Source of the DNA: Patescibacteria group bacterium | GTDB lineage: Bacteria; Patescibacteriota; Saccharimonadia; UBA4664; SCTI01 | Length of the DNA stretch: 64,000 bases | Assembly: GCA_004297735.1 (NCBI GenBank) | Contig: SCTI01000002.1 | Span: forward strand, 256,160-320,159 | Direction of reading: 5' to 3' | In this document: positions 1 through 64,000 of the stretch, piece after piece | How the letters are laid out: each line of letters begins with the position of its first letter | Position numbering within the stretch: the first letter of the stretch is position 1 | The notes under the pieces: model-generated | Database searches by the model: none | The model's input: only the letters and a program-made list of their open reading frames with translations | What the model was told of the DNA's origin: nothing | Translations under genes and position numbers: made by a program

Positions 1-296
1 ACGCGATCGGATACCGGGGTAAGCTCGCCCTCGGCGTCCCCAGTGGAGCTGTTTGCTCCAAGCTGGATGGTCGCGCGGTAACACTTGTCTAGCTTTAAAA
101 ATCGATCGGCCTGCTTGGTGGCGGCACCAATTAATACAATCATCAAACCGGTCGCCATCGGGTCGAGCGTACCAGCGTGGCCGGCTTTAGCTACTCCGCC
201 CTCACGACGAAGGTGGCGGATTACGTCAAACGAGGTGATACCTTGCGGCTTATCAACCAGTAAAATTCCTGCTTGATCCGAGTGATTAGCTACCAC
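1..296 (-). CDS. truB: tRNA pseudouridine(55) synthase TruB, N-terminal part (gene continues beyond window start)
   Basis: Minus-strand translation gives ...LLVDKPQGITSFDVIRHLRRE...GHAGTLDPMATGLMIVLIGAATK..., matching the TruB N-terminus and its GHxGTLDP motif. No in-frame ATG was found, so the start may be GTG at 296-294 (uncertain). The plus-strand ORF 85-276 is the wrong-strand reading of the same DNA. Confidence 0.8.
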   Translation of the reverse strand, partial: MVANHSDQAGILLVDKPQGITSFDVIRHLRREGGVAKAGHAGTLDPMATGLMIVLIGAATKQADRFLKLDKCYRATIQLGANSSTGDAEGELTPVSDR

Positions 297-1663
297 GGTA
301 AGCGGTTGGCAAATACTGGATTATTGGTTGGATTGGCTGAAACGTGGTGGGCAGCAGGTTGCGCGGCCGGATTATCCGGAGCGGCCTGATTGGTGACGGT
401 TGGAGCGGGCTCGCTACCGTTAATCAACGGCTCGGGCTGCGAACTGGCCTGAACCAGCTCCTGGATTGCCTGGCTTACCGCCGCTGGCTCCGAGGGTGCC
501 ACTTCAGGGTCGGTAACTACCGGTGCCTCAGGGTCAATTGCGGTATCGGCCGGGGGGTGAATAATTTCTAGCTCTGGGGCGGGTTCAAAGGCAGCAGCCG
601 GCTGAACCGGCTCAGGCAAAATCGGCTGGGCTGGTACCGTGGGGGCTACCGGCTCAGGAGTGGCTAAAATACGGGGCGGCTCAACCACCGGCTCTTCGGG
701 GTTAACTGGCTGGGTTTGGCTAGCCATTTGGGGAGCGTCATGGACTGGAGCTTCAACTGGCTGAGCAATCGGCTTTGGCGACTGAATAGGCTGCTCGACC
801 TTAGCTATAGGAGCCTGAACCGGCTGAGTCGGTTTTTGACTCCCCTGCTGAGCTCGAACCGAACCTTGCCCCTGCCTGGTGCGGCTATCGCTTTTATCGC
901 CCTTATCCTGTCGATACAGGCCACGGACCACAGTTTGTTGATCGGCGCCCATTGCCATCATCTGGGCGGCAACAGTTAGCGCTTTGCTGGTGGTATGGGT
1001 AGCGGTAAACCGATCGGTACTGGCCATGATGCCGGCTAGTATGGTGGTGGCAATTGGCTGATCAATCAATCCAGTCTGAAGTGACTCAGACAAAGCTACC
1101 AGAATCTCGCCCAGACCGGCAGCGGTGGCGTCAATTAAGTTGACTGCGCCATACTGCTCGTTGCTACGGTGGTAGTCGATATTAACAATTGGGATATGCT
1201 GTAGAACCGCTTGGTTTTGCGCAAACACTTTATCGATGCGAGCATACGAGGCCACTCCCAGCACAACGATTAAGTCATAGTGGAAGTCGCCATAATCAAA
1301 ACTTACATCTTGAGCCGAAAAGCCACCGGCAAACGGCGAAACGTAAATGTTGAGCTTACCATCCTCAACCATCCACTTAAGCGTATCGACCTCTCCCCGA
1401 TCCAGGCCAATTCGTAAGATAAAATCACGCAAGCCATCAAGGTTTTGCTCTAAATAAGGGCGGGGTAGAAAACGGGCGCCAGCTGGAACCTCATCGCTAA
1501 CAACGGTGGTAACCTTCTTGCCAAACTTGCGCAGCACAGCACCTAGCGCCACGGTTGATGCAACCTGGTCGATTGAGGGACGTTGGCCGGTTAAGATTAA
1601 AATGCTATCGGCCTGGCGGATCGCCTCAGAAGTCTGTTGTTTGGGGGTTAATTCTCTATCCAT
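290..1663 (-). CDS. DHH-family phosphoesterase (NrnA-like nanoRNase/pAp phosphatase) with long Pro/Gln/Ala-rich C-terminal tail
   Basis: The DHH/DHHA1 core is visible (LILTGQRPSIDQVASTVALGAVLRK..., NIDYHRSNEQYGAVNLID...). Start is taken at the internal ATG (MDRELTPKQQ, 1663) rather than the ORF-track start at 1750. The C-terminal ~230 aa is low-complexity and proline-rich (PEPVAPTVPAQPILPEPVQP...). Confidence 0.7.
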   Translation of the reverse strand: MDRELTPKQQTSEAIRQADSILILTGQRPSIDQVASTVALGAVLRKFGKKVTTVVSDEVPAGARFLPRPYLEQNLDGLRDFILRIGLDRGEVDTLKWMVEDGKLNIYVSPFAGGFSAQDVSFDYGDFHYDLIVVLGVASYARIDKVFAQNQAVLQHIPIVNIDYHRSNEQYGAVNLIDATAAGLGEILVALSESLQTGLIDQPIATTILAGIMASTDRFTATHTTSKALTVAAQMMAMGADQQTVVRGLYRQDKGDKSDSRTRQGQGSVRAQQGSQKPTQPVQAPIAKVEQPIQSPKPIAQPVEAPVHDAPQMASQTQPVNPEEPVVEPPRILATPEPVAPTVPAQPILPEPVQPAAAFEPAPELEIIHPPADTAIDPEAPVVTDPEVAPSEPAAVSQAIQELVQASSQPEPLINGSEPAPTVTNQAAPDNPAAQPAAHHVSANPTNNPVFANRLPW

Positions 1664-1793
1664 AGTGAAACTCACAAGATTACATATCTTATCAGATATA
1701 GGCCTTTTTGTCAACAGATATATTGTTCTTATGGTTGGGACACAAATCAACCTCTTTACAGGTCGATGTTTTTAGCGTATAGTTCTTCGAGTT

Positions 1794-2156
1794 ATGCCAA
1801 TTATTAAATCTGCAATGAAACGAGTACGACAGGCCGCCAAGCGGCGCAGTCGTAACCTGCAAATCAAGCGGGCGGTCCATCAGGACGTTCGTAGTCTTAA
1901 GGATGCAGTGGCAAGTGAAGACTCTAAACAGACCACCGAGGCTCTACGACAAGCAATTTCTGAGATTGACCGAGCGGTTAAAAAGGGTGTGCTCCACAAA
2001 AACACCGCGGCTCGGCGTAAATCGCAATTAACCAAGCTATCAAACACGGTTGCTAAGCCGGTAAAAGCCAAGGCAACTGCCAAGGCCAAGCCAAAGGCTA
2101 CTGCAGCCGCCAAGCCGGCCGCCAAAAAGCCCGCTACCAAGAAAGCCGCTAAATAG
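1794..2156 (+). CDS. rpsT: 30S ribosomal protein S20 with Lys/Ala-rich C-terminal extension
   Basis: The N-terminus MPIIKSAMKRVRQAAKRRSRNLQIKRAV is the S20 signature. The C-terminal tail AKPVKAKATAKAKPKATAAAKPAAKKPATKKAAK is histone-H1-like. Confidence 0.9.
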   Translation: MPIIKSAMKRVRQAAKRRSRNLQIKRAVHQDVRSLKDAVASEDSKQTTEALRQAISEIDRAVKKGVLHKNTAARRKSQLTKLSNTVAKPVKAKATAKAKPKATAAAKPAAKKPATKKAAK

Positions 2157-2183
2157 CGGCTTTCTTTCTGATAAACTAAAGGC

Positions 2184-2378
2184 ATGGCCCAAACCGAAGA
2201 CACCTCCGTAATTATTCATCAGCAGTGCGAAGAGCTGATCGCCCAAGTTAAACAGTTTCGAGACTACGCCACCACGCCCAACAGCACTTGGTTGGCCAAG
2301 AGTGAGCTAAACCGTATTCAAGCCTTAATTAGCGAGATCGAGCAGGTTTTGCAGCGGATTGACTCACCTGCTTCATAA
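2184..2378 (+). CDS. small hypothetical protein (64 aa, helical)
   Basis: The ATG is preceded by AAAGG. The gene is convergent with holA and overlaps its 3' end by about 50 nt. No recognisable domain was found. Confidence 0.3.
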   Translation: MAQTEDTSVIIHQQCEELIAQVKQFRDYATTPNSTWLAKSELNRIQALISEIEQVLQRIDSPAS

Positions 2379-3303
2379 GGGCGGCCACGTCGGTAATTAA
2401 GCGCTCAATTAAAGCATCTGGCAAACCATCGCCGGTTTTAATCCGATACTCGGTTTCGACGGTCAGCAAAAAGGCCTGTTTTAGCTGCTGATCGCTAAAT
2501 AAATGGCGCCGAGCCAACATTTTTTCGGCGACATATGGTGACATCCCCGCTTGCTTGGCTAGCTGAGGCGCGGTTACTCTTCCGGCCGACTTGGCAAGCA
2601 AGAGATTGCGCAGCTGCCAGGTAATCATACTTAAAATATATAATTGATTATGCCCATCGGCCCGCAGCGTATGGTAGCCTTCAAGCGCCTGACTTAAGCG
2701 GCCGGCCGTAACCGCCTCAATTAAGGCAAAGACGTTGTCGTCGGGACTAGACTCAACCATCGACTCAACCGACTCAACGGTTATTGCCGGGTTATACTGG
2801 CTGAGCTTGGTCAGCTCATTATCCAGTCGCCACTGGTCATCCCCTACGATCTCTAGCAATTTACCTAAAGCTGGTCGGCTTATAGTGGCGCCAAGCTGCT
2901 CAACCCGCTGACTCACCCATCGATGCAACTGGGCGGTGGCCAAGGGCTTAAACTCCACCGACTTAGTCGCCTGCGCCTGCATCACCTTGGTGTAGCTGGT
3001 TCGCTTGTCGAGTGATGGCTCGTAAAAAACCGCTACGGTGGTACTGGGTATATCATCCAGTAATTCCGGTACCTTTGGTGCTACCGACTTATTGCCACCC
3101 ACACCCTCAATAATAGCTAGGCGACTGGCTGCTAAAAATGGAACCGCCTGCAATGACGCTCGTAGCTGAGCCATCGTAACGGTACGGCCATCAATACGCT
3201 CAATGCCTAAGTTGCTACCGGTCTTAGACTCGTACTGCGCCACAAGCTTAGCCAGCTGCTGCCGCGCCTCGTAGCTATTAGACCCGTAAAAAAACAAGAT
3301 CAT
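2329..3303 (-). CDS. holA: DNA polymerase III subunit delta
   Basis: The N-terminus MILFFYGSNSYEARQQL matches the HolA start motif. Length (324 aa) and the helical C-terminal region fit, and the gene overlaps mutM by 4 nt. Confidence 0.8.
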   Translation of the reverse strand: MILFFYGSNSYEARQQLAKLVAQYESKTGSNLGIERIDGRTVTMAQLRASLQAVPFLAASRLAIIEGVGGNKSVAPKVPELLDDIPSTTVAVFYEPSLDKRTSYTKVMQAQATKSVEFKPLATAQLHRWVSQRVEQLGATISRPALGKLLEIVGDDQWRLDNELTKLSQYNPAITVESVESMVESSPDDNVFALIEAVTAGRLSQALEGYHTLRADGHNQLYILSMITWQLRNLLLAKSAGRVTAPQLAKQAGMSPYVAEKMLARRHLFSDQQLKQAFLLTVETEYRIKTGDGLPDALIERLITDVAALMKQVSQSAAKPARSR

Positions 3304-4190
3304 GGTCGCCAGCCCCGTGGTGGTTTTTGGCAGACCGTGCAGTAATGCGTCCCCCTGCCGGCCACTCGAGTTTTAATGATAACGGTGCCGCAGACTGGGC
3401 AGGTTAAGCCCTGGCGCCTAAAGACCCGAGCGTGATGCAAGTAATCGCCGGTGCCGCCAAGCGCATTAACGTAGTTGGTAAAACTGGTACCACCATGTTC
3501 AACCCCAAGAGCAATAATGGTCTTAATGGCCTCATAGAGGCGCTTAATCTGTACCGGCTTAAGGTCTGCGGCTAATGTAGCAGGATGAATTTTAGCTAAA
3601 TGGAGCGACTCATCAGCATAAATATTACCCACACCAGCCACCACCGACTGGTCTAAAATCACCGCTTTAATGGGTGACTTTGGTCGTCGTGCAAGGGTTT
3701 GCGAGAAACCTTTTAGCTCAAACTTTTCGGTTAATGGCTCCGGACCAAGGCGAGCGATGAGCGTATCGTTTAACACCTCCGAATTGGGTACCAATTTTAC
3801 CCAACCAAAGATGCGCTGGTCGTTGAAGTACAGGGTTGAGCCATCGTCTAGGCGGAAAATAATCTTGGTGCTTTTATCTGGGAGCTTATCGGCCATACTC
3901 CTGGTGGGATGTCCGCCGGCATGTCGGGCACCATCGGGGCCGACCAGTACAATTTGACCGGTCATTTTTAAGTGAAACAGCAGACTCCAGCCACTACTTA
4001 AACGCATAACTAGCACCTTGCCAAAGCGCTTAAACTCAACGATGTCTGAACCAATCGCGTGTTCATCAATTAATTCAGCGCTGGTCTGGAGCGACTTGGG
4101 GTGGAGTGATTCAACATCAACGATCCGCCGACCGATAACGGTCTGCTCAAGCCCACGACGAATTGTTTCAACTTCTGGCAACTCCGGCAT
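3300..4190 (-). CDS. mutM: formamidopyrimidine-DNA glycosylase (Fpg/MutM)
   Basis: The N-terminus MPELPEVETIRRGL carries the catalytic Pro2/Glu3 of Fpg. The C-terminus has the zinc finger CPVCGTVIIKTRVAGRGTHYCTVCQ. Confidence 0.9.
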   Translation of the reverse strand: MPELPEVETIRRGLEQTVIGRRIVDVESLHPKSLQTSAELIDEHAIGSDIVEFKRFGKVLVMRLSSGWSLLFHLKMTGQIVLVGPDGARHAGGHPTRSMADKLPDKSTKIIFRLDDGSTLYFNDQRIFGWVKLVPNSEVLNDTLIARLGPEPLTEKFELKGFSQTLARRPKSPIKAVILDQSVVAGVGNIYADESLHLAKIHPATLAADLKPVQIKRLYEAIKTIIALGVEHGGTSFTNYVNALGGTGDYLHHARVFRRQGLTCPVCGTVIIKTRVAGRGTHYCTVCQKPPRGWRP

Positions 4191-4223
4191 GGGGCTATTA
4201 TAGCTGATTATCAGGTTAGCGGG

Positions 4224-4937
4224 TTAAAACTCATCCTTGGTGTAATGGTGAGTTTCTTCGACAAAGACGCCCTTAGTACCCAGAATCATCTCCAGCTCGG
4301 TTTCAAAGCTGGTGTAGCGTTTCTCCAGCAGGCGGGCCTCATCGACGGTCATCCACTGGTTGATTCCCCCTTCGAATTTCTCGATCAGCTCGCCGCTGGA
4401 GTTGGTACAGTGCACCACAAAGAAGACCTTGTCCTCAACCGCCTCTTCCTCGCCCTCTAGATAGGCGTGCTCGTGGTAAACACCGGCAATTCGGTAGTCG
4501 GCGGCAAGGCCGGTCTCCTCGTCGAGCTCGCGGGCGGCGGTTTGGGTGATGGTCTCGCCCCAGCGCATCTTGCCCGACGGAAAGCCCCAGTAGCCGAAGT
4601 ACGGATTCTTGGTACGTTGCTGGAATAATAGCTGGGTCTTACCGTCGAGCTCACGCTCCACTGCGAGCAGTACCGCTACCTTAGGCTGGCGCTCGATGGT
4701 TTTGTTGTCGGTATCGAGCTTGTTGGCGTACTCCTTGCCCTTGTGGGTCAGGCGGTAGCGCCCCCGGTTCACCTTTTCGACTAGCTTGAGGTCAACCAGG
4801 CGGCCAATGTGAAAGTTGAAATGATCACTGGTTAAGCTGGTTGGTTTTTGCAGCTCGGCATAGGTCGCCTCAGGTACAAATAACAGCTCCCGCAAAATAC
4901 TGGTCTGGGCGTCATGGATTTTAACTTCGTGGCTCAT
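4224..4937 (-). CDS. NUDIX hydrolase with N-terminal winged-helix domain
   Basis: The NUDIX box is GKMRWGETITQTAARELDEETGL. The N-terminal ~90 aa have a wHTH-like pattern (ILRELLFVPEATYAELQK...HIGRLVDLKLVEKV). Confidence 0.75.
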   Translation of the reverse strand: MSHEVKIHDAQTSILRELLFVPEATYAELQKPTSLTSDHFNFHIGRLVDLKLVEKVNRGRYRLTHKGKEYANKLDTDNKTIERQPKVAVLLAVERELDGKTQLLFQQRTKNPYFGYWGFPSGKMRWGETITQTAARELDEETGLAADYRIAGVYHEHAYLEGEEEAVEDKVFFVVHCTNSSGELIEKFEGGINQWMTVDEARLLEKRYTSFETELEMILGTKGVFVEETHHYTKDEF

Positions 4938-5006
4938 TGGTAACTCCGCTTTGCATCTGACTGTAGCGAAGCTTACAGCCGGGCGCTAGTAAAGTCGAGT
5001 TTAGTA

Positions 5007-7724
5007 TTACAGTTCGCCCCAGTTGGTACCAACGGCGGTATCGACGGCAATCGGAACGCCAAGATCATAGACATTTTCCATGGTGTCTTTGAGGATTTTC
5101 TGAACCTTATCGGCTTGGGATTGATCGCATTCAACTATTAATTCGTCATGAATCTGGAGGAGGAGCTTGGCGCCCTCTGGCAGCTTTGGCGGCAGCGCAA
5201 TCATAGCCAGCTTCATAATGTCGGCGGCGGTACCCTGGATCGGAACGTTAACCGCTACCCTCTCGGCGGCGGTACGGATCATAAAGTTATTCGAGTTAAT
5301 ATCAGGGCATGGCCGGCGGCGACCCAGCAGAGTCTCGGTGTACTGATTTTTGCGCGCAAACTCTTTAGTCTCTTCGATGTACTTTTTGAGGTCACCACGG
5401 ATCTCAAAGTAACGCTCGATAAAGGCATTGGCCTCATCGCGAGTCATGCCGGTGGCGACCACCAGACCATGAGGACTCATACCATAGAGCACACCAAAGT
5501 TGATGGTCTTGGCGCTGTAGCGCTGTTCCTTCGTTACCTCTTCTAGTGGGATATTAGCCATCTGGGCGGCGGTTTGTTGATGAAGGTCTATTCCGTCTTT
5601 AAAAGTTTTAATCATCCCTTCATCTTTACTGAGGGCGGCGGCTACACGGAGTTCAATCTGGGAGTAGTCCGCTGAAACCAGGACACGGCCTTTGGGCGCG
5701 ACGAAGGCTTTGCGGATCTCGCGGCCGAGTTCGGTGCGAACGGGAATGTTCTGCAAATTGGGATCGTTTGAGCTGAGGCGGCCGGTTTGAGCAATGGTTT
5801 GGCTGTAACGGGTGTGCAAACGACTCTTGTCGTCGACCATGAGTGGGAGTGTATCAACATAGGTACTCTTCAGTTTGGTCAGCTCACGATATTCCGAAAT
5901 AAGTGGAATAATTTTGTGTTCGTTGCGCAGCTTTTCGAGCTCATTAGCGGCCGTGGAGTAGCCGGTCTTACCCTTTTTAACCGTGGCGGTGCTGAGTTCG
6001 AGCTTGGTGAATAAAATCTCCGAGAGCTGTGCTGGCGAGCTGATGTTAAACTCCTCCCCCGCCGCTTTCCAAATGGCTTTTTGGAGCTTATCAATCTCTT
6101 TTTCAATAGTTGAACTAAATTTTTGCAAAAAATCGGTGTTCAATTCAATGCCAGCTAGCTCCATGTCACCCAAAACCTCAATCAGCGGCCATTCGGTAGC
6201 TTCGGCCAGCTTGGTTGCACCGGCCTTTTTGAGCTGAGGCTCCATAATTTCATACAAGCGCCAGGTCATATCGGAATCCTCAGCCGCGTACGTAGTGGCC
6301 TCATCGATTGGGACGGTTGCAAAGGTGGTTTGGCTCTTACCGGTGCCAATCAGTTCGGTGATCGGTATCATCTCGATGCCGAACTCACGATAGGTCAGGT
6401 CATCCAGGGATTGTGAGCGACCAATTGGGTTTATAAGAAAGGCGGCAATCATGGTATCGAAGCTGATTGGACTGGGAGTAATGCCGTGGCGTTTAAGAAT
6501 TTTGTAATCGAACTTGGCGTTATGCGCGACTTTACCGATCTTTGGGTCCTCAAAGGGGGGCTTGAGGGCTTTGACCACTTCTTCGAGCGATAGTTGCTCG
6601 CCTTCATCGTGCCTAACCGGGATGTAATAGCCCTCTTTAGCCTTAAAACTAACTGATATGCCTACCAGTTCGGCAGTAATCTCATTAACACTGGTGGTCT
6701 CAGTGTCAAAGGCGAAAACCTTTTGCTTACTCAAATCATTCGCCAGCTGGTTAAGCTGCTCGACGGTAGTAACCTCGTGGTATTTCACCTCTTTCAGGTG
6801 ATCACGAGCCTTGGTTACCGGAGCTGCATCGTCAAACAGAGTTGGCGTGGCACTCATTTCGGGTGGGAGCTTTGAAAGCAAGCTCTTGAACTCAAGTCGG
6901 CGGAACAGGTCATGGATATGCTGACGAATATACTGCCCCACTTCGGCCGGCTTGAGGTCGAGCTCAACCGGCGCATCAAGCACAATGGTTGAGAGTTTTT
7001 GGCTAAGGTAGGCTAGGTCTTTATTCTCCTCAATCCGCTCCTTGAGCTTGCCTTTGAGTTCATGGGTGTTCTCATACACGCCATCGAGGCTGCCATATTT
7101 TGTAATTAGATCCTTGGCGGTCTTCTCCCCCACTCCTGGTACGCCCGGAATATTGTCGCTGGCATCACCCTTGAGCGCCTTCAGATCGATGAACTGCTGT
7201 GGGTCCACCCCGTACCGCTCCTTTAAGGCATCGAGGTCGTAAATCACCGTATCGGTGAAGCCTTTGCGCATGGTGTAGATCTTGGTGTTATCATCGATCA
7301 GTTGCAGCTCATCCAGGTCACCGGTGACGATAATGGTTTCAAGGCCGCGCTTTTCGGCCTGGCGACCGAGCGTGCCAATTATGTCGTCGGCCTCATACTT
7401 GTCGAGCTCAATCCAGGGCATGCCCATGGCCTCGGTAACCTCGCGGGCATACGGCATTTGCTGATACAGATCGTCGGGCTGCTTTTTACGATGAGCCTTG
7501 TACTCCGGGTAGATGTCCTTACGGAAGGTGTCGCCGGACTTGTCCCAGGTCATAATAGCGTATTTGGGTTTGAGATCGGCCAGTACCCGCAGCAAAATAG
7601 TGGTAAAGCCAAGAGTGGCGTTGGTCGGAATGCCCTCAGCGTTACTAAGTGGTGGAATAGCGTGATACCCACGGTGAAACACCGCGCTACCATCAACTAA
7701 AACTAGGCGATCTTTTTTGGCCAT
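5007..7724 (-). CDS. polA: DNA polymerase I
   Basis: The product is 905 aa. The 5'-3' exonuclease N-terminus reads LVLVDGSAVFHRGYHA, and polymerase motif A is DYSQIELRV. The C-terminus ends ...HDELIVE... Confidence 0.95.
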   Translation of the reverse strand: MAKKDRLVLVDGSAVFHRGYHAIPPLSNAEGIPTNATLGFTTILLRVLADLKPKYAIMTWDKSGDTFRKDIYPEYKAHRKKQPDDLYQQMPYAREVTEAMGMPWIELDKYEADDIIGTLGRQAEKRGLETIIVTGDLDELQLIDDNTKIYTMRKGFTDTVIYDLDALKERYGVDPQQFIDLKALKGDASDNIPGVPGVGEKTAKDLITKYGSLDGVYENTHELKGKLKERIEENKDLAYLSQKLSTIVLDAPVELDLKPAEVGQYIRQHIHDLFRRLEFKSLLSKLPPEMSATPTLFDDAAPVTKARDHLKEVKYHEVTTVEQLNQLANDLSKQKVFAFDTETTSVNEITAELVGISVSFKAKEGYYIPVRHDEGEQLSLEEVVKALKPPFEDPKIGKVAHNAKFDYKILKRHGITPSPISFDTMIAAFLINPIGRSQSLDDLTYREFGIEMIPITELIGTGKSQTTFATVPIDEATTYAAEDSDMTWRLYEIMEPQLKKAGATKLAEATEWPLIEVLGDMELAGIELNTDFLQKFSSTIEKEIDKLQKAIWKAAGEEFNISSPAQLSEILFTKLELSTATVKKGKTGYSTAANELEKLRNEHKIIPLISEYRELTKLKSTYVDTLPLMVDDKSRLHTRYSQTIAQTGRLSSNDPNLQNIPVRTELGREIRKAFVAPKGRVLVSADYSQIELRVAAALSKDEGMIKTFKDGIDLHQQTAAQMANIPLEEVTKEQRYSAKTINFGVLYGMSPHGLVVATGMTRDEANAFIERYFEIRGDLKKYIEETKEFARKNQYTETLLGRRRPCPDINSNNFMIRTAAERVAVNVPIQGTAADIMKLAMIALPPKLPEGAKLLLQIHDELIVECDQSQADKVQKILKDTMENVYDLGVPIAVDTAVGTNWGEL

Positions 7725-7745
7725 AAAGCCATTATACAGGTTAGA

Positions 7746-8075
7746 TCAGTGGTTTGGATCCGGAAGTTTATCTTCGGGGTTGTCGGTGTCGGGGTGTGGC
7801 TGATCGTGGTCAATTTCTGGTTGAGATTCGGCCACTGCGGCATCAACGGCTTCACGAGCATCTTTAATAGCCTCGCGACGAGCAATCTCTGCATTTACCT
7901 CATGTAGTTCCGCCTTAGGGTCTCGGCCCTGTAACTCGGAAACACTGCCGGGGGCATACGACTTGTCATCTTCACGCTCAGCGTTACCTGCTGCCGCCAA
8001 TGCTGCCTTTTGCTCCCAGCGAAGCTCACTTAACTTTTGTTCATCTGTAGGAAAGTTTTTTTCTGGTGTACTCAT
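7746..8075 (-). CDS. hypothetical acidic protein (109 aa)
   Basis: The ORF has a weak GGTGG SD before the ATG. It is highly acidic and predicted helical, with no recognisable domain. Confidence 0.4.
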   Translation of the reverse strand: MSTPEKNFPTDEQKLSELRWEQKAALAAAGNAEREDDKSYAPGSVSELQGRDPKAELHEVNAEIARREAIKDAREAVDAAVAESQPEIDHDQPHPDTDNPEDKLPDPNH

Positions 8076-8128
8076 GCCACCATCATACCAAAAAGGCCTG
8101 CGAAGAGCAGGGCCTAGTTGGTGGTTGA

Positions 8129-8172
8129 GGGTCCGACCTTTTGATGGGTCCGACCCGTAAAGAGGTCCGACC
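8129..8172. repeat. three tandem copies of palindromic motif GGTCCGACC (about 17-bp period) in rpoD downstream intergenic
   Basis: GGGTCCGACC begins at 8129, 8146 and 8162, and the last copy sits inside the hairpin AAGAGGTCCGACCTCTT. The same motif occurs at 21747, 29770/29787 and 30669/30686/30702. Confidence 0.6.
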
Positions 8173-8176
8173 TCTT

Positions 8177-9292
8177 TTAAGCCAGGTAGTCCTTCAACTT
8201 CTTGCTCTCGCGGTGCTTGCGCAACTTGGTCAGGGCCTTGGCCTCAATCTGACGAATACGCTCACGAGTAACGCCAAACTCTAGTCCAACCTCTTCCAGG
8301 GTATGGCCGCGACCATCCTCTAGACCAAAGCGCATGCGCAAAATCTTCTGCTCCCGCGGGGTCAGTAGGGCTAGAACGTCAGCCACCTGTTCTTTGAGCA
8401 ACTGGTTGGCGGCAATTTCGGGAGGAGTCATGTTGTCCTCGTCCTCAATAAACTCGCTCAAGCTAGAATCACCATCATCACCAACTGGCGACTCAAGCGA
8501 AACAATGTCCTGCTTAATCTTTAAGATATGGTTAACCTTTTCAACGTCCAGCTCCATCTCGGCAGCAATCTCTTCGGGCAGCGGCTCACGGCCCAGCTCC
8601 TGAGTCAGGCGACGATGGGTGCGAATCAGCTTGTTAATGGTTTCAACCATGTGAACCGGAATACGAATGGTTCGAGCCTGGTCGGCAATGGCGCGGGTTA
8701 TGGCCTGGCGAATCCACCAGGTTGCATAGGTACTGAACTTAAATCCCTTGGTGTAATCAAACTTTTCGACGGCGCGAAGCAAGCCACTCGAACCCTCTTG
8801 GATCAGGTCGAGCAGATCCAGACCGCGGCCAATATACTTCTTGGCAATTGAGACCACCAGACGGAGGTTGGCTTCAACCATGGCGTCCTTAGCGGCTTTA
8901 TCTCCCTTGGCAATTCGCTTGGCTAACTCGATCTCCTGATCGGCGGTCAGCAAAGGTACGCGACCAATTTCGCGCAAGTAAAGACGTACCGAGTCGTCGG
9001 CAATATCCTTGGCGTAATCTTCATCGGCGGCGCCTTCGGCATTCTCGCCTTCGTTGTTGTCCCAGATTAAACGATCTTTTTGATCGGTTAATTGAACGCC
9101 ATTTTCAAGCAAGGCAGCATAGAGCTCATCAAGCTCCTCAAGGTTATCTTCGGCATCCGGAAAGACCTGCGACACCTCTTGTTGGGTCACAAATCCTTGC
9201 TCTTTACCTTTTTGAATTAGTCGTTCGATTTCGGGGCTATATTTTGCATCTTTTTCTTCGGGCATGGGGGCGGGGGCGGCTTTTTTGGGCAA
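8177..9292 (-). CDS. rpoD: RNA polymerase primary sigma factor (sigma-70 family)
   Basis: Regions 2-4 are conserved ([56 protein letters not shown]), with an acidic N-terminal region. Confidence 0.95.
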
Positions 9293-9313
9293 GACAACTT
9301 CCTTTCAATATAA

Positions 9314-11074
9314 TTAACTGTCGTGCTCTCCGAGTAGCGCTTGGTACTGGGTGAGCAAAGTATGAACAAGCTGCTGGTCGCCCTTATCTTGGGCTTCACG
9401 CAACTTGCGGCTGAGCTTGGTTTTGGTGTCTTTATTGGAAGCAATTTGCAGTCTTCTTGCCAGCTCGAATACTTCGAGACTGCGATCTGCGGGAGCGAAT
9501 GAGCCATATTCCTCTTCACCCCGTAATGCCAGGATTTTAACATAATCTGCCTGATTTGGCAACCGAGCGGCTACGGTCTCTAAATCAGCGTTACCCACCC
9601 TCTGGAGGGTTTCGACAATCAGCTGGTGATCGGGATCACTAAAGTGGGCGGGGGTTAGATCTTCTAGGCTCAGTCGCAGCTCGGGGTAACAAAGGTTGAG
9701 CGCCAGCACCGACTCCTCCAGCAGCAGCTTGGCTGGCTTAGCAACCGGCACGGTTTGAGTGGCTGCTGGGCGGGGCGGTTCGGCCACTGGAGCAATCGGA
9801 GCTGTTTTGGCGGTTTGAGATAATTTACGCTGAATCACATCTGGTGAACTATCCAACTTATCGGCCAGGCGCTTTACATAATGATCCTGCTCCACCGGGT
9901 CGGCCAGCCGTCTAATGCTGGTTACCAAGTGGTCGCTATACTGTCGTTTGCCCTGAGCCGTTGATAAATCATACTCATCCGCCAACCGATCAAGCAGGTA
10001 ATCCATGGCCGGCTTAGACCTAGCTATCACCTGCTTCCATTCGGCTGGTCGCTGAGCTAAGTCATCGGGGTCGCTGCCGGATGGCAGTTCTACCACCGAT
10101 AAATTAATTGGTAACTTCTGACTCAGCTCAATCGCGCGCTCGGTTGCCTTTAGTCCAGCAGCATCGGCGTCAAAACACAGCTTAATGTTGCGAGTTAGTC
10201 GGCTTAGAGTCTTAAGCTGATCAGCGGTCATAGCGGTGCCACTCATCGCTACCACCTGGCGTACACCCGCTTGATGGCTCGAAACCACGTCCATGTTGCC
10301 CTCGACAATCACCACCTCATCCTGCTCGCGAATGGCCGGCTTAGCCAAGTGCAAGCCAAAAATCACCCTGCTCTTATCGTATAGCGGGGTTTGTGGAGAG
10401 TTTAAGTACTTCGGCTCCTGCTCTGGCGCTAGCACTCGGCCGGTAAAACCCACCGTACGGCCTTGGTCGTCACAAATCGGGAACATCAACCTCGCCCGAA
10501 ACAAGTCGTAAACGGTGGACTTGCCAGCTTTTTGACCAGCCAGGCCAGCCTGCTTAAGTTGCGCTTGGCTAATACCTTTCTTTTCTAAGAAGTTGGTTAA
10601 CGCGTTCCAATCATCGGGAGCATAACCAATCTCAAAATCTTTAATCGTCGGTTTGGTTAACTTGCGCTGCTTAACGGCATATTCCAGCGCGCCTCGGTTT
10701 TTTGCCAAACTGGCGTGATAATACTGAGTGGCCAGCTCCATTACTCGCAGTAAATCTTCTTGCTGCTTTTTTGCCTTGGCGTCCTCGCTTGAACGTGGCT
10801 TAAGGCTGACACCGGCCTGGCGGGCCAGCTTTTCGAGGGCCTGACGGAACTCAATGCCCTCATACTTCATTACAAACTTAAAAATGTCGCCACCCTCGCT
10901 GCAACCAAAACAGTGCCAAATGCCCTTTTCGGGACTAACCATAAAACTAGCACTTTTTTCATTATGAAACGGGCAGGGCGCCTTTAAGTTACGTCCGGCC
11001 GGTTTAAGCTGTATGTAGCTGCCAACCACCTCCGCTACATCAAGCCGCTCTTTAATCTGCTCGACGTCGGTCAT
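9314..11074 (-). CDS. dnaG: DNA primase
   Basis: The start is the internal ATG (MTDVEQIKERLD...). The CHC2 zinc finger CPFHNEKSASFMVSPEKGIWHCFGCSEGG and a TOPRIM region are present. The longer ORF-track start (11239) would overlap the upstream gene. Confidence 0.9.
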   Translation of the reverse strand: MTDVEQIKERLDVAEVVGSYIQLKPAGRNLKAPCPFHNEKSASFMVSPEKGIWHCFGCSEGGDIFKFVMKYEGIEFRQALEKLARQAGVSLKPRSSEDAKAKKQQEDLLRVMELATQYYHASLAKNRGALEYAVKQRKLTKPTIKDFEIGYAPDDWNALTNFLEKKGISQAQLKQAGLAGQKAGKSTVYDLFRARLMFPICDDQGRTVGFTGRVLAPEQEPKYLNSPQTPLYDKSRVIFGLHLAKPAIREQDEVVIVEGNMDVVSSHQAGVRQVVAMSGTAMTADQLKTLSRLTRNIKLCFDADAAGLKATERAIELSQKLPINLSVVELPSGSDPDDLAQRPAEWKQVIARSKPAMDYLLDRLADEYDLSTAQGKRQYSDHLVTSIRRLADPVEQDHYVKRLADKLDSSPDVIQRKLSQTAKTAPIAPVAEPPRPAATQTVPVAKPAKLLLEESVLALNLCYPELRLSLEDLTPAHFSDPDHQLIVETLQRVGNADLETVAARLPNQADYVKILALRGEEEYGSFAPADRSLEVFELARRLQIASNKDTKTKLSRKLREAQDKGDQQLVHTLLTQYQALLGEHDS

Positions 11075-11171
11075 AGTCCTATTATACACCGACAGAACCA
11101 AACAAAAAGCGAAACTATAAAGACGAATACGGGCCGCCCCCTGGTTGGGGCGGCCCTCACACACGTGCGGG

Positions 11172-11909
11172 CTAGAACGGGATGTCGTCCTTCTTTTCTT
11201 TCTTGGGCACGAAGGGGTTGAATTCAGTGAAGTCGACAACCACGAAAGGCCTCATCCGGCCGACCTCGTAGTATCTTCTTCCCCTTAGGTCCTCGATGTA
11301 CACCTCGGCTTGCGAGGTGCCGAAGTTCATCCTCATGTAGGGTCCAATCAGTCCGCGAAGACCACTCGCCATTACGGCGGCGTACTTACGATCGGAATCT
11401 TCCTTCTTGCCGAGGACGTAGGCCTGGGTGCGGTTGAACCAATTTCCAGACTTTAGGTCAAACCCCCAGCCGAGAGAGGTAACACCATCAAGCGGCGAGT
11501 TGTAGTGATCCGACCACGTCTCCTCGCTGACCACCCCGTAGGGGCCAAGATCTACAACCAGTTCACGAAAGACCTGCTCGGAAATCTGACCCATCTTGGT
11601 GCGAGTAAGGCCAGGGATATTGCTTGAGCTGCCCTTTTTTAGAAGGTTTTGGCGCTCGGCCTCCTCCAGGTCAAGTTCATGACCAAGAGGGCACTTCGCA
11701 ATCGGCTTGAGCATCTCCGCAACCGGCATAAGCGAGCCGCAGAATGAACAGCGACTAAAGCCTTCCGGGGCATCAGAAAGGGAGGCTGGATTGGTACGCC
11801 GACGACGAATTGTGTGGTATCTGCCCTGAGGCTCAGAAAGGGCGGCGGTCGCAAAAGTTGCTGCACCCTCCCCCTCATTGCGAAGTCGAGCACGACTAAT
11901 AACAACCAT
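11172..11909 (-). CDS. hypothetical protein with Cys4 zinc-ribbon
   Basis: A strong SD (GAGGAGGGG) precedes the ATG. The zinc ribbon reads CSFCGSLMPVAEMLKPIAKCPLGH. There is no family match I can name. Confidence 0.55.
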   Translation of the reverse strand: MVVISRARLRNEGEGAATFATAALSEPQGRYHTIRRRRTNPASLSDAPEGFSRCSFCGSLMPVAEMLKPIAKCPLGHELDLEEAERQNLLKKGSSSNIPGLTRTKMGQISEQVFRELVVDLGPYGVVSEETWSDHYNSPLDGVTSLGWGFDLKSGNWFNRTQAYVLGKKEDSDRKYAAVMASGLRGLIGPYMRMNFGTSQAEVYIEDLRGRRYYEVGRMRPFVVVDFTEFNPFVPKKEKKDDIPF

Positions 11910-12413
11910 TTGTCCCCTCCTCTCTAGGGCGGACGTGTGTTAAAGATCGTCAGGTAAGATTACTCCACCTCACCATAACAACTTTCATTATGCTCTGGCT
12001 TAATTGAAAGCTCAAGAGGAAACTGTTCGGAATAAGTTCGGTATAAGTCCTAGTGGGAGGTGGCGCAGCGTGATGCCGCGCCACCCGTTCACGATCGAGG
12101 GGCCTTGGGGCGATAGGAGCGAACCGGTGCGGGTGGACCGGTACGACCCGGCTTTGGGCGCGGGCGGATCAGAGCGATTCGTCTAAATCCGTTGCCAGCA
12201 GCACGAACCGCCTCCACACTTGGACCCCTGCCCTGCGAATCCTTCTTTGAAGCAGAAATTTTGAACTCCTTGCTCTACGCAAAACCTTCTGCGCAAGTTG
12301 GTGCAACCGTGCCCTCTATTTATATGATGGTGACGCTTTTAAAGCAACCAACGCATAAATGCTTTTAAGCAAATTTAAGCATTATTAATTGGAAGTAATG
12401 CCGAAGCTTAATT

Positions 12414-12782
12414 CTAGTGATATAAACCCGGGTTGGCGCCATGTGGCTGCATGTGGATACTCATGACCGGCTGGGTATGAGCCACCGGACCATGCTGGTG
12501 CAAAAAGGCCTCGGTCATCTTAATTTTGTCGCGAACGGCAATACTATGGCTGCCTTCAATATGTTCAACCGCTGCGCCAATGCCGGGATGACTCATGGTC
12601 TCCACCACCCTAAAGCGCTGACGATCCATAATACTGTTATGCCCCTGAACTTCAACTAAATCCCCCACCCGAATTTGCTGATGATGAATATCTTGCATCC
12701 GCAGCACGACTGGGGTGGAGTGCTTAAGCAGCAAATCATGTGGCTGCTTAGTGACGGCAATGGTTCGCGCCAATTGAGACAT
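12414..12782 (-). CDS. hypothetical small beta-rich protein (possible ASCH/PUA-like)
   Basis: The 122-aa ORF has a His-rich, beta-strand-like pattern. The family call is only a guess. Confidence 0.45.
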   Translation of the reverse strand: MSQLARTIAVTKQPHDLLLKHSTPVVLRMQDIHHQQIRVGDLVEVQGHNSIMDRQRFRVVETMSHPGIGAAVEHIEGSHSIAVRDKIKMTEAFLHQHGPVAHTQPVMSIHMQPHGANPGLYH

Positions 12783-12826
12783 GGTTAGTTCTCTTTATAT
12801 AGGTATTATAGCGCTAAAATAATTTC

Positions 12827-12916
12827 TGGCGGAGAGAGTGGGATTCGAACCCACGATACGGTTGCCCGCATACACGCTTTCCAAGCGTGCGCCTTCAGCC
12901 ACTCGGCCACCTCTCC
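12827..12916 (-). tRNA. tRNA-Ser (anticodon GGA)
   Basis: The minus-strand sequence is GGAGAGGTGGCCGAGTGG...GCGCACGCTTGGAAAGCGTG...GGGTTCGAATCCCACTCTCTCCGCCA. It has a long variable arm, anticodon loop TTGGAAA and an encoded CCA. Confidence 0.85.
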
Positions 12917-12974
12917 AGACCTGGAAATTATACCTGAGCCTGGTTGATTTTGGTAGTTGCTGTAATATTAACGT

Positions 12975-13688
12975 ATGGCCTTAATCGAATTAAAGAAAAT
13001 TCATAAGCACTACGTTACCGGCGACACCGAGACGGTGGCGCTTGCCGAAATTAATCTCAATATCAACGAGGGTGAGTTTATCTCGATAATTGGCCCCTCT
13101 GGATCCGGCAAATCAACACTAATGCATATACTGGGGCTGCTTGATTCCCCCACCAGCGGCGAATACAAGCTAAACGGTGATCAAATGGTCAATCGCAGCG
13201 ATAAAGAGTTGGCTCGGTTGCGACGCGACTCGATTGGCTTTGTGTTCCAATCATTCAACCTATTAAATAAGTTAACCGTGCTCCAAAACGTCATGCTACC
13301 AATGGCTTACGCTGGGCTCTCAACCCGAAAGCGTAAAGAAAAGGGCCACGAGCTGCTGCGCCGAGTGGGAATCGAAGATAAAGCAGCCAGTCGAATCAAT
13401 CAAATATCGGGCGGTCAGACTCAGAGAGTGGCGGTGGCTCGGGCGCTCGCAAACGATCCCAGCTTGATCCTAGCGGACGAGCCAACCGGCAACCTTGATA
13501 CCAAGTCTAGCGCCAAGGTGATTGAGCTACTAAAGGGGTTGAACGACGAAGGTCACACCATCGTGATTGTGACTCATAACCCCGAGATTGCCGAGATGAC
13601 CGACCGGGTAATTGAGATTAAAGATGGCGCTATTGTAGCCGATCGCAAAGCAGGATCGCTTAAGCGCCAACGAAAGGCGGTTGTATGA
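12975..13688 (+). CDS. ABC transporter ATP-binding protein (MacB/LolD/FtsE-like)
   Basis: Walker A is GPSGSGKST, the signature is LSGGQTQRVAVARAL and Walker B is ILADEPTGNLD. Confidence 0.9.
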   Translation: MALIELKKIHKHYVTGDTETVALAEINLNINEGEFISIIGPSGSGKSTLMHILGLLDSPTSGEYKLNGDQMVNRSDKELARLRRDSIGFVFQSFNLLNKLTVLQNVMLPMAYAGLSTRKRKEKGHELLRRVGIEDKAASRINQISGGQTQRVAVARALANDPSLILADEPTGNLDTKSSAKVIELLKGLNDEGHTIVIVTHNPEIAEMTDRVIEIKDGAIVADRKAGSLKRQRKAVV

Positions 13689-14899
13689 TCTGGGAAAATC
13701 TCAAAATGGCCGGCCGTTCAATTATGAACAACAAGCTGCGCAGCTTCTTAACCATGCTGGGTATTATCATTGGGGTTGGAGCGGTGTCGGCGGTGATTGC
13801 GATCGGCAATGGCGTTAAAGCCTCAATCACCAATCAGGTAGATGAGCTTGGTACCAATCTGATTCAAGTTAACCCCGGGCAGGGCTTTACCGAAGAGGGC
13901 GGTGGCGGGGCGGCCAGCTTTGCTTCGTCGCTGGGTGCCTCAACCCTGACCGAAAAAGACGTAGCCACCATCAGTGGTATCGACGGCGTAGCGGCGGTGG
14001 CTCCAGCCATGCTGGTATCTGGTGCCCCAAGCCTTAATGGCAAAGTTGCGGCCGGATCGATCGTGTTCGCCACTACCGGTGACTACGATGAGGCGGTTAA
14101 AACCGAGATGGAAAATGGCCACTTTTTAGATACTGGCGAGACCAAGCAAGCGGTAATTGGCAGCAAGGTTGCCGAAAGTCTATTTGGCAGCTTAGATGTT
14201 GCTGGCAAAGAGATAACCTTGCGCAACCAGCAGTTCCGAGTGGTTGGCGTAACCAAAAAGCCTGATAGCGAATCCTTGAACTTAGGACCAAGCCTCGATT
14301 CGGTGGTTTATATCCAGTTTGAGGACGGTAAGACCTTTAATAATGGCACCGCCAACATCAATGAGATTGAGGTTAAGGCGGCCGACCCCAACCGGGTTGG
14401 CGAGATTAAGCAGGCGATTAAAGATAAGGTTAAAGTTAACCACGACGGCGAAAGCGACTTCTCGGTCTCTGACGCCAAGGAGCAGCTCAAGGTGTTTGAC
14501 AGCATCCTGGCAATCATGACTAGCTTTGTGGCGGGTATTGCTGGTATTTCTCTACTGGTTGGCGGCATTGGCATTATGAACATTATGCTGGTATCAGTGA
14601 CCGAACGTACCCGTGAGATCGGCTTACGCAAAGCGATTGGCGCCACCAGCGGTATGGTACTAAGCCAATTTTTGATTGAGGCGGTGGTGCTTACCCTGCT
14701 AGGCGGAGTTCTGGGGCTCGGTTTTGCCTGGCTGCTTGGTTTAATTATGGAATTAGCGGCCAACATCAAGCCGGTCTTTACGGTTGAAGCGGTGGTGGTG
14801 GCCTTTAGTATCTCAACCATAGTTGGCATCATTTTTGGTATTGCGCCGGCAATTAAGGCGGCTCGAATGAAGCCGATCGACGCGTTGCGCTATGAATAG
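13685..14899 (+). CDS. ABC transporter permease (FtsX/MacB family)
   Basis: There is an N-terminal TM segment, a large periplasmic domain and the C-terminal FtsX 3-TM bundle (LRKAIGATSGMVLSQFLIEAVVLTLLG). It overlaps the ATPase gene by 4 nt. Confidence 0.85.
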   Translation: MIWENLKMAGRSIMNNKLRSFLTMLGIIIGVGAVSAVIAIGNGVKASITNQVDELGTNLIQVNPGQGFTEEGGGGAASFASSLGASTLTEKDVATISGIDGVAAVAPAMLVSGAPSLNGKVAAGSIVFATTGDYDEAVKTEMENGHFLDTGETKQAVIGSKVAESLFGSLDVAGKEITLRNQQFRVVGVTKKPDSESLNLGPSLDSVVYIQFEDGKTFNNGTANINEIEVKAADPNRVGEIKQAIKDKVKVNHDGESDFSVSDAKEQLKVFDSILAIMTSFVAGIAGISLLVGGIGIMNIMLVSVTERTREIGLRKAIGATSGMVLSQFLIEAVVLTLLGGVLGLGFAWLLGLIMELAANIKPVFTVEAVVVAFSISTIVGIIFGIAPAIKAARMKPIDALRYE

Positions 14900-15278
14900 G
14901 TTACCGATCTGGTTTGAGCGAGTTGAGGGCGGCCTGATTTTGTTTGGTGCCAGCGCGCTCTACTTTACACTCGGCAATAACTGGCTGACTTTCGTGCTAC
15001 TCTTCTTTATTTTTGACCTATCCTTTGCTGGCTACCTGGCCGGCCCGCGAGTGGGAGCGATTATCTACAACCTGGCTCACACCTTAACCTTTCCAATTAT
15101 TTTGATCGCGCTAGGTATTACAGCTCAGACACTACTACCAGCTGCCAGCTTCGGCCTGATTTGGCTGGCTCATATTGGTTTTGACCGAGCTTTAGGCTAC
15201 GGGTTGAAATATCCCGATGGCTTTACTCACACCACCCTTGGTTGGATCGGTAAAGATAAGAGCAAGAACCGGGTTTAA
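14892..15278 (+). CDS. small integral membrane protein (DUF4260-like)
   Basis: Four predicted TM segments (FIFDLSFAGYLAGPRVGAIIYNLAHT...). It overlaps the permease stop. Confidence 0.55.
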   Translation: MNRLPIWFERVEGGLILFGASALYFTLGNNWLTFVLLFFIFDLSFAGYLAGPRVGAIIYNLAHTLTFPIILIALGITAQTLLPAASFGLIWLAHIGFDRALGYGLKYPDGFTHTTLGWIGKDKSKNRV

Positions 15279-16297
15279 CCCAGCTCTTTTTTAAGCTTCT
15301 CGATTAACTCAACCGGCACCGGATCTACCTGGTTAAGCATTGCCAGATAGGTTGCGACGAAGTCGCCTAAGAGCATGCTCCACAACATCTGCTGTAGCTT
15401 GGTTTGACCCTGTGCCGTCACAATAATTGGCGCCGGCATGGTTCCGCTAAGCAAGCGGTTACTGACCTCAAAGCGTTTAGCAACTCGATCGTTATCGAGG
15501 CTGGAGTGAAGCTGAACCACTCGCATTAAGCTGTCTTTCGGGTTGCCCCACCCGATGAACTCATTGTGATTAAACTCCGGCAGTTGATTCCAGAAAGCAA
15601 TATTCTTGGCGTTCTCGTTAAAATCAATCTTCCACTTCATAGCGGGCATAGCAAGAGTCGGGCCACCATACATCACGACTGGATGACCAACCAGTTGCTT
15701 GGCAATCTGCTTGGCAACATTGTCATCCTCTGGAATATTTGGCGCAAAGTGCGAAATCTCATCAAGCAGCCACTTGGCGGCGGCTTCAAGCTCTGCCACC
15801 ACACCTTCAACCAACTTAAGCTGTTCGAGCAGTACAGCAATTGCTTTGGCCTCATACAAAACTGCAAATCGGGGCTGCATGCCGGCTGGGACCTCAATAA
15901 GAGTGCCGGCGTCACTGCTTTCGGCCAGCTTGCCCCCGGCAGTCATTCGCACCATGGTCGCTCCGGTTTGTGTCACCTGCCTTAAGCAACTCAGCGTCTC
16001 TTCGGTGTTACCGGAATAGCTCGATACAATCACCAAGCTATTTTCGCCAACATAGGCGGGCAGATCATAACCGCGCACAATCTCAAACGGAACGGCTAGT
16101 CGGTCGCTCAACCAACTGCGAATAAACTCGGCGGCCAGGGCTGAGCCACCCATGCCAGTTAAAACAACATTATGAATCTGGTTGGCTGCCGGCGCCTCAA
16201 ATTTATACTGATAGCGCAGTTGTTCCGGTTGTCCCGCCACCATGGCAAAGCCATCGGATCGATCAAAACGAGCAATATATTTTGGGTCGTCGAGCAT
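15275..16297 (-). CDS. bifunctional phosphoglucose/phosphomannose isomerase (SIS domain)
   Basis: The SIS pattern VVLTGMGGSALAAEFIRSWL... is present, and a length of about 340 aa is typical of PGI/PMI. Confidence 0.75.
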   Translation of the reverse strand: MLDDPKYIARFDRSDGFAMVAGQPEQLRYQYKFEAPAANQIHNVVLTGMGGSALAAEFIRSWLSDRLAVPFEIVRGYDLPAYVGENSLVIVSSYSGNTEETLSCLRQVTQTGATMVRMTAGGKLAESSDAGTLIEVPAGMQPRFAVLYEAKAIAVLLEQLKLVEGVVAELEAAAKWLLDEISHFAPNIPEDDNVAKQIAKQLVGHPVVMYGGPTLAMPAMKWKIDFNENAKNIAFWNQLPEFNHNEFIGWGNPKDSLMRVVQLHSSLDNDRVAKRFEVSNRLLSGTMPAPIIVTAQGQTKLQQMLWSMLLGDFVATYLAMLNQVDPVPVELIEKLKKELG

Positions 16298-16363
16298 ACA
16301 ATCTCCTTTCCCCTATTGTACAAGATGAGGCTCCGGAAAGAAGTATAAAAGCGCTTAGCCAAC

Positions 16364-16384
16364 AAAAAACCGGCCTGAGGCCGG
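16364..16384 (-). terminator. rho-independent terminator (minus-strand orientation)
   Basis: The plus strand reads AAAAAACCGGCCTGAGGCCGG. On the minus strand this is CCGGCC-TCA-GGCCGG followed by TTTTTT, terminating minus-strand transcription coming from the GC-rich island. Confidence 0.6.
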
Positions 16385-16837
16385 GGTTCAGCGGTTAAGC
16401 TGGAAACAAGATAGAACGTAGGGCGCTACGCACGGGACGGCCAAGGCCGACCGCCCCGTTGCGTAACTGCCGCGAGTATGTAGTTTTTGGCCGAAGCCAT
16501 CTAACCGGGCATTAGCCCTCCTTCATCGAGGAACAGTGGGCGTTCCAGCACTACGAGGTAGTGCTTTTTGCGCCCTGGTAGAAGCTTGGTCTGATGCGGG
16601 GGCGCGAGACCGGTCGGCTCGTCCACTAGGAGTTGCCTCCTTTTTGGCGAGTTAACACAGCGCCTCGCGCCTCTCACCGCGTCAGTTGTCCGCGCGTACT
16701 CGAGGGAGGCAGTCAGACTGCGACTGTCGAGCGGCGGAACGTCCCGGTTGGGGCGCAAGATACTTCGTGTTCGAGTACTGCCCGGGAACGGCTCTCAGCC
16801 TAGGGCTGATCGAGCCGTTCCCGGCGCCGAGAGGTTC

Positions 16838-17068
16838 CTACGTGAGCGGGACGACCTCGGGCGCGCCACGCGAGCCGGTCGAGGTGCGGCCGGCGGTGCC
16901 GCCGCCGTCGCCGGCGACGTAGCCGGCATCGAGGGCGATGTTCGTCGCCGCGCGCTCGTGCTCGAGGGCGGGGCCGACGGAGAGGTCCTGCGAGGTGTTG
17001 CAAAGCCACTTCTCCGAGCCGACGTCGGTGACGGTCGGCGGGGCGTGCGTCGTGACGCGGATACGCAT
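16838..17068 (-). CDS. small ORF inside the high-GC island (76 aa), unknown function
   Basis: An AAAGGA SD lies 4 nt before the ATG, and the ATG overlaps the TGA of the upstream ORF 17068-17292. Third-position GC is about 95%, as expected of a genuine reading frame from a high-GC organism, and quite unlike the host. No family match was found. Confidence 0.35.
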   Translation of the reverse strand: MRIRVTTHAPPTVTDVGSEKWLCNTSQDLSVGPALEHERAATNIALDAGYVAGDGGGTAGRTSTGSRGAPEVVPLT

Positions 17069-17463
17069 CAGTCCTTTCGGGCACTGCGATGGAGTGAATG
17101 GACTATAACGGCTCTTTGATGGAAGGGGTTTGGCATTCTAATGCCGGAGCTGGTGTGCTCCACTTCCACTTTTGAGCGTTTTTTGCAGAGAGACCCGCTC
17201 GGGGCAGAGGTGTTGAGAGAGAACCTCTCGCAACCTACAGCCACCGTATCGGGTGACATTGCGGGTGTCTCGGGCAGTAAATCACCGTTCATGCGAACCG
17301 TAACTTGCTGCCCGAGACATTGTCTACGTTCTATCTTGTCAAAGAAATAGTTCCGAGCTGGTGTTGGTTAAGCTCACAACTATATGGTTATGGATTCTAA
17401 CAAAAACTGTTAATTTTGTCAATAATATTTATGGTTTAAATGTGAAACGATTGAACTTATACC

Positions 17464-17491
17464 AAAAGGAGGCCCTGCTAGGCCTCCTTTT
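17464..17491. terminator. bidirectional rho-independent terminator downstream of groEL
   Basis: The sequence AAAAGGAGGCC-CTGCTA-GGCCTCCTTTT forms a perfect 7-bp GC stem flanked by A and T tracts. Confidence 0.75.
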
Positions 17492-17520
17492 GACTTGAAC
17501 AAAATCTTTTTGGTTTGAGT

Positions 17521-19173
17521 CTAGTACATCCCGCCCATATCAGGTGCTGCCGGTGCGGCCGGCTTGTCTTCTGGAATCTCAACAATGAGGGTTCCCATGG
17601 TCATAGCGGTACCAGCAATCGAGACCGCATTCTGAACCGCCTCACGTGTCACCTTGGCTGGATCAACCACGCCTTCGGCCTTTAGGTCGATTAACTTAGC
17701 TGGATTGTTAACGTCAAAGCCAAGACCAGGCTTGGTATCATCAAGTACCTTGGCCAACTTTTCTTCGGCATTGAGCCCGGCGTTGCTCATCAACTGCTTA
17801 AACGGCTGCTGTAGGGCATTCTTGAGGATCAACCTACCGGCATCGGCCGAACTACCAACTCGGGTGGCTTCAATGTCGATGTCGCGGCTTAGATCAACCA
17901 GGGTCACTCCTCCACCCGGGACAATACCTTCGGCGACGGCCGCCTTGGTGGCAGCAACGGCATCATCAACCCGGTACTTCTTTTCCTCGATCTCGGTCTC
18001 GGTAGCACCACCAACCTTAATGACGGCAACCTTACCGGCCAGAGCCGCCAGGCGCTCTTCCAGCTTTTCTTTATCGAACTCGCTGGTAACATTCTCGAGC
18101 TGGGCCTTGATCTGGTTGATTCGCTCGGTTACCTCACCGGACTTGCCACCGCCTTCGATGATGGTTGAGTCATCCTTGGTGGCAATGATCTTGCGGGCGG
18201 TACCAAGCATATCAATATCGGCATTCTCAAAAGTAATACCCTGCTCGTCACTGATAACGGTAGCACCGGTCAGGATAGCGATATCCTCCATGATCTCTTT
18301 GCGACGATCACCAAAGCTTGGAGCCTTAATGGCAACGGCGTTAAAGACTCCCTTAATGCGGTTAAGGATAAGCGTCGCCAGTGCCTCGCCATCAACGTCT
18401 TCAGCAATGATGACCAACTCTTTCTTGCCGGTCTGAGCCACCTTTTCGAGTAACGGTAAAATGTCCTGGATTGAGCTAATCTTCTTATCGGTCAGCAGAA
18501 TGTATGGCTTGTCGTAAGCCGCCTCCATGCGAGTGGTATCGGTAACCATATAGGGACTGACGTAACCACTGTCGACAGTAAAGCCATCTACGATTTCTTT
18601 TTCCATGCCCAATGCCTGAGACTGCTCAACTGTTACCCTTCCGCTCCCTCCAATCGTAGAAATTACATCCGCAATTAACTCGCCAATTTGAGAATCACCA
18701 GCAGAAATAGTAGCCACCTGGGCTATCTTGGACTTATCGCTAGCAATTTTTTCACTGAGATTGGTAATTCTTCCGGTAATGGTGGTGGCAGCTTCGTCCA
18801 GGCCCTTCTTAAGGTCCATCGGATTATGACCAGCCTCAATCATTCGATTGGCCTCGCTTAAAATGTGGTAGGTCAGCACGGTAGCAGTAGTAGTACCGTC
18901 ACCAACATCATCGCCAGTCTTGCTGGCAGCTTGCTTGACTAGCTCGGCGCCAACGCCACGACCAAGTGTGTCATCGTCCTTTGCCTGCTCAATGTCAACT
19001 GCCTTTGCCACCGTCACCCCATCATGGGTAACCGATGGGCCACCGTAGCTTTTGCCAATAACCACGTTACGACCTTTTGGACCCATAGTGACGCGAACTG
19101 CATTGTAGAGCTCCTCAGCACCTTCTAGTACGCGCTTACGGGCTTCGCCTTCAGCAATAATTCGTTTTGCCAT
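17521..19173 (-). CDS. groL: chaperonin GroEL
   Basis: The N-terminus is MAKRIIAEGEARKRVLEGAEELYNAVRVTMGPKGRNVV, the C-terminus ends ...GGMY, and the product is 550 aa. Confidence 0.97.
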   Translation of the reverse strand: MAKRIIAEGEARKRVLEGAEELYNAVRVTMGPKGRNVVIGKSYGGPSVTHDGVTVAKAVDIEQAKDDDTLGRGVGAELVKQAASKTGDDVGDGTTTATVLTYHILSEANRMIEAGHNPMDLKKGLDEAATTITGRITNLSEKIASDKSKIAQVATISAGDSQIGELIADVISTIGGSGRVTVEQSQALGMEKEIVDGFTVDSGYVSPYMVTDTTRMEAAYDKPYILLTDKKISSIQDILPLLEKVAQTGKKELVIIAEDVDGEALATLILNRIKGVFNAVAIKAPSFGDRRKEIMEDIAILTGATVISDEQGITFENADIDMLGTARKIIATKDDSTIIEGGGKSGEVTERINQIKAQLENVTSEFDKEKLEERLAALAGKVAVIKVGGATETEIEEKKYRVDDAVAATKAAVAEGIVPGGGVTLVDLSRDIDIEATRVGSSADAGRLILKNALQQPFKQLMSNAGLNAEEKLAKVLDDTKPGLGFDVNNPAKLIDLKAEGVVDPAKVTREAVQNAVSIAGTAMTMGTLIVEIPEDKPAAPAAPDMGGMY

Positions 19174-19197
19174 TATACTCTCTACTCCTAAAAATAT

Positions 19198-19470
19198 TTA
19201 GTTTGCAACAATTGCCAGAACATCTTCTTCTTTTAGAAGAATGAGTTCTGATTCATCAAAATTTACACTTCTTTTTGAGCTTGAATGATGATCATCATAA
19301 ATAATGCTGTCATCTACCTTAACATTCTTAACTTCCGGCCCTACTGCTATAACCTTTGCCACAACTGGTTCTTGCTGTGATGATGGTGGGATAAAAATAC
19401 CTGATGCAGTTTTCTCGGGAGCTTTAAGCTGCTCAGCAACTATTCTGTTAGAAAGTGGCTTAATTTTCAT
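19198..19470 (-). CDS. groS: co-chaperonin GroES
   Basis: The N-terminus is MKIKPLSNRIVAEQ...TASGIFIP. The product is 90 aa and lies immediately upstream of groL. Confidence 0.95.
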   Translation of the reverse strand: MKIKPLSNRIVAEQLKAPEKTASGIFIPPSSQQEPVVAKVIAVGPEVKNVKVDDSIIYDDHHSSSKRSVNFDESELILLKEEDVLAIVAN

Positions 19471-19492
19471 GAAACTCCTTTAGTTATTTAGA

Positions 19493-19519
19493 TTAGCAAT
19501 CATGCAACTTGAGTGCTAA
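19493..19519. promoter_or_regulatory. CIRCE inverted repeat (HrcA operator) upstream of groES
   Basis: TTAGCAATC-N9-GAGTGCTAA matches the consensus TTAGCACTC-N9-GAGTGCTAA with one mismatch. Confidence 0.7.
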
Positions 19520-19607
19520 TTTATGATAGCGATAAGCAATAAAAGCTTCAAGCATATCCTTTAACATACTTCTTGGCGGACTCAGTCAAGCGAGTATAAT
19601 ATCCTGC

Positions 19608-20420
19608 ATGAGCAAAGCAATTCTAATGTGCCCACCCACCTATTTTGAGGTGGCCTATGAGATTAATGCTTGGATGCACGTAGGAACTGTAATCGATGTT
19701 GAGCTGGCCAAGCGACAGTGGCAGGCACTCTACGATACTTATCAGGATCTCGGTTATAAGGTTGAGCTAATTGAACCGGTTCGCGGCCTGCCCGACATGG
19801 TGTTTGCTGCCAACGGCGCCCTGGTAATCGAGGGCAAGGTGTTTTCAACTCACTTTGGCGAGCACGCGGCTGAGCGACAGGGCGAAACACCGGCTTATGA
19901 GGCATGGTTTCGGGAGAATGGGTTTACCAATATTTATCAGCCCAAGCACCCCAGCGAAGGCGAGGGCGATATTTTATACGGAGCCGGTTGCGACACCATC
20001 TTTGCCGGATATGGTCAGAGACGATCAAGCAAAACCTCTCATCCCGAACTGGCCGAGTTCTTTGGCAAGGAGGTGGTAAGCATGCACCTGGTGGATCCGT
20101 TCTTTTACCACCTAGATACGGCCATGTCGCCAATAGATAATGACACCGTTATGTACTACCCCGGAGCCTTTACCGAAGAGGGCCGAGCCGAACTTGAGAA
20201 GCGATTCAAGAACAAGATCTACGCCACCAGAGAGGATGCCATGGGCTTTGGGCTGAACACGGTTAGTGATGGCGAGAATGTGGTCCTGAGTGAGGCCGCA
20301 ACCGATTTGATACAGCAACTTAAAGACCGAGGCTACAATCCGATCGGTCGTGATATGACAGAGTTTCGTAAGTCGGGCGGAGCGGTTAAGTGCTGCTCGT
20401 TAGAGCTGCGGTATAAATAA
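19608..20420 (+). CDS. amidinotransferase-superfamily hydrolase (DDAH / citrulline-utilisation hydrolase-like)
   Basis: The 270-aa product has a C-terminal GGAVKCCSLE-type cysteine, as in DDAH and arginine deiminase folds. It is too short to be ArcA. It is transcribed divergently from groES. Confidence 0.65.
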   Translation: MSKAILMCPPTYFEVAYEINAWMHVGTVIDVELAKRQWQALYDTYQDLGYKVELIEPVRGLPDMVFAANGALVIEGKVFSTHFGEHAAERQGETPAYEAWFRENGFTNIYQPKHPSEGEGDILYGAGCDTIFAGYGQRRSSKTSHPELAEFFGKEVVSMHLVDPFFYHLDTAMSPIDNDTVMYYPGAFTEEGRAELEKRFKNKIYATREDAMGFGLNTVSDGENVVLSEAATDLIQQLKDRGYNPIGRDMTEFRKSGGAVKCCSLELRYK

Positions 20421-20423
20421 GGG

Positions 20424-21746
20424 TTAGCTCTCTAGAGCCGCCTGAATCGCGGTCTTGGCCTCGCCCACCTCATCCCATAAATGCTCGCCGTCGGCGCGCT
20501 CAATCGTCTTTTCGTGACCCTTGCCTAGTAGCATTACAGTGTCGCCCTTCTTAGCCTGAGCAATGGTGTAATTGATCGCCTCAACCCGATTGTGAATACA
20601 GAACAAGTCCTTATCGCGCACCTTGCCGGAGCTCTCCGCCCCTTCGGCAATCTGCTGCATAATAGCCAGACCATCGGCGTCACGGTCGTCCTCTTCGGTG
20701 ACAACTACTAGATCGGCATACTTTCCGGCGATAGCACCCTGCTTGGCGCGCTTGGTTTCATCGCGGCGGCCAGCAGAACCAAACATGACGATGAGTCGTC
20801 CAGGTGCTACAGTGGCTTTCTTCATATCACTCAGTAGTTTCTCGAACGAGTCGGGGGTGTGAGCGAAGTCGACCACTACCGAAAAGTCCTGACCCTCATC
20901 TATGTAGGTCATTCGCCCCTCAACCGCTTTGAGCGAGGCTATGCCATCTTCAATCTGTTTACTGGTAAGGCCCAGAGCGAAGCCTACACAGATAGCGGCC
21001 AGTGAGTTAGAGACGTTAAATCCACCAGGGATATTTACTTTTATCTTGAGCGTATCGTCGCCACGCTTTACCTGGTAGGTGCTACCGGTGCCGCTGGTTT
21101 TAACCTTGGTGGCGTGAATATCGCCGTAACTCACCCCGTAGCGCATAGGCTTAGGCACCTCACCACTAAACTGGGGTGCTGATGGGTCGTCGGCGTTCAC
21201 CACGCCAACCTGGCGCCCTTTTTTATTGGCGGCGGTCAGACGGAATAGCTTGCGCTTGGCATCCAAGTAGCGATCAAAGGTGCCGTGGTAATCAAGGTGT
21301 TCATGGCCAACATTGGTCATAACGGCCACATCAAAGGGAATTCCCCAGACTCGGTTTTGGGCCAGAGCGTGGCTGGTGACCTCAAGCACCAAATGGTCAA
21401 TGCCATCGGCTCGGAGCTCTTTGATGCGGCGCATCATCGGGAACGCCTGCATGGTGGTCATATGTACCTTGTTGGGAATTTGGCGCTTGGGTGAGCCATA
21501 GCCGATAGTGGTCATATAGCCAACGTTGTAGCCAGAATCCTTAAGTAGGTTCCAGATCATGGTGGTGGTAGTAGTCTTGCCGTCGGTGCCGGTAACGCCA
21601 ATCACCTTGAGGCCTCGAGCCGGGAAGCCATAGCGGACCTGGGCTAAGAAGGTTTCTACCAGATGACCATAGGGCTCAACCTGCTTAAACAGTTTATGAG
21701 GAATAAGGGCTTTGACCAGCTTTCTCATGTGACTATTATGTCTCAA
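20424..21746 (-). CDS. Mur ligase family protein (MurE-like UDP-MurNAc-tripeptide synthetase)
   Basis: The P-loop is VIGVTGTDGKTTTTTMIW, and the Mur ligase C-terminal domain reads DFAHTPDSFEKLL...VMFGSAGRRDETKR. At 440 aa it is short for MurE. Confidence 0.65.
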   Translation of the reverse strand: MRHNSHMRKLVKALIPHKLFKQVEPYGHLVETFLAQVRYGFPARGLKVIGVTGTDGKTTTTTMIWNLLKDSGYNVGYMTTIGYGSPKRQIPNKVHMTTMQAFPMMRRIKELRADGIDHLVLEVTSHALAQNRVWGIPFDVAVMTNVGHEHLDYHGTFDRYLDAKRKLFRLTAANKKGRQVGVVNADDPSAPQFSGEVPKPMRYGVSYGDIHATKVKTSGTGSTYQVKRGDDTLKIKVNIPGGFNVSNSLAAICVGFALGLTSKQIEDGIASLKAVEGRMTYIDEGQDFSVVVDFAHTPDSFEKLLSDMKKATVAPGRLIVMFGSAGRRDETKRAKQGAIAGKYADLVVVTEEDDRDADGLAIMQQIAEGAESSGKVRDKDLFCIHNRVEAINYTIAQAKKGDTVMLLGKGHEKTIERADGEHLWDEVGEAKTAIQAALES

Positions 21747-21788
21747 GAGGTCCGACCTGGCAAAGGGTTTGGGGGCGAGGTTAAGCCC

Positions 21789-22817
21789 CTAATACCACAG
21801 TCGGTGCCGGAAACGATACTCGTATGCCACAACCACGCGCTCGCCAAGCCGGCGGAACCAGGAGTACTTGGACTGGTTCAGTACAATGTCGTAAGTGCCA
21901 ATGTATTCGGTGATCTCTTTGTTAAAGCCGGTTTTAAAACGAGCCAAGCCGGCTAGTGGATGCTTTGGGTCCTCAATCTTGTCGGCCGGGGGCGTGCCGT
22001 GCAGGTCGTATTCAGTGACACCGTGCTGTTTGAGCCACTGCATGACCCCCCACTGCAACGCGTAGGGCGCCTGGACCTCAGAGTGCAACCGCAGCGAGCC
22101 TCCGTCCTTATACAGCGCCTTACGGCCAATATGAGTCACAAAGGCGCCGGCCAAAACCTGACCTTCATATTTTGCAAAAAACAGCTGCCCGGCCCCTCTC
22201 GCAGCGTGAGCCCGGTAAAAATCAACAAAGTACTGCTTATCGCGCAGGTAGACCCCGGCGCGCTCGGTCATGGCCCGGGTCAGCTCATACATAATGTCGA
22301 TGTTTTCCGCGGTGCACTCAACCGCCTCCACCGTGACACCCCTTTTAGCTGCCAACCGAATGTTGTAGCGAGTCTTCTGCTTAAAGCTGGCTAAAATATC
22401 ATCCTCGCCCGGGCGCAAATCAATAATGGCGGTATTGGTGTTGTACTGAATATCACGAGGCGCCTTAACCATGCCAAGGCGCTTGAGTTCCGCTGGCTTA
22501 ATAGCGCCAGTCGCAATCTCTGGATCAACTCGCACCGCAAAAGGACCATTGGCCGGCAGTGCCTTAATAAACTTTTTAAGCTCGGTTGCAGTGCTGACAC
22601 CCGGTCCTTTTGGTACGTACCAAAACCGACCCAGCAGCGGAACCTGACGCTCCAGTACCAGCACCGCTAGCTTATCAGCCATAAAATAGCGCGGCGTCCA
22701 ACCATGCTTACCCTTGGTCTCACCAAAAGCCTTAGACTGCAGTACATTTCCGCCGTCAGGGTTAGCGACAATCAACTCGTCCCAACCAGCCAATTGCTCC
22801 TCGGTTGCCGGCTGCAT
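21789..22817 (-). CDS. FemAB-family peptidoglycan interpeptide-bridge aminoacyltransferase
   Basis: The architecture is FemX/FemAB-like (tandem GNAT fold, MQPATEEQLAGWDELIVANPDGGNVLQSKAF...), adjacent to a Mur ligase. Confidence 0.7.
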   Translation of the reverse strand: MQPATEEQLAGWDELIVANPDGGNVLQSKAFGETKGKHGWTPRYFMADKLAVLVLERQVPLLGRFWYVPKGPGVSTATELKKFIKALPANGPFAVRVDPEIATGAIKPAELKRLGMVKAPRDIQYNTNTAIIDLRPGEDDILASFKQKTRYNIRLAAKRGVTVEAVECTAENIDIMYELTRAMTERAGVYLRDKQYFVDFYRAHAARGAGQLFFAKYEGQVLAGAFVTHIGRKALYKDGGSLRLHSEVQAPYALQWGVMQWLKQHGVTEYDLHGTPPADKIEDPKHPLAGLARFKTGFNKEITEYIGTYDIVLNQSKYSWFRRLGERVVVAYEYRFRHRLWY

Positions 22818-23786
22818 TTACTGACGCCCCCGCAAACGGCGATACACCGTATACAACCGATACTTTTGGGGTTTGAGCGGAATGTCCCAGGTACCGGCGT
22901 ACTCAACCTGAGCCCCACCATAACCCTGCTTGAACCGAGTTATCCCAGCCCAACTATGCTTAGGATCATCGGTTGGTGCTATCCCCCACAGATCAAACTT
23001 AGTCATTCCAGCATCCTTGGCGTCCATCATCGCCTGCCACACCAGCGATACCGATGCCTTAGCCTGACGATTTTTTTCCTGCCAAGCGCCGGCATACAGA
23101 TAAGAGCGAGTCTTACCGCAATCCAAAAAAATAGCGCCGGCTACTGGCTGCCCATCAACACTAGCGACATAAAGCTTAGCTACATCGGCAGGCTGAAGCG
23201 TCGACCACAGGGTTTGAAAGTAGTAGTCATCCTGAAACACGGTGTGCGAGCGACGAGCGGTATCCTTAAGCATCTCAATAAACTTGTTAAGGTTATGGCG
23301 GTCGCTCACCTGGGCGATACTTACACCTCGACGTTCGGTGCCATTAATTAGGTTGCGGTGCCCCGAAGCTAAATCGCCACGCAGCTCATCCAGGCTCTTA
23401 GTTAAATCGACCACTTGAGTATGCGATGGCTGGTTGTCGGCAATATGCCGAGCGCCCTTAGCCTTTAACTCTTTAGCAAAACGATGATCTTGCGGATCTA
23501 GTCGAATAAAATCAACCCCCAACTGGCGACCGGCATCAATTAACGACTTAACTGCGGGCGCAGGATCAGCGCCCTTAGCCAACACCGGTCCGTAACTGCA
23601 AACCAAGTAACGCAATCCGTGACTGGTCCAAACGCTCCCCAGCCACTGGTAGTCATCTTCTTGCTGCCATACCGGCTGGTGACCCAAGGCATCCTGAAAC
23701 TCAGCCCAATGCCTCGACTGCACAATACTGCCCCCATTACGTTCCAGCTGCTCATCCCACGAAAGGGGCGGTATTCCAGTCTTCAT
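22818..23786 (-). CDS. FemAB-family peptidoglycan interpeptide-bridge aminoacyltransferase (paralog)
   Basis: Second FemAB-like ORF (MKTGIPPLSWDEQLERNGGSIVQSRHWAEF...), abutting the first with no gap. Confidence 0.7.
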   Translation of the reverse strand: MKTGIPPLSWDEQLERNGGSIVQSRHWAEFQDALGHQPVWQQEDDYQWLGSVWTSHGLRYLVCSYGPVLAKGADPAPAVKSLIDAGRQLGVDFIRLDPQDHRFAKELKAKGARHIADNQPSHTQVVDLTKSLDELRGDLASGHRNLINGTERRGVSIAQVSDRHNLNKFIEMLKDTARRSHTVFQDDYYFQTLWSTLQPADVAKLYVASVDGQPVAGAIFLDCGKTRSYLYAGAWQEKNRQAKASVSLVWQAMMDAKDAGMTKFDLWGIAPTDDPKHSWAGITRFKQGYGGAQVEYAGTWDIPLKPQKYRLYTVYRRLRGRQ

Positions 23787-23834
23787 ATCGCCTATTGTAC
23801 CGTACTCAGCTCCAATCGGTGTATACTGAGCGGC

Positions 23835-24866
23835 ATGAAGATCTTAGGAATTGAGAGTAGCGCTGACGAAACCGCCGCCGCCGTAGTCCAAGACGGCACC
23901 GAGGTGCTAAGCAGCGTGGTGGCCAGCCAGATAGACATCCACAAAGAGTTTGGCGGCATGGTACCAGAGGTAGCTGCCCGCTCACACCTAGAGGTTATTT
24001 TACCGGTGATCCAAAAGGCGCTTAATGAAGCCCAGGTTGAGCTAAATGATATTGACGGCATTGCGGTAACCTACGGGCCCGGTCTGGTTGGCTCGCTGCT
24101 GATTGGCAGTCTAACCGCCCGTACGCTGGCCGAGCTTACCGGCAAGCCCCTCTATGGCATCAATCACGTTGAGGCACATGTGTATGCTAACTTTCTAACC
24201 GAGCCACTCCCCTCTTTTCCGCTGCTAGCATTGATCGTATCTGGCGGTCACACTCAGCTGGCACTGTTCAGTGATCACGGTAGCTACAAGTTGCTTGGCC
24301 AAACCAGGGATGACGCTGCTGGCGAGGCCTTTGACAAGGTAGCCCGAATCATTGGACTCCCCTACCCTGGAGGCTCTTCGGTTGCCGAGGCGGCAAAGAC
24401 TGGGGATGAGCATGCTTTTGCCTTTCCTAAGCCACAATTAGGTAAAGAGAGTCTTGATTTTAGCTTTAGCGGGCTTAAAACCGCGGTACTACGTACCGCC
24501 CAAGCCGAGGTTGGTGGTGATTTCCGTACTAAATCGTATGAAATTCCGGCTCTACTAAGCCAAAAACAGCGTAATGACATTGCCGCCAGCTTTCAAAAGA
24601 CGGTGGTTGGTATCCTGGTTGGGCGCGTTTTACAAGCATATGAGAAGTACCAGCCGGCTTCGGTAGTTATATCCGGAGGGGTGGCCGCCAACCTATCGCT
24701 CCAAGAGGCGCTCCAGAAACGACTCCCTTCCCCCATACATTACGCGCCAATCAAGTACTACACCGACAACGCCGCCATGATTGCGAGTTTGGGGTATTTT
24801 TACTCGCTTGACCGCAAGCCAATAAGGCCACTAGATTTAACCGTCGACCCTATTCTTTCAATGTAG
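23835..24866 (+). CDS. tsaD: tRNA N6-adenosine threonylcarbamoyltransferase
   Basis: The start is the internal ATG (MKILGIESSADETAAAVVQDG...). The HxxH metal site (INHVEAHVYANF) and the Kae1/TsaD C-terminus are present. The ORF-track start (23619) would overlap the femAB paralog. Confidence 0.9.
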   Translation: MKILGIESSADETAAAVVQDGTEVLSSVVASQIDIHKEFGGMVPEVAARSHLEVILPVIQKALNEAQVELNDIDGIAVTYGPGLVGSLLIGSLTARTLAELTGKPLYGINHVEAHVYANFLTEPLPSFPLLALIVSGGHTQLALFSDHGSYKLLGQTRDDAAGEAFDKVARIIGLPYPGGSSVAEAAKTGDEHAFAFPKPQLGKESLDFSFSGLKTAVLRTAQAEVGGDFRTKSYEIPALLSQKQRNDIAASFQKTVVGILVGRVLQAYEKYQPASVVISGGVAANLSLQEALQKRLPSPIHYAPIKYYTDNAAMIASLGYFYSLDRKPIRPLDLTVDPILSM

Positions 24867-24879
24867 CCAGTGCTAATAT

Positions 24880-25296
24880 TTGCTTATGCTAAAAAAGCTT
24901 TCACTATACTTAATTGCCGGCTTAACAGCACTCTATGTTAGCGGAACTTCTTGGCTTTTATTTCGTACAATATTTGAAGAAATGCTTAAACCATCCGTTC
25001 GTTTTGGTGGGCTTGCAATTATGATTTATCTTGTAATGTGGGTGGCTAGTCTTGGTGTTCTCATTACAGTAGCCGCAATAAGCAAGCTTAATTGGTGGGT
25101 CGTAACTTTAATGGCAGCCATAGCTACCTTGGCCGGGTTGGCATTATCCACATTTATCGCTACAAAAAATGCCACTCTAGCAACCGTAGTAGTTTTTCCA
25201 GTAATCTTGCTAGATAACCTGAGCGGGCAAGTTTTCATTATCATTATGGGACTTATTGCTGTTGCCGCTTCGGTCGCGTTTCGCTCACCCAGGTAA
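24880..25296 (+). CDS. hypothetical 4-TM membrane protein
   Basis: The 138-aa product is very hydrophobic, with no recognised domain. Confidence 0.5.
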   Translation: MLMLKKLSLYLIAGLTALYVSGTSWLLFRTIFEEMLKPSVRFGGLAIMIYLVMWVASLGVLITVAAISKLNWWVVTLMAAIATLAGLALSTFIATKNATLATVVVFPVILLDNLSGQVFIIIMGLIAVAASVAFRSPR

Positions 25297-25327
25297 TCTA
25301 CTCCTAATATGCTAAAATAACCTCAAG

Positions 25328-27868
25328 ATGAGGATGGAAAAAGCCTACGAGCCCGGTAAACACGAGGCCCGCATTTATAAGATGTGGGAAGATTCTGGCG
25401 CCTTTAAGCCAGCTGGGGATTCCAACAAAGAGCCGTTCTCGATCATCATGCCACCACCCAACGCCAACGGCAGCTTACATACTGGTCACGCCATGTTTAC
25501 GGTTGAGGACATCATGGTTCGCTACCATCGGATGCAGGGCAACCCCACTCTATGGCTTCCGGGGACCGATCACGCCGGCATCGAGACCCAGGTGGTGTTT
25601 GAGCGCGAGCTAGAAAAAGAGGGCAAGGACCGCTTTGATCTGGGACCAGAAGAGTTTTACAAGCAAGTTATGGCTTACACCAAGGATAACCAGGGCACTA
25701 TCATTGGTCAGCTCAAGAGCCTGGGCTTTAGCGCCGACTGGAGTCGCCTCAAGTTCACCCTGGACGACGACATTGTTGATACGGTTTACGACACCTTTAA
25801 ACGCTTACACGATGATGGGCTGGTATACCGTGCCAACCGAATTGTAAACTGGTGCCCTCGCTGCAACGCCGCCTTTGCTGATATTGAGATCAATCATCGC
25901 GAGCAGGCTGATCCCCTCTACTACCTGAAGTACGGGCCTTTTGTGCTGGCTACGGTTCGACCAGAAACCAAGTTTGGTGATACCGCTGTCGCGGTTCACC
26001 CAGATGATGAGCGCTACCAGAAGTACATTGGTCAGGAGATAGAGGTTGAGGGACTGCTTGGTGCCTTTAAGCTTAAGGTAATTGCTGATGAGCATGTGAA
26101 TCCTGAGTTTGGTACCGGAGTGGTTAAGGTTACCCCTGCTCATGATCCTAACGATTGGGAGATTGGCCAACGTCATAACCTAGAGGTCAAGCAAGCTATT
26201 GGCACCGATGGTCGCCTAACCGAGCTAGCTGGGAAGTACGCCGGAATGAAGGCTTCTGAGGCTCGTGAGGAGATTGCTCGAGATCTAGAAGTGATGGGCC
26301 TAATGGATCACATCGATATGAACTACACCCATAGTGTCGCCTATCATGGCCGCTGTGGAACCCAGATAGAGCCGCTGGTAACCGAGCAGTGGTGGCTTAA
26401 GGTAAAACCTTTGGTTGAACCAGCTATTAAGGCGGTTGAATCAGGTGAAATCCAGATAGTCCCCTCTCGCTTTAAAAAGGTTTATATCGATTGGCTTAAC
26501 AACCTTAAGGACTGGAATATTAGCCGCCAGATCTGGTGGGGCATCCAGATTCCGGTGTATTACAACGCCGACGAAAGCAATGGCAAGGATAAGTACCGAG
26601 TGTTTTCACGTGAAAACGATGCTATTGAATACTACGGCAAAGACGGTTACGAAGCAGATGTCGACACCTTTGATACCTGGTTTTCTAGTAGCCAATGGCC
26701 ATTTGCCACGCTGATGGCAACCGGTGACTTTGACCGGTTCTACCCTACTTCGGTTATGGAGACCGGTCGGGACATCCTCTTTCAGTGGGTTACTCGTATG
26801 GTTATGCTCGGGATATATCGCACCGGCAAGGTGCCATTTAAAACCATATATCTACACGGCTTGGTAAATGACGCTAAAGGGAAAAAGATGAGCAAGTCCA
26901 AGGGCAATGTAATCAACCCCTTGGAACTAACCGGGAAGTACGGTACCGACGCCCTGCGCTTAGCCCTTTCTATTGGTATTACTCCTGGGAATGACGGTTC
27001 TTTAGGTGAAAAAAAGGTTGAAGGTTATCGCAACTTTGCTAACAAGCTCTGGAATGTGGCTCGGTTTATCTTGGATAAAGCCGGGGACGACTACTCCTCT
27101 ACCCCACCTAAAGCTGAGACGTTGGCAGACACCTGGATTATGGATACGTTTTCACGTGAAAACGCGGCTATCACCAAGGCAATTGAAGGTTATAGGTTTA
27201 GCGAAGCTGGCGAAGGGGTCTACTCCCTACTCTGGAACGACCTGGCCGACTGGTATCTAGAGGCCTCCAAAGATCAAGCTAATACTCCCCTATTGGTTTG
27301 GTGCTTAGAGAACATTCTGAAGCTAGCCCACCCCTTTGCTCCGTTTGTGACCGAAGCAATTTGGCAAGAAATGCCTTGGCAAAAGCAAAATCTAATTGTT
27401 AGTCGATGGCCAGAATTAAAAGAAACCAGTAAAGAAGCGGCGCAATTTACCGGTATTATGGCTTTGGTAAGCCAGATTCGTAGCTTAAAGACTGAGTTAA
27501 AGATGGCCAAGCCAACCGTTCTTTACCTGAAATCTGATGCACTAACCGAGAACTCTAACCTAATTAAACGCTTAGCCGGAGTAGGGGAGTTAAAGGTAGC
27601 CGAAAGGGGAAGTGGGCTGCGTATACCGGTAACCGAGTTTGATGCTTGGCTCCAGGTGGATAATGAAACTTTGAACTCATACCGGGCCTCCTTGGAAAGC
27701 CGCCGCAAGGAAGCAGGGGAGTACCTTAAGCGGCTTGAGGGCCAGCTCAAGAATGAAAGTTATCTTAAAAATGCTCCAGCTAACCTGGTAGAAGAAACCA
27801 AGGATCGCGCCAAAGAGACCAAGCTGCTACTATCAAAGTTAGATGAACAGTTGGCTGCAATCGAGTAA
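25328..27868 (+). CDS. valS: valine--tRNA ligase
   Basis: The HIGH region is PPPNANGSLHTGHAM, the KMSKS motif is present, and there is a C-terminal coiled coil. The product is 846 aa. Confidence 0.93.
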   Translation: MRMEKAYEPGKHEARIYKMWEDSGAFKPAGDSNKEPFSIIMPPPNANGSLHTGHAMFTVEDIMVRYHRMQGNPTLWLPGTDHAGIETQVVFERELEKEGKDRFDLGPEEFYKQVMAYTKDNQGTIIGQLKSLGFSADWSRLKFTLDDDIVDTVYDTFKRLHDDGLVYRANRIVNWCPRCNAAFADIEINHREQADPLYYLKYGPFVLATVRPETKFGDTAVAVHPDDERYQKYIGQEIEVEGLLGAFKLKVIADEHVNPEFGTGVVKVTPAHDPNDWEIGQRHNLEVKQAIGTDGRLTELAGKYAGMKASEAREEIARDLEVMGLMDHIDMNYTHSVAYHGRCGTQIEPLVTEQWWLKVKPLVEPAIKAVESGEIQIVPSRFKKVYIDWLNNLKDWNISRQIWWGIQIPVYYNADESNGKDKYRVFSRENDAIEYYGKDGYEADVDTFDTWFSSSQWPFATLMATGDFDRFYPTSVMETGRDILFQWVTRMVMLGIYRTGKVPFKTIYLHGLVNDAKGKKMSKSKGNVINPLELTGKYGTDALRLALSIGITPGNDGSLGEKKVEGYRNFANKLWNVARFILDKAGDDYSSTPPKAETLADTWIMDTFSRENAAITKAIEGYRFSEAGEGVYSLLWNDLADWYLEASKDQANTPLLVWCLENILKLAHPFAPFVTEAIWQEMPWQKQNLIVSRWPELKETSKEAAQFTGIMALVSQIRSLKTELKMAKPTVLYLKSDALTENSNLIKRLAGVGELKVAERGSGLRIPVTEFDAWLQVDNETLNSYRASLESRRKEAGEYLKRLEGQLKNESYLKNAPANLVEETKDRAKETKLLLSKLDEQLAAIE

Positions 27869-28562
27869 TAAGAGTTTTTGGGCAGTAGCGATAAGCACTC
27901 TGGTGGTGGCTGCCTGCACCATGGTAGCTGGGGCAAGTCTTGGCCAGCACTATATTCATAATCGCGCTCACGATTTAGCCGTACTAAGCCAGCAACAACA
28001 GATTGAGCCAGAAGTAGGTTACCAGGCGGCACTACTGCTCAATCCCAATGAGTCAACCGCTTTAAGCGGCCTTGGGGAGTACTACATTAGCCGTTGGCAG
28101 CCCGCCAAGGCGCTTGAGAGGCTGCCAGAAGCTTCGAACACCGCTGAGCTGCGACTTACTCGAGCCAAAGCGCTTATGGAGCTAGGAAGGGCCGAGAATG
28201 CGGCAGAGGCAACTCAAATTAGCGCCGAGGAGCAACAAGCGATTAAGAGTGGGGGAGTGGCTGCGGCTGAAGTGTTGCTGCAAAAGGGAATGCCTCAATC
28301 GGCTTTACGGGTATTGCAGTCAGATAGCACCGACTCAGCCCGACGCTATATGGTAGAGGCTTCAATTTGGATCAATAAGCCTGGGGCTACCAAGGAGGAG
28401 CAGGAGCGCGCTATCTCGGTACTTAATGACGGCATTAAACGCCACCCGGTTAACCTGGCGCTGCAGAAACAGCTCTACCAGACTTATCTTGATTTGGGCC
28501 AGGAAGACGAGGCTAACCGTCAGCTGGAGCTGGTGCAAAAATTAGAAGCGGGCAAGTTTTAA
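27843..28562 (+). CDS. membrane-anchored TPR-like repeat protein
   Basis: An N-terminal TM/signal segment (FWAVAISTLVVAACTMVAG) is followed by helical repeats. It overlaps the valS 3' end by 26 nt. Confidence 0.5.
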   Translation: MNSWLQSSNKSFWAVAISTLVVAACTMVAGASLGQHYIHNRAHDLAVLSQQQQIEPEVGYQAALLLNPNESTALSGLGEYYISRWQPAKALERLPEASNTAELRLTRAKALMELGRAENAAEATQISAEEQQAIKSGGVAAAEVLLQKGMPQSALRVLQSDSTDSARRYMVEASIWINKPGATKEEQERAISVLNDGIKRHPVNLALQKQLYQTYLDLGQEDEANRQLELVQKLEAGKF

Positions 28563-28569
28563 TAATTCC

Positions 28570-28662
28570 TGGCGGAGAGGGAGGGATTCGAACCCTCGCG
28601 GGAGATTGCTCCCCCCTACCGGTTTAGCAAACCAGCCCCTTCAGCCACTTGGGTACCTCTCC
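28570..28662 (-). tRNA. tRNA-Ser (anticodon GCU)
   Basis: The minus-strand sequence is GGAGAGGTACCCAAGTGGCTGAAGGGGCTGGTTTGCTAAACCGG...GGGTTCGAATCCCTCCCTCTCCGCCA, with a long variable arm. Confidence 0.85.
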
Positions 28663-28702
28663 GTGTTGGTGGCTACAACCGATGATTATACGCAAAAAAG
28701 TC

Positions 28703-29617
28703 CTATCTGGGAACAGTGTTGTCTTGGTATTCGGGCGTTTGGTAACGGTCAGGATAGTAAAGATCCATAATCTGATAAGCAAATTTTGGGTTGGCGCCCC
28801 TTTTGATAAAGTTTTTCTTAATGTCATCTTCAATTTCTTTTGGAGTTGGAGGCTCCTCGCCTTCTCGATAAGGACGATAATTATCCATGGCATCAAACTT
28901 ATCACCAGCTTCAAGAAACTGCTGCAAAATTCTAATCTTTTTGCGATCCTCTTTACTGTGGATACCTAAATCAACCATTACCGATTCAGCGTCACTTGAG
29001 GACAAGGTGGGGTATTCTTGAAGCTGGTGATGTAGAGCTACCAGAGCTAAGATTCGGGGATCATCTACTGGGTGCTCCCGCTGTAAACGCCTTACACTTA
29101 GCAGGGGATGGGAGTGGAGCTTAACTTTTTTACGCTCATCAGATTTAAACCGTCGCTTTACCTGGTGAGCCAAAACCATTTCGTCAGTTAGATTGCCTTT
29201 TTTGTCATTTTGTTGAAGTTTTGGCAGATCGAGCTTGCCGATATCGTGCAGGAAGCCTGCTTGAGCAAGAATCTTAATGTCCTCAGCTGTTATTCCCTCT
29301 AGGTGACGGTTGATCCAGGCTAATGCTACAGCATTCTGGGTTACTCCCATGGTATGCTCATGGGTTTCTGGGTCTAGCTTTTTTAGGTCTGCTAAGTGAA
29401 AACGAGTTTCTGGACGATGAAGGGCGTGCTCATATAGAGTGTACGGCTCCCGCGGAAGAACCATGTGTCTTTCGTCCCCCTCGCCTTCAACTCTTGGAGA
29501 ACTTCCGCCAAGCTGCTGCTCAAGCTGGCGGAGGGAATCAGATTTATCACGCTCTTCTAATGGAGAATGGAACTTGGATTCTTCTGATTCTTCGGGGTGA
29601 ATAAGTAATTCTGGCAT
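28703..29617 (-). CDS. HD-domain metal-dependent phosphohydrolase
   Basis: The HD motif is LAQAGFLHDIGKLD. The start is set at the internal ATG (MPELLIHPEE) because the ORF-track start (29746) runs into tRNA-Ser(CGA). Confidence 0.75.
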   Translation of the reverse strand: MPELLIHPEESEESKFHSPLEERDKSDSLRQLEQQLGGSSPRVEGEGDERHMVLPREPYTLYEHALHRPETRFHLADLKKLDPETHEHTMGVTQNAVALAWINRHLEGITAEDIKILAQAGFLHDIGKLDLPKLQQNDKKGNLTDEMVLAHQVKRRFKSDERKKVKLHSHPLLSVRRLQREHPVDDPRILALVALHHQLQEYPTLSSSDAESVMVDLGIHSKEDRKKIRILQQFLEAGDKFDAMDNYRPYREGEEPPTPKEIEDDIKKNFIKRGANPKFAYQIMDLYYPDRYQTPEYQDNTVPR

Positions 29618-29662
29618 AGCGGTTGTGCTTTCTATGCTCAGTATACCGCATCTAATAAGTCC

Positions 29663-29752
29663 TGGCGGAGAGGGTGGGATTCGAACCCACGATACCCTTT
29701 CGGGCATACCGCTTTTCGAGAGCGGCGCCTTCAACCACTCGGCCACCTCTCC
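29663..29752 (-). tRNA. tRNA-Ser (anticodon CGA)
   Basis: The minus-strand sequence is GGAGAGGTGGCCGAGTGGTTGAAGGCGCCGCTCTCGAAAAGCGG...GGGTTCGAATCCCACCCTCTCCGCCA. Confidence 0.85.
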
Positions 29753-29769
29753 AGGTGGGGCTGGGGCAA

Positions 29770-29795
29770 GGTCCGACCCGGCAAAAGGTCCGACC
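29770..29795. repeat. two copies of GGTCCGACC palindromic motif, 17 bp apart, between tRNA genes
   Basis: The sequence is AAGGTCCGACCCGGCAAAAGGTCCGACCTCTTT. Confidence 0.6.
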
Positions 29796-29808
29796 TCTTT
29801 ATAATTCC

Positions 29809-29885
29809 TGGCGCGCTCGGCAGGATTCGAACCTGCGACCTCCAGTACCGCAAACTGACGCTCTATCCAGCTGAGCTACGAGCGC
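29809..29885 (-). tRNA. tRNA-Arg (anticodon read as GCG; should be confirmed)
   Basis: The minus-strand sequence is GCGCTCGTAGCTCAGCTGGATAGAGCGTCAGTTTGCGGTACTGGAGGTCGCAGGTTCGAATCCTGCCGAGCGCGCCA. The D-arm is Arg-type. The anticodon loop reads TTGCGGT. Confidence 0.8.
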
Positions 29886-29940
29886 ACGTACCAAGGAATT
29901 AACTGCTAAAGATTAGCACAAATCAGGTGTGGTGAAAAGC

Positions 29941-30603
29941 CTAAAACCGGAGGTAGCGAGTTAGGCTTTCAATCCAATCGGGATCGCGATCGACTCGCGG
30001 CAAATGCTGGCTCAGAATTTGATCGATTGTTTGAATGTCATCATTTTCGCAAATAAGGGTCAGGCGGGGAACAAAGCGCTTGATTGGCTCGAGGTCAACG
30101 CTGTACCAGCCGGTGTCCTGCATCACGCTATAGGAGTGAAAGGAGGAGTAGGCGGTGATGTTGCCATGGATATTGACCCCGCTTGCATCTAGCTGGTAGC
30201 TGAGGGTTCGTGGCTGCTTACGGGAGTAGATCATAACTGCGAGCGCCATAACCACCACCACAGCAATACTCAGCCACTGCTGAAAAAAGCCCAGTACTGC
30301 AGCAATTATGGCTGTGGCAAGCCATAAACCCAAATACCAAAAGGCCGGCTTTTGGTGGTAAATATACTCGGAGGCCTCCCAGGTATAGCTTTGGGGGAGG
30401 TTAGGGTCAACGACCGGAGCGGCTGGAGGAGGAGGGGTGGCTGCTGGTTTATCGCCCTCGGGTTGAGGCTGTGCTTCCGGTTGGGGAGCTGGAGCCGATG
30501 GGGGAGTTGGCGGCTGCGGAACGGGTGGTACAGCTGGAGTCGGTGGGGTCGGGAGGGGTGGCACCGGAGTAGGGTTATTTGGTTGTCCGGTTTGTGGATC
30601 CAC
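29941..30603 (-). CDS. hypothetical membrane protein with Pro-rich N-terminus
   Basis: The N-terminal 70 aa are a PxP/PPxP low-complexity tract. Two TM helices follow, then a C-terminal globular domain. Confidence 0.5.
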   Translation of the reverse strand: MDPQTGQPNNPTPVPPLPTPPTPAVPPVPQPPTPPSAPAPQPEAQPQPEGDKPAATPPPPAAPVVDPNLPQSYTWEASEYIYHQKPAFWYLGLWLATAIIAAVLGFFQQWLSIAVVVVMALAVMIYSRKQPRTLSYQLDASGVNIHGNITAYSSFHSYSVMQDTGWYSVDLEPIKRFVPRLTLICENDDIQTIDQILSQHLPRVDRDPDWIESLTRYLRF

Positions 30604-30668
30604 GCTCGCCTCATTTAGGTTATCTTTATTATAACTGTTGGCGGTGAGCTGGCAATGAGCTAAAATGA

Positions 30669-30710
30669 GGTCCGACCCGGCAAAAGGTCAGACCTTCAGC
30701 TAGGTCAGAC
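30669..30710. repeat. three tandem copies of GGTC(C/A)GACC palindromic motif, 16-17 bp period, upstream of tRNA-Ser(UGA)
   Basis: The sequence is GAGGTCCGACCCGGCAAAAGGTCAGACCTTCAGCTAGGTCAGACCTCT. Confidence 0.6.
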
Positions 30711-30718
30711 CTCTACGC

Positions 30719-30808
30719 GGAGGGGTGGCCGAGTGGTTGAAGGCACTGGTCTTGAAAACCAGCAGGCCCGAAAGGGTCTCGTGGGTTCGAATCCCACCTC
30801 CTCCGCCA
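30719..30808 (+). tRNA. tRNA-Ser (anticodon UGA)
   Basis: The sequence is GGAGGGGTGGCCGAGTGGTTGAAGGCACTGGTCTTGAAAACCAG...GTGGGTTCGAATCCCACCTCCTCCGCCA. Confidence 0.85.
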
Positions 30809-30892
30809 TTGCAATTATTAGAATATAAGCTCAATAACAAAAGAAGCCTTGCGGAAGGAGCATACTGCTCCGTGCAGGATTCGTATCTCTTG

Positions 30893-30921
30893 TTGACGCT
30901 ATGACGTCATAGCGCTATAAT
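30893..30921 (+). promoter_or_regulatory. sigma-70-like promoter with embedded 18-bp perfect palindrome (putative antitoxin operator)
   Basis: TTGACG (30893-30898), a 17-nt spacer and TATAAT (30916-30921) lie 6 nt before the antitoxin ATG. The palindrome CGCTATGACGTCATAGCG (30897-30914) fills the spacer. Confidence 0.6.
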
Positions 30922-30927
30922 GGCTAT

Positions 30928-31167
30928 ATGAGTAATCTAACCAATAAAACCACTATTTATCTTGATGCTTCTGTGAAGAAATTTATGCAGCATAAAGCTG
31001 TAGCTGAGGGGCGCTCGGTGTCTGAAATTGTTAATGAACAGTTTGCCGACATGATGGAGGACTTACACGACATTAAGGTTGTCCATGAGCGGCGCAATGA
31101 GCCGACATACCCATTTGAAAAGGTTATGCAGGAGCTCGGTATAACCTATGACCAGTTACGAGATTGA
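30928..31167 (+). CDS. type II antitoxin (RHH/DinJ-like) of RelE/ParE pair
   Basis: The 79-aa product has an N-terminal beta-strand plus helices (TIYLDASVKKFMQHKAVAEGRSVSEIV) and an acidic C-terminus. It overlaps the toxin gene by 20 nt. Confidence 0.75.
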   Translation: MSNLTNKTTIYLDASVKKFMQHKAVAEGRSVSEIVNEQFADMMEDLHDIKVVHERRNEPTYPFEKVMQELGITYDQLRD

Positions 31168-31411
31168 GTTCACCAAAAGCGCTCAAAAGGAGTTATCTAA
31201 GCTACCTTCAAAAACCCGTCTCCGAATAGCAAAGGCCATTTATCAACTGCGAGAGAATCCTCGAACCGGCAACACTCGCTCCATGGTGGGCATACCAAGT
31301 TGGCGACTCCGAGTTGGTGATTACCGTGTGGTATATGACATTACCGATCAAAAACTTACTATTTTGGTGGTGAGGGTACGTCATCGTCGCGATATTTATA
31401 AGCAGCTTTAG
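31148..31411 (+). CDS. type II toxin, RelE/ParE family
   Basis: The 87-aa product reads ...LSKLPSKTRLRIAKAIYQLRENPRTGNTRSMVGIPSWRLRVGDYRVVYDITDQKLTILVVRVRHRRDIY, the classic RelE/ParE fold signature. Confidence 0.85.
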   Translation: MTSYEIEFTKSAQKELSKLPSKTRLRIAKAIYQLRENPRTGNTRSMVGIPSWRLRVGDYRVVYDITDQKLTILVVRVRHRRDIYKQL

Positions 31412-32021
31412 TCGAGTAATTATCTGCCAGTACGGCCGCCCAGACCTGGGTGGCCCCAGCTTGGCGTAGCAACTCGGCCCCAGTCGCCAGTGTCGCACCA
31501 GTTGAGATAACATCGTCTACCAGAAGGACCCGTTGACCAGCGAGGTTAGCCGTCGTGCCATAGTTAGCCCGGGCCTGCTCCATTCGCTTAACCCGCGAAT
31601 GCCCCAACTGCCTTTCTTGTGACCTGCGAAACAACAGCTGGCGATAGGGGAGCCGAAGCTCATGTGCAACGTGAAGCCCAAGCAGCTTACCGTGATCAAA
31701 ACCCCGCTGCCGCACACGTTTGGTAGCGGTTGGTGTTGTGGTAACTACATCAAAGTCGCGATGGGGGAGAGCGGCAATAATTAGCCCCGCAATAACTTTT
31801 GCGGCCTCTCTTTGGCGCTCAAATTTGAGCCGATGAACAAGCTGCTTACCCAAACCGTCATAGCTAAAAACGGCCGACAAGCCGGTGAGCGGAAATTGTG
31901 TTCGCCTAGCAACGTTCGCTCGCTGCGCAGTCGCAATGCAGTTTTGACAGACCACAATACCCGGCTTTTTACAGCCAACACAGGCAGGCGGAGCTAAGAG
32001 CCGGGCTAAGGGTTGGAGCAT
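31359..32021 (-). CDS. comFC: ComF family protein (ComFC phosphoribosyltransferase-like competence protein)
   Basis: An N-terminal Cys4 site (CVGCKKPGIVVCQNC) is followed by the PRTase motif VLLVDDVISTGATL. The 3' end overlaps the relE 3' end convergently. Confidence 0.85.
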   Translation of the reverse strand: MLQPLARLLAPPACVGCKKPGIVVCQNCIATAQRANVARRTQFPLTGLSAVFSYDGLGKQLVHRLKFERQREAAKVIAGLIIAALPHRDFDVVTTTPTATKRVRQRGFDHGKLLGLHVAHELRLPYRQLLFRRSQERQLGHSRVKRMEQARANYGTTANLAGQRVLLVDDVISTGATLATGAELLRQAGATQVWAAVLADNYSTKAAYKYRDDDVPSPPK

Positions 32022-32171
32022 ATTACAAGTTTAGATAACTTAAATTAAATATTGATGAACGCGCCAGCGGTTGCGTAAAAATAAGGAATATGGCTATAAT
32101 GAGCCAAAGGCAGTGGGGAACGCAGAGGGTGAGAGCCGTATCCAGCTGTTCGCTAATCTAAGGAGAGGACC

Positions 32172-32609
32172 GTGGCAAAAAAGAATCCGACCAACGATGA
32201 AAGCGTTTTGCAGGACGAGTTCCTACAGGACGAAGAGGTTAACACCAACTGGCTCAACGATGATGAGGGTGCTGGCATTGAAGGTCAGCTAGCCGTTGAC
32301 GTTTACCAGACCAAAGAGAGTGTGGTTATTAAGGCCCCGATTGCCGGCGTTGATTTCCGCAACCTCGATGTTGCCATCGCCGAAGACGTTGTAACCATTC
32401 GGGGTGAACGAGTCGAAGAAGAATCAATCAGCCGTGAAGACTACTACGTGGCTGAATGTTACTGGGGAGCCTTTAGTCGCTCAATCATTATGCCGGTAAG
32501 CGTTAATGCCGATAAGGCGGAAGCCAGCTTAAAGAACGGCGTACTGGTTATTACCATCCCTAAGGTGGTGCAGGATAAGGTTAAGAAGATCAAGGTTGTT
32601 GCTAGCTAA
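32172..32609 (+). CDS. Hsp20/alpha-crystallin small heat-shock protein
   Basis: The alpha-crystallin domain (LAVDVYQTKESVVIKAPIAGVDFRNLDVAIAEDVVTIRGER...EASLKNGVLVITIPK) is present. Confidence 0.9.
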   Translation: MAKKNPTNDESVLQDEFLQDEEVNTNWLNDDEGAGIEGQLAVDVYQTKESVVIKAPIAGVDFRNLDVAIAEDVVTIRGERVEEESISREDYYVAECYWGAFSRSIIMPVSVNADKAEASLKNGVLVITIPKVVQDKVKKIKVVAS

Positions 32610-32628
32610 GATTTATTAATCGACCATT

Positions 32629-32656
32629 AAAAAAGAGCCTTAACGGCTCTTTTTTA
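32629..32656. terminator. bidirectional rho-independent terminator between hsp20 and pilin array
   Basis: The sequence AAAAAGAGCC-TTAAC-GGCTCTTTTTT forms a hairpin with an A tract before and a T tract after. Confidence 0.7.
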
Positions 32657-32672
32657 ATTACTGAGCTTAAAC

Positions 32673-33104
32673 TTAGCTAGTTGGGCTAGCGGTTAATGAA
32701 CCGGTGACAAAACCGACCACGGCGTAGGCCAAAATAGCGACTACGATACCAACGATTGAGTAAATGATGGTGTTTTTAGCAGCGGTTACTTGGTCGGAGT
32801 TACCGGATGAAATCACGTACCGGAATCCACCGTAAATCAACATGATAACCGAAACAGCACCCACCAAGAAGATGAGGATGTTTGAGATTTGCGAGAAGAC
32901 GCCGTTGGCGCCAAACAAGCTGTCGGCACTACTGGTACCCTTGGAGCAGTCTACGCCCTGATTGATCGTGGAGTTGGCCGGATCAATGGTGGCGGGGCAG
33001 TCCGGGCCGGCGGCACCCATGGCGGTGGCTGGCAAAAAGGTGCTAGCAACCACACTGGCGCGCAGGGCGGTGTGTGCAATTGGATTTGATGTTAGTGATT
33101 TCAC
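32673..33104 (-). CDS. VirB2/TrbC-like pilin paralog 1 (signal peptide + variable Cys-loop + C-terminal hydrophobic hairpin)
   Basis: Signal peptide ...LPATAMG|AAGPD. The variable region has Cys pair DCPATIDPANSTINQGVDC. The conserved core is NILIFLVGAVSVIMLIYGGFRYVISSGNSDQVTAAKNTIIYSIVGIVVAILAYAVVGFV, two hydrophobic helices joined by a short polar loop. Confidence 0.6.
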   Translation of the reverse strand: MKSLTSNPIAHTALRASVVASTFLPATAMGAAGPDCPATIDPANSTINQGVDCSKGTSSADSLFGANGVFSQISNILIFLVGAVSVIMLIYGGFRYVISSGNSDQVTAAKNTIIYSIVGIVVAILAYAVVGFVTGSLTASPTS

Positions 33105-33182
33105 AAGTCTATTCCTGCTTAATGCTTATACTTAGTTTCTGAGGCGAGTATATACCATCTGGCCTTCAGGTTGCAAATCTGT

Positions 33183-33590
33183 CTAGCCCAGAGCGCCTAC
33201 AACAAAGTTGACGACCGCGTAGGCCAAGATTGCAACCACAATCCCGATGATGGCATAGAGGATGGTACTTTTAGCGTCCTCAACGTTCTTGGAGTTACCG
33301 GCGGATGTAACATACCGGAACCCACCGTAAATCAGGGCGATGACAGCCACGGCCCCAACCAAGAAGAGAACGGTGTTGGTAATGTCGCGGAATGATGTAG
33401 TAAGGTCGGCTGGAGTGGTACCCTTAAAGTCAGTGCCAGCACCCTCGCCAGGACGGGACGATTGCGCCCCTTGCTTAATTGGCGATACAGGCTCGTCAGC
33501 AAAAACAGCCGGTGTGTATGCTGTTAATATCGCAGCCGCCATTAAAAGTTGATGTTTTGCCTTACGAAACACAATTATCCTCCTAACCAA
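33183..33590 (-). CDS. VirB2/TrbC-like pilin paralog 2
   Basis: Signal peptide ...PAVFA|DEP. The core is VLFLVGAVAVIALIYGGFRYVTSAGNSKNVEDAKSTILYAIIGIVVAILAYAVVNFVVG. This paralog has no Cys pair. Confidence 0.6.
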   Translation of the reverse strand: MVRRIIVFRKAKHQLLMAAAILTAYTPAVFADEPVSPIKQGAQSSRPGEGAGTDFKGTTPADLTTSFRDITNTVLFLVGAVAVIALIYGGFRYVTSAGNSKNVEDAKSTILYAIIGIVVAILAYAVVNFVVGALG

Positions 33591-33981
33591 TTCTACTTAT
33601 GATGAAGTTTACTATAGCGTAAGCCAGAATTGCCACCACCAGACCGGTTATAGCATAAATGATGGTATGCTTGGCGGCCTCAATTTGGGCAGAATTACCG
33701 GTTGAGGCAACGTAGCGGAATCCACCGTAAATCAAGGCGATAACTGCGATAGCTCCAACCAAATAAAGCAGGACGTTGGAAGCTGTACGAAAGGTTTTCT
33801 TGAGTGAGTCATCGGAGGTACCTGGGCTACCACTGCAAGAATTACCTCCACCAATGTTCGCCCCATTACAAATCTCGCTTTCGGTAGTGGCATGAGCTGC
33901 AGGAGCAACAGTCACAGCGACTGGCGCAGAAAAAATAAGCGCCAAGAACACAATATGCAGAGAAGCAATAAATCGTCTCAT
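33583..33981 (-). CDS. VirB2/TrbC-like pilin paralog 3
   Basis: Signal peptide ...AAHA|TTES. Cys pair ICNGANIGGGNSC. The core is VLLYLVGAIAVIALIYGGFRYVASTGNSAQIEAAKHTIIYAITGLVVAILAYAIVNFI. It overlaps paralog 2 by 8 nt. Confidence 0.6.
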   Translation of the reverse strand: MRRFIASLHIVFLALIFSAPVAVTVAPAAHATTESEICNGANIGGGNSCSGSPGTSDDSLKKTFRTASNVLLYLVGAIAVIALIYGGFRYVASTGNSAQIEAAKHTIIYAITGLVVAILAYAIVNFIISRIG

Positions 33982-34352
33982 TAGAATAAACTCCCAATCA
34001 CAAAGCCAACGATCTGTCGTGCCAACAGCGCTACAATTAGGCCGGTAACGGCGTAAACAATGGTGTTTTTAGCCTGCTTAATCCGATCTTGGTCGCCGGT
34101 AGAAGTGACATAACGTACCGCGCCTATTAGCAGAGCAATGACAGCAAGCGCGCCAACTAGGAAGAAAACCGAGTTGAGAATGTTTCCCAGGGCACCCTCA
34201 AATCCGCTCTTGTCACAAGGGGCACCAGCTGCACTGGCGCCTTTGCAGGCTGGACTCGGAGTATCTTCTGCCAAAGCGGCGAGGGGGGAGGATAAGACGG
34301 CTACTTGAACCGCAACCGTTACAGCAAGTAATTTTTTATTTAATGGCTTCAT
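33981..34352 (-). CDS. VirB2/TrbC-like pilin paralog 4
   Basis: Signal peptide ...ALA|EDT. Cys pair CKGASAAGAPC. The core is VFFLVGALAVIALLIGAVRYVTSTGDQDRIKQAKNTIVYAVTGLIVALLARQIVGFV. It overlaps the neighbouring genes by 1-4 nt. Confidence 0.6.
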   Translation of the reverse strand: MKPLNKKLLAVTVAVQVAVLSSPLAALAEDTPSPACKGASAAGAPCDKSGFEGALGNILNSVFFLVGALAVIALLIGAVRYVTSTGDQDRIKQAKNTIVYAVTGLIVALLARQIVGFVIGSLF

Positions 34353-34792
34353 TGCCCTAATGTTCCAATTACAAATCCAATAATAACACGTGCTAAAGCT
34401 ACCACCACCAGGCCAGCTACAGCGTAGGTAATGGTTTTTTTAGCCGATTCAACTCGGCCTCTATCGCCAGTTGAGGTTATGTAGCCGATTCCACCTATAA
34501 CCAGAAAGACAACCGATACCAGTCCGCCAATATAGATAAAGGCGTTGGTGAGGGTAGTAAGGTAGGCCGGCGTGCCGTCCTCTTGATTTTGAAGGTCACC
34601 AGCTTTGGTGCAGCCGGCCACGTCGCCACCAGCCTTCTTAATGTCCTCGCAAGCCGGCTTGGTAAGCAGGTCGGAGGGAGTGGCGGCTTGCGCTGTGTCC
34701 ATATGTAAAACTTGAGGCATTGCCACTACCGCCACGACGGCTAGCACAAGAGTGATAATTCCGGTAAGTATAAGCCGTTTCATGGCTTGCAT
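34349..34792 (-). CDS. VirB2/TrbC-like pilin paralog 5
   Basis: The start is the internal ATG (MQAMKRLILTG...), since the longer ORF-track start at 34855 would overlap paralog 6. Cys pair CEDIKKAGGDVAGC. The core is FIYIGGLVSVVFLVIGGIGYITSTGDRGRVESAKKTITYAVAGLVVVALARVIIGFV. Confidence 0.55.
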   Translation of the reverse strand: MQAMKRLILTGIITLVLAVVAVVAMPQVLHMDTAQAATPSDLLTKPACEDIKKAGGDVAGCTKAGDLQNQEDGTPAYLTTLTNAFIYIGGLVSVVFLVIGGIGYITSTGDRGRVESAKKTITYAVAGLVVVALARVIIGFVIGTLGQ

Positions 34793-34820
34793 TGTATCTG
34801 ATGTCAGATGGGGTGTAAAG

Positions 34821-35258
34821 TTAGCCCGACGGACTACTGGCAATAACAAAGCCAACTATTGCTCCGGCGGTAATTGACACAACCAGACCAATAATGGCGT
34901 AGGTTATGGTATTTTTGGCACTTTGAATCTTTCCGCTATCCCCATTGGAGCTGGAGTATTTAATTCCACCAATAACAAGGTAAATTACCGATAGGGCACC
35001 GGCAACAGTCGACAACACACCCACAGCGGTTTTAGCAATATTACTTAAGCTAATAACAGGTATTCCGAGTGGGTCATGAGACCTCTCGCCAGCTGGCTTT
35101 TGCGAAGGGGAGTCGAGACAGTTTTTATAGTCTGCATCCTTACAGCCAGTGATGCTTTCGGCAGCCATGGTTGGCTGAAAAGAAAAACCGAGAGCTACGA
35201 TAAGAGTAGTCGCTAAAGTTAGGCCTGTTGCAAAACGCTTGAGCTTCATACTGATCAT
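34821..35258 (-). CDS. VirB2/TrbC-like pilin paralog 6
   Basis: Signal peptide ...TMA|AES. Cys pair CKDADYKNC. The core is LSTVAGALSVIYLVIGGIKYSSSNGDSGKIQSAKNTITYAIIGLVVSITAGAIVGFV. Confidence 0.6.
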   Translation of the reverse strand: MISMKLKRFATGLTLATTLIVALGFSFQPTMAAESITGCKDADYKNCLDSPSQKPAGERSHDPLGIPVISLSNIAKTAVGVLSTVAGALSVIYLVIGGIKYSSSNGDSGKIQSAKNTITYAIIGLVVSITAGAIVGFVIASSPSG

Positions 35259-35283
35259 CCTATCTCATTTAGACATTGCTATG

Positions 35284-35607
35284 CTAGTCGAACTGCCGAA
35301 CAAGGTATTCAACAATAAGGTATGAGCCGCTAGCCAAAATAAGACCTAGCACCGCGTAGGTGATGGTATTTTTAGCTTCGGAAACCTTTCTAGGGTCACC
35401 CTGCGAGGTGATGTATTGAATACCTGCCCAGGTCACAATAATAACGGCTACCACGCCGCACAGAGTAGTTATTAGTTGGATGGCGTTGGCCAACAAAATT
35501 CCAAAAACATCAATATTATCAAACTTAGGTGGATTGGACAGACCATTATATAGACTAGGCAGGACATCGCGGCGATCCTGATCGGCCAATTTAACGATTA
35601 AACTCAT
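35284..35607 (-). CDS. VirB2/TrbC-like pilin paralog 7 (no obvious signal peptide)
   Basis: The core is LCGVVAVIIVTWAGIQYITSQGDPRKVSEAKNTITYAVLGLILASGSYLIVEYL. The N-terminal 40 aa are hydrophilic, with no signal peptide. The start overlaps the stop of paralog 8 by 4 nt. Confidence 0.5.
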   Translation of the reverse strand: MSLIVKLADQDRRDVLPSLYNGLSNPPKFDNIDVFGILLANAIQLITTLCGVVAVIIVTWAGIQYITSQGDPRKVSEAKNTITYAVLGLILASGSYLIVEYLVRQFD

Positions 35608-36053
35608 CTAAACACCTTTGCCCCTTCTGGTAGCAGAAACTGCAGAATTGAGAACATAAGTAAGTATAGAACCAAACCAGTAACCGCTCCCTTTAATCTA
35701 TCTTTAGCCCCTTGAACCTGACTTGAGTCTCCGGCGGAGATAACATACTGGAATCCAGCTATCGCCACTATTAGTATGAGAATGAGGCCAAAAATAGCAC
35801 TAAACCAGCGAATGGCAGCAGATAAAAAGGCGAAGATAGGGTTTTGCGAACTGTCGCCAATGCACTCGTCGCCCAGGGTGTGGTTAGGGGTCCCGCTCTT
35901 ATCCCTGCCATTCCATATTGTACTAACCGGCACCCCACCTTTATCTTTACAGGCTTTTTGCAAATCGGTATCAGCATAGGCTGGCGCGCTAAAGCTGCCA
36001 AGCATTGTGACTAGCATGGCGGGAACCATAAGAATGAGAGCAAGTCGTTTCAT
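35604..36053 (-). CDS. VirB2/TrbC-like pilin paralog 8 (first gene of minus-strand array)
   Basis: Signal peptide ...APAYA|DTD. Cys pair CKDKGGV...DEC. A divergent core is FSAIFGLILILIVAIAGFQYVISAGDSSQVQGAKDRLKGAVTGLVLYLLMFSILQFLL. Confidence 0.55.
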   Translation of the reverse strand: MKRLALILMVPAMLVTMLGSFSAPAYADTDLQKACKDKGGVPVSTIWNGRDKSGTPNHTLGDECIGDSSQNPIFAFLSAAIRWFSAIFGLILILIVAIAGFQYVISAGDSSQVQGAKDRLKGAVTGLVLYLLMFSILQFLLPEGAKVFR

Positions 36054-36142
36054 CTGCGCCCATTCTATAAACCTAAAGCATATCCTGTCAAAGCTAACGC
36101 TTATTGAAGATGGTGCAATTCAGGTAGAAATCTATTAAACTT

Positions 36143-38602
36143 ATGCTTATGAAGGTGGGTATTTACAAAAGATTTTCAATCGCCCTTATTTTAATTGCAG
36201 CGACTGCTAGCCTTGGCTTGCCATTTTTTAGTGAACCTGCTCATGCCGCCAGTGAAAGCTACCTATTCTTTTTTAAGGATGGTGACAAGAGTGATGTTCA
36301 AAAAGGGCTAGACGGCAAAACGGACCTAGATCGAAACAACCTCACAAAAACAACCGTTTACATAAAGGATGGCATTTTTGGGGATAATAAGGTGCCTTTA
36401 TATTATGATTCCTCCGGATCATCGGTAGCAGGAAAGCCGCGTTATACAACCACTTATTACTGCTTTAACAATAAGCCGGTGACTTCACTGCCCCCAAATC
36501 AAGCAATCCCTTCTTACCAGACCATTGAATTAACTGCAACGATCACGGGGAGTCCAGATGTTACAAAGAGTGGTATAAGCTCTCATATTTTACCAGCAAA
36601 ACTAAGCTATGATGCCACTTATATAGGAACGGGTCCCGGTTCAGTCCCTCGCTCCTGTCTACCTTCAGCCGTCAGTCCGAGTAGTAGTCAAGGTAGTGTG
36701 GGCTTAGAAAACTATAATCAGCTTACGTCCGGCGGCAAAAGAGCGTGGGGTAGCCTACAGACGAGTACTGAGGCTAGTGCCGCCTCCAACCCAAGCACAA
36801 GTGCTGGCACTGGAGAGGATGACGACGAGCCAACCTGTCAATCCGAAGGCGGCGCATTAGCCTGGGTTTTCTGCCCAATGATTGAAATAATTCATGACAC
36901 TGTTGGCAAGATGATGAAGGATTTCATTCTTAACCAACTAGAATATGACCCCCTGAGCGTCGTACCGGGCGACGGAAATACAGCGGCAAATAATTTATAC
37001 AACGTGTGGGGCAACATCCGTGCTCTTGCCAATATACTGTTTGTGCTAATCTTCTTGTTCATTGTATTTGCTAACACGGTCGGTATGAATATCAATGCCT
37101 ACACCGTTAAAAAAATGCTGCCCCGTCTGGTCGCTGCGGTTGTACTGGTTCAGGTTTCATTTATTATCTGCTCCTTAGTTATTGATGCTGGAAATATAGC
37201 CGGACAAGGACTAGGTAGCCTTATAACCACCGCTCTTCCAGGCGCAGTAACCGAAGGGGCGGGTAGTGGAATTGGGGTAGGCTGGTCGGTTTTGAGTGGA
37301 GCTATTTTAGCCATTTTAGCGGTGGTCATCATTACAAAAATTGGTATTGCTGCGGTTCTTTTACTCGCATTAGGAGCGTTTTTCTCGGTTTTGTCGGTGG
37401 TTATAACGCTAATACTGCGCGACCTCATTATTAGCGTACTAGTAATTACCTCGCCACTTGCCTTTGCCGCCTGGGTCCTGCCAGGAACTGAGAAAATATT
37501 TAAAACTTGGTGGCGATTGTTTGTTCGCATAATTGTAATGTACCCAATGATTGTGCTGCTGTTTTCAGTGAGTAGCGTTCTGTCGGCAGCCAGCGCCGGT
37601 ACCACCGGAACGGCCGGTTTTGTTCAATCGGTTATCGCTGGAATATTCCCAATTATTGCCTTCTTTATGGTGCCATGGACCTTTAAGTGGGCCGGTGGCG
37701 CCATGGCAATGACGGCGGGTTATGTGGATGGCTGGACTAGCCGAGCAGGCGCGGCAACCGACAGAGGTCTTAGGAATAGCAAGCCCTACCAAGCTAACCA
37801 GCAGCGCCTCCAGGCACGGCGCGATTTAAGAAGCAGCCAGAAGCTCGGAAATCAATTAGGTAGCAGTAATGCTGCCAGGAGGGCCTGGGGAACTTTTATG
37901 GCTACGGGGGCGCCATTTGGGGGAAGGCTTAACCCAAATGGTGGATGGGGCAAAACAAGTCCTGCGGTTCAGCAAAAAGCCGATGACGCATTAAAGCAAG
38001 CCCGGGAAACCGCCCAAAATAATCTCCAGAACACCGGCACACAAGACCTTAAAGATAAGTTTGCAGCAACCGATGCTAGCGGCAAACTCAAGAACAAGAC
38101 AATGGGTGTGGCAGCAATTGGTGAGCTTGCAAAGCGGGGTCAGCTTACCAGTCAACATTTGGCGGCAATTCAAAAGACGTACGGAGCTGGCAGCCGTGAG
38201 GCAGGAATAGCCATGAAGTATGCACAGGGTCAGATGAGTGATAAGGCTAAAGATAATCACCCAATTTTGGCTTATGCGGACGCCGGCGCCAAGATTGATG
38301 CTGCCGGTAACTTTACCGAAATCAGCAAGAGCACTCATGACAGAATCACACAGAACACCTCTCCAAAATCGCTTGGTAGTCTGACTCAGCAGGGCCTGGC
38401 GGACATGCTGAACGCCACTGTTAAAGATGAAAAAGGCAACGACATGACATATACAGATAGTCGAGGAAATACTCGGAAGAGAAATGGCTTAGATGCTGTA
38501 GCCACGCACACCCTAAATGCCGCGGTTAATGATCCGAAGATTACTCGCAACATGCATCCAGACGTCCTTCGTGACCTTAGGGCTGAAGCGAGGAATCGCT
38601 AA
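36143..38602 (+). CDS. VirB6/TrbL-like polytopic membrane protein with large N- and C-terminal hydrophilic domains (paralog A)
   Basis: The 819-aa product has a signal peptide and a Ser/Thr-rich ~250-aa extracytoplasmic domain. The central block has at least 6 TM helices (ANILFVLIFLFIVFANTVGMN...LVAAVVLVQVSFIICSLVIDAGN...). The charged C-terminal tail is about 300 aa. It is transcribed divergently from the pilin array. Confidence 0.65.
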   Translation: MLMKVGIYKRFSIALILIAATASLGLPFFSEPAHAASESYLFFFKDGDKSDVQKGLDGKTDLDRNNLTKTTVYIKDGIFGDNKVPLYYDSSGSSVAGKPRYTTTYYCFNNKPVTSLPPNQAIPSYQTIELTATITGSPDVTKSGISSHILPAKLSYDATYIGTGPGSVPRSCLPSAVSPSSSQGSVGLENYNQLTSGGKRAWGSLQTSTEASAASNPSTSAGTGEDDDEPTCQSEGGALAWVFCPMIEIIHDTVGKMMKDFILNQLEYDPLSVVPGDGNTAANNLYNVWGNIRALANILFVLIFLFIVFANTVGMNINAYTVKKMLPRLVAAVVLVQVSFIICSLVIDAGNIAGQGLGSLITTALPGAVTEGAGSGIGVGWSVLSGAILAILAVVIITKIGIAAVLLLALGAFFSVLSVVITLILRDLIISVLVITSPLAFAAWVLPGTEKIFKTWWRLFVRIIVMYPMIVLLFSVSSVLSAASAGTTGTAGFVQSVIAGIFPIIAFFMVPWTFKWAGGAMAMTAGYVDGWTSRAGAATDRGLRNSKPYQANQQRLQARRDLRSSQKLGNQLGSSNAARRAWGTFMATGAPFGGRLNPNGGWGKTSPAVQQKADDALKQARETAQNNLQNTGTQDLKDKFAATDASGKLKNKTMGVAAIGELAKRGQLTSQHLAAIQKTYGAGSREAGIAMKYAQGQMSDKAKDNHPILAYADAGAKIDAAGNFTEISKSTHDRITQNTSPKSLGSLTQQGLADMLNATVKDEKGNDMTYTDSRGNTRKRNGLDAVATHTLNAAVNDPKITRNMHPDVLRDLRAEARNR

Positions 38603-38697
38603 AAGCCGACTTACCTTAACCCGCTTATCCTTGTATCTGTACACCAGATGGGATACGATGTTCTATTCGTCTTTGTATAAAGGTAGAGCAAATTATC

Positions 38698-41010
38698 ATG
38701 CAGACAATCAGGCGAGCAGTACTGGCGGCGCTGCTGGCATACACCATGCTGATCGGTATTATTGGACCGCTCAGCCAGATGTCGTTGACCGCTGGTGCCA
38801 AGCCCGCGGCTTTTAGCATTGGTAAGCCCGCCTACGCCGCCACCGCGCAAGAAGCATGTAGCTCTTATACGGGCAAAGATAAGTCTGCCTGCGAGTCCGG
38901 GTACAGGGGTGGCGATGACGGTAAGACCCGTTCTGAAACTTGTGACAGGTATGCCAATAGCAATCAAAGTGCCTTAGCCTGCTCGGCTGGATTTGATGCG
39001 GCGTTGATGTTGCACAATGGTAATCCAACCACCACTAGTTCAAATGGCGAGTCTGGCTCAACCGATCGCGAAGAGGGCTGCGCTAAGGCTCAGGGGCCAG
39101 CGGCTTGGTTTACCTGTCCAATGTTTGATCGCATCACCAACTTTATGGTTGAGGGCGGCCAAGAGATTATTAGGCAGTTCTTGGTAATTGAGCCGCTTAA
39201 GTTTGAGGGTCCAATGTATGACACCTGGAATACGGTTCGTACGCTTACAAATGTGCTGTTTGTATTGATCTTTTTGGTGGTTATATTTGGCAACACAGTC
39301 GGTATGAGCGCCTACCATATTCGCAGCATGATACCAAAGTTGGTTGTGGCGGTTTTACTGGTGCAAGCATCATTCTTAATCACCGCGGTAGGGGTTGATA
39401 TTGGCAACATTCTTGGAGCTGGGGTGGTTCAGTTGATATCGGGCGTAATGAACCATGGAGCGACCGTTAGCGGGCCCAGTGGTGACGCCTTAGCGGGTAA
39501 CCTCTTTTTAGCGGCCGGGTTGGTTGTTTTGGTAACAATCGGGTGGGAGATTGCCGGACCTTTGTTGCTATTGGTGTTTTTGAGCGCCATCGCCATGATT
39601 GTAACTTTAGCTTTTCGCTACTTTTTAATTGGCGTACTGATTGTTGTTTCTCCGCTAGCCTTCGCGGCGATGGTGTTGCCAGGAACAGAACAGTACTTTG
39701 ACCGCTGGCGCAGCACTTTTATTAGACTTATTTTAATGTACCCAATCATCATGGCGTTACTGGCTCTGGCCGCAAATGTAGGGGCATTAATGCCGGTGTC
39801 GGCTGACAGTGGTGCGTTTGGCGGCGATGCCGCCCAAGCCCTGGCGCCAATTGTAATTAAGGTCTTGGTTTTAATTGCCTGTTTTTCGGCCGTACCAATG
39901 ACCTTTAAGTGGGCCGGCGGTTTTATGGAGCTGGCTGCCAGTCGGATAGATGATATTCGCAAGGGCGGTCACCGCGCGGTTAGAGGTAGCGATGCGTGGA
40001 AGGCGGGGCGTCACCGTCAGGCTAGTCGGGCGGCCAACCGGGCCGATCGAGCGGCGGCGTTTGCCAACGAAGGAGCCGGTAAAAACATTTTTGGCCGCGA
40101 CAACTCGGCCAGCAGGTTCTTACAGGGGGCCTTGGTTGGAGTGGCTGGTGCGTCGGCAGGTGGCGGCCTGGATGGCGCTCTAACACGGGAACGACGCAAG
40201 CAAGCGGCCATTGGTAAAATTATGGATGACTTTAAGAGTCTGAACGTGTCGCGCGGAGACAAGCAAAAGCTGGTGGCGGCCCGGTCTAAGCGAGAGGTGC
40301 CGGCCAGCCTGCAGCCTTACTACTCAACACTTGGGCAAGCGGCGGCGTTTCGTTCGCTCAACAAGGATAAGGCCCGGGGTGAGGCGGCGAGCAGTGAGGC
40401 GGCTCTGGCGGCAATGGCGGTTACCGCCGAAGGAAAGCGGCGAGCCGAAGAGATTCGCAAGCTGGCCTACCAAGGTGAAGGCGGAGCAATGTATGGCGCC
40501 GACCCGGCTCTGGCTAATGGTGGTCTGGGCGGTAAACAAGCGCTTAAGCCCGGTTCTGGTAGCAAGATTAAATCGAGCGATGTAGCTGGCATTATGTCGA
40601 ATGTTGATTCGGTCCGCCGCAACTTTGGCCACAGCCTGAGTGGTGGGGTAGAAAAAGCCACCCGTCAAATGGGAGCGGTTAATGCAGCAGGCAAGGTAAC
40701 CGGCCCCGATTTTGTTGAGCAGCACTTGCAGGCCCACGGCCTGGTTGGCGGTCTGGCCACCGACTTAAGTGTTCAGGCCTTTAAGGACTCCTTAAAAGGT
40801 CGGCATTTCTCGGAGACATCGGGTGATGCTAGACGTGAGATGAAGGACGTATTAACCAATGCCGAAGCTGGCCGGCGAATTATGGTGCTGCAAAACTTTG
40901 AGGCGAGCTTGCGGGCAGCTGGTCGCACCACCGAAGCCAACGAGGTACAACGGCGCCATACCAATCTGCAAAACCTACGTAACGAAGCCAATACTTTAAT
41001 TACCGACTAA
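38698..41010 (+). CDS. VirB6/TrbL-like polytopic membrane protein (paralog B)
   Basis: The 770-aa product has the same architecture, and its TM block aligns with paralog A (TNVLFVLIFLVVIFGNTVGMS...LVVAVLLVQASFLITAVGVDIGN...WAGG). Confidence 0.65.
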   Translation: MQTIRRAVLAALLAYTMLIGIIGPLSQMSLTAGAKPAAFSIGKPAYAATAQEACSSYTGKDKSACESGYRGGDDGKTRSETCDRYANSNQSALACSAGFDAALMLHNGNPTTTSSNGESGSTDREEGCAKAQGPAAWFTCPMFDRITNFMVEGGQEIIRQFLVIEPLKFEGPMYDTWNTVRTLTNVLFVLIFLVVIFGNTVGMSAYHIRSMIPKLVVAVLLVQASFLITAVGVDIGNILGAGVVQLISGVMNHGATVSGPSGDALAGNLFLAAGLVVLVTIGWEIAGPLLLLVFLSAIAMIVTLAFRYFLIGVLIVVSPLAFAAMVLPGTEQYFDRWRSTFIRLILMYPIIMALLALAANVGALMPVSADSGAFGGDAAQALAPIVIKVLVLIACFSAVPMTFKWAGGFMELAASRIDDIRKGGHRAVRGSDAWKAGRHRQASRAANRADRAAAFANEGAGKNIFGRDNSASRFLQGALVGVAGASAGGGLDGALTRERRKQAAIGKIMDDFKSLNVSRGDKQKLVAARSKREVPASLQPYYSTLGQAAAFRSLNKDKARGEAASSEAALAAMAVTAEGKRRAEEIRKLAYQGEGGAMYGADPALANGGLGGKQALKPGSGSKIKSSDVAGIMSNVDSVRRNFGHSLSGGVEKATRQMGAVNAAGKVTGPDFVEQHLQAHGLVGGLATDLSVQAFKDSLKGRHFSETSGDARREMKDVLTNAEAGRRIMVLQNFEASLRAAGRTTEANEVQRRHTNLQNLRNEANTLITD

Positions 41011-41065
41011 CTCCTTACCGGTCGACAACCATAACCATTTTTTATAAGATAGGGTCAGGAGAGGT

Positions 41066-42010
41066 ATGGGCACATATAAGGTTCCACAGAACGTTGAGGC
41101 CGAGGATAAAATCCTAGGGCCGTTGTCGCTCAAGCAGTTCATTTATGCACTGATTGGCTTGGCGTGGGGCTTTTTAACCTTCGCGCTGTTTCGCCAGGTG
41201 ATTGTGCTGTGGGTTTTAATTGGTATTCCACCGGCACTTTTCTTATTGGCGCTTGGACTCTACCAGAAAGAGGATCAGCCGCTTGAGACCTTTGTAATTG
41301 CCATTTTCCAGTTCCTGGTTAGACCAAAGACCAGACTATGGCACAAGGAGCCAATTGCCGAGGTGTTTCGCCTAGAGCCACCCCCACCCAAGGCCGAGAT
41401 CGCTCACCGAGATCCACGCGAAGTTAGGGGACAGCTGCAGCGTTTAGCCGAGCTGGTTGATACACGAGGTTGGTCGGCCAAGCAGCCAGAGCTACAAGAG
41501 GCGGGGGACGAAGCTCCGGTAATCGACTTAATGGACCGGATTGGTGCCGGTGCGCTGGTGCCACAACAAACCCCTTCACTGGGTGGAGCAGCGGTACTAA
41601 CTCCAGCGCCAGCCGGCATGGTGGCGGCACCCGCTACTACCGACGCCCCCGCCGCACCTAATCCTGGCGACCCAGGTATTACCGAAGAAGATGACATCTT
41701 GGCCGAAGGTGGCCAGGTCAGCCAAAACCTTAACACGCTGATTCAAAACAGCGTTAAAAGTATGCGCGCCGAAGCGGTTGAACGCATGAAAAAACCGACC
41801 GCTCCGGTTGCAGCGAAAAAGGTTTCGCCCACCACTCCAAGCACAAGCGGATTAACAGCGCCTCTATCTGGTGATATACTTAAGCTAGCAACTGAAGGTG
41901 GAGATCTGACGGTGGCTCAAATTGCCGCTCAGGCTCACAGGAAACAAGATTTAGTAGAGGGTCAAACGGTACAAGTTCGGAATGGCAACACCACAACCAC
42001 AACCAGCTAA
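41066..42010 (+). CDS. VirB3-like membrane protein with long Pro/Ala-rich C-terminal region
   Basis: The N-terminal two-TM hairpin is LSLKQFIYALIGLAWGFLTF...VLWVLIGIPPALFLLALGLY. Its pattern and its position immediately upstream of VirB4 are VirB3-like. It overlaps the next ORF by 29 nt. Confidence 0.5.
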   Translation: MGTYKVPQNVEAEDKILGPLSLKQFIYALIGLAWGFLTFALFRQVIVLWVLIGIPPALFLLALGLYQKEDQPLETFVIAIFQFLVRPKTRLWHKEPIAEVFRLEPPPPKAEIAHRDPREVRGQLQRLAELVDTRGWSAKQPELQEAGDEAPVIDLMDRIGAGALVPQQTPSLGGAAVLTPAPAGMVAAPATTDAPAAPNPGDPGITEEDDILAEGGQVSQNLNTLIQNSVKSMRAEAVERMKKPTAPVAAKKVSPTTPSTSGLTAPLSGDILKLATEGGDLTVAQIAAQAHRKQDLVEGQTVQVRNGNTTTTTS

Positions 42011-42734
42011 AAAGGGCCCAAAAAAGAACGGGACCCAGGACACCATTTTAATTTCGGAGATCCGAGATGGAATTGTGGTGATGCGTGATGGCAGCTTACG
42101 GGCCGTAGTTATGGCCAGCGCAATTAACTTCGACTTAATGAGCCCTCAAGAACGCGACTCGGTTGAGTACGCCTACCAGAGCTTTTTAAACTCGCTTCAC
42201 TTTCCAGTTCAGATCCTAATTAAGTCACAGAAGCTCGATTTAGATAACTACATCGCCAAACTGGCTCAGCTGCGCCAAGACCAAGACAACGATTTGCTCG
42301 GTCTACTAATGGACGACTACATTGCCAACATTCAATCGCTGGTTGACGAGGTGAACATCATGGATAAGCAGTTCTATGTGGTGGTTCCGTTCTTCCCGCC
42401 AGCAATGACCAAGGTTAAGAAGGGTAATTTGGCTACCGGCTTAATGGGTGCCTTAAAACAGCAAGACGTAACCACCGTAAACGAAACCGATTTTGCGGCG
42501 TTTAAGGAAGAGTTAACCCAGCGGGTTCAAATGGTATCATCGGGACTCAGTCAGATGGGGGTACGCAACATTCCACTTAACACCCAGGAGCTAATTGAGC
42601 TTTATTACAGCAGCTACAACCCAGATGTGGCCCAAAACCAGCGCTTAACCGAAGCAGCGCAGCTGCAAACCGCCGCGGTCACCAAGGGTGAGGGGCAGGC
42701 TCCAACTCAACTAGCTCAAGGAGGACCTTTCTAG
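41982..42734 (+). CDS. VirB4/TrbE/CagE-family ATPase, N-terminal domain ORF (split gene or frameshift)
   Basis: The 250-aa product reads ...DTILISEIRDGIVVMRDGSLRAVVMASAINFDLMSPQERDSVEYAYQSFLNSL..., the conserved VirB4 N-terminal (CagE_TrbE_VirB) pattern. Its stop TAG overlaps the GTG of the next ORF by 1 nt, in a different frame. Confidence 0.7.
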   Translation: MATPQPQPAKKGPKKNGTQDTILISEIRDGIVVMRDGSLRAVVMASAINFDLMSPQERDSVEYAYQSFLNSLHFPVQILIKSQKLDLDNYIAKLAQLRQDQDNDLLGLLMDDYIANIQSLVDEVNIMDKQFYVVVPFFPPAMTKVKKGNLATGLMGALKQQDVTTVNETDFAAFKEELTQRVQMVSSGLSQMGVRNIPLNTQELIELYYSSYNPDVAQNQRLTEAAQLQTAAVTKGEGQAPTQLAQGGPF

Positions 42735-44644
42735 TGGGGCTTTTTGGTAAAAAACCAGATCAAGATCCGGTAGCGCTGGCCGAAGCCCAGCGGTTACGCG
42801 AACAACAAGAAGCCGAGGCGATCTACCGCCAGGGCATTGTGAGTCTACGCGACCTAATCGCGCCTCCATCACTCGAAATTGCTGGCGACCACCTGCGAGT
42901 AGGCACCCGGTTTGCTCGTACCTTATACGTGTACGGTTACCCGCGACAGATTTACACCGGCTGGTTGAGCCCAATCATCAACCTCGATGAGGTGCTCGAC
43001 ATCAGTATGTTTATCTACCCGGTTGAGAGCCAGGTGGTTCTAAACAACCTACGCCGAAAGGTGGGTCAGCTCGAAGCCAGCTACGCCATCAACCAAGAAA
43101 AGGGGAGGGTTCGTGACCCAGCCCTAGAGGCAGCCATTCTCGATGCCGAAGAACTACGTGACAAGCTGCAGGTGGGCGAGGAGCGATTCTTCCGCTTTGG
43201 ACTTTACGTTACCATCTACGGCGATAGCATGGATGAGATTAAAAATGTTCAACGAAAACTTGAGGGAATCTTTGGTCAGTCGCTGGTATACAGTAAGCCG
43301 GCCAGCATGCAAATGGAGCCAGGCTTTAACTCAACCCTGCCGATGGCTAACGACCAGCTTCAGGTTAGCCGCAACATGAACACCGGGGCGCTATCGACCA
43401 GCTTCCCATTTACCTCGGCCGAACTCAGCCACAACGAAGGCGTGCTTTACGGCGTCAACCGTCACAACAACGGCTTGGTTTTGTTTGACCGCTTTACGCT
43501 CGAAAACGCCAATATGGTGGTATTCGCTAAGTCCGGTGGCGGTAAGTCGTTTGCGGTTAAACTAGAGGCCTTGCGCAGCTTAATGATCGGTACCGAGGTA
43601 TTGGTAATCGACCCCGAAAACGAGTATCAAACCCTGTGCGAAGCGGTTGGTGGTAGCTATTTGCGACTGAGCCTAGCCTCACAGAACCGCCTTAACCCGT
43701 TTGATCTACCGCACGTACTCGATAGCGAGGATGCCGATAACGCCCTGCGGGCCAACATCATCACCCTGCACGGCCTGCTACGGCTAATGATGGGTGGTGA
43801 CGCCGCGCCGCTCAGCCCGGCCGAAGACGCCGACTTAGATGTGGCCATTATTAATACCTACGCAAAGGCCGGTATTACTAACGATCCGCTAACTCATAGC
43901 GCCACGCCACCAACCATGAATGACCTTCATAAAACTTTAAGTGAGATGAGTGGAAACGGTCCGTCATTGGCCCAGCGCTTACGCAAGTACACCACCGGCA
44001 CCTTTGCTGGAATCTTTAGTGAGCAGTCCAACGTTGATTTGTATAACAAGTTCGTGGTGTTTAATATTCGCGACCTCGAAGACGAGCTGCGCCCGGTCGG
44101 TATGTACATTGTGCTCAACTACATCTGGAACAAGGTTAAATCCGACAAGCGCCGGCGTATCTTGGTGGTTGATGAGGCCTGGCAGTTAATGAAGTATGAA
44201 GATTCGGCCAACTTTATGTTTAGTATTGCCAAGCGAGCCCGTAAATACCAGCTGGGCCTAACCACGATTTCGCAGGACGTTGATGACTTTTTGAGCTCAC
44301 GTATGGGTCGAGCGGTGGTCAGTAACTCTTCGCTACAACTTCTACTTAAGCAAGCGCCGTCTTCGGTCGACATTGTGGGTGAGACCTTTAAGCTGACTAG
44401 CGAGGAAAAGAGCCGGTTGACCAGTTTTCCGGTGGGCGAGGGGCTGTTCTTTGCCGGGTTGAACCATGTGGTTATGCGAATTTTGGCCTCCCAAACCGAG
44501 AGCCAGTTGATTACCACCAGCCCGCAACAGGTGGCAGCCCAGCAGGCGGCCCAGCAGTATCAACAGGAGGCCCAACAAGCGGCTCCTCCACCGGCAAGCC
44601 AACCACTGGAGACAGGAGAGCAGGAGCTAAACAGTGCCGGTTGA
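42734..44644 (+). CDS. VirB4-family ATPase, C-terminal NTPase domain ORF
   Basis: Walker A is FAKSGGGKSF and Walker B is RILVVDEAWQLM. The VirB4-type C-terminal motifs are present. The start is GTG. Confidence 0.85.
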   Translation: MGLFGKKPDQDPVALAEAQRLREQQEAEAIYRQGIVSLRDLIAPPSLEIAGDHLRVGTRFARTLYVYGYPRQIYTGWLSPIINLDEVLDISMFIYPVESQVVLNNLRRKVGQLEASYAINQEKGRVRDPALEAAILDAEELRDKLQVGEERFFRFGLYVTIYGDSMDEIKNVQRKLEGIFGQSLVYSKPASMQMEPGFNSTLPMANDQLQVSRNMNTGALSTSFPFTSAELSHNEGVLYGVNRHNNGLVLFDRFTLENANMVVFAKSGGGKSFAVKLEALRSLMIGTEVLVIDPENEYQTLCEAVGGSYLRLSLASQNRLNPFDLPHVLDSEDADNALRANIITLHGLLRLMMGGDAAPLSPAEDADLDVAIINTYAKAGITNDPLTHSATPPTMNDLHKTLSEMSGNGPSLAQRLRKYTTGTFAGIFSEQSNVDLYNKFVVFNIRDLEDELRPVGMYIVLNYIWNKVKSDKRRRILVVDEAWQLMKYEDSANFMFSIAKRARKYQLGLTTISQDVDDFLSSRMGRAVVSNSSLQLLLKQAPSSVDIVGETFKLTSEEKSRLTSFPVGEGLFFAGLNHVVMRILASQTESQLITTSPQQVAAQQAAQQYQQEAQQAAPPPASQPLETGEQELNSAG

Positions 44645-47552
44645 GGAACGTGATCGTCAAATTGCCGGTGGGGCATCTGACGATGCTGCGGCAGCGAAAC
44701 GAGCAGCTAAAGCCGAGGAGGCTCGTGAACTTGGTTTATATATTCCAGAAGATTTTGTCGATAATCCACAGAATCCAGGTAGCAACACTGGTATTGCAAA
44801 GCCCGATAGCACTGAAGAAAATCTAAAGGGTAGTGATGACTCCCAAATGCGGCGGGTTGGCCGAATGCGCGGTCTGGCTGACCGGGCGGTCACGCAGTTT
44901 AGGGGACTGAGCGGTAATCGGCGGGTGGTTGCCGCCGTACTGGGTGGCGGCGGAATTGTTGGCATTATGATAGCGCTGTTTTTAACCTTTGCTCAGTTTA
45001 AGCTCATTCACATGATGGAGAATATGGCTGATCATTTATTTTCGCGCAACCAGCACATGTTTGAGGTTCGCCGTGACGTTTATATGCGCGAGTTTTACAA
45101 TAACTACCTTGGTGCGCCGGATAGCAACATCGACGATAGCACCGCCACTCTCAGCCAACAGATTATGCGTCGAATGAAGGATGGGTTAGAGCCTCGGCTA
45201 AACGAAAAGTACAAGGTTGAGGTTAAAGCTGATCCAGCTAGCCCGCGCTACAAACGCGTAAAGTTTACCGACAAGCGGACCGGCCAAGTGACCGAGTTTA
45301 GTACCGCGTTTACTAATAGTGAGGACCGGCGCCGTGCCCGGGAGTTCAATAAGCAGGTTAGCCGTGAAATAACCCGAGACGATGGCTGGCTCAAGCGAGT
45401 CTGGTTTAAGGGGCGGATGACTAGAATAACCGGCACTAAATGGAACTGGCTTGATCCAATCAAGCAGCCATACAATAAAGCCAAGTTGGCCGCCTCCAAT
45501 CAAGTAGCAAAGTTTCTTTTAAGCGACCAGAGTAAGGCGTCTGGACTGCGTAAGCAGTTGATTTCAAAACTCTTTGGCGACACCGATATTGAGGATAGCG
45601 TGAATTCAGAAATTAGCACGGCCGCGAGCGCCGATGACGCCCAAAAACTTTTATCTGAAAAAATAACCTCGGCGGCCTCAAAGGGGGTTAGCACTGTCGG
45701 TTTGGCGGTATTGGCGGTTCAGGTTGGTTGTTCAATCGACGACCTATTATCTAAAGACACCTTCAATAAGGCTGTGCGACAAAAGATGGAGATTGAGTAT
45801 ATGACTCAATACGCCTCAATGATTAGTAAATCTAGTCAGCTAAAACTCGGTAAAACCGACGGCAATACGGTTAATGCCCACATGGCTATGATGACCTTTA
45901 CCGATAAAAACGGTAGGCCCCATGATGTGGCGGAAAGTAATAATTACCGCCGGGCTACCGGAGAAAAGGTCGACTACCACCCAACCGATAACTGCAATGA
46001 TTATTCTGAACTATGTGAAGCAAAGCTACCCGGTAAAGCCACCAGCGACCACGCCATTGCTGGTAACTTTTTGGCGGGAGCAGGAGCGGCTAGCTCAGCC
46101 TACAACTCCACCGCTTACCAGGTTGCAGCTAAGGTTATACCGTTACCTGGAATTCCAGGCAGTTTTGGTACCGATGCGGTTTGTTACGCCTGGGATCACG
46201 GAATAAAGCAGATATCAAATGGTGTTGCTGACGTTGTTGATCGCTTACTTAGCGCAGTACCAGTTGTACGTACTGTGTGGGGGGAGATTAAGGGAGCTAG
46301 CGCAGATGTTGTCGGCGCAATTAATGATAAGTTTATGGGCTGGATAGCGGTGTCGGTGGTTGATGCGGATACCACGGGTCCATTCTTAGCTAGCGCCACT
46401 GGCGCAGGCGGTAGCCTAGCGGCGGCTTCAGCGGCTGGATCACCGGTAGGAACCGATGCGACCGGAGATGACAGCCAGGCTTGTCACAATAAATCAGCCG
46501 AGGAAAAAGCCCAAGATGATAGCTTTTGCGGCAAACCATTAAGTCGAGATCAAATCGCCCAGACAGATCGTGTGATTGCGCAGGAAGAGTATGAAGACGC
46601 TAAAAACGCTCCTTTCATGACCAAGATTGCCTCGCTCGACACACCTTACTCTCTAGCTAGCAAAGTGGTGGACGCAATCCCTGCCTCACCCCAAACTCTT
46701 ACCGATCGCACCAGCCAGTTTATTATTGCTGCCACCAATCCACACTCGCTAATGAAAGCCCTGCGTAACCTACCTAACGCGCTGTCGCCACAAGCCATAG
46801 CCTCCCAGGGCCAGGGTTCGCTGGTAGTAAACAGTGATGGCACCGATCAGTACAACACCCGCATTTACGGTCATACCGAAGAAGATCTACAAAAACCCCT
46901 CGATTCACCCGGCTTAGAGAATCTTGATAGGAATACGGGGTGTAGTATTATCGCTGGACTAAAAGGTAAAAAGGACAAGCATGGTGATCCAATAGAACTG
47001 CCTGAGAAATGCGAGATAGATGGTCAAAGTGGAAACTACAGTGTTAATAGCCCAGATACGCCAGACAACCCTGGAGATGTTACGGGTGATGCTAAAACTA
47101 TTGCCCAACACATACTTGACGAAGCTGATAAAGATAATCCAAAAATAATTTTTAACCCTACTATGTATAACTCCCAAGATGAGGCGGATGGATCTACCCC
47201 CCGTAAAAATGTTGAGCAAATTGCCCACGGCCAAAAAGCAAAAACCACTACCACCTGTGGGGGTAGCCGCGGGGGAGCAGTACCGCCAGTATCCGAAGTT
47301 GTACTTAACACAAGCCTACTTAAGTTTATACTTGAGCTTAGTGGTAGAACCACCATCCATATAAACGCACTGGCCGGGCAATGCCACCATGATACATCGT
47401 CAAATCATTACAAGGGCAAGGCTATTGACTTTGGTTGTCCATTAAATGCAAGTGAGGCTGATGCAGTGGGGCGAAAATACGGAATATCGGACGGTACGGG
47501 TGAGTACTGCTCAAATACATCACACTACCACTACTCGGTCGGGGGTCACTAG
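44634..47552 (+). CDS. large bitopic membrane protein with C-terminal LAS/M15-type zinc peptidase motif (putative peptidoglycan hydrolase)
   Basis: The 972-aa product has a single TM (VVAAVLGGGGIVGIMIALFLTF) near residue 100. The C-terminus reads ...HINALAGQCHHDTSSNHYKGKAIDFGC...HYHYSVGGH, carrying the SxHxxGxAxD motif of the M15 family. Confidence 0.6.
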   Translation: MPVEERDRQIAGGASDDAAAAKRAAKAEEARELGLYIPEDFVDNPQNPGSNTGIAKPDSTEENLKGSDDSQMRRVGRMRGLADRAVTQFRGLSGNRRVVAAVLGGGGIVGIMIALFLTFAQFKLIHMMENMADHLFSRNQHMFEVRRDVYMREFYNNYLGAPDSNIDDSTATLSQQIMRRMKDGLEPRLNEKYKVEVKADPASPRYKRVKFTDKRTGQVTEFSTAFTNSEDRRRAREFNKQVSREITRDDGWLKRVWFKGRMTRITGTKWNWLDPIKQPYNKAKLAASNQVAKFLLSDQSKASGLRKQLISKLFGDTDIEDSVNSEISTAASADDAQKLLSEKITSAASKGVSTVGLAVLAVQVGCSIDDLLSKDTFNKAVRQKMEIEYMTQYASMISKSSQLKLGKTDGNTVNAHMAMMTFTDKNGRPHDVAESNNYRRATGEKVDYHPTDNCNDYSELCEAKLPGKATSDHAIAGNFLAGAGAASSAYNSTAYQVAAKVIPLPGIPGSFGTDAVCYAWDHGIKQISNGVADVVDRLLSAVPVVRTVWGEIKGASADVVGAINDKFMGWIAVSVVDADTTGPFLASATGAGGSLAAASAAGSPVGTDATGDDSQACHNKSAEEKAQDDSFCGKPLSRDQIAQTDRVIAQEEYEDAKNAPFMTKIASLDTPYSLASKVVDAIPASPQTLTDRTSQFIIAATNPHSLMKALRNLPNALSPQAIASQGQGSLVVNSDGTDQYNTRIYGHTEEDLQKPLDSPGLENLDRNTGCSIIAGLKGKKDKHGDPIELPEKCEIDGQSGNYSVNSPDTPDNPGDVTGDAKTIAQHILDEADKDNPKIIFNPTMYNSQDEADGSTPRKNVEQIAHGQKAKTTTTCGGSRGGAVPPVSEVVLNTSLLKFILELSGRTTIHINALAGQCHHDTSSNHYKGKAIDFGCPLNASEADAVGRKYGISDGTGEYCSNTSHYHYSVGGH

Positions 47553-47554
47553 GC

Positions 47555-49306
47555 GTGAGAAAGCTTTGCTATATATTTATATGCATTATTACCCTACTTA
47601 CAGTACCTATGCAGGCTTTTGCCGCTGAAAGTATTTCCGATGAAGACTCCGTGTTTTACGGCGCAGAGTGGTATGACCCAAATGGTACATGTTCCGGTAG
47701 TGGTAGTGCTGTTTTTGGACCAGGAACGCTGCCAAGCTCTGTACCTGAACCCTATAATCGGATATTTACCGCAGCCGCCAGGAAATTTAATATTTCTGCA
47801 GCATTTCTTGCTGCAGTGTTTTACGGTGGAGAACACGGGAATAGCTTCCCCGAACCCCCTCCACCATATGGCCACGGTGCACCATGGGCTACTTCTTGGG
47901 CTGCTGCTCAAGGACCTTTTCAATTCCTAGAATCAACATGGCGTAGCTATAAGGTTGACGGAAATGGGGATGGTCGAGAGGATATTCAAGATCTAACAGA
48001 TGGTGCTTTTGGTGGAGCTAAGTACCTTGCGGCACTAGGAGCCAAAAACACCACTAGTGAAGCTAAGCTTCGCAAAGCCGCCGCCGATTACAATGGCATA
48101 CATGATCCAAGCGCATCATATCCAAGTAATGTATGGGCTGCTTACCAGAAGTTTTCTACAGGCTCTCCATCACCCAGCGCCACCTCTTCGCCCTCTGGAG
48201 CCACGCCAGATCCAACCGGTGGTGGTGAGGGGTCGGTGTATATTTTAGGAGATTCATTAATGGTGGGTTCCTACTATGAAGGTAATAAGTATCTAAAAGG
48301 CTTTTTAGATACTAAAAACATCAACGCTTATGTTGATGCGTCGGTTGGCCGGGGAATAAAAAGCGGGGGGTCGGATCCATCAAATAATAGGCCTGCTGCA
48401 GAGAAATCAGGAATCGATGCAGTTGAAATCGACAAAGATGTTATTAAAGATGCCGGAACTATTGTGATTGAGCTTGGGACAAATAAAAGCAGTTCTACTA
48501 ATGCCTTTAAGCAGGATATGAAGGATTTGATTAATAAAGTCAAAAGTATAAATGGGGATGCAAAAATATATTGGGTTAATATTGTATCGGAAAATGACTC
48601 CGATTATACGACATACAATACAATCATTGAACAAGTCACATCTGACGAAAATATTTATTTTATTGATGAAAAATCCAAAAATATTAATTTAGACGGATCA
48701 AAATTACACCCAACCGATGATGGTTATAAAAAATACTCACAAACAATCGCCGATGCAGTTGGTGCAGCTGGTAGTCAAAATGCGGCTGAGTGTACTAGTA
48801 CGGGTGGTGTTGGGGCATCTGGGTATAAAAACCCTCTTAGGGACATTAGGGGTCTCACCCGAATGCGTATTGATATGGGTGTAGATTATGGTGGTAGTGG
48901 TCCTTTTTATGCAATCGGTAATGGTAAAGTAGTGTCAGCTACAACAAGTAGCGGCTGGCCGGGAGGGAATTGGGTTAGCTACCAGCTAACAGATGGGCCG
49001 GCAAAAGATAAGTATGTATATGTGGCGGAAAATTGCAGTATAAAAGTTAGCGTCGGTGATGAGGTTACCTCAGACACGGTTTTATGTGAATTACATGACT
49101 CATACCCCTACTCAGAAACTGGTTGGGCAGTGCCGCCAGACCAAGGGACTACTGCTGCTGCTCATAATGTATATGTTGAGGGTGATGTGACTGCATATGG
49201 TGTTAACTTCTCCGATCTAATGAAGAGTATTGGGGCACCACCAGGTGTAGGTAATCGTAATGCTGCGGTTGGTAGCTTACCTGATGGGTGGCCATCTTGG
49301 AGGTAA
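47555..49306 (+). CDS. secreted multidomain cell-wall hydrolase: lytic transglycosylase (SLT) + SGNH/GDSL + M23-like domain
   Basis: A signal peptide is followed by the SLT motifs ...GGEHGNSF..., AQGPFQFLESTW and AADYNGI. Next is the GDSL block YILGDSLMVGS. The C-terminus reads RIDMGVDYGGSGPFYAIGNGKVV, M23-like but lacking the HxxxD histidine, so it may be degenerate. Confidence 0.75.
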   Translation: MRKLCYIFICIITLLTVPMQAFAAESISDEDSVFYGAEWYDPNGTCSGSGSAVFGPGTLPSSVPEPYNRIFTAAARKFNISAAFLAAVFYGGEHGNSFPEPPPPYGHGAPWATSWAAAQGPFQFLESTWRSYKVDGNGDGREDIQDLTDGAFGGAKYLAALGAKNTTSEAKLRKAAADYNGIHDPSASYPSNVWAAYQKFSTGSPSPSATSSPSGATPDPTGGGEGSVYILGDSLMVGSYYEGNKYLKGFLDTKNINAYVDASVGRGIKSGGSDPSNNRPAAEKSGIDAVEIDKDVIKDAGTIVIELGTNKSSSTNAFKQDMKDLINKVKSINGDAKIYWVNIVSENDSDYTTYNTIIEQVTSDENIYFIDEKSKNINLDGSKLHPTDDGYKKYSQTIADAVGAAGSQNAAECTSTGGVGASGYKNPLRDIRGLTRMRIDMGVDYGGSGPFYAIGNGKVVSATTSSGWPGGNWVSYQLTDGPAKDKYVYVAENCSIKVSVGDEVTSDTVLCELHDSYPYSETGWAVPPDQGTTAAAHNVYVEGDVTAYGVNFSDLMKSIGAPPGVGNRNAAVGSLPDGWPSWR

Positions 49307-50699
49307 TAAGCGAGACGTGATGATAAGAAGAGTAATAACATACATAATTGCTACTACTATTGTTTTAGTGGTTGGGGTGTTTATTTATAACTTTTTCACA
49401 ACCGGATCAATAAAAATAACTACAAATGATCCAGAAAACATTATTACACTCACACCGGTTTCAGATGATGATGATATTAAAGCCAAAGATGCCGAAATAA
49501 AACAGGGTAAAGGTAGTTTAAGTGTCACGGTTCATACGGGTAAATATATTGCATCGGTCGACGGCGGGTCTATTGCAATAACAAAAATAATCAACCTATC
49601 ATCGCATAAGACGATTAGGGAATATTTAAATCCTCAAAAAACAAGCGCCATAGAGCCAGTTGCTAATGAGCCTGGTGTAAATGTATCTGCTGACGACTCT
49701 TCACTTGTATACGTCAATTCCCTTAATAACACACTAAATCGCATATCATCATCAAATAACATTATAAAGTTAAGCGATGTTAAGTTTAAGGTTATTAAGT
49801 GGGCTAACCCAAACTTTGGTTTTGGCCAGGGTGTAGACAACAGTTTTTATATTATTAAAAATGGATCTGTATTAAAATTATCAACTCCGGCTGATGTGGG
49901 TGATAGTAATATAGTAAACTTTGATGTGTCGCCAGATGAAAAAATATATTTTTCGTGGAACGGTAAAATTTATAAATATTCAGGTAAAGAATTTATTGAG
50001 ATATATAAATCAAAAACATCACACCCCAACCTTATAGCGTCGGTAAATGGTGTGATTGCTTTAGATAGTAGTGGTGACGCCCGTGCTGGAAACACTGAGC
50101 CAATAATGGCTTTTATTAAAAATAAAGGTGTTAAAAAGCAAAAAATTGAAGCCTATACCGGATCTTGGTCACCCAGCGGTAAGTACCTTGCCACCAGTAG
50201 TGATTCTGGTAGTAATATTTATGATGATAACCTTAGGGAGGTTGCGGTCATACCTAGCCAAAATATCAACTCTCCTACATGGTTAAACGATTACACGTTA
50301 TTATATGGTATTCAAGATGGTCTATGGTCGTATAATATCCAAAATCAGCAGGCTCACAAGATTGCCAATATACCTCTAGCTGAGCCAATATCGGAAATAC
50401 AGATTAGTCATAATAAAGAGTATGCCTATGTGGTGGTTGGCGAAGAAGGAACCGCTTCCATTAAAAGAATTGGTATTAATAACCAAACAACCCCTAAGGT
50501 TGTTTTAGCACTACAAAACCTTTTACCATTAACCTTAAGTCAATCTACTATACAACTAATAAATTTTTCTGGTAAGCCGGCGGTTGTTGTTAAGCCTATA
50601 CCCGGAATACCCCAAACAAACTATCAGCAAGAAGCTCAAAATGAACTTAAATTAGACGGCATAGATCTTAATCAAATAGAGTTAAGGTTTGGTGGTTAG
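49260..50699 (+). CDS. membrane-anchored beta-propeller-like protein (PD40/TolB-like repeats), AT-rich gene
   Basis: There is an N-terminal TM anchor (ITYIIATTIVLVVGVFIYNFF). The start may instead be ATG 49320 (MIRRV). PD40-like strands are present (SWSPSGKYLATSSDSG). The GC content, about 33%, is far below the window average. Confidence 0.5.
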   Translation: MLRLVAYLMGGHLGGNKRDVMIRRVITYIIATTIVLVVGVFIYNFFTTGSIKITTNDPENIITLTPVSDDDDIKAKDAEIKQGKGSLSVTVHTGKYIASVDGGSIAITKIINLSSHKTIREYLNPQKTSAIEPVANEPGVNVSADDSSLVYVNSLNNTLNRISSSNNIIKLSDVKFKVIKWANPNFGFGQGVDNSFYIIKNGSVLKLSTPADVGDSNIVNFDVSPDEKIYFSWNGKIYKYSGKEFIEIYKSKTSHPNLIASVNGVIALDSSGDARAGNTEPIMAFIKNKGVKKQKIEAYTGSWSPSGKYLATSSDSGSNIYDDNLREVAVIPSQNINSPTWLNDYTLLYGIQDGLWSYNIQNQQAHKIANIPLAEPISEIQISHNKEYAYVVVGEEGTASIKRIGINNQTTPKVVLALQNLLPLTLSQSTIQLINFSGKPAVVVKPIPGIPQTNYQQEAQNELKLDGIDLNQIELRFGG

Positions 50700-50950
50700 T
50701 AGTTAATATTTATAACTAAGTGTTTCACCTTATTAAATTTACCCTTAATCTCAACCTGCATAAACCTTAACTCACTAGCGATACTAGCGCTTTTTGTGGT
50801 AACTCGTAATACGCCATCGTTGATACTAACGGCTCGACATTTACCAGGAAATACCTTGTCCAGATAGCATTGAACCTCACTTAAAGTATCACCGCGCTCT
50901 AAGCCCAGCTGACTGGCTTTGCGCTGTAGGTAATCATTTATACCATCCAT
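50696..50950 (-). CDS. DUF721-domain protein (DciA-like), downstream of recF
   Basis: The product is about 85 aa when started at the internal ATG (MDGINDYLQRKASQLGL...), with an ...LRVTTKSASIASELRF... pattern. Its position after recF is the canonical DUF721 location. Confidence 0.55.
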   Translation of the reverse strand: MDGINDYLQRKASQLGLERGDTLSEVQCYLDKVFPGKCRAVSINDGVLRVTTKSASIASELRFMQVEIKGKFNKVKHLVININY

Positions 50951-50951
50951 A

Positions 50952-52010
50952 CTAAACTCGCGCCTTAGGATTGGTGTAAATGGTGTGAGCATCAAGCTGG
51001 CTAGCCATATCGCCATCGGTGGTGGTGATAATTACCTGGTGACCGTCAAACGCCTGAGTGAGTAGGGTACGGCGCTGGTCATCAAGCTCACTAAACACAT
51101 CGTCTAGTAATAAAATAGGGGATATACCGGTGGCTTGTTTAATATAAGTTAACTCCGCTAATTTAAGAGTTAATACAACCGTACGAATCTCGCCACGAGA
51201 GGCTACCGTGGTTATGTCGCTATCCTTGAAGTTAACTTCCATATCATCTCGGTGCGGGCCGATAGTGGTAAAGCCGGCACCGAGATCGCGCGCCTGATTT
51301 GCTTCTAGTAGTCTAATAAAGTGACTAGGATAATCTAATGGATCTGCGGCGCCAAGATAATTAAGTTCAACCGGCTCAGCTTTGCCGGCGATTTTAGCGT
51401 AGCTTGATTCGGCTAATTTATTAATGTGATCCACCACCTGACGCCGCGCCGCATCAATATCGGCAGCTAGTTCTGCTAATTTAACATTCCAGGCAAAAAG
51501 CTCTGCGGTATCACCGGTCCAATCTGATAATAAACGATTACGCTGCTGCAAAACCCGGCGGTAACGATGAGTTAAGGTTAAATAGTTGGGGTTGGTTTGA
51601 GTTAAGATAAAATCAAGATAACGGCGGCGGCGATCTGGGGCACCAAGAATAAGTTGAGTATCGTTCGGTTCAAATAGTACCACCTTAAGCCGACTAAGGT
51701 GTTTTATTAACGACTGTTTATTGCCCTGGTGGTAGGCGCGCTTTTCGGTGTTTTGGTCATTTTTTTGATACCCTAAACCAATCTCACCATCAGTTGTGTC
51801 GGCGGTTAAACGGTAAAAAGATTCACCGTGGCGAATTAACTCGGTGTCTTTGGCACGGAATGATTTCGTGGTAGCGAGCACGAATACGGCTTCGAGTAGA
51901 TTGGTTTTACCGGTAGCGTTTGGTCCAACCACCACGGTTAACTTTGGATTAAGATCGGTTGTAAATTCCGAATACGAACGGAAGTTGGTTAGGGTTAAGC
52001 GTGAGATCAC
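50952..52010 (-). CDS. recF: DNA replication and repair protein RecF
   Basis: The N-terminus is MISRLTLTNFRSYSEF...VVGPNATGKTNLLEAV (Walker A). The C-terminal signature region is LLLDDVFSELD. Confidence 0.93.
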   Translation of the reverse strand: MISRLTLTNFRSYSEFTTDLNPKLTVVVGPNATGKTNLLEAVFVLATTKSFRAKDTELIRHGESFYRLTADTTDGEIGLGYQKNDQNTEKRAYHQGNKQSLIKHLSRLKVVLFEPNDTQLILGAPDRRRRYLDFILTQTNPNYLTLTHRYRRVLQQRNRLLSDWTGDTAELFAWNVKLAELAADIDAARRQVVDHINKLAESSYAKIAGKAEPVELNYLGAADPLDYPSHFIRLLEANQARDLGAGFTTIGPHRDDMEVNFKDSDITTVASRGEIRTVVLTLKLAELTYIKQATGISPILLLDDVFSELDDQRRTLLTQAFDGHQVIITTTDGDMASQLDAHTIYTNPKARV

Positions 52011-52016
52011 AATGCC

Positions 52017-53138
52017 TCACGTTCGAACCGGCATAATGATGTGTAGATAGTTCGGCGCATCATTACCATCAGGTTTAATAACCGTAGCATTTAACTTTCC
52101 ACTCATACTAATCGAGACCTTCTTGGTTTTAATAGCAGTTAGGGCGTCAGTTAAGTATGAGGCGTTTAATGATATCTCATTATCATCGCCGGCCACCTCA
52201 CAGGGGGAGCTAGAGGTGTTATCACCAACCTGAGCTGCCGAGGACAATATCCTCAACTCACCCTCAGCTTGGACCTCAATCCGGATATTGCCACCGTTCT
52301 CACGAGCAAACAGGTGGGCCATCTTTGTTATTCGAGTAAAATCTACGGTAGCGAGTGTGGCGCGAGTCTCTTCGTTGCTAGGGATGATCTGTTGATAATC
52401 TGGGAACTTACCCTCAATCAGCCGAGATACCAACTCGGTGTCATCAACCTGGAACATCACTTGATTATCGGCGATATACATCGCTACATCGCCCTCACTT
52501 TCACCCAAAATACGTACCAGTTCCTGCATGGTTCGAGTTGGAATGATGGCCTGTAGTTCGGTATCGGCTTGTTTTGGTAGTGGTAGTTTATACTCGGCCA
52601 GGCGGAAACTGTCGGTGGAAACCAACACCAGCTGCCCCTCGTCGATATACATATAAACTCCCGCCAAAACCGGGCGGCTTTCGTCGGGGGCGGCAGCAAC
52701 CACCACCTGAGCAATCGCCTCGCGCAACAGTTCGGAGGGGAGTGTAAGGATAGGTTTGGTTGAAACTTCCGGTGTGGCTGGAAACTCCTCGGCAGCAATA
52801 CCGTTCATATGGGAGTTATAGTTGGGTGTGGTAATGGTAAGGTTGGCATCGGTGGTTTCAAGATCAAGGTTCTTACCACTTGGAAGGTTAGCAACAAACT
52901 CACCTAGAAGCTTAGCCGGAACGGTAATTGATCCTTCTTGCTCTACTTTGCAACCAATCCAGTGTGTAATACCTATTTCTAAATTGGTTGCCGAAATCTT
53001 AAGTCGATTACTATCGGTACTTATTAGGACGTTAGCTAGGACCGGTAGACTGGTACGACTTCCAACAATACGTCCAGTGACTTGTAGGGCTCGAGCTAGA
53101 TTTTCTTGAGTGATTCTAACTTTCATAATTCTTTCCAC
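52017..53138 (-). CDS. dnaN: DNA polymerase III beta subunit (sliding clamp)
   Basis: The N-terminus is MKVRITQENLARALQVTGRIVGSRTSLPVLANVLIS. The product is about 370 aa with a three-domain clamp architecture. Confidence 0.93.
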   Translation of the reverse strand: MERIMKVRITQENLARALQVTGRIVGSRTSLPVLANVLISTDSNRLKISATNLEIGITHWIGCKVEQEGSITVPAKLLGEFVANLPSGKNLDLETTDANLTITTPNYNSHMNGIAAEEFPATPEVSTKPILTLPSELLREAIAQVVVAAAPDESRPVLAGVYMYIDEGQLVLVSTDSFRLAEYKLPLPKQADTELQAIIPTRTMQELVRILGESEGDVAMYIADNQVMFQVDDTELVSRLIEGKFPDYQQIIPSNEETRATLATVDFTRITKMAHLFARENGGNIRIEVQAEGELRILSSAAQVGDNTSSSPCEVAGDDNEISLNASYLTDALTAIKTKKVSISMSGKLNATVIKPDGNDAPNYLHIIMPVRT

Positions 53139-53419
53139 ATCCTCAGGTTCTTATTAGTATACTTTAATTTTTTAAATAGATTGAAGTGGTAGTAGGGCCT
53201 GGGGAAACCGGGGAAGTTGAATAATTTTAGTGTTCTTAAGCCAAAATACTTATGTTCATCTTGGTGAAAACCCGGGAAAACCATGCTTAAAACGGTTGTG
53301 ATTAAATTTGGTTTTTGGGTAAAAAAGTTACTACTTAAATTTAATCTGCGGATAATATTTTTATTATTCAAAGCCTGTACCATAGTTTGCCCCCTATCTT
53401 TCCCCATGATATCCCCAGC

Positions 53420-54811
53420 CTAAGCCGACAATCTCTCTCTTAAAAGATTAACTTCCGAGCGAATTGCATGATCACTTTCGATAGCTTTTTCGATTTTAGT
53501 AACCGAATGTACCGCTGTACTATGGTCGCGTCCTCCAACTTGCTTAGCGATCTTAGGGTAACTTAGCCCAAGCTCGGTACGCATTAAGAACATCGCAATT
53601 TGGCGCGGCACCACAATCTCGCGATCACGGCGGGTGCCTAAGATATCGCTACTCATTAAGTCGTAATAAGCGGCGGTTTGATCGATGATGAACTTAGGGG
53701 TGATCGAGCGGGCCCGCTTAGGTGACACACTACCAAGTAGGCCGGCCACAAACTCAATTGTGGGGGCTTGGTTCTTTAATTCACACTGTGCCAAGATACT
53801 GGTTAAGGTGCCTTCGAGTTCGCGAATGTTTTGGTGGCAGTTTTTAGCTAGGTATTCAACCACATCCATGGTTAGCTCGGCGCCAAGCACCGCCGCCTTG
53901 CGCTCAATGATTGCCTCGCGGGTTTCAAGGTCTGGCTTTTGAACATCAGCAACCATGCCTGACTCAAAACGAGATCGAAGCCTTGCTTCGAGGTTGGGGA
54001 TAGTGGAGGGGGGCTGATCGCTAGATAAGATAACCTGCTTGTTGGCTTGGTAGAGAGCGTTAAAGGTGTGGAAGAACTCCTCTTGGGTTCGCTCTTTTTT
54101 ACCCAAAAACTGGATATCATCAACAATTAATACATCTAAGCTTCGGTAGCGATCGGTAAAGCTCTTGATGGTTTTATTTTGAATTCCATCAAGAAACTCA
54201 CGAGTAAAGTCCTCACTGGTGACATACGCCACCCGTTTATTGGAGTCTTCAGCCAAAATTCGGTTACCAATAGCCTGCATTAGGTGGGTTTTACCGAGTC
54301 CAACCCCTCCATATAGGAATAAGGGATTGTATTTGGTACCTGGGTGTTTGGCCACAGCTAAGCTAGCGGCGTAGGCCAGCTCGTTACTTGGTCCAATCAC
54401 AAAGTTTTCGAAAGTATATTTTTGATTAAGCCGGCTGGATCCAAGATTACGACTAGAGGTAGAGGTTACAGTGGGTGAGGCGGTTGCCGGTGCAAGTAAC
54501 TGGTCCTTGTGGCTGCTTGTTGGCGCGGCGGTCTTGGCTTTGGTTGATTTTTTTGAGTTGGTGGGTGGGTTGGTAATTTTATATTCGATCGACTCAACCG
54601 GAGAATTAACTCGTTTTAAAATGTCTTTAATCTTTTCGCCATAGGTTTTTTCTAGTCGGTTCTTGGTGAAGATGTTTGGCACGGCAACTACTAATCGCCC
54701 ATTAGCATCATCAAGTAGCGCGGTTTGTTTAAACCACGTCTTAAATGCTGCGCGACTAACACTCAGCTCAAGCTCGCCCAAGACGGCTTGCCATACCTTG
54801 CGGGAATCCAT
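53420..54811 (-). CDS. dnaA: chromosomal replication initiator protein DnaA
   Basis: The AAA+ Walker A is LFLYGGVGLGKTHLMQAIGN. The C-terminal DNA-binding domain reads ...VPRQIAMFLMRTELGLSYPKIAKQVGGRDHSTAVHS. Confidence 0.95.
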   Translation of the reverse strand: MDSRKVWQAVLGELELSVSRAAFKTWFKQTALLDDANGRLVVAVPNIFTKNRLEKTYGEKIKDILKRVNSPVESIEYKITNPPTNSKKSTKAKTAAPTSSHKDQLLAPATASPTVTSTSSRNLGSSRLNQKYTFENFVIGPSNELAYAASLAVAKHPGTKYNPLFLYGGVGLGKTHLMQAIGNRILAEDSNKRVAYVTSEDFTREFLDGIQNKTIKSFTDRYRSLDVLIVDDIQFLGKKERTQEEFFHTFNALYQANKQVILSSDQPPSTIPNLEARLRSRFESGMVADVQKPDLETREAIIERKAAVLGAELTMDVVEYLAKNCHQNIRELEGTLTSILAQCELKNQAPTIEFVAGLLGSVSPKRARSITPKFIIDQTAAYYDLMSSDILGTRRDREIVVPRQIAMFLMRTELGLSYPKIAKQVGGRDHSTAVHSVTKIEKAIESDHAIRSEVNLLRERLSA

Positions 54812-54865
54812 AAACCTCCACCAGTTTTAGGTTTGCGATAGATCAATCATAACCGGTTTTTAGGG

Positions 54866-54904
54866 TTGTCCACAACCTCTAAAATTCACCGTTTTTTATC
54901 CACA
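54866..54904. promoter_or_regulatory. DnaA boxes in dnaA upstream region (putative oriC/dnaA promoter region)
   Basis: TTGTCCACA (54866-54874) and TTATCCACA (54896-54904) lie in the AT-rich intergenic region. A further near-consensus box, TGCGGATAA, is at about 53349 in the dnaA-dnaN intergenic region. Confidence 0.55.
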
Positions 54905-55032
54905 ACCACCATAATACCAGGTTATATTTTGGGGAAAACCCCTTGAAACTAGTGGAAAACCAATTTTTTTGTTCAGAAATATTTAATCTAACAGATTGAC
55001 TTTTAAGGTAATTTTGCGTATCATGCTGCAGT

Positions 55033-55170
55033 ATGTCAAAGCGAACACATCAACCCAAAAAATCACGACGCCAGCGAGTCCACGGCTTTTTAAAGCGAAT
55101 GAGTACTCGAGCTGGTCAGTCGGTGTTACGTCGACGTCGACTTAAGGGTCGCAAGCGAGTTGCGATTTAG
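55033..55170 (+). CDS. rpmH: 50S ribosomal protein L34
   Basis: The translation is [45 protein letters not shown] (45 aa). It is below the ORF-track size cutoff and is divergent from dnaA. Confidence 0.9.
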
Positions 55171-55175
55171 TCGAT

Positions 55176-55523
55176 ATGCTCGCGCGTCAATACCGGCTTA
55201 AGAGCTCCCGCGATATATCGCGGGTTTTTCGCACCGGCCGATTTGGTCGATCGGACAGCTTACTGGTTAAGGCGGCGCCGAACCACTTGGCGTACAGTCG
55301 TGCCGTGGTGGTTGTTAGTAAAAAAGTCGATAAGCGGGCGGTGGTCCGAAACCGGAATCGCCGCCGACTGGTAGCCGAGCTAAATAAGCGCTGGCAGACA
55401 GTTCGCCCCGGATACGATATAGTTATAACAGTACGCGCCGATCTAGCCGAGACGGACTTAGCCGAGCTGCAGCAGCAGCTTAGTCGCTCCCTAGCAAAGG
55501 CGCAGGTAATAGCAGAGGATTAG
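55176..55523 (+). CDS. rnpA: ribonuclease P protein component
   Basis: The N-terminus is MLARQYRLKSSRDISRVFRTGRF..., the product is basic, and it lies immediately after rpmH. Confidence 0.85.
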   Translation: MLARQYRLKSSRDISRVFRTGRFGRSDSLLVKAAPNHLAYSRAVVVVSKKVDKRAVVRNRNRRRLVAELNKRWQTVRPGYDIVITVRADLAETDLAELQQQLSRSLAKAQVIAED

Positions 55524-55529
55524 AAATTT

Positions 55530-56408
55530 ATGTTTACAACCCTGTTTGTAGAGCCGCTTTTTAACATACTTTTTATTATTTATGGGCTGTTACCAGGACA
55601 TGATTTTGGTGTAGCGGTAATTTGTTTGACGATTTTGGTGCGCTTGGCGTTATGGCCGCTAGTCACCCGACAGCTTCATTCGCAGCGAATGATGCAACAG
55701 ATGGCCCCCGAGATTGCGCGGATTCGCAAAGAGACCGAGGGTGATCGCGAAAAGCAGACCCAAATGCTAATGGAGCTATATAAGGAGCGGGGGACCAGTC
55801 CTTTTGCGCCACTGCTGCCAATCTTAATTCAGCTGCCAATCTTTTTTGCGCTATACATTGTGTTCCGCGATAGCGTTCATCCCGAAAAGCTAACCCAACT
55901 ACTTTACCCGTGGGTAGAGCAGATTCCGGCGGTTGCCAACGTAATTGCTAACAACAGCCAGTTTAGCCCAACCCTGTTTGGCCTGGTTAACCTAACTCAG
56001 CCAAGCCTGGTGCTAGCGGTGTTGGCCGGTGCGGCCCAGTGGTACCAAACCAAGATGCTGCAGCCAAAAGTTAAAAGCGAAGACCCACAGGCTCGCATGA
56101 TGCAGACCATGACCAAGGTCTTTCCAATCCTAACGGTAGTGATTGGCTTGACTCTACCGTCGGCTCTAGCGTTGTACTGGGCGGTAACTAGCGCGGTCGC
56201 GATTTTGCAGCAGCACTTAGTGCTAAACCGGGATGCGCGGGAGATGGAGGAGATTAAGTCCCCAGCCATAACCGCACCTAAGAGCGTCACCACGGTGTCT
56301 GGCAAGGGCGAGGATGCGGTTAAGATCACACAGACCACAGTTGATGCGCCTGCCGGTTCAAAGAAGCCTAAAAAGGCCAAGGGGCGCAAAAAGCGAGGCA
56401 GCGCGTGA
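55530..56408 (+). CDS. yidC: membrane protein insertase YidC/Oxa1 (short form)
   Basis: A 5-TM core is present (LTILVRLALWPLVTRQLHSQRMMQQMAPEIARIRKE...) with a basic C-terminal tail. The rpmH-rnpA-yidC-jag synteny supports the call. Confidence 0.85.
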   Translation: MFTTLFVEPLFNILFIIYGLLPGHDFGVAVICLTILVRLALWPLVTRQLHSQRMMQQMAPEIARIRKETEGDREKQTQMLMELYKERGTSPFAPLLPILIQLPIFFALYIVFRDSVHPEKLTQLLYPWVEQIPAVANVIANNSQFSPTLFGLVNLTQPSLVLAVLAGAAQWYQTKMLQPKVKSEDPQARMMQTMTKVFPILTVVIGLTLPSALALYWAVTSAVAILQQHLVLNRDAREMEEIKSPAITAPKSVTTVSGKGEDAVKITQTTVDAPAGSKKPKKAKGRKKRGSA

Positions 56409-56863
56409 GCGCCCTGGCCGCCCCCGAGTTTGCCCGCCAACGGCTAGAGGATTTATTGACCTTTTTTGGGGTTAACACCGAGGTTAAGGTGAGCACCAAC
56501 GACAACACTATTGAGTTGTCGCTTGATTCAGATTTAAGCGGCACCCTAATTGGTCACCGCGGCGAAACCCTGCTCGCGCTGCAGCACATGGTCAACATGT
56601 TGGTGCGCACCGAGTATCCCGAGCGATGGTACGTGCATGTTGATATCGGTGGATATCGCCAAGCCCGTATGGAGCGGTTAGAGGCCAAGGCGGTTAAAAT
56701 TGCTGAGCGGGTGGTTGAAAGCGGTAAAGAGGTGGTGCTGCCGCCAATGACCGCTGCCGAGCGCCGTCACGTCCATTCAGCCCTGGCCGATCGTGAGGGA
56801 GTGGTGACCGAATCGCGCGGCGATGGCAACCGGCGCAGATTGGTGATTCGAGTAAGCGAGTAG
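56405..56863 (+). CDS. jag: Jag/KhpB-like RNA-binding protein (KH + R3H domains)
   Basis: The KH segment is IGHRGETLLALQHMVNM, and the R3H segment reads ...LPPMTAAERRHVHSALAD... It overlaps the yidC stop. Confidence 0.85.
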   Translation: MSALAAPEFARQRLEDLLTFFGVNTEVKVSTNDNTIELSLDSDLSGTLIGHRGETLLALQHMVNMLVRTEYPERWYVHVDIGGYRQARMERLEAKAVKIAERVVESGKEVVLPPMTAAERRHVHSALADREGVVTESRGDGNRRRLVIRVSE

Positions 56864-56868
56864 AACCT

Positions 56869-57972
56869 CTACTCGGATTTGAGAGCTTGCTGGTAGACCT
56901 TGAGAGTTTGTTCAGCGGTTCGCTTCCAGTTAAACTGTCCGGCCCGCTTTGGTCCGGCGGTTTTTAGTTTGGCTAGCAGCTTCTTATCGGCCAGAGTGGT
57001 TTTAATAACTTTAGCCATCTCGTTAATATCTTCTGGGTCAAAGTAAACCGCGGCGTCGCCGTAAACCTCTGGCAGACAGGTAGCGGTTGAGGAGGCCACC
57101 GGTAAACCATAGCTCATGGCTTCAAGACCGGGCAATCCAAAACCCTCCGAAAGCGAGGGGAACACGTAAAGCTCGGCGTTTTGGTATAACCAAGCTAGCT
57201 CCTCGTCGCTAACAAAGCCAGCGAAGTAAACCGAAGAAATATCTCTTTGCTGAACGTACTCGGCCAGTTCTCCGTAAAAAAAGTCGGGCTTGCCGGCAAG
57301 GACGAGCTGGTAGTCTTTAAGTTTAGCAACCGCAAAGGCGTCAATTAGAGCCCCAAGGTTTTTATAAGGAAAAGCATTGCCAACATAAAGGATGAATTTC
57401 TTACCCTTGAGCTTGGGTATAGGGGTGATTTTAGTGGAGGGCGGTTCGCCTGCCAGGTAGGTGGTGGTGACCTTTTGGGGATCGGCTTTGTAACTTGATA
57501 CCACCTGTTGGCGGACAAAGTTGGTTATGGTGATGAGCTGGTCAGAACTACGGATAACCCGGCGCACTAAAACTTTAAAAACCAACGGCTTAATGGTGTG
57601 TTTGTAAAAGTTTTTTAATGGCCCCTCTTGGCGCTTATTCACAAAGTTAACGAGCGTTAGATCAAGTATGCTGGTTGTTTTTTTACCAAAATAAAGCAAG
57701 GGTTGTTGTGGCCCAGTAAAGTGAACCAGGTCGGGCTGCAGGCGGTATAACAGCCAGGCAAACTGGATCTGCTCGCGGAAGGTGTATGGTGGGTAGTCGG
57801 CAACCGCCTTGGTAAAGTTTGGGTTGGTGGGCTGCCAGCGATCAAAATCATCGGCGCGTAACAACACAACATACTCATTATCGGTGTCAATCTGCTGTAA
57901 ATATTCCAGTAGCCGATCAATATATCGGCCGGTGCTGGTGTTGATGATACGAGCGTCGATGGCGATCTTCAT
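56869..57972 (-). CDS. glycosyltransferase family 4 (GT-B fold)
   Basis: The C-terminal motif is FPSLSEGFGLPGLEAMSYGLPVASS (EX7E-type). Confidence 0.8.
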   Translation of the reverse strand: MKIAIDARIINTSTGRYIDRLLEYLQQIDTDNEYVVLLRADDFDRWQPTNPNFTKAVADYPPYTFREQIQFAWLLYRLQPDLVHFTGPQQPLLYFGKKTTSILDLTLVNFVNKRQEGPLKNFYKHTIKPLVFKVLVRRVIRSSDQLITITNFVRQQVVSSYKADPQKVTTTYLAGEPPSTKITPIPKLKGKKFILYVGNAFPYKNLGALIDAFAVAKLKDYQLVLAGKPDFFYGELAEYVQQRDISSVYFAGFVSDEELAWLYQNAELYVFPSLSEGFGLPGLEAMSYGLPVASSTATCLPEVYGDAAVYFDPEDINEMAKVIKTTLADKKLLAKLKTAGPKRAGQFNWKRTAEQTLKVYQQALKSE

Positions 57973-57976
57973 AGTA

Positions 57977-59320
57977 CTAGCTTACCTTTTTGGCGCCAAC
58001 AGTAACTCCCGCCAGCAGCCCAATATAAACCCATATATGGGTTATATATAGAGTTGAAAACAGTTGATACTGGAAGGCAATACCAGCCAGCCCGACAAGC
58101 AGTCCTAGGGCAACCAGGCGAAGGCTCCGATCTGATCCAGACAGAATAAAGCTAGCCGCCAACTTAGCCAGACTAAGGCTAAACAGGAGAATTAAGATTA
58201 AACCAATAAAACCTTGTTCGGCGGCAATTTCGAGGGTTTCGTTGTTAACAATTGTTTCTGACGAAGGGAACTTAACCGGCTCCTGTTGATTGGCGTAGTA
58301 GCCGTAGTTGCCGGCACCAATACCGATGAGCGGATTTTCTACTACCGCCATTGCGGCGAGCTTGCGGGCTAGGGCTCTGCCCTCAGCCGATTCACCCTTG
58401 TTTACATTGGTGGCCTGATCAGTAAACTCCTCAATGTTATGTTGTACCGACGGTTTCTTATTAACCCCGTAAACATCACCGTATAGAAAGCTACCCAGCC
58501 CAATACAGGCTAGGGTGATAATGGTAGCGCCAAGGCCGGTAGCCACCACCTTGAGTGCTGGCATGGTGCGCTTTCGGTATAGTCCAATGGCTATCAAAAC
58601 TATCACAATAATAATTGCTGCAACCTGAGCCCCACGCGACAACGACAGGAGTATGACGGTTAAAACTAAAAGGGAGAATGGCCAGCTACGTAGCTTGGTA
58701 AACAGTTGGGAAACAACTAGGAGCGCAAGCGGGACAAGCAGGTAGTTGGCAAAGAACAGCGGCTCCAGGGCGGTTGACTGGATGCGTGGAAAGGGGAAGA
58801 TGCCGCCTTTCATGTAGTTTTGACTTAGCCCAGTGAGCCACCCAGGCAGGTCGGCCAGATCGCCAAAATACTGGTAAATCCCAAATAAGCAGCTCATGAC
58901 CACGCCAATTAAACCATAACTAAGGTAGCGCTTAAGGTGATTTGGATCAAAAACCGTCGCTATAGTAAAACTAAGGACCGACACAAACCCAATAAAGGCG
59001 GCAATAGTCAGACTTTCTTTGGGGTGTTGGCTGACTGCCGCAGAAATAACTACAACTACATTAAATAGCACCAAAAAAACCCAAGGCAACTGCATCAATT
59101 TAGCTCGGCTGCTCCACAGTAGTTTGGTGCTTAATAGGATCAGAGCTAAACCAAGTAGCTGGCTAATTCTAATGGTGGTGCCATTTGCCCCAACAGATAC
59201 CGACGGTATGCGCTCAAGGGGTAGCGTTAGCAGTATGCCATACAGTAAGTACTGGCGAATGTTGGCAAGTTGAAGCGTTTTCATTCTCTCTATCTTAAAC
59301 AATGATTGCCCCTGGCTCAA
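57977..59320 (-). CDS. O-antigen ligase/polymerase-like polytopic membrane protein (Wzy_C family)
   Basis: About 10-12 TM helices with a large loop after TM 8-9, the typical Wzy/WaaL layout, within a glycosyltransferase cluster. Confidence 0.65.
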   Translation of the reverse strand: MSQGQSLFKIERMKTLQLANIRQYLLYGILLTLPLERIPSVSVGANGTTIRISQLLGLALILLSTKLLWSSRAKLMQLPWVFLVLFNVVVVISAAVSQHPKESLTIAAFIGFVSVLSFTIATVFDPNHLKRYLSYGLIGVVMSCLFGIYQYFGDLADLPGWLTGLSQNYMKGGIFPFPRIQSTALEPLFFANYLLVPLALLVVSQLFTKLRSWPFSLLVLTVILLSLSRGAQVAAIIIVIVLIAIGLYRKRTMPALKVVATGLGATIITLACIGLGSFLYGDVYGVNKKPSVQHNIEEFTDQATNVNKGESAEGRALARKLAAMAVVENPLIGIGAGNYGYYANQQEPVKFPSSETIVNNETLEIAAEQGFIGLILILLFSLSLAKLAASFILSGSDRSLRLVALGLLVGLAGIAFQYQLFSTLYITHIWVYIGLLAGVTVGAKKVS

Positions 59321-59326
59321 ATTTAA

Positions 59327-60301
59327 TCACAGCTTTTTAGCTAACGGTGAGACGAGGCGGGTTCTAAGTGGCCAATGGTCGGTTAGCAGATCCTCTACCT
59401 GTCTGCTGGTCAGCTTGCGTTTTGACTGGATCTGGCGGCGCTTGGCTAGGGTCTTGGGTAGTTTTAGCAAGCACTCACCATAGGCACTCAGAGCTACCGT
59501 AATTGCCCCGGCCTTAATGGCGGCCAAGAACAAAAGAGTCTGAACAAACATAAAGCGGGGAAGCAGCTTCCAAAATAATGGCGAAGGCATATTTTTTAGG
59601 TACAAGTAATTGGTGTTTTTTAACGACTGCCTGCGGGCAAAGTGACCCAATTTGCCGGATGTAGCACCAATATGATGATAGACGCGAGCCTTGGGGGCAA
59701 GCACAATCTTGAAGCCCGCTAAACGCGCTCGAAAGCCAAAATCAACGTCCTCCGAGTAGGCAAAAAAGTCTTCGTCGAGCAGGCCAATGGCGTCGTATAC
59801 CTCTCGTTTACAGATATTGGCGCCACCGCTGGCAGCAAATATTTCGGGATAGCCGGTATATTCAACATCATCTTTTTGGTCGCGCTGGCGAGGGTAAGAT
59901 AGACCCCATTTCGAAACAAAATCTCCAGTGGAGTCAACTAGGGTGTGATCATCGTAGTGCAGAATTTTAGCTGCTGCCATGTCAGCGTGCTTCATGGCGT
60001 CAATTAGTTCCTCAAGCCAGGTGGGCTCCGCGATAGCATCGTTGTTAAGTAGCGAGATATATTCGCCTCGCGCAATCTTAATACCAGAATTAACTCCCCC
60101 GGCAAACCCAATGTTTTTAGGTAGGCGAACTAGCACAACATTGGGGAATTTATTTTCGATGAGAGCAACCGAGCCATCGGTCGAGCCGTTATCAACCACA
60201 ATGGTTTCAAAGTCGGTAAAGGTCTGTTTTTTAAGTGCGTTTAAGCACTCGGTTAGATGCTCCTCACCGTTCCAGTTGGGAATTACGACGGAGGCTTTCA
60301 T
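59327..60301 (-). CDS. glycosyltransferase family 2
   Basis: The N-terminus is MKASVVIPNWNGEEHLTECLNALKKQTFTDFETIVVDNGSTDGS, and the DxD region reads ...ISLLNNDAIAEP... Confidence 0.85.
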   Translation of the reverse strand: MKASVVIPNWNGEEHLTECLNALKKQTFTDFETIVVDNGSTDGSVALIENKFPNVVLVRLPKNIGFAGGVNSGIKIARGEYISLLNNDAIAEPTWLEELIDAMKHADMAAAKILHYDDHTLVDSTGDFVSKWGLSYPRQRDQKDDVEYTGYPEIFAASGGANICKREVYDAIGLLDEDFFAYSEDVDFGFRARLAGFKIVLAPKARVYHHIGATSGKLGHFARRQSLKNTNYLYLKNMPSPLFWKLLPRFMFVQTLLFLAAIKAGAITVALSAYGECLLKLPKTLAKRRQIQSKRKLTSRQVEDLLTDHWPLRTRLVSPLAKKL

Positions 60302-61629
60302 GAACGCTTAAAGGTAATTTTGTAGGCCTTACTAGCAACATTGGTCATAACCGGCCAGACGCCTTTGGCGTCCTTAATGTCTTTGAGGGTGTGACGATAA
60401 ATAGCGAGAATATGCTTAAATTCAGCGTAGGTAATTTTTTTACGGGCATGGGGGTGCTCAATCATGCTACGAATGGGCGAGACCACCTTTTGCCAGCGAT
60501 ACTCCTCACGAATCTGCTTAATATTATTCTTAATTTCTTTGGCGAACTTTTTATCGTCGGCAAGCTTAATGATTGCTTCCGCCAGGGCGTCAATATTTTC
60601 ATACGGAACGGTTATGCCAAGGTTGCGGGCGGCGATAAGCTCGGCCATACTGTCGCCTTCGGTGGCAATAATTGGTAGTTCGGTCCAGAAGTAGTCGAGT
60701 ACTCGGGTGCGGAAGGAGAAGCGGGTTTCGACGTGGTTAAAGTGAGTTGAAACGCCAATGTCGGCTTCTAGAAAGTGGTTTTGGCGCTCGCCATAAGGCA
60801 CCCAGCCATAGTTAAAGAAAACTTGCTTATCGTACAGATCAAGCTCCTTGGCCAGATTGACCGCCTCGGTAGCCATCTCCATTTCGGGGACGTCGCTGTT
60901 AGGGTGCTTAAGGCCCATAAAGACCAGCTTAATATCGTCACGCTTTTGGCTGACCTGATGAACCGCCTTAATAAGAGTGAGCGGATCAAACCAGTTCCAT
61001 ATACCTCCTCCCCACAAGAGTACGGTGTCATCCTTGGCAATACCCAGCTTTTTGCGAAAGCCTTCGCCGGTTTTCTTTGGCTCGTCGTCCTGCAAGCCAA
61101 ACGGAACCACGTCAATCAGTCGATTGAGTGACACGTCTTGGGCGTAGGCGTCGGGGGTGAGGCGCCCGAGGCCCATGAGTGAACCCAGCCACAGGTCACG
61201 CTGCTTTTGGCTGGCACAGATGACCGAGTCGGCAAATTGTAGTGACAGCTGAAGCTCAGCTAAAAAGCGACTGTTTTTATTGGCTTGAGTCTGCATGGGC
61301 TGGTGCTTATAGATTTCAAGACCCTCTAGCAAGATTGGATCGTAGTAGTCCAGAATCACTCGAGTATTATTGCGCCGAGCCAAATAAGCCATGGTAGGGG
61401 AGATAGATTGAGAAATAATAACGTCGTAGCCATCTAAAAACTTACCAATCGCCTTATTGTTGTATGACACAATTTTAAAGCCCTCGCCGGTGACGTCGGG
61501 GTGGTTGGGGGCGGCTAGCGTGACCTGGTGGTTTGCGCTTAAAGCCTTGGCAAACTCCCAGTAGCGAATACCGGGACCGGCCATGGTTTTGCCAATAACA
61601 TCTTGAGAAAAAATCAGTACTTTTGACAT
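60298..61629 (-). CDS. glycosyltransferase (GT-B, family 1/4-like)
   Basis: A Rossmann-like C-terminal half is present (...VLLWGGGIWNWFDP...LVFMGLKHP...). It overlaps the GT2 gene by 4 nt. Confidence 0.6.
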   Translation of the reverse strand: MSKVLIFSQDVIGKTMAGPGIRYWEFAKALSANHQVTLAAPNHPDVTGEGFKIVSYNNKAIGKFLDGYDVIISQSISPTMAYLARRNNTRVILDYYDPILLEGLEIYKHQPMQTQANKNSRFLAELQLSLQFADSVICASQKQRDLWLGSLMGLGRLTPDAYAQDVSLNRLIDVVPFGLQDDEPKKTGEGFRKKLGIAKDDTVLLWGGGIWNWFDPLTLIKAVHQVSQKRDDIKLVFMGLKHPNSDVPEMEMATEAVNLAKELDLYDKQVFFNYGWVPYGERQNHFLEADIGVSTHFNHVETRFSFRTRVLDYFWTELPIIATEGDSMAELIAARNLGITVPYENIDALAEAIIKLADDKKFAKEIKNNIKQIREEYRWQKVVSPIRSMIEHPHARKKITYAEFKHILAIYRHTLKDIKDAKGVWPVMTNVASKAYKITFKRS

Positions 61630-61669
61630 AACAGGTGTTTACGTACTCATAGATTGTATAATAGGGGAC

Positions 61670-63157
61670 ATGAGTTCTGCAAAACCTCCCGAGTTAACCC
61701 TACGCCAAAAAGCGGTCAAAGGGGTATTTTGGATTGGCTTTGTGACAATTGGCGCCAAAATCCTAAGCGTGATAACCACCCTAATATTGGCGCGGCTACT
61801 TGTACCGGAAGATTTTGGCTTGGTAGCAGTTGCCGGTATTGTTATGAACGCATTAACTATTTTTACCGACTTAGGCCTGGGTACAGCCATTGTCCACAGT
61901 AAGCATGATCGAGACAAGGTTGGTTCAACCGCCCTTGTGATGATGCCGGCAATTGCTACTTTTCTATACATTATTACCTTTATTTTTGCTCCGTCTATAG
62001 CAACAGCTTTAGGAAGTAGCGAAGCCACAAACATTATTAGAATCCTGGCCATTAACCTGCTATTTACCAGCCTGAGTATTGTTCCAAGTGCGCTGATGGA
62101 GAAAGACATGGCCTTTAAGCGCAAGGTTGTACCCGAACTGGTACCAATTTTGGTGTACGTGGTTGTCGCAATTAGTTTAGCGGCCTTTACTCAGCTTGGT
62201 GCCTACAGTATTGTATTTGGTCAGCTGTCCCAGGGTGCCGCTGCCTTTATTTTGTACTGGGCGGTATCAAGCTGGCGGCCAGTTTGGCGATTTAGCACCG
62301 AGGTCGCTAAAGAGTTGATCGGTTACGGTAAGCACGTATTAGGGGGTAGCCTGCTCTTGTTTGCCACCACCAATCTAGACAACGTGTTTGTGAGCCGTAT
62401 TCTTGGAGTGGGATCGCTTGGTTTTTACACTTTGGCGTACTCAATCGCCAATATGCCGGCCACGCACGTGGCGGATGTTTTGGGTAGAGTTCTGTTTCCG
62501 GCTCTTGTGCAGATGAATGACGATTTTGAGAGAATGCGTAAAAACTACATCCGTAGCCTTAAGGTCTTGGTGTTTTTTACCTTTCCATTGCTCGCCGGTT
62601 TGGCGGCTATAGCACCGATTTTTGTGCCGGTGGTACTGGGTGAAAAGTGGATGCCCATGACCGCCGCCTTGTCGATTCTGGCGGTGTTTGGGGCAATTAG
62701 GGTGCTTTCGGGCGCTACCGGCAGCTTGCTGCTGGCCATGGGTAAACCACGCGTCATTTTTTACACCGGAATTACAGGACTAATTTTGCAGGTATTTTGG
62801 TTAAGCTACTTTTTGTTTTATCACCACTTTGGCGTTGCCGGCGCTGCGCTGGCGGTAAGTATCGGCTCAATGATGAATGCCTTGATCGTGTTTGGTTTTG
62901 TGCAAGCATTTATGCAGTTTTCGTATTCACGTATTGGTCTAAATATTGGCAGATGGGTGATTCCCTCACTAATTATGCTGATAGTAGTTTATGGCCTCGC
63001 TATTACGCTTCAACCATCGGTAACGGTGCTTATTTCGCTGGTTGGCTTGGGTGTGGCATTATATCTAGGCAGCTTCGTTATAATTAATGGAAAGAAGCCG
63101 TTAGTACAGATAGTGAACATTGCCCGCCACAAGGGTCGTGGCCAACTAGATTTTTAA
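61670..63157 (+). CDS. polysaccharide biosynthesis protein / Wzx-like flippase (MOP superfamily)
   Basis: The 495-aa product has about 12-14 TM helices, with an N-terminal pattern KGVFWIGFVTIGAKILSVITTLILARLL typical of PST-family flippases. Confidence 0.8.
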   Translation: MSSAKPPELTLRQKAVKGVFWIGFVTIGAKILSVITTLILARLLVPEDFGLVAVAGIVMNALTIFTDLGLGTAIVHSKHDRDKVGSTALVMMPAIATFLYIITFIFAPSIATALGSSEATNIIRILAINLLFTSLSIVPSALMEKDMAFKRKVVPELVPILVYVVVAISLAAFTQLGAYSIVFGQLSQGAAAFILYWAVSSWRPVWRFSTEVAKELIGYGKHVLGGSLLLFATTNLDNVFVSRILGVGSLGFYTLAYSIANMPATHVADVLGRVLFPALVQMNDDFERMRKNYIRSLKVLVFFTFPLLAGLAAIAPIFVPVVLGEKWMPMTAALSILAVFGAIRVLSGATGSLLLAMGKPRVIFYTGITGLILQVFWLSYFLFYHHFGVAGAALAVSIGSMMNALIVFGFVQAFMQFSYSRIGLNIGRWVIPSLIMLIVVYGLAITLQPSVTVLISLVGLGVALYLGSFVIINGKKPLVQIVNIARHKGRGQLDF

Positions 63158-63170
63158 GGAGGAATAAGCC

Positions 63171-63830
63171 TTGTCGCAAAGAGATACAAATAAGTTTTAT
63201 GCCGACCAAGTGGTACGCGTAGCCCCGGGCCAAATGGAATTTATTAAAAAGTATGCAGGAAAGCAGATTTTAGACGTGGCGGCGGCAACTGGCGACTATG
63301 TTGAGGCTCTAAACCAGGAGGGGTATGAGTGTACCGGCAGTGACCTTAATAAAGAGTATGTTGCTATTGCTAAAAAGCGAAATCTACCAGTAATAGTGGC
63401 TGATGCGAGTAATCTTAAGCTTAAAGACAACAGCGTGGACACCGTTATTTTGTTTGAGCTGCTTGAGCACATTAAGGACTCCCAAGACCGTATTGCGATC
63501 ATGAAAGAAGCAAAGCGAGTGGCTCGTAAAAACGTTTTAATAACCACTCCAAACTCTCATCACGTTGAGATGTTGCGCCGGTGCGGTCTCACCTACGAAC
63601 ATATGTTGGAAGTTGACCACAAAGTGTTCTTTACGGATGATCAGATTAAGTCAGATGTGGAAGCCGCTTTTGAGCGCTCCGATATAATCCCTTCGGAACA
63701 AATTGATAATCGTTTATTTGAAGAGTTATTTAATCTTAATCAGAGAAAGTGGCTGCGCCGAACATTTAAGTTCTACCCGTACACTCCCAAGCTTTTTTTC
63801 CGCTACTACGTGGTTGGCGACGCTAGCTAG
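63171..63830 (+). CDS. class I SAM-dependent methyltransferase
   Basis: Motif I is ILDVAAATGDYVEALNQEGYECTGSDLN, and the post-I acidic residue fits a Rossmann-fold methyltransferase. Confidence 0.8.
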   Translation: MSQRDTNKFYADQVVRVAPGQMEFIKKYAGKQILDVAAATGDYVEALNQEGYECTGSDLNKEYVAIAKKRNLPVIVADASNLKLKDNSVDTVILFELLEHIKDSQDRIAIMKEAKRVARKNVLITTPNSHHVEMLRRCGLTYEHMLEVDHKVFFTDDQIKSDVEAAFERSDIIPSEQIDNRLFEELFNLNQRKWLRRTFKFYPYTPKLFFRYYVVGDAS

Positions 63831-63836
63831 ATCAGA

Positions 63837-64000
63837 TTAATTTATATTTGAACCGGTTGGTACAAGATTTAAGGTGAAGTCAGGTATTCGCCGCAAGCCG
63901 TACTGGGCGTAGCTTGATTGGTAGGTTACCGGATTTGCAATCCAGCGCTTGGTGCCATTTTCAAAAGTGTAGATCTTAGGGTCGGATCCGTTCGCTACAT
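63837..64000 (-). CDS. hypothetical protein, C-terminal fragment (gene continues beyond window end)
   Basis: The minus-strand frame reads ...GSDPKIYTFENGTKRWIANPVTYQSSYAQYGLRRIPDFTLNLVPTGSNIN-stop. The family is unknown. Confidence 0.35.
   Translation of the reverse strand, partial: VANGSDPKIYTFENGTKRWIANPVTYQSSYAQYGLRRIPDFTLNLVPTGSNIN

Follow-up and report, generated by a model that had tools for sequence, protein, structure and literature searches.

A GC-rich interval between groEL and a PGI/PMI gene in Saccharibacteria, read as a candidate clamped RNA cassette with an rRNA-operon-like layout

Known leader systems and the layout of the interval

In rrn operons, the elements follow the order boxB, boxA, and boxC, and boxC contributes to a long-range RNase III stem, whose formation is aided by the transcription complex (PMC8632103). 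The boxA consensus in gamma-proteobacteria is GYTCTTTAANA (PMC5725501). Here, we compare with such leaders an un-annotated gap of ~1.0 kb in a Saccharibacteria genome, flanked by genes for PGI/PMI (15275-16297, minus strand) and groEL (17521-19173, minus strand). Coordinates refer to the window, by which we mean the whole 64 kb stretch of DNA that was analyzed, and loci in related genomes carry L numbers (L039, L040, and so on). The current annotation of the interval goes no further than “hypothetical protein”.

An earlier reading of the letters (hereafter, the original prediction) had described the interval as an island of 70-80% GC, bounded by terminators and unlike anything else in the window. 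Both bounding terminators are present (a minus-strand one at 16364-16384 and the groEL hairpin at 17463-17492), and no other part of the window is as GC-rich, given that the richest 200-nt stretch in the 64 kb, at 16846, has 76.5% GC and the runner-up anywhere has 67.5%. However, the figure of 70-80% applies only to ~16800-17050 (~74%, range 73-79%); the whole island (16364-17350) has 61.8% GC, compared with 50% for the window, and most of its 100-nt windows lie at 56-65%.

From the sequence, we infer that the interval holds an autonomous minus-strand transcription unit of ~1.02 kb, running from ~17387 to 16364. Its features, in the direction of transcription, are as follows:

17463..17492, minus strand: groEL intrinsic terminator, a 12-bp perfect hairpin (17463-17474/17481-17492) directly after the groEL stop, kept in L039; the upstream boundary, outside the unit
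17422-17394, minus strand: sigma-70-type promoter, with TTGACA (17422-17417), a 17-nt spacer with TG, and TAGAAT (17399-17394)
17347..17383, minus strand: leader hairpin P0, with arms AUAGUUGUGAGCU and AGCUCGGAACUAU and an 11-nt loop, UAACCAACACC
17335..17346, minus strand: boxA-like motif UUCUUUGACAAG, its 3′ half within helix P1
17324..17340, minus strand: P1 5′ arm GACAAGAUAGAACGUAG, an inverted repeat with 16406-16421
17266..17319, minus strand: hairpin P2, 54 nt, ~25 bp
17078..17265, minus strand: variable region 1, poorly alignable and mosaic among relatives, holding a non-conserved 74-aa frame
17072..17077, minus strand: SD-like AAAGGA, 3 nt upstream of the ATG, read from the sequence
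16838..17068, minus strand: 76-codon ORF plus TAG, orphan and fast-evolving, GC3 0.95
16782..16824, minus strand: 13-bp hairpin H3, beginning 13 nt past the stop codon (arms 16782-16794/16812-16824)
16422..16781, minus strand: 3′ structured domain; some blocks are conserved (e.g., 16650-16760), the frames inside are not
16405..16421, minus strand: P1 3′ arm CUACGUUCUAUCUUGUU, partner of 17324-17340
16364..16384, minus strand: intrinsic terminator, a 6-bp all-GC stem with a 3-nt loop and U6 (hairpin 16370-16384, T-run 16364-16369)

Neither the strong predicted minus-strand promoter nor the 16-nt inverted repeat that closes the unit had appeared in the original prediction.

The order of these elements is that of an rRNA-operon leader: promoter, hairpin, U-rich boxA-like motif, long-range helix arm, enclosed RNA, partner arm, and terminator. 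In 16 units, a hairpin (P0) stands at the boxB position immediately 5′ of the motif; in the window's unit, the sequence that follows the motif lies in a long-range helix (P1). As in rRNA operons, the enclosed RNA is long and structured, and would be mostly untranslated; two relatives (L055 and L056) also enclose tRNA or tRNA-like genes. Unlike rRNA operons, the cargo contains no rRNA, and that of the window's unit is an SD-led ORF, with neither rRNA nor tRNA detected by Rfam or ARAGORN as a stable RNA product; the motif also differs from the gamma-proteobacterial boxA at two positions. By analogy, the unit is best read as a putative new clamped RNA cassette, specific to this clade, whose arrangement mirrors that of an rRNA-operon leader with its processing stem.

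Other described RNAs resemble the unit in part. With tmRNA and dual-function RNAs it shares a structured RNA, paired ends, and an internal short ORF, but it has no tRNA-like domain (ARAGORN and Rfam negative), its ORF has an SD and ATG of its own, and it resembles no Rfam family. EAR and phage put elements likewise place a conserved promoter-proximal stem-loop RNA ahead of a long transcript, but differ in architecture and have no long-range clamp, and the unit has no Rfam match to them. An Rfam/Infernal search, as suggested in the original prediction, recovered no known RNA family in the island: with Rfam 15 (4227 models), no family reached its gathering threshold there, and the five tRNAs found in the window all lie elsewhere. 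A permissive scan of 16200-17600 returned chance-level matches only (none above 20 bits, where the thresholds are 40-376), nine related loci gave tRNA matches only, and ARAGORN detected no tmRNA or tRNA in 16364-17387.

Promoter, leader, and helices of the minus-strand unit

The promoter matches the sigma-70 consensus at 11/12 positions, with a predicted start near 17387, and the same promoter is found at the same position in 15 related units. P0 folds in every unit and has 94% of cells paired; its changes include compensatory and wobble ones, and GUUGUG, its 5′ strand, is conserved family-wide. The RNA was also searched for sequences that might pair with the conserved P0 loop, ACCAACACC, and none is conserved among the relatives that keep this loop. 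The boxA-like motif starts 0-3 nt past P0 in 16 units, and TYCTTTGAMAAG is perfectly matched once in the window, at this motif. Its core, YUUGACA, does not vary, in contrast to the covarying remainder of P1, and distant units retain only YUUGACA or UUGAAA. The TTTCTTTGACA of the window agrees with boxA at 8/10 specified positions, with two mismatches, when scored against a gamma-proteobacterial consensus that may not be that of this clade; the Firmicutes boxA, UUCUUUGAAAA, was not counted as evidence. The internal TTGACA was also considered as a second promoter and rejected: the motif is not one, because no -10 element follows it at any spacing (read from the sequence). The leader of the window is 90-91% identical to those of L039, L045, and L047, compared with 72-76% for the PGI DNA and 81-86% for the groEL 3′ end of the same relatives.

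The sense strand of the unit has a predicted folding energy of -462.6 kcal/mol, compared with -363 ± 8 in shuffled sequences (z = -12.3); z is -7.4 for the antisense strand. Helix P1 comprises 17 bp, made up of the perfect 16-nt inverted repeat (16406-16421/17324-17339) and one G.U pair. Its 3′ arm is ~900 nt downstream of the 5′ arm and 20 nt ahead of the intrinsic terminator, and since the arms thus lie near both ends of the RNA, the finished RNA is predicted to be closed end to end. The P1 stem is clean in 13/15 units, and positions 6-17 are occupied by several types of pair; L049 and L050 have no convincing P1, and the 3′ arm of L051 unit 1 is degenerate. Among nine distinct sequence types, cognate P1 arms pair with a mean energy of -23.8 kcal/mol, compared with -10.1 ± 5.4 for arms taken from other units, and the most stable partner of each 5′ arm is its own 3′ arm.

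P2 is present in all units in differing sequences, with both-sided changes at 6/7 basal pairs. P0 and P2 together have 91% of cells paired and a covariation score of 0.467, compared with 0.252 ± 0.022 in shuffles (0/500 reach 0.467); behind this and the other covariation statistics stand few independent events, because the ~16 units fall into roughly six sequence groups. The score drops to 0.06-0.15 when the partners are slid. Over the three helices P0, P1, and P2, G.U oppositions outnumber A.C oppositions by 81 to 9 (12 to 2 in P1 alone, scored without folding bias), and the wobble pairs fit the minus strand only.

This asymmetry bears on the idea of a DNA-level element, whose 16-nt repeats would be the ends of a MITE-like transposon or the recombination sites of an invertible segment. 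Such elements do resemble the unit, which has short, perfect inverted repeats 902 nt apart around a ~0.9 kb variable segment; the content between the repeats is mosaic and differs among relatives, and L051 has three units in 5 kb. Yet the excess of G.U over A.C, in P1 and overall, shows selection for pairing on a single RNA strand, and the arms covary pairwise between orthologous loci, with no single family sequence. The unit occurs once in the 64 kb, its cargo is sense-oriented in every readable unit, and no transposase or recombinase lies alongside. Nor is the module found on the 55 viral contigs with a chance match to the motif/P1 17-mer, among which the leader model had no match. We consider a DNA-level element highly improbable.

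Downstream of the ORF, H3 is retained in L039, L045, L047, and L054, with compensatory and wobble changes. A 13-bp hairpin had been predicted here and does exist, with arms at 16782-16794 and 16812-16824 rather than at 16773-16819. The 3′ domain contains a block ~95% identical to L039, with replaced segments on either side. The AAAGGAGG SD and downstream short ORF of the original prediction are not conserved, the SD region having been replaced in L039, and an 85-aa frame of this domain is broken by 1-nt indels.

Related units, their cargo, and the origin of the interval

The frame of leader, clamp, and terminator was found in at least 16 units of related Saccharibacteria. A terminator-like GC hairpin and T-run follow the P1 3′ arm in 11/12 of the units examined first; the exception, L051, has the T-run without a clear GC hairpin. 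In L055-L057, a terminator-like hairpin and T-run after P1 were seen by eye. The unit belongs to an undescribed family that is restricted to a few related Saccharibacteria, and a search of Saccharibacteria transcriptome and ncRNA papers turned up no account of the element. A metagenome scan with the leader motif gave 23 matches, two of them real (L039 and L040) and the others coding-sequence coincidences.

Enclosed within this frame are homologous small GC3-rich ORFs, tRNA or tRNA-like genes, or, in one case, a 429-aa gene. The clamp of L056 encloses a tRNA-Thr(CGU) (60 bits) together with tRNA-like genes, that of L055 encloses one tRNA-like gene, and some units hold tRNAs or just 20-45-aa frames without high GC3. 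The 429-aa gene is preceded by the same leader in L051, where two further units make up a total of three within 5 kb. Its protein is secreted-looking and has no match in Pfam, NCBIfam, or PADLOC, nor by tblastn against plasmids and phages. Further cargo genes in the family are GC3-enriched as well (0.68-0.92). Across the family, the frame promoter-P0-motif-P1-P2...P1′-terminator is conserved and, judging from the sequences, the cargo is exchangeable.

The abrupt local change of composition had raised the possibility of an assembly chimera. The same element, with both junctions end to end, is present in independent assemblies from JGI (L039), ENA (L045), Logan (L046), and NCBI, and likewise in L047, L054, and L053; the samples and pipelines differ. 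A chimera is thus refuted, short of a check of the reads, and we put its likelihood at practically nil.

The original prediction had also proposed horizontal acquisition from a high-GC organism. Saccharibacteria live on Actinobacteria, and a fragment of an actinobacterial host genome would agree with this way of life, with the actinobacterial-looking codon usage of the ORF (NNC/NNG; GC3 0.95, compared with 0.53 for the genome), and with the GC3 of 0.68-0.92 in the other cargo genes. Composition is, indeed, atypical, but donor homologues were not found: a search of 5.8 billion proteins and an exhaustive HMMER pass through 1.84 billion representatives yielded no homologue of the ORF outside a few Saccharibacteria, and when phage and plasmid collections were searched with the island by blastn, a single 55-nt chance match came up. 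Furthermore, the unit is found at this groEL-PGI position in relatives with a PGI just 73-83% identical, so that any transfer would be old, and GC3 has nonetheless not decayed; the flanking promoter, leader, and terminator look native and show high conservation. A recent transfer is largely refuted, and transfer from a high-GC host altogether strikes us as very unlikely.

Certain other candidates were also rejected: a retron or DGR template (the neighborhood has no reverse transcriptase, and the GC-rich segment is not repeated), a CIRCE/HrcA operator (no sequence match), and a RiPP precursor (no modifying enzymes within 3 kb).

The 76-codon ORF and a possible role for the unit

As originally predicted, the ORF at 16838-17068 has a GC3 of ~95%. 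GC by codon position is 52/46/72 of 76 (GC3 0.95, chi-square p = 2.6e-6), compared with a GC3 of 0.525 ± 0.10 and a maximum of 0.74 for in-frame 77-codon windows of the long genes in the window. The periodicity keeps a constant phase from ATG to stop. The AAAGGA SD was likewise found where expected, and an SD lies 3-8 nt ahead of the start in 9/9 GC3-rich small ORFs of the family (weak, AAAGAGAG, in L057). In contrast, the upstream 74-aa ORF of the original prediction (17068-17292) fared poorly, as its start is inside a conserved RNA hairpin, its GC3 is 0.57, and it is lost in relatives.

Homologous ORFs of 48-80 codons are present in L039, L045, L047, L054, L048, L053, L051, and L057, and have N- and C-terminal motifs in common (RGSP..[VF]GF, AHER, and TDTRGAP..EVVQLA). 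GC3 is 0.92-0.96, in ATG-to-stop phase, in eight lineages (p between 1e-5 and 1e-9), and weaker periodicity is seen in L057 (GC3 0.81, p = 0.03). Against L039, the indels in the 76-codon ORF are of 3 and 15 nt; the N-terminal halves of the ORFs are too diverged for nucleotide alignment in such an indel-length test of coding. The family amounts to seven clusters among the 5.8 billion proteins, other matches to the 76-aa product in the exhaustive search being low-complexity stretches of giant repeat proteins only, and Pfam, NCBIfam, and PADLOC returned no family for the product or its homologues. AlphaFold2, run on a 7-sequence family alignment, gave a pLDDT of 48, and the product is predicted to be disordered, hydrophilic, Gly/Ala/Thr-rich, and without a membrane segment. 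The ORF most likely is translated into such a short disordered peptide with kept N- and C-terminal motifs.

Within the family, dN/dS is 1.2-2.9, with stronger conservation at synonymous than at replacement sites; L048 and L053 differ by five replacement and no silent changes. A functional protein would not normally show a dN/dS in this range, and a peptide that matters little would fit the values too. Selection on the RNA (GC and structure at synonymous sites) appears at least equal to selection on the peptide.

One could go further and suppose a large structured RNA that is purely non-coding, with the 76-codon frame untranslated and its periodicity a relic or by-product. At 74% GC, ORFs as long as this one appear readily (an estimate from composition gives a ~35% chance of a stop-free run over 76 codons), several open frames overlap, dN/dS is at or above ~1 with the synonymous sites the more conserved, the product is predicted to be disordered and has no homologues, and some units hold tRNAs or just 20-45-aa frames that lack high GC3. 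What this account leaves unexplained is a GC3 of 0.92-0.96 in an unbroken, SD-led, ATG-to-stop phase that persists in eight lineages despite changes in sequence and length, along with peptide motifs that survive where the DNA has diverged. We judge a purely non-coding RNA to be distinctly unlikely.

Among small ORFs in highly folded mRNAs with paired 5′ and 3′ ends, hok/sok-type mRNAs offer a comparison, and the original prediction had listed a toxin as one option. As a type I toxin-antitoxin-like module, the unit would specify a hok-type mRNA kept inactive by 5′-3′ fold-back until processing, a notion that draws on the long-range helix, the small ORF, and the heavy structure, and on local hairpins that enclose part of the SD and AUG in L045, L047, and L054. 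Partition-function ensembles give no consistent signal, with no clear exposure of the SD and AUG and no clear occlusion either. The peptide is hydrophilic and predicted to be disordered rather than a hydrophobic toxin with a membrane segment, no antisense promoter (and no antisense RNA gene) was predicted inside the unit, and PADLOC, Pfam, and NCBIfam were all negative. The RNA, at ~1 kb, is also three times the length of known examples (~0.4 kb), and in relatives the family frame carries tRNAs or a large gene. A toxin-antitoxin module is, in our estimation, scarcely likely.

Alternatively, the unit may be an ordinary small-protein gene with long structured UTRs, in which P1 is a 5′-3′ clamp that protects against exonucleases and the leader binds some other regulator; this account includes neither Nus-type antitermination nor RNase III processing. 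It accommodates the conserved ORF with its SD, ATG, and coding periodicity, the terminator that follows immediately after P1, and the imperfect match to boxA, but does not explain why tRNA and tRNA-like genes sit within the same frame in L055 and L056, why an invariant motif stands at the foot of the covarying P1, or why the leader exceeds groEL DNA in conservation. We regard it as rather unlikely.

We favor, with slightly better than even confidence, the reading of the island as a clamped-cassette unit that makes a highly structured RNA, with a Nus-type leader and exchangeable cargo. The structured RNA or small-peptide module among the options of the original prediction accords with the unit's own promoter and terminator, the z of -12.3, the covarying helices, and the conserved coding periodicity. 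Judging from the layout, the leader may act like the boxB-boxA-boxC nut-like site of rRNA operons, with a Nus-type complex loading on the boxA-like motif. Such a complex would carry RNA polymerase through ~1 kb of mostly untranslated, Rho-exposed, hairpin-rich RNA and might keep the P1 5′ arm close to the exit channel for as long as it takes the 3′ arm to emerge. Once formed, P1 could either stabilize the RNA or serve as an RNase III-type processing stem.

Non-coding DNA is scarce in the tiny genomes of Patescibacteria; given this, and a leader better conserved than groEL, the 1-kb unit is likely to be important. If the Nus-type site and the processing or clamp helix are real, the machinery of rRNA-style transcription and folding would extend to accessory cargo, a peptide gene among it. 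The ORF is a rare case in which synonymous sites that are 95% G/C surpass replacement sites in conservation, and cleanly exemplifies either RNA-level selection that overrides protein-level selection or diversifying selection on an epibiont peptide. A bolder proposal, which we hold to be doubtful, is that the clade uses an undescribed modular cassette system, in which the fixed frame of promoter, Nus-type leader, end-to-end clamp helix, and terminator would be a platform and the cargo would be swapped by recombination. The cargo would then comprise orphan, diversifying, extreme-GC3 peptides, odd-anticodon tRNA-like genes, and secreted proteins, and selection on the RNA itself would account for the actinobacterial-style codons and the conservation of synonymous sites; taken furthest, the cell would produce a clamped RNA, resistant to nucleases, to be delivered to the high-GC host of these epibionts or used inside it. 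The leader model offers a handle for finding more such cargo, and with it candidate host-interaction factors of the lineage.

A self-contained unit between groEL and PGI/PMI

The window, from a Saccharibacteria/Patescibacteria MAG, has an overall GC content of 49.9%. On its minus strand, groES and groEL (19173-17521) are followed by the island and then by PGI/PMI (16297-15275), whose product combines the Pfam domains bact-PGI_C and SIS. The original prediction described the island as 70-80% GC. Its core does hold the richest 200 nt of the 64 kb (76.5% GC vs 67.5% for the next best), but GC exceeds 70% only at ~16800-17050, where it is 74%, and the whole island (16364-17350) has 61.8%. The second-highest GC value of the window (67.5%), with a phase-specific GC signal, stems from a 220-aa ORF at 29941-30603 (minus strand) whose N-terminal half is long and rich in Pro and Ala and whose middle is membrane-like. 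A local GC rise (65%, phase-specific GC 0.82) is also seen at the window's left end (358-472).

Both bounding terminators named in the original prediction are real. A promoter and an inverted repeat, which were absent from its list, organize the remaining features.

Features of the unit in the window
17422-17394, minus strand: predicted, near-perfect sigma-70 promoter (TTGACA, 17 nt with TG, TAGAAT; 11 of 12 matches)
17383-17347, minus strand: leader hairpin P0, 5′ strand GUUGUG
17346-17335, minus strand: motif YYCUUUGACAA, 0-3 nt after P0
17324-17339 with 16406-16421: perfect 16-nt inverted repeat, pairing the two ends of the region
17319-17266, minus strand: hairpin P2, 52-58 nt across units
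17068-16838, minus strand: 76-codon ORF with a Shine-Dalgarno (SD)-led ATG, within the cargo

Between the distal copy of the repeat and the terminator that follows it (16384-16364) are 20 nt. Given its own predicted promoter, end-pairing repeat and terminator, the interval is a self-contained minus-strand unit of ~1.02 kb. The sense-strand RNA has a folding energy of -462.6 kcal/mol, whereas shuffled sequences give -363 ± 8 (z = -12.3); for the complementary strand, z is -7.4.

In independent assemblies (JGI, ENA, Logan, and NCBI), the alignment with the window runs through the entire intergenic region and both junctions, which excludes the assembly chimera that had been considered. Relatives were collected by PGI-protein synteny, by the leader motif in metagenomes, by the small-ORF family, and by searching the collected loci with a leader covariance model, and these four routes together gave at least 16 units across related Saccharibacteria. 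In most of these relatives (numbered L loci) the unit lies between groEL and PGI; L051 has three units inside 5 kb, including one that lies downstream of PGI. No unit was found in the loci retrieved from more distant Saccharibacteria (PGI ≤58% identity), and in L002 the groEL-PGI gap is only ~70 bp. The neighborhood at 12827-19470 is conserved in the syntenic loci L045, L047, L048, L053, and L055-L057, in the order DDAH/ADI-like gene, groES, groEL, unit, PGI/PMI, DUF4260, MacB-type ABC transporter (FtsX/MacB_PCD plus ATPase), and tRNA-Ser(GGA). That a MacB-type exporter lies beside a gene for a small peptide may have meaning or may be coincidence; in L050, such transporter genes also adjoin PGI, and the unit there lacks a GC3-rich ORF (GC3, third-codon-position GC).

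P0, P1, and P2 covary as RNA-strand helices

Most units share, in order, a -35/-10 promoter, P0, the motif, the 5′ arm of the long-range clamp helix P1 (which begins within the motif), P2, variable cargo, the P1 3′ arm, and an intrinsic terminator. L050 lacks a clear P0, and the terminator is not clear-cut in L051. The leader is conserved above the neighboring genes: from the -35 through the end of P2, the window is 90-91% identical to L039, L045, and L047, compared with 72-76% for PGI DNA and 81-86% for the groEL 3′ end.

In 13 of 15 units, P1 forms a clean stem of 12-19 bp in which positions 6-17 vary among AU, UA, GC, and CG pairs; L049 and L050 have no convincing helix. When all 5′ arms were paired against all 3′ arms, the 5′ arm of each of the nine distinct sequence types paired most stably with the 3′ arm of its own unit (mean -23.8 kcal/mol for own arms vs -10.1 ± 5.4 for those of other units). 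For the leader, a 14-sequence alignment was used, in which only the basal pairs of P2 were scored because the MAFFT alignment of P2 is imperfect. Across P0 and basal P2, 91% of cells are paired and 9 of 16 pairs have changes on both sides. The covariation score is 0.467, a value reached by none of 500 shuffles (0.252 ± 0.022), and it falls to 0.06-0.15 when partners are slid. The covariation evidence as a whole comes from ~16 units in ~6 sequence groups.

A MITE or invertible segment would also place complementary arms at the two ends. However, the helices contain 81 G.U oppositions vs 9 A.C (12 vs 2 for P1 alone, scored without gaps), so pairing has been selected on the sense RNA strand rather than on duplex DNA, which speaks against such an element. 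We consider it very likely that the interval is a conserved structured-RNA transcription unit.

The window group, L048/L053, and L001/L040 all keep the 11-nt loop of P0, ACCAACACC. CAACACC occurs one further time in the window, in variable region 1 (17205-17215). The loop's complement, GGUGUUGG, is not conserved among units having that loop, so any loop partner would act in trans.

Exchangeable cargo and an orphan reading frame

The 76-codon ORF has G or C at 72 of 76 third positions (p = 2.6e-6); the phase is kept throughout the frame, and beyond it the signal falls off. By comparison, 32 long genes of the window have a mean GC3 of 0.525 (groEL, 0.54) and no in-frame 77-codon stretch in them exceeds 0.74. 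SD-led homologs of 48-80 codons are found at the corresponding position in L039, L045, L047, L054, L048, L053, L051, and L057, with GC3 of 0.92-0.96 (0.81 in L057). They share an N-terminal R-G-S-P...[VF]-G-F, a central AHER, and a C-terminal T-D-T-R-G-A-P..E-V-V-[QP]-L-[AT], separated by hypervariable middles of differing length. These comparisons are good evidence that the family represents a real, though odd, reading frame, and the 76-codon ORF is probably translated. The 74-aa frame overlapping its ATG and the frames after AAAGGAGG, both proposed originally, are not conserved in relatives.

The family is an orphan. It forms 7 clusters among 5.8 billion proteins, an exhaustive HMMER search of 1.84 billion representatives returned only low-complexity matches, and Pfam, NCBIfam, and PADLOC gave none; horizontal acquisition, as originally suggested, is thus not detectable. 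A single database record lists the 76-aa product, naming it a hypothetical protein from a "Patescibacteria group bacterium". AlphaFold2 predicts one tentative helix (pLDDT 48, pTM 0.11).

Values of dN/dS are 1.2-2.9 in all comparisons, and the L048 and L053 ORFs differ by five replacement and no silent changes; the G/C third positions are therefore better conserved than the encoded residues. The extreme, conserved GC3 is best explained by RNA-level selection (structure or stability) at synonymous sites, with the peptide drifting or diversifying. An ancient high-GC origin is possible, as is GC-biased conversion at a recombining locus. In an alignment of five units, L039 and L054 have in common a distinct variable region 1 and an insertion following P2 that is absent from the window, L045, and L047. 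The window ORF groups with L039, and the C-terminus of the L054 ORF with L045 and L047; these conflicting groupings indicate recombination inside the unit.

Other units carry different cargo. L056 (7560-7825) encloses a genuine tRNA-Thr(CGU) (60 bits), a tRNA-like "tRNA-Cys(ACA)" whose anticodon loop is aberrant (43 bits), and a second tRNA-like gene of 22.6 bits whose ARAGORN call has a 2-nt anticodon; L055 (7760-7830) encloses a tRNA-like "tRNA-Val(AAC)" (45 bits). A34 anticodons such as these are unusual in bacteria. A second complete unit, L051:2010-2960, has a perfect 17-bp P1 (GACACAUCAGAACAUAG / CUAUGUUCUGAUGUGUC) and two small ORFs with an ATGA overlap, the second of which starts MTTRHRGTEKVPFGM, similar to the family N-terminal motif. 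All three L051 units have the motif AGCAATTATT after the 3′ arm. L051:1-2000 holds a tandem pair of paralogous genes, each coding for a secreted-looking orphan protein of ~430-440 aa, with identical 60-nt 3′ ends (230-290 = 1845-1905) and GC3 of 0.68-0.78; they match nothing in Pfam, NCBIfam, PADLOC, or phage and plasmid collections. The second (429 aa) has a P0-motif-P2 leader upstream and a degenerate 3′ arm. Overall, GC3 of the L051 cargo genes is 0.68-0.92, compared with 0.50-0.53 for neighboring housekeeping genes.

Likeness to rRNA operon leaders

The closest working parallel is the rrn leader with its processing stem. The nut-like site of rRNA operons is ordered boxB-boxA-boxC, boxC being part of the RNase III stem, and the Nus/SuhB/S4-modified polymerase holds the leader at the RNA exit for delivery to its distant complement (PMC8632103). 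The unit likewise has a hairpin, a U-rich linear motif, and then the 5′ strand of a long-range helix that closes beyond the enclosed RNA. Its motif, TTTCTTTGACA, a candidate boxA, matches 8 of the 10 specified positions of GYTCTTTAANA, the published gamma-proteobacterial boxA consensus (PMC5725501). NusB-NusE recognize about 8 nt of boxA (PMC3177189). The motif core is invariant although its 3′ half lies in P1, whose other positions covary freely, which points to sequence-specific recognition besides pairing. The tRNA genes within the clamp of two relatives imply processing, for these RNAs at the least.

By analogy, we tentatively favor a leader for Nus-type antitermination and folding, joined to a stem that acts as clamp or processing site, and hold this Nus/RNase III mechanism with low confidence. 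The leader would let polymerase cross ~1 kb of hairpin-rich RNA that is mostly untranslated; the product would be a closed nuclease-resistant, or RNase III-trimmed, RNA from which the small ORF may be translated.

The unit is not itself an rrn leader, given its cargo; it resembles hok-type fold-back mRNAs in 5′-3′ pairing only. It is not tmRNA and belongs to no Rfam family, a search of the island having matched none. We found no description of such a unit in the searchable literature, and what we rate as new is an rrn-style leader and stem architecture on exchangeable accessory cargo.

Follow-up and report, generated by a model that had tools for sequence, protein, structure and literature searches.

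Saccharibacteria need a chromosomal T4SS for life on host bacteria, and the question raised by the present locus is what eight small genes, placed back to back beside such a system, contribute to it. The ORF scan of the window (the whole stretch of 64 kb analyzed, from a Saccharibacteria/Patescibacteria metagenome-assembled genome) showed that eight small ORFs fill positions 32673-36053 of the minus strand. An earlier note on this DNA had read them as consecutive VirB2/TrbC-like pilin genes, and profile searches bore this out. All eight products matched the Pfam model T4SS_pilin (PF18895) with 35.0-53.0 bits; the similarity is not due to chance, since each exceeds the gathering cut-off of 26.6 bits for the whole protein. 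Precomputed PF18895 matches on the same genes concurred with our own search. The genes are as follows:

35604..36053, minus strand: pilin 1, 149 aa; predicted signal peptide, Cys pair; PF18895 35.0 bits
35284..35607, minus strand: pilin 2, 107 aa; leaderless, no N-terminal hydrophobic region; PF18895 42.1 bits, PF04956 24.6 bits
34821..35249, minus strand: pilin 3, 142 aa; predicted signal peptide, Cys pair; PF18895 37.5 bits
34349..34783, minus strand: pilin 4, 144 aa from ATG 34783; predicted signal peptide, Cys pair; PF18895 53.0 bits
33981..34352, minus strand: pilin 5, 123 aa; predicted signal peptide, Cys pair; PF18895 50.1 bits, PF04956 26.0 bits
33583..33981, minus strand: pilin 6, 132 aa; predicted signal peptide, Cys pair; PF18895 48.8 bits; AlphaFold2 hairpin 56-131
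33183..33572, minus strand: pilin 7, 129 aa from GTG 33572; predicted signal peptide, no Cys; PF18895 46.3 bits
32673..33104, minus strand: pilin 8, 143 aa; weak signal peptide, Cys pair, 'SLFG..GVF' motif; PF18895 41.8 bits

The starts of the longest ORFs are probably wrong for three genes. Pilin 3 likely starts at ATG 35249, matching the L080 gene call, with an alternative ATG upstream at 35258. The longest ORF of pilin 4 begins at TTG 34855 and its likely start is ATG 34783 (MKRL), as the orthologs in two related genomes, L081 and L084, start with MKRL/MKTV. Pilin 7 likely starts at GTG 33572, 10 nt after AGGAGG, in accordance with the L080 gene call. With the corrected starts, the overlap of 1-8 nt claimed earlier for the gene ends was retained at three junctions, namely, pilin 2/pilin 1 (4 nt, ATGA), pilin 5/pilin 4 (4 nt), and pilin 6/pilin 5 (1 nt), while the other four junctions were gaps of 10-78 nt. 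Two candidate transcription signals flank the array:

36062..36091, minus strand: promoter-like site TTGACA-18-TAGAAT; 11/12 consensus match, ~9 nt upstream of the pilin 1 ATG
32626..32658, minus strand: intrinsic terminator hairpin; MFE -18.4 kcal/mol, z = -5.4 against shuffles

Both hexamers of the promoter-like site are kept in L081, and its spacing could give a leaderless or near-leaderless pilin 1 transcript. The site is a consensus match only, and promoter-like sites in total were not above the shuffled expectation. The bidirectional hairpin, flanked by A- and T-runs, lies between pilin 8 and a convergent hsp20 gene. Based on the upstream promoter-like site, the downstream terminator, and the three start/stop overlaps, the array genes appear to be co-transcribed; expression as a single operon is unproven because of weak internal promoter-like sites (34791-34819 and 33147-33176) and the site count not exceeding that of shuffled sequence.

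The TrbC/VirB2 profile PF04956, which the earlier note had proposed along with PF18895, gave a less clear outcome. None of the eight proteins reached its gathering cut-off of 27.9 bits (best, 26.0 bits); four were just sub-threshold (21-26 bits) and the other four were without a match. At E<1e-3, PF04956 matched 40 of 70 family members. As judged from these profile scores, the array proteins are related to PF04956 at the superfamily level only. The Gram-negative pilins of that family (T-pilus, RP4, R388) share with them the two helices and a short polar/charged loop, preceded by a signal peptide that in most array proteins is a predicted one, are likewise encoded with VirB3, VirB4, and VirB6 homologues, and show weak but recurrent sequence similarity; the array differs in falling below the PF04956 cut-off, in its monoderm origin, and in having eight paralogs instead of one. 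The NCBIfam model NF045849 (Mbov_0395 pilin-like, Mycoplasma ICEs) matched all eight over the two-helix module (E 7e-7 to 8e-10, 28.9-38.3 bits), none reaching its 40-bit cut-off. This match ties the array family to monoderm conjugative elements, although the Mycoplasma model spans only 80 positions, the two-helix module alone, and the Mycoplasma gene is not arrayed. The VirB2-like proteins of monoderms, PrgF of Enterococcus pCF10 among them (bioRxiv 10.64898/2025.12.18.695078), are similarly small two-helix membrane proteins whose genes neighbor a VirB6-like gene of an MPF-FATA-type T4SS, and PrgF is leaderless like pilin 2. However, PrgF is single copy, and membership of the array proteins in its family was rejected, as no sequence similarity was detectable (hhalign probability 1.5%) and PrgF has no PF18895 match.

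Alignment, hydropathy, and structural modeling agreed on the C-terminal module proposed earlier, i.e., two hydrophobic helices joined by a polar loop. The consensus of the eight proteins was LVGAVAVIxLxIGGFRYVTSxGDSxxVxxAKNTIxYAIxGLVVAILAYAIVGFV with seven invariant columns, and the conserved loop motif between the helices was RYxxSxG(D/N)...AK. Two hydrophobic segments, each of at least 19 residues, were present in all eight. The AlphaFold2 monomer model of pilin 6 showed a helical hairpin (helices 56-92 and 97-131, pLDDT >85). The proteins fit the general definition of VirB2-like proteins (small, two TM helices, short polar/charged loop); the hairpin fold itself is generic and fold searches were non-discriminating. 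The amino-terminus was less uniform than first described. Instead of a Sec-type signal peptide shared by all, inspection with hydropathy, charge, and AXA-like sites showed a leader-like N-terminus that is clear in six, weak in pilin 8, and absent in pilin 2. The paralog-specific variable segment does exist, with a mature length of ~20-45 aa; only by including the leader does one arrive at the 40-70 aa reported earlier. This segment holds a Cys pair in six of the eight proteins. Identity between paralogs was 27-48%, the low identity being concentrated in the N-terminal segment, and the nucleotide identity, correctly described as moderate, was 61-71% over the 175-nt conserved module of the last four genes.

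As also stated in the earlier note for VirB6, VirB3, and VirB4, the array is transcribed divergently from a T4SS operon, which is of the Gram-positive type. The genes of this operon are as follows:

36143..38602, plus strand: VirB6-like protein a, 819 aa; first gene of the divergent operon, precomputed PF19590 TrbL_3 match
38698..41010, plus strand: VirB6-like protein b, 770 aa; precomputed PF19590 on the L081 ortholog, weak TraJ (E 1.9e-4), weak TrbL
41066..42010, plus strand: PrgI/VirB3-like protein, 314 aa; PF12666 52 bits, cut-off 27
41982..42734, plus strand: TrsD-like protein; NF041427 TrsD E 2.6e-9, matches the N-terminal region of VirB4 models, precomputed PF26593
42734..44644, plus strand: VirB4-type ATPase, monoderm (CD1110) family; NF045971 369.8 bits, cut-off 325; PF19044 98.7 bits
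44634..47552, plus strand: 972-aa protein in the position of SEML1_0007, by synteny with the Southlakia epibionticum locus
47555..49306, plus strand: cell-wall hydrolase (VirB1-like role); SLT, GDSL, weak M23; PF13406 and PF13472 above cut-offs

The assignment of the two large proteins as VirB6-like draws on the precomputed PF19590 and weak TraJ/TrbL matches; the PF19590 match on protein a was not reproduced in our own hmmscan. Protein a showed 55% and 38% identity to its L081 and L084 orthologs, respectively. Profile searches gave no family match for the 972-aa protein. No relaxase or coupling protein was found among the window ORFs scanned, and VirB5/7/9/10 were not detected in this monoderm organism. 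The eight tandem pilin genes are located 6.7 kb from virB4, and the locus adjoins recF-dnaN-dnaA.

The presence of so many pilin-like genes beside a T4SS core had been regarded as unusual, which was not supported by comparison with other genomes. In 65 untruncated Saccharibacteria loci, tandem pilin arrays had a median of 6 genes, ranging from 4 to 10 between lineages, and at least two low-identity tandem pilin genes (adjacent or with one gene between) near virB4 were found in 63 of the 65. Linkage to virB4/virB6, which the earlier note had suggested checking in relatives, was seen in every related locus examined. The tandem array is the norm in Saccharibacteria, and the arrangement is already published (PMC12102498, PMC10633639, PMC12857230). 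The 441 published arrays comprise 2-11 genes with a mean within-array identity of 25% and a maximum of 54%, similar to the range observed here (Quinonero-Coronel et al., 2025, PMC12102498). The syntenic locus of S. epibionticum ML1 harbors six pilins of the same PF18895 family (SEML1_0014-0019) followed by hsp20, each scored as growth-defect/essential in Tn-seq (Wang et al., 2023, PMC10633639 Table S1). The Patescibacterial arrays, including that of S. epibionticum, share the tandem divergent placement beside VirB6-like, PrgI, TrsD, and VirB4 and the flanks (dnaA-dnaN-recF on one side, hsp20 on the other), and the short leaderless member recurs in most of them, including SEML1_0016. The present locus differs in having eight genes against a modal six, in lacking an FPxWY-motif member among its eight pilins, and in lacking the extra opposite-strand pilin (SEML1_0024 type) found in 40 of the 65 loci.

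On these features, a mode of assembly may be proposed. Six or seven pilins would leave the cytoplasm by the Sec route and lose their leaders, and one leaderless member would insert directly into the membrane. There, each would adopt a helical hairpin whose polar R-Y-x-x-S-x-G-(D/N)...A-K loop points to the cytoplasm; the 20-45 N-terminal residues specific to each paralog, which in many cases include a Cys pair, would face the outside. The neighboring VirB4 ATPase and VirB6 platform may then pull the subunits from the membrane and assemble them into a pilus-like tube that passes through the cell wall in the direction of the host bacterium. Its lumen would be lined by the conserved loop, and its outer face would carry the paralog-specific segments. 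To our knowledge, pili have yet to be observed on a Saccharibacterium. Published models place monoderm VirB2-like proteins in pili that rise from a VirB6 pentamer, the charged loop pointing into the lumen, and no pilus has so far been visualized on monoderm T4SSs (bioRxiv 10.64898/2025.12.18.695078). Several systems require VirB2 for moving substrates even apart from any role in extending a pilus (PMC12857230), and the array proteins are strongly hydrophobic hairpins. These points would also suit T4SS components staying in or near the membrane as a short stalk, a lining of a wall channel, or subunits inserted in the host membrane, without an extended pilus. Nothing found here separates this possibility from the pilus model, as the two share their evidence and differ only in the length and location of the assembly; we consider it conceivable, though not likely.

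Another explanation is that any of the paralogs could take the place of another as the major pilin, their diversity serving adaptation of the host range or evasion of recognition by the host; such a role has been proposed for VirB2 of Anaplasma/Bartonella and suggested for Patescibacteria (PMC12102498). Anaplasma phagocytophilum and Bartonella carry several divergent VirB2 copies in tandem with a non-conjugative host-interaction T4SS, as here, their copies being presumed to work by antigenic variation, and the low paralog identity, concentrated in a segment predicted to be surface-exposed, and the varying array size would agree with such a role. However, all eight paralogs could be paired one to one, by position, with an ortholog in L081 and in L084. 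The identity matrix was strictly diagonal, with 70-87% (L081) and 43-87% (L084) on the diagonal and 25-53% off it. Pilins 1 and 3 showed 87% and 70% identity to their L081 orthologs, pilin 7 showed 76% in both genomes, and pilin 8 showed 84-87%, N-terminal part included; pilin 6 was 100% identical to the NCBI hypothetical protein EPO04_03215. The N-terminal parts were 66-88% identical to those of L081, and omega was ≤0.39 where computable, these values being rough because dS was saturated. Orthogroups with one member per locus were recovered class-wide (71/71, 62/62, and 55/55). The orthogroups favored particular positions and carried motifs of their own: a PGG-type tail in 63/77 (orthogroup C3), FPxWY in 45/71, and LFG in 49/55. 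Pilin 1 belongs to C3 and has a C-terminal 'LPEG...F' tail, as is usual for the first-position orthogroup, and pilin 8 belongs to the last-position orthogroup, with reciprocal best hits in 54 of 57 loci; in BLAST comparisons with distant loci, the reciprocal best hits of pilins 2-7 were noisy. Neither the identity matrix nor the nucleotide comparison gave any sign of gene conversion or recent duplication. From these comparisons, the paralogs are judged ancient, position-fixed, and under purifying selection, in line with the old diversified family described earlier, and an antigenically variable array of the Anaplasma/Bartonella type was rejected. The immune evasion or variation offered in the earlier note fits the conservation between orthologs poorly. 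All six genes of the orthologous array were scored essential in S. epibionticum, which likewise argues against interchangeable pilins, as does the location of the genes in one apparent operon. Essentiality of upstream operon genes in Tn-seq can stem from polar effects on downstream genes. Taken together, interchangeable pilins appear unlikely.

It is highly improbable that the module comes from an unrelated group of small membrane proteins (holins, bacteriocins, or immunity proteins) and stands beside a T4SS by coincidence: the fold is generic and weak sub-threshold matches to several DUF membrane families were seen, but all eight pass the T4SS_pilin model, no other family, which the earlier note had named as evidence against its reading, reached its cut-off for any of them, and virB4/virB6 linkage extends to 1135 assemblies (PMC12102498).

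The new observations here are the positional orthology of all eight pilins, the conservation of their N-termini between orthologs, and class-wide position-specific orthogroups with their own motifs; these favor fixed, non-redundant subunits over antigenic or host-range variation. Since the paralogs are ancient, position-fixed, under purifying selection, and apparently co-transcribed, they are most likely non-redundant parts of one structure and not interchangeable variants, and among the functions offered earlier, the multi-pilin filament fits best. Such a structure may combine a major subunit with specialized minor, base, or tip subunits. The products of the eight genes are VirB2-superfamily (T4SS_pilin) proteins, and we consider it probable, on balance, that as subunits of the chromosomal T4SS of Gram-positive type (MPF-FATA-like) typical of Saccharibacteria they together build one heteromeric pilus-like conduit.

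The array consists of eight minus-strand ORFs placed back to back across 32673–36053, as the earlier note had described (pilin 1 at the 36053 end, pilin 8 at the 32673 end), and is real and far beyond chance. All eight proteins matched PF18895 (T4SS_pilin) with 35–53 bits against a cut-off of 26.6, in agreement with the VirB2/TrbC-like identity proposed for them, and they are very probably VirB2-family T4SS subunits. PF04956 (TrbC/VirB2) was matched by four of the eight just below threshold (21–26 bits, cut-off 27.9), and NF045849, a Mycoplasma ICE pilin-like family, by all eight at sub-threshold scores. A holin, bacteriocin or immunity family was ruled out for the C-terminal module, as none reached threshold among the Pfam and NCBIfam models. 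Alignment of the eight proteins reproduced the C-terminal consensus reported earlier (LVGAVAVIxLxIGGFRYVTSxGDSxxVxxAKNTIxYAIxGLVVAILAYAIVGFV), with seven invariant columns (G, Y, S, G, A, K, and G); this module is conserved, and the N-terminal half aligns poorly. The AlphaFold2 model of pilin 6, based on a 70-sequence alignment (mean pLDDT 75), showed helices 56–92 and 97–131 as a confident hairpin, with the leader and variable segment at low confidence. A profile search of PDB sequences returned weak transmembrane matches only (MacB, CydC) and no solved pilin.

A signal peptide had been assigned to all eight proteins; the hydropathy and charge check found it to be clear in six, weak in pilin 8, and absent from pilin 2 (35284–35607, 107 aa). 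Similarly, a hypervariable region is present, but its proposed length of 40–70 aa was too long, the mature segment being roughly 20–45 aa. In six of the eight pilins, this exposed, paralog-specific N-terminal segment contains two Cys residues spaced 8–29 positions apart, and such a pair also occurs in most members of several orthogroups (e.g., 92/122 in the central group). A disulfide-stapled surface loop is suggested by these pairs.

Gene starts were corrected on the basis of the sequence, an independent gene call on an identical Logan contig, and orthologs. Three genes likely start at GTG 33572 (AGGAGG upstream), ATG 34783 (MKRL), and ATG 35249. With these starts, the layout is operon-like, although the overlap of gene ends described earlier holds at three junctions only (4, 4, and 1 nt), the other four being gaps of 10–78 nt. 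A promoter-like TTGACA-18-TAGAAT, a consensus match only, is located at 36062–36091 (minus strand), ∼9 nt 5′ of the pilin 1 ATG, and is kept in a relative. Further sites, likewise consensus matches only, were observed within 34783–34819 (minus strand) before pilin 4 and, in weaker form, at 33147–33176 (minus strand) inside the 78-nt gap preceding pilin 8. The −10-like hexamers before pilins 1 and 4, also matched by consensus only, stop just ∼7–9 nt short of the ATG, pointing to leaderless or nearly leaderless transcripts for these two genes. A strong bidirectional terminator hairpin follows pilin 8.

The array is linked to a divergent plus-strand T4SS operon (36143–50699), which comprises the following genes.

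Genes of the divergent T4SS operon
36143–38602, plus strand: VirB6-like protein a (VirB6a), 819 aa; precomputed PF19590 TrbL_3 match
38698–41010, plus strand: VirB6-like protein b, 770 aa; PF19590 match on the ortholog in L081 (related metagenomic locus); weak TraJ match
41066–42010, plus strand: PrgI/VirB3, 314 aa; PF12666
41982–42734, plus strand: TrsD-like protein, 250 aa; NF041427
42734–44644, plus strand: VirB4, 636 aa; NF045971 CD1110 family, 370 bits vs 325
44634–47552, plus strand: 972-aa protein; no family match
47555–49306, plus strand: cell-wall hydrolase, 583 aa; SLT and GDSL domains
49260–50699, plus strand: 479-aa protein; no family match above cut-off

The precomputed PF19590 (VirB6-like) and PF26593 (TrsD-like) matches were not reproduced by Pfam-A hmmscan, for the VirB6-like proteins even at E ≤ 10. 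Two large VirB6-like paralogs adjacent beside the array are comparable to SEML1_0013 and SEML1_0011 of Southlakia epibionticum ML1. The VirB4 of the locus appears to be split in two genes, with the TrsD-like protein covering the N-terminal region of VirB4 models and the abutting ATPase covering 178–731/752 of the CD1110-family model. As recF, dnaN, and dnaA (50952–54811, minus strand) directly follow the operon, the whole T4SS adjoins the replication origin, a placement already reported for Patescibacteria (PMC12102498). The far side of the array carries hsp20, a ComF-type phosphoribosyltransferase, and a ParE toxin-antitoxin pair. This ParE toxin with its DUF6290-type antitoxin (30928–31411, plus strand) is found three genes away from the array, a position that it also has in L081 and L082. 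At 28570–30808, an HD-domain ORF is surrounded by a cluster of three tRNA-Ser and one tRNA-Arg, whereas the corresponding place in L081 (13581–18228) holds different genes, among them one for a Phage_tail_C-domain protein and one for a protein of 558 aa; judged from the two sequences, the genomes vary at this spot and are otherwise syntenic. The other ORFs scanned in the window were housekeeping genes (PolA, sigma-70, primase, GroEL, Mur ligase, FemAB, YidC, and glycosyltransferases), and neither a relaxase nor a VirD4-type coupling protein was found among the window ORFs scanned.

In the model available from the literature, VirB2-like hairpins are extracted from the membrane and stack up on VirB6; the loop lies inside the lumen and the two termini face outward. 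In the present locus, six or seven members would be exported by Sec and lose their leader, and the leaderless pilin 2 would insert directly into the membrane. VirB4-driven assembly on the VirB6-like proteins would then produce a wall-spanning pilus-like conduit of heteromeric, non-redundant composition. This full statement, non-redundant heteromeric assembly included, is considered rather more probable than its negation. Less likely, the subunits would instead build a short channel close to the membrane and no extended pilus; the results fit this form and the pilus alike.

Arrays of this kind have been described, and the window is a further instance. VirB2-like pilins were found in 1,948 Patescibacteria assemblies, with 441 arrays of 2–11 pilin genes, mostly from Microgenomatia and Saccharimonadia, and an intra-array identity of 25% on average and 54% at maximum (Quinonero-Coronel et al., 2025, PMC12102498). 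In the T4SS cluster of S. epibionticum, several predicted pilins encoded in succession were described as essential (Wang et al., 2023, PMC10633639). SEML1_0014–0019 were found to be six PF18895 proteins, including one short member of 103 aa, and each was called growth-defect/essential (PMC10633639 Table S1). This array is orthologous to that of the window and shares its synteny, with VirB6-like genes on one side, hsp20 on the other, and dnaA-dnaN-recF farthest away. SEML1_0024, a seventh pilin encoded on the other strand, was called non-essential (PMC10633639 Table S1). Outside this group, PrgF of pCF10 was shown in a December 2025 preprint to be an essential VirB2-like protein; in the model given there, PrgF forms a pilus resting on a VirB6 pentamer, its charged loop lining the lumen, and PrgF-like proteins were reported in most Gram-positive conjugative plasmids (bioRxiv 10.64898/2025.12.18.695078). 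PrgF showed no detectable similarity to the leaderless pilin 2 and was ruled out as its ancestor.

Pilin 6 (33583–33981) is 100% identical to EPO04_03215, which is annotated at NCBI as a hypothetical protein and comes from a MAG labelled “Patescibacteria group bacterium”. A locus scan with one genome per species, seeded with a three-protein alignment because all eight proteins together were too divergent, yielded 79 loci, nearly all labelled Saccharibacteria or Saccharimonadia. When their ORFs were searched with an HMM built from the C-terminal module of the window, a tandem array was found in nearly every one. Among the 65 arrays that no contig end truncates, six genes were present in 37 loci, seven in 13, five in 7, four in 3, eight in 2, ten in 1, and a single gene in 2. 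The array is thus the rule in Saccharibacteria, contrary to the earlier note, which had taken it as unusual, and eight genes are at the upper end of the size distribution. An extra opposite-strand pilin gene was observed ∼1.5–5 kb downstream of the arrays in 40/65 loci and is absent from the window; these proteins form a separate orthogroup with the LFG motif in 49/55, to which SEML1_0024 is the counterpart.

Since the conserved module dominates the score, positional orthology from plain BLAST best hits was noisy against distant loci and was replaced by comparison with close relatives and by reciprocal-best-hit communities with motif checks. Syntenic eight-gene arrays are present in two related metagenomic genomes (L081–L083; L084). 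Same-position proteins showed 70–87% identity to L081 and 43–87% to L084, compared with 25–53% for off-diagonal pairs and 27–48% between paralogs within the window. Such a strictly diagonal identity matrix shows that the duplications are older than these lineages and that the paralogs have not been homogenised, which bears out the old, diversified family envisaged earlier. The N-terminal “variable” parts are 66–88% identical to their L081 orthologs and the conserved module 82–90%; pilins 7 and 8 retain 76% and 87% identity in the more distant L084. Values of ω were 0.05–0.39 where dS was unsaturated, consistent with purifying selection, and are rough upper bounds only, dS being saturated for most segments. 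Ortholog conservation in the matrix, the N-termini, and ω contradicts the reading in which the paralogs are interchangeable and serve host range or immune evasion, two of the purposes that the earlier note had offered; this reading is improbable, slightly more so than the short channel.

The neighbouring proteins are 77–96% identical to L081, VirB6a excepted. Of all genes at the locus, VirB6a evolves fastest by a wide margin (55% vs L081, 38% vs L084), compared with 67–96% for VirB4, TrsD, HSP20, ValRS, and VirB6-like protein b, and it may be a better candidate for host specificity than the pilins.

Across the 79 loci, reciprocal best hits resolved communities with one member per locus (71/71, 62/62, and 55/55), preferred array positions, and private motifs. 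A C-terminal PGG-type tail marks 63/77 first-position proteins (≤1 elsewhere), FPxWY marks 45/71 second-position proteins (none elsewhere), and LFG..G(I/V)F marks the terminal and opposite-strand groups. Judged by these features, pilin 1 of the window is of the first-position type, pilin 2 leaderless short, pilins 3–7 Cys-pair/central, and pilin 8 terminal LFG; an FPxWY member was not found among the eight. One-to-one paralog conservation together with class-wide types bearing private motifs favours a fixed structure of several subunits rather than variation in antigenicity or host range. Tentatively, and with slightly less than even confidence, the array could be viewed as encoding a heteromeric T4SS filament or conduit of at least five ancient position-fixed types (first-position PGG-tail, FPxWY, leaderless short, Cys-pair, and terminal LFG), each with its own exposed N-terminal module and without counterpart among known single-pilin conjugative pili. 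Host interaction would then be tuned by lineage-specific gain and loss of subunit types, as in the eight genes here without an FPxWY member, or possibly by VirB6a.

To our knowledge, the Saccharibacteria T4SS is the only T4SS reported as essential for growth of its carrier bacterium. The locus adds no new kind of system; its contribution is positional-orthology evidence that favours specialised subunits over variation, and the subunit types are now named as targets for work in cultivable strains.

Follow-up and report, generated by a model that had tools for sequence, protein, structure and literature searches.

McLean et al. 2020 (PMC7427843) were the first to notice, in TM7x, a T4SS locus of the kind described here. 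In Southlakia epibionticum ML1 the system (SEML1_0006-0019) is essential by Tn-seq for the epibiotic life on host bacteria, is Gram-positive-like and has neither a coupling protein (T4CP) nor a relaxase (Wang 2023, Cell, PMC10633639). A Patescibacteria-clade T4SS has been defined (Quinonero-Coronel 2025, Microb Genom, PMC12102498), which combines an MPF_FATA-related VirB4 with an associated TrsD, PrgI and VirB6, has no relaxase, carries tandem VirB2 arrays of 2-11 genes (~25% mean identity) and lies near dnaA/dnaN/rnpA. The nearest plasmid system is that of Embleya sp. NBC_00896 (plasmid NZ_CP108778), whose VirB4 is 42% identical to the one reported here. The textbook order of a Gram-positive conjugative T4SS is prgH-prgL of pCF10.

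The window analysed here (a 64-kb stretch of a Patescibacteria chromosome) very probably contains the conserved chromosomal T4SS and pilin cluster of Saccharibacteria, i.e. the 'Patescibacteria clade' T4SS, and not a conjugative element. All eight plus-strand ORFs at 36143-50699 were found where the original prediction had placed them, and a separate gene prediction for this DNA (Logan assembly of SRR8426595) yields the same genes. The features are as follows.

32673..33104, minus strand: T4SS pilin paralog 1, VirB2/TrbC-type, 143 aa (PF18895, E 1.1e-10; NF045849 Mbov_0395 pilin-like, 30 bits)
33183..33590, minus strand: T4SS pilin paralog 2, 135 aa, or 129 aa by the gene caller (PF18895 4.5e-12; TrbC 4.5e-5)
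33583..33981, minus strand: T4SS pilin paralog 3, 132 aa (PF18895 7.6e-13)
33981..34352, minus strand: T4SS pilin paralog 4, 123 aa (PF18895 2.8e-13; TrbC 1.1e-5)
34349..34855, minus strand: T4SS pilin paralog 5, 168 aa (PF18895 3.7e-14)
34821..35258, minus strand: T4SS pilin paralog 6, 145 aa (PF18895 2.5e-9)
35284..35607, minus strand: T4SS pilin paralog 7, 107 aa, without obvious signal peptide (PF18895 9.3e-11; alignment)
35604..36053, minus strand: T4SS pilin paralog 8, 149 aa, first gene of the array (PF18895 1.5e-8)
36062..36091, minus strand: best sigma-70-like promoter match of the region, TTGACA-18-TAGAAT, 11/12 (consensus match only)
36143..38602, plus strand: extended VirB6/TrbL-like protein a, 819 aa (precomputed PF19590 TrbL_3; paralog of the next gene; TM map)
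38698..41010, plus strand: extended VirB6/TrbL-like protein b, 770 aa (paralog of protein a)
41066..42010, plus strand: PrgI/VirB3-like protein, 314 aa, with long C-terminal extension (PF12666, E 1e-13; TM hairpin at 24-67)
41982..42734, plus strand: TrsD-like free-standing VirB4 N-terminal domain, 250 aa; start 42081 and 217 aa by the gene caller (NF041427 TrsD 2.6e-9; precomputed PF26593 TraC-like)
42734..44644, plus strand: VirB4 ATPase, 636 aa (NF045971, 369.8 bits against a cutoff of 325; PF19044 3.8e-28)
44634..47552, plus strand: single-pass 972-aa protein (one TM segment at 96-128; C-terminal LAS/M15-type peptidase-like domain)
~47010..50760, no strand: replaceable wall-hydrolase cassette (the two closest relatives cease to be homologous near residue 795 of the 972-aa protein and become so again at dciA)
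47555..49306, plus strand: secreted multidomain wall hydrolase, 583 aa, with lytic transglycosylase, SGNH/GDSL esterase and degenerate M23-like parts (PF13406, PF13472)
49260..50699, plus strand: membrane-anchored Ig-like and seven-blade beta-propeller protein, 479 aa; probable start 49320, 459 aa (AF2 and Foldseek)

The genes are ordered as tRNA-Ser, comF, hsp20, pilins, two VirB6 genes, PrgI, TrsD-like, VirB4, giant M15-type protein, lysozyme-type hydrolase, small exported proteins, recF, dnaN and dnaA. This is the order of Tables S1/S2 of Wang 2023 (PMC10633639), and it is seen again in species-representative Saccharibacteria genomes; the origin-adjacent T4SS/pilin cluster is present in nearly all Saccharibacteria. 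Given that gene order, sizes and domain annotations agree (the comparison being one of annotations), the locus is in all likelihood the positional ortholog of SEML1_0006-0019. With S. epibionticum it shares the chromosomal slot; in both, the VirB2-like pilins are transcribed divergently, extended VirB6-like genes come as a pair, a protein of ~1000 aa has a Hedgehog/DD-peptidase (M15) domain at its end, a lysozyme-type hydrolase of several domains and small exported protein(s) follow, and the cluster contains neither coupling protein nor relaxase. Differences concern the number of pilins (eight against six), the non-essential NTF2-like SEML1_0012 between the VirB6 genes (without counterpart here, where the gap is 95 nt), the hydrolase (SLT_2, GDSL_2 and M23-like against two lysozyme-like domains and a cysteine protease) and the last gene (Ig and beta-propeller against PEGA/prealbumin-like proteins). 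All listed features of the Patescibacteria-clade T4SS are likewise seen, with no essential difference (PMC12102498). The predicted repurposing of this T4SS away from conjugation is supported and right but not new, since the same conclusion has been published for the orthologous locus (PMC10633639) and phylum-wide (PMC12102498), and is consensus. What we add is the swapped 3' wall-hydrolase cassette and the homologous pilins in the closest Gram-positive plasmid T4SS loci.

The membrane core came out as predicted. Two paralogous VirB6/TrbL-like proteins and a VirB3-like (PrgI) protein are followed by VirB4 as two ORFs, of which the TrsD-like one covers positions 2-104 of the CD1110 VirB4 model and the ATPase positions 178-731. 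By its sequence the VirB4 is assigned to the monoderm CD1110/MPF_FATA-type family, in line with the Gram-positive type proposed at the outset. A MAG listed by NCBI as 'Patescibacteria group bacterium' encodes a VirB4 that matches it at 100% identity, and thousands of homologs from Saccharimonadia reach 76-95%. The eight-pilin array was also recovered, to be read as VirB2-like T4SS pilins: all eight match PF18895 T4SS_pilin, and they are not type IV pili. The array (32673-36053) is divergent to the T4SS operon and its members are 19-48% identical (mean 32%). The best promoter match lies upstream of it in the 89-bp divergent intergenic spacer; promoter-like sites in the region show no enrichment over shuffles.

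The core is strongly conserved, whereas the 3' end of the operon is replaced between near relatives. Relatives whose VirB4 is still 95% and 91% identical differ entirely in the C-terminus of the giant protein and in the next two genes, and GC drops to 34-38% at 48200-50600. A census of domains across loci includes VanY, M23, GDSL, CHAP, lysozyme, amidase, NlpC/P60, C39, GDPD and EEP. VirB1-like hydrolases have been rated as poorly associated with virB4 (PMC12102498), but in essentially all Saccharimonadia loci considered here the hydrolase gene is fixed two genes after virB4, with its domains shuffled. Because the core is conserved and the cassette swapped, we read the swapping as a probable adaptation to host wall chemistry, and the variability of the hydrolases suggests that the host wall may be their target.

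The 972-aa protein occupies what we take to be the position of PrgK in pCF10. Conservation in close relatives extends over its N-terminal ~795 aa, and the C-terminal ~160 aa carry the motif SxHxxGxAxD...HxH, invariant within its subfamily. The predicted bitopic protein with an M15-type motif is borne out by the single TM segment and this motif, with moderate support for an M15/LAS fold as judged from the motif and weak profile matches. No direct Pfam match was obtained; in hhalign the protein aligns to positional orthologs that are VanY-positive with 75% probability (E 2.5e-5), and the PDB profile matches are nearly all Hedgehog N-domains, joined by a phage L-Ala-D-Glu peptidase (E 0.03-0.9). 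A VirB8-like component was not identified at the locus. The SLT, SGNH and M23-like architecture proposed for the 583-aa protein holds for the first two parts: SLT_2 (PF13406) and Lipase_GDSL_2 (PF13472) exceed Pfam cutoffs and the GDS232 and GTN motifs are present. The M23 match stays sub-threshold (17.4 against 28.7 bits) with neither an HxxxD nor an HxH motif in that part, and this segment looks catalytically dead. For the 479-aa protein, AF2 (mean pLDDT 94.3) agrees with the proposed membrane-anchored beta-propeller, giving a TM helix, an Ig-like sandwich, a seven-blade propeller and a small C-terminal domain; Foldseek returns WD40 propellers (1e-10 to 1e-11) and also Lp49, and the family counts 396 cluster representatives.

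In the mechanism that seems most likely from these parts, the eight Sec-exported VirB2-like pilins would be inserted in the membrane and then extracted and polymerised on a platform of VirB6-like proteins, PrgI/VirB3 and the VirB4 ATPase, whose N-domain would be supplied in trans by TrsD. The single-pass 972-aa protein and the secreted hydrolase would cut peptidoglycan, so that a filament or channel could cross the epibiont's own wall and attack that of the host. Here the SGNH esterase may aid the lytic transglycosylase and could remove O-acetyl groups, and the anchored beta-propeller may act as a surface adaptor. The outcome would be a pilus or conduit where epibiont and host meet, operating with neither coupling protein nor relaxase.

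That the locus is an ordinary ICE or conjugative island, with coupling protein, relaxase and oriT beyond the window, appears very improbable. Such an element would fit the VirB4 of the conjugative CD1110 type, the Embleya plasmid (T4CP and replication-relaxation protein right after VirB4), the five tRNA genes 2-8 kb upstream of the pilin array and the VirD4-like genes elsewhere in many Patescibacteria genomes (PMC12102498). However, the locus is chromosomal and adjoins dciA-recF-dnaN-dnaA, which argues against an ICE. Synteny with Saccharibacteria was found in this fixed place beside the oriC genes: in 34 of 38 full-flank species loci the slot between comF/hsp20 and dciA-recF-dnaN-dnaA is kept, with recF <10 kb from VirB4, and the flanking genes are housekeeping. 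As foreseen, VirD4, relaxase, VirB11 and integrase families are absent from the genes of the 64-kb window, and the ~7 kb beyond each end do not contain them either; VirB4 is the sole T4SS-type P-loop ATPase in the window. The same four are absent from the post-VirB4 positions of 47-54 related loci, and phmmer searches of 1.56 Mb of Saccharibacteria loci with the Embleya T4CP and replication-relaxation protein gave no match, even at E<=10. Relaxases are rare in Patescibacteria (103 genomes, with only 15 relaxase genes near virB4), and in S. epibionticum the T4CP homolog is distant and non-essential whereas the T4SS is essential (PMC12102498). A VirD4-like gene elsewhere in this genome is plausible, since such genes are common in Patescibacteria, far from virB4. 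The chance of a decaying remnant (a pseudogenised conjugation system) is next to nil: the two-ORF VirB4, several missing canonical components and the M23-like domain without metal ligands might point to decay, but the TrsD and VirB4 split, which is not a frameshift, is kept in 79 of 80 related loci, VirB4 identity between species amounts to 65-95%, no ORF is disrupted and the junctions are coupled (-29 to +13 nt, counted from PrgI on), Walker A (AKSGGGKS) and Walker B (ILVVDEAW) are intact, and orthologs are essential in S. epibionticum (PMC10633639).

The direction of traffic in a pilus or conduit without conjugation can be viewed in several ways. Uptake from the host, in the manner of Ced or ComB, is slightly favoured, though at less than even odds. 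Archaeal Ced and Helicobacter ComB import DNA also without relaxase or coupling protein; Ced makes do with an ATPase similar to VirB4, a membrane protein similar to VirB6 and VirB2-like pilins (PMC12102498), and a PNAS perspective suggested nucleotide uptake for the T4SS with ComB as precedent (PMC11665869). The likeness is one of function only and not of family membership (with the CedB model, whose cutoff is 700, the VirB4 of the window scores 40.9 bits, compared with 369.8 for CD1110); in S. epibionticum ComEC-dependent competence is dispensable and the T4SS essential. Nearly as likely, in our view, though again at less than even odds, is a T4CP-independent protein exporter, by which Sec-exported proteins (the small array proteins themselves or the hydrolases) would reach the surface or the interior of the host cell and serve there as effectors. 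Its models, Bordetella Ptl and Brucella VirB, work without T4CP (PMC12102498), a small Sec-signal array was likened to ptx/ptl (McLean 2020, PMC7427843), and according to a suggestion of Wang 2023 it 'may instead export proteins' (PMC10633639). The operon does encode secreted, quickly diversifying enzymes, but the array proteins are VirB2-type pilins and not toxin subunits, and the window showed no candidate effector paired with an immunity gene. The known T4CP-less exporters possess both VirB11 and an outer-membrane core, which are absent here. We regard it as improbable that a VirB2 pilus merely tethers the epibiont to its host with no translocation at all. Multiple divergent pilins do suggest surface variation, and VirB2, B3, B4, B6 and a hydrolase are the part of the gene set with which conjugative systems build their pilus, but a large, diversifying wall-degrading arsenal is hard to explain by adhesion alone. 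Attachment and motility have, moreover, already been assigned to type IV pili in Saccharibacteria (PMC10633639, PMC11665869).

Outside the phylum, the Embleya plasmid has the order pilin homolog (matched by the pilin HMM of the window at 1.4e-13), VirB6-like, PrgI, VirB4 and then a wall hydrolase. It differs in being a plasmid, against a chromosomal locus next to oriC, and in the post-VirB4 position, taken here by the 972-aa hydrolase-tailed protein. A T4CP-less relative in Bacillota is found on the 898-kb replicon of Pontibacillus sp. ALD_SL1 (NZ_CP062975), with no T4CP or relaxase annotated within 12 kb either side. This organism is a free-living Firmicute, and its locus lies beside flagellar genes, has only two pilins and lacks oriC linkage. 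It comprises two pilin homologs (3.5e-17, 4.8e-14), a large membrane protein, a PrgI-like ORF, TrsD (1.4e-28), a CD1110-family VirB4 (39% identity) and a 1050-aa DD-metalloendopeptidase.

The operon at 36143-50699 consists of eight plus-strand ORFs in succession, separated from PrgI onward by gaps of -29 to +13 nt. Divergently from it, beyond an 89-bp spacer, eight small minus-strand ORFs run from 36053 down to 32673. A second, independent gene call (Logan assembly of SRR8426595, the same DNA) yields the same genes, and the 770-aa and 972-aa proteins correspond to EPO04_03250 and EPO04_03270 in the NCBI 'Patescibacteria group bacterium' MAG. The surroundings are as follows.

The locus and its chromosomal setting (window coordinates).
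About 7.7 kb to the left, beyond the window: truB, rpsO, pnp, udg, RNase J and a canonical FtsK
Window, left of the locus: housekeeping genes (polA, rpoD, dnaG, groES/EL, valS, femAB-like genes, Mur ligase, tsaD)
32673-36053, minus strand: array of eight pilin ORFs
36143-50699, plus strand: operon encoding, in order, 819-aa and 770-aa VirB6-like proteins, 314-aa PrgI, 250-aa TrsD-like protein, 636-aa VirB4, and proteins of 972, 583 and 479 aa
Directly right of the operon: housekeeping genes (dciA, recF, dnaN, dnaA, rnpA, yidC, jag)
Right of jag: cell-surface polysaccharide genes
About 7.1 kb to the right, beyond the window: surface-polysaccharide and unknown genes

Counts of promoter and terminator motifs in the region show no excess over shuffled sequences. 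The strongest sigma-70-like candidate in the 19.5-kb region, a consensus match only, lies just upstream of the pilin array. DnaA boxes number 15 across the window against 12 expected, which is not significant; two of them lie just upstream of dnaA.

The 819-aa and 770-aa proteins are paralogs (36% identity over 353 aa, E 2e-61), both of which have a signal/TM1 segment, five or more hydrophobic segments in one block, and N- and C-terminal regions that are long and hydrophilic, in agreement with the VirB6/TrbL-like pair of the original prediction. Live Pfam and NCBIfam scans return as sole match the 770-aa protein against Bacteroides TraJ (20.6 bits). Precomputed annotations place the 819-aa protein and most of its homologs in PF19590 (TrbL_3), for which the same sequences find no match at E<=0.1 in the live Pfam-A scan; the family may be absent from the live Pfam copy. 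The 314-aa product, predicted to be VirB3-like, is a PrgI family member (1e-13); VirB3/PrgI and VirB6-like membrane components adjoin virB4, as they do in the Patescibacteria-clade T4SS.

VirB4 is indeed encoded by two ORFs. The 250-aa ORF matches TrsD (NF041427, 2.6e-9) as well as the initial ~100 positions of VirB4 models, and the 636-aa ORF covers positions 178-731 of the CD1110 VirB4 model (NF045971) with 369.8 bits against a curated cutoff of 325. They overlap by 1 nt, an arrangement kept in 79 of the 80 related loci, and have no mutual similarity. A frameshift was considered and rejected: given the complementary coverage of the VirB4 model and the recurrence of the split, this is a conserved TrsD+VirB4 pair and not a broken gene. 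With intact Walker A and B motifs, the 636-aa VirB4 shares 76-95% identity with thousands of Saccharimonadia homologs and 100% with a protein of the 'Patescibacteria group bacterium' MAG; its sequence points to the monoderm, MPF_FATA-related type.

All eight minus-strand ORFs are PF18895 T4SS pilins, several of which also match TrbC/VirB2. Their mutual identity is 19-48%, with a conserved C-terminal two-helix hairpin and variable, cysteine-containing N-terminal parts. The eight pilins expected from the earlier reading are thus present, as VirB2/TrbC-type T4SS pilins; type IV pili were rejected on the PF18895 assignment. A tandem array of divergent VirB2-like pilins next to the operon is likewise a feature of the Patescibacteria-clade T4SS.

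Loci of this kind have been described before. The TM7x region (McLean 2020, PMC7427843) comprises VirB4, VirB6, PrgI, GntX and four to six small proteins with Sec signals, encoded in an array, and is conserved across Saccharibacteria; TM7x GntX corresponds to the comF position in the window. In Southlakia epibionticum the cluster SEML1_0006-0019 is essential by Tn-seq (Wang 2023, PMC10633639). It was likened to Gram-positive conjugative T4SSs, has essential pilins, lacks recognisable coupling and relaxase proteins, and was proposed to serve protein export or 'an alternative capacity' (PMC10633639). The gene order in S. epibionticum (PMC10633639 Tables S1/S2) equals that of the window, including the flanking hsp20, comF and tRNA-Ser at one end and recF-dnaN-dnaA at the opposite end. 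A phylum-wide clade (Quinonero-Coronel 2025, PMC12102498) combines MPF_FATA-related VirB4 with TrsD, PrgI, VirB6 and VirB2 arrays of 2-11 genes, with relaxases nearly absent and dnaA close by.

Our locus fits this chromosomal T4SS of the Patescibacteria clade (Saccharibacteria) in its VirB4 type, TrsD, PrgI/VirB6, pilins, lack of relaxase and type IV coupling protein (T4CP) in the cluster, and position near dnaA. From this match it follows that the original prediction, a Gram-positive-type T4SS repurposed away from conjugation, was correct in observation and interpretation and already known, the same reading being in print (2020, 2023, 2025). Composition, synteny, oriC proximity, missing relaxase/T4CP and the repurposed-T4SS reading are all published, and the locus does not represent a new type of system. 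It is regarded as established and functionally unexplained in a FEMS review of 2025 and a PNAS perspective of 2024 (PMC11665869, which calls the role 'completely unknown'). The requirement for epibiotic growth has been shown only in S. epibionticum, by Tn-seq (PMC10633639).

Family-profile scans find no sequence-family match to a VirB8-like/NTF2 domain in any operon protein. PDB 4EC6 is, we assume, the VirB8-like domain of TraM from pIP501. The 95-nt gap between the VirB6-like genes (38603-38697) lies where S. epibionticum has SEML1_0012 between its own VirB6-like genes, a non-essential gene with an NTF2-like product (against ECOD e4ec6D1; PMC10633639 Table S2). The 2025 survey found no structural VirB8 homolog in the S. 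epibionticum proteome (PMC12102498).

A scan of species-representative genomes gave at least 591 relatives, of which the best 80, nearly all labelled Saccharibacteria or Saccharimonadales, were kept and their loci mapped by tblastn and HMM. The synteny comparison proposed earlier shows one recurrent, oriC-adjacent gene order: comF, hsp20, the minus-strand pilin array, one or two VirB6-like genes, PrgI, TrsD and VirB4, followed by a 780-1300-aa protein, a 390-1040-aa hydrolase, one or two smaller genes, and recF, dnaN and dnaA. In the 31 loci that are complete upstream, the arrays hold 5-9 pilins (most often 6), and in 26 of them there is just one VirB6-like gene, which puts the window, with eight and two respectively, at the rich end of the range. 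Conservation declines steeply along the operon: identity to the related loci is ~69% for VirB4, ~52% for TrsD, ~29% for PrgI and ~28% for the VirB6 core, and falls to ~10-20% for the two post-VirB4 proteins, which are mainly recognisable by position.

The first of these, the 972-aa giant protein, is bitopic as predicted, with a single TM segment (residues 96-128). It has no family match in sequence-family scans, and a word-indexed search returns only 7 full-length homologs. Its last ~160 residues carry the motif SxHxxGxAxD...HxH (Hx6D + HxH), invariant in a small subfamily. Aligned with hhalign to the VanY-positive C-termini of positional orthologs, this subfamily scores 75% probability (E 2.5e-5). 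The C-terminal profile gives weak matches in PDB, almost only to Hedgehog N-domains and a phage L-Ala-D-Glu peptidase (E 0.03-0.9), and single-sequence searches of PDB, Pfam and PHROGs with this region were empty. The same fold class (Hedgehog/DD-peptidase) was assigned to the C-terminus of SEML1_0007 (PMC10633639). Together, an M15/LAS-type C-terminus appears moderately supported.

The 583-aa protein has a signal peptide followed by lytic transglycosylase (SLT_2) and esterase (GDSL/SGNH) domains that exceed Pfam cutoffs, so the SLT and SGNH parts of the predicted hydrolase hold. Its M23 part does not: residues 442-514 reach 17.4 bits against Peptidase M23 (gathering threshold 28.7) and lack both metal-binding motifs, HxxxD and HxH. 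This segment is at best a degenerate LytM-like domain, which may be regulatory. Homologs of the 479-aa protein begin at ORF residue ~21-23, and the probable start is therefore 49320. Its model (pLDDT 94) combines a TM helix at the N-terminus with an Ig-like sandwich, a beta-propeller of seven blades and a small domain at the C-terminus, confirming the membrane-anchored beta-propeller protein.

The window is collinear with two close relatives (VirB4 95% and 91% identical), but homology to both is lost near residue 795 of the 972-aa protein (~47010) and picks up again at dciA (~50760). The cassette in between differs wholly among the three.

Cassette contents (C-terminus of the giant protein; next gene; last gene).
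Window, ~47010-50760: M15-like; SLT/SGNH/M23-like hydrolase; Ig + beta-propeller protein
Relative with 95% identical VirB4: GDSL+M23; C39-like peptidase; 145-aa protein
Relative with 91% identical VirB4: beta-lactamase-like; glucosaminidase+CHAP hydrolase; 440-aa protein

More widely, the two post-VirB4 positions hold VanY, M23, GDSL, CHAP, phage lysozyme and SLT domains in many combinations (47-54 loci), in addition to amidase 2 and 3, NlpC/P60, C39, glucosaminidase, GDPD and EEP. Inside the 3.8-kb cassette of the window, GC drops from ~50% to 34-38% at 48200-50600, starting in the Ser/Pro linker that joins SLT to SGNH in the 583-aa hydrolase and spanning the whole beta-propeller gene. We infer that the variation may reflect diversification driven by host wall chemistry.

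Homologs of the pilins also occur outside Saccharibacteria. All eight window pilins match the Mycoplasma ICE 'Mbov_0395 pilin-like' family with 29-38 bits, below its 40-bit cutoff. The loci with the nearest plasmid-borne VirB4s (39-42% identity) hold homologs of the window pilins as well (E 1e-13 to 4e-17), upstream of VirB6-like/PrgI/VirB4: at 7547-8077 of L086 (Embleya plasmid NZ_CP108778) and 7486-8398 of L085 (Pontibacillus NZ_CP062975). The Embleya pilin ORF is not in the PLSDB gene table. The Embleya plasmid looks conjugative: its VirB4 is directly followed by genes for a T4CP and a replication-relaxation protein. The Pontibacillus replicon lacks a T4CP and has TrsD and a 1050-aa metalloendopeptidase. 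Gram-positive T4SSs are said to lack VirB2 homologs (PMC12102498; also the 2025 FEMS review), a claim that these loci and the Mbov_0395 matches qualify: VirB2-like pilins are then not unique to Patescibacteria among monoderm systems. This suggests that the ancestry of the Saccharibacteria system lies in monoderms whose T4SS carried pilins, with T4CP and relaxase later lost or replaced.

Conjugation as the function of the locus is extremely improbable. Apart from VirB4, the Walker A proteins of the window are an ABC ATPase, RecF and DnaA, none of them a T4SS-type P-loop ATPase. VirD4/TcpA, relaxase, VirB11 and integrase families are absent from all called genes, both in the 64 kb, as first noted, and in ~7 kb beyond each end, where a coupling protein or relaxase would have marked an ordinary integrative conjugative element (ICE). 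The FtsK encoded ~6 kb beyond the left end shows the 4TM/alpha/gamma domain make-up that is canonical for FtsK. With the Embleya T4CP and replication-relaxation protein as queries, no match was obtained even at E<=10 in a search that covered every stop-to-stop ORF in the window, in its flanks and in 82 loci of Saccharibacteria (1.56 Mb). An oriT is not recognisable without a relaxase family. The slot near the oriC genes is moreover fixed (recF lies <=10 kb from VirB4 in 34 of the 38 loci with full flanks), and neither direct nor inverted repeats were found at the boundaries of the variable cassette. An ICE was rejected on synteny and on the lack of mobility genes in the window and ~7 kb of either flank.

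The locus is an intact VirB2/B3/B4/B6 module with wall hydrolases, fixed beside oriC and without DNA-processing partners nearby. In conjugative systems, a VirB2/B3/B4/B6 and hydrolase set is what pilus biogenesis requires. VirB4, its N-domain supplied in trans by TrsD, would be seated on a PrgI and VirB6 platform and polymerise Sec-inserted pilins, the hydrolases would open the peptidoglycan, and the product would be a filament or conduit where epibiont and host meet. The SGNH esterase beside the lytic transglycosylase suggests de-O-acetylation before cleavage, in line with what is generally known of these enzyme classes.

As to the direction of transport, uptake is a tentative choice. The minimal VirB2/VirB4/VirB6 composition is presumably nearest to the archaeal Ced importer; VirB4 itself is not a CedB-family protein (40.9 bits against NF041017, cutoff 700). 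Export, for which Ptl and Brucella VirB provide precedents without a T4CP (PMC12102498), seems somewhat unlikely, and a structure that makes contact only, with no transport, quite unlikely. Equally doubtful is uptake in its most specific form, a Ced/ComB-like importer and not a secretion system, in which a VirB4-driven VirB2 filament would pass through the cassette-opened host wall and take host macromolecules into the epibiont independently of ComEC. If this holds, nucleic acids or other building blocks would be imported, and the range of hosts open to such uptake would depend on the cassette. The system is conserved throughout Saccharibacteria, is essential in S. epibionticum, the single species tested, and may be these ultrasmall epibionts' means of tapping their hosts. 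Our additions are minor, namely the sharply bounded hydrolase cassette and the pilins in the nearest Gram-positive plasmid loci and the Mycoplasma ICE family; they offer modest leads for studies of host range and system origin.

Some further observations concern the surroundings. The pilin array is flanked by comF (a ComFC-type phosphoribosyltransferase) and hsp20 at 31359-32609; where the flank reaches that far among the 80 loci, comF is found in 17 and hsp20 in 31, and S. epibionticum has both likewise. Since comF is non-essential in S. epibionticum (PMC10633639), its linkage may be synteny only. Four tRNA-Ser genes (GGA, GCU, CGA, UGA) and one tRNA-Arg gene lie at 12827-12916 and 28570-30808, four of the five within 2.3 kb just upstream of comF, with no associated integrase or repeats.

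Between pgi and groEL, 1.2 kb (16298-17520) hold no credible ORF and have a GC-rich core (~16480-17160). This stretch has no Rfam family match even at E<=1 and on either strand folds far better than its shuffled versions (z -6.6 and -5.5), making it a candidate unannotated structured RNA. At 12168-14870 of L001, the locus with the window's right flank (~0.5-3.2 kb past its right end), a 900-aa ORF without Pfam family is situated among the surface-polysaccharide genes; the adjoining 175-aa ORF bears a weak likeness to a podophage fibre protein (Gp80, 4.5e-4).
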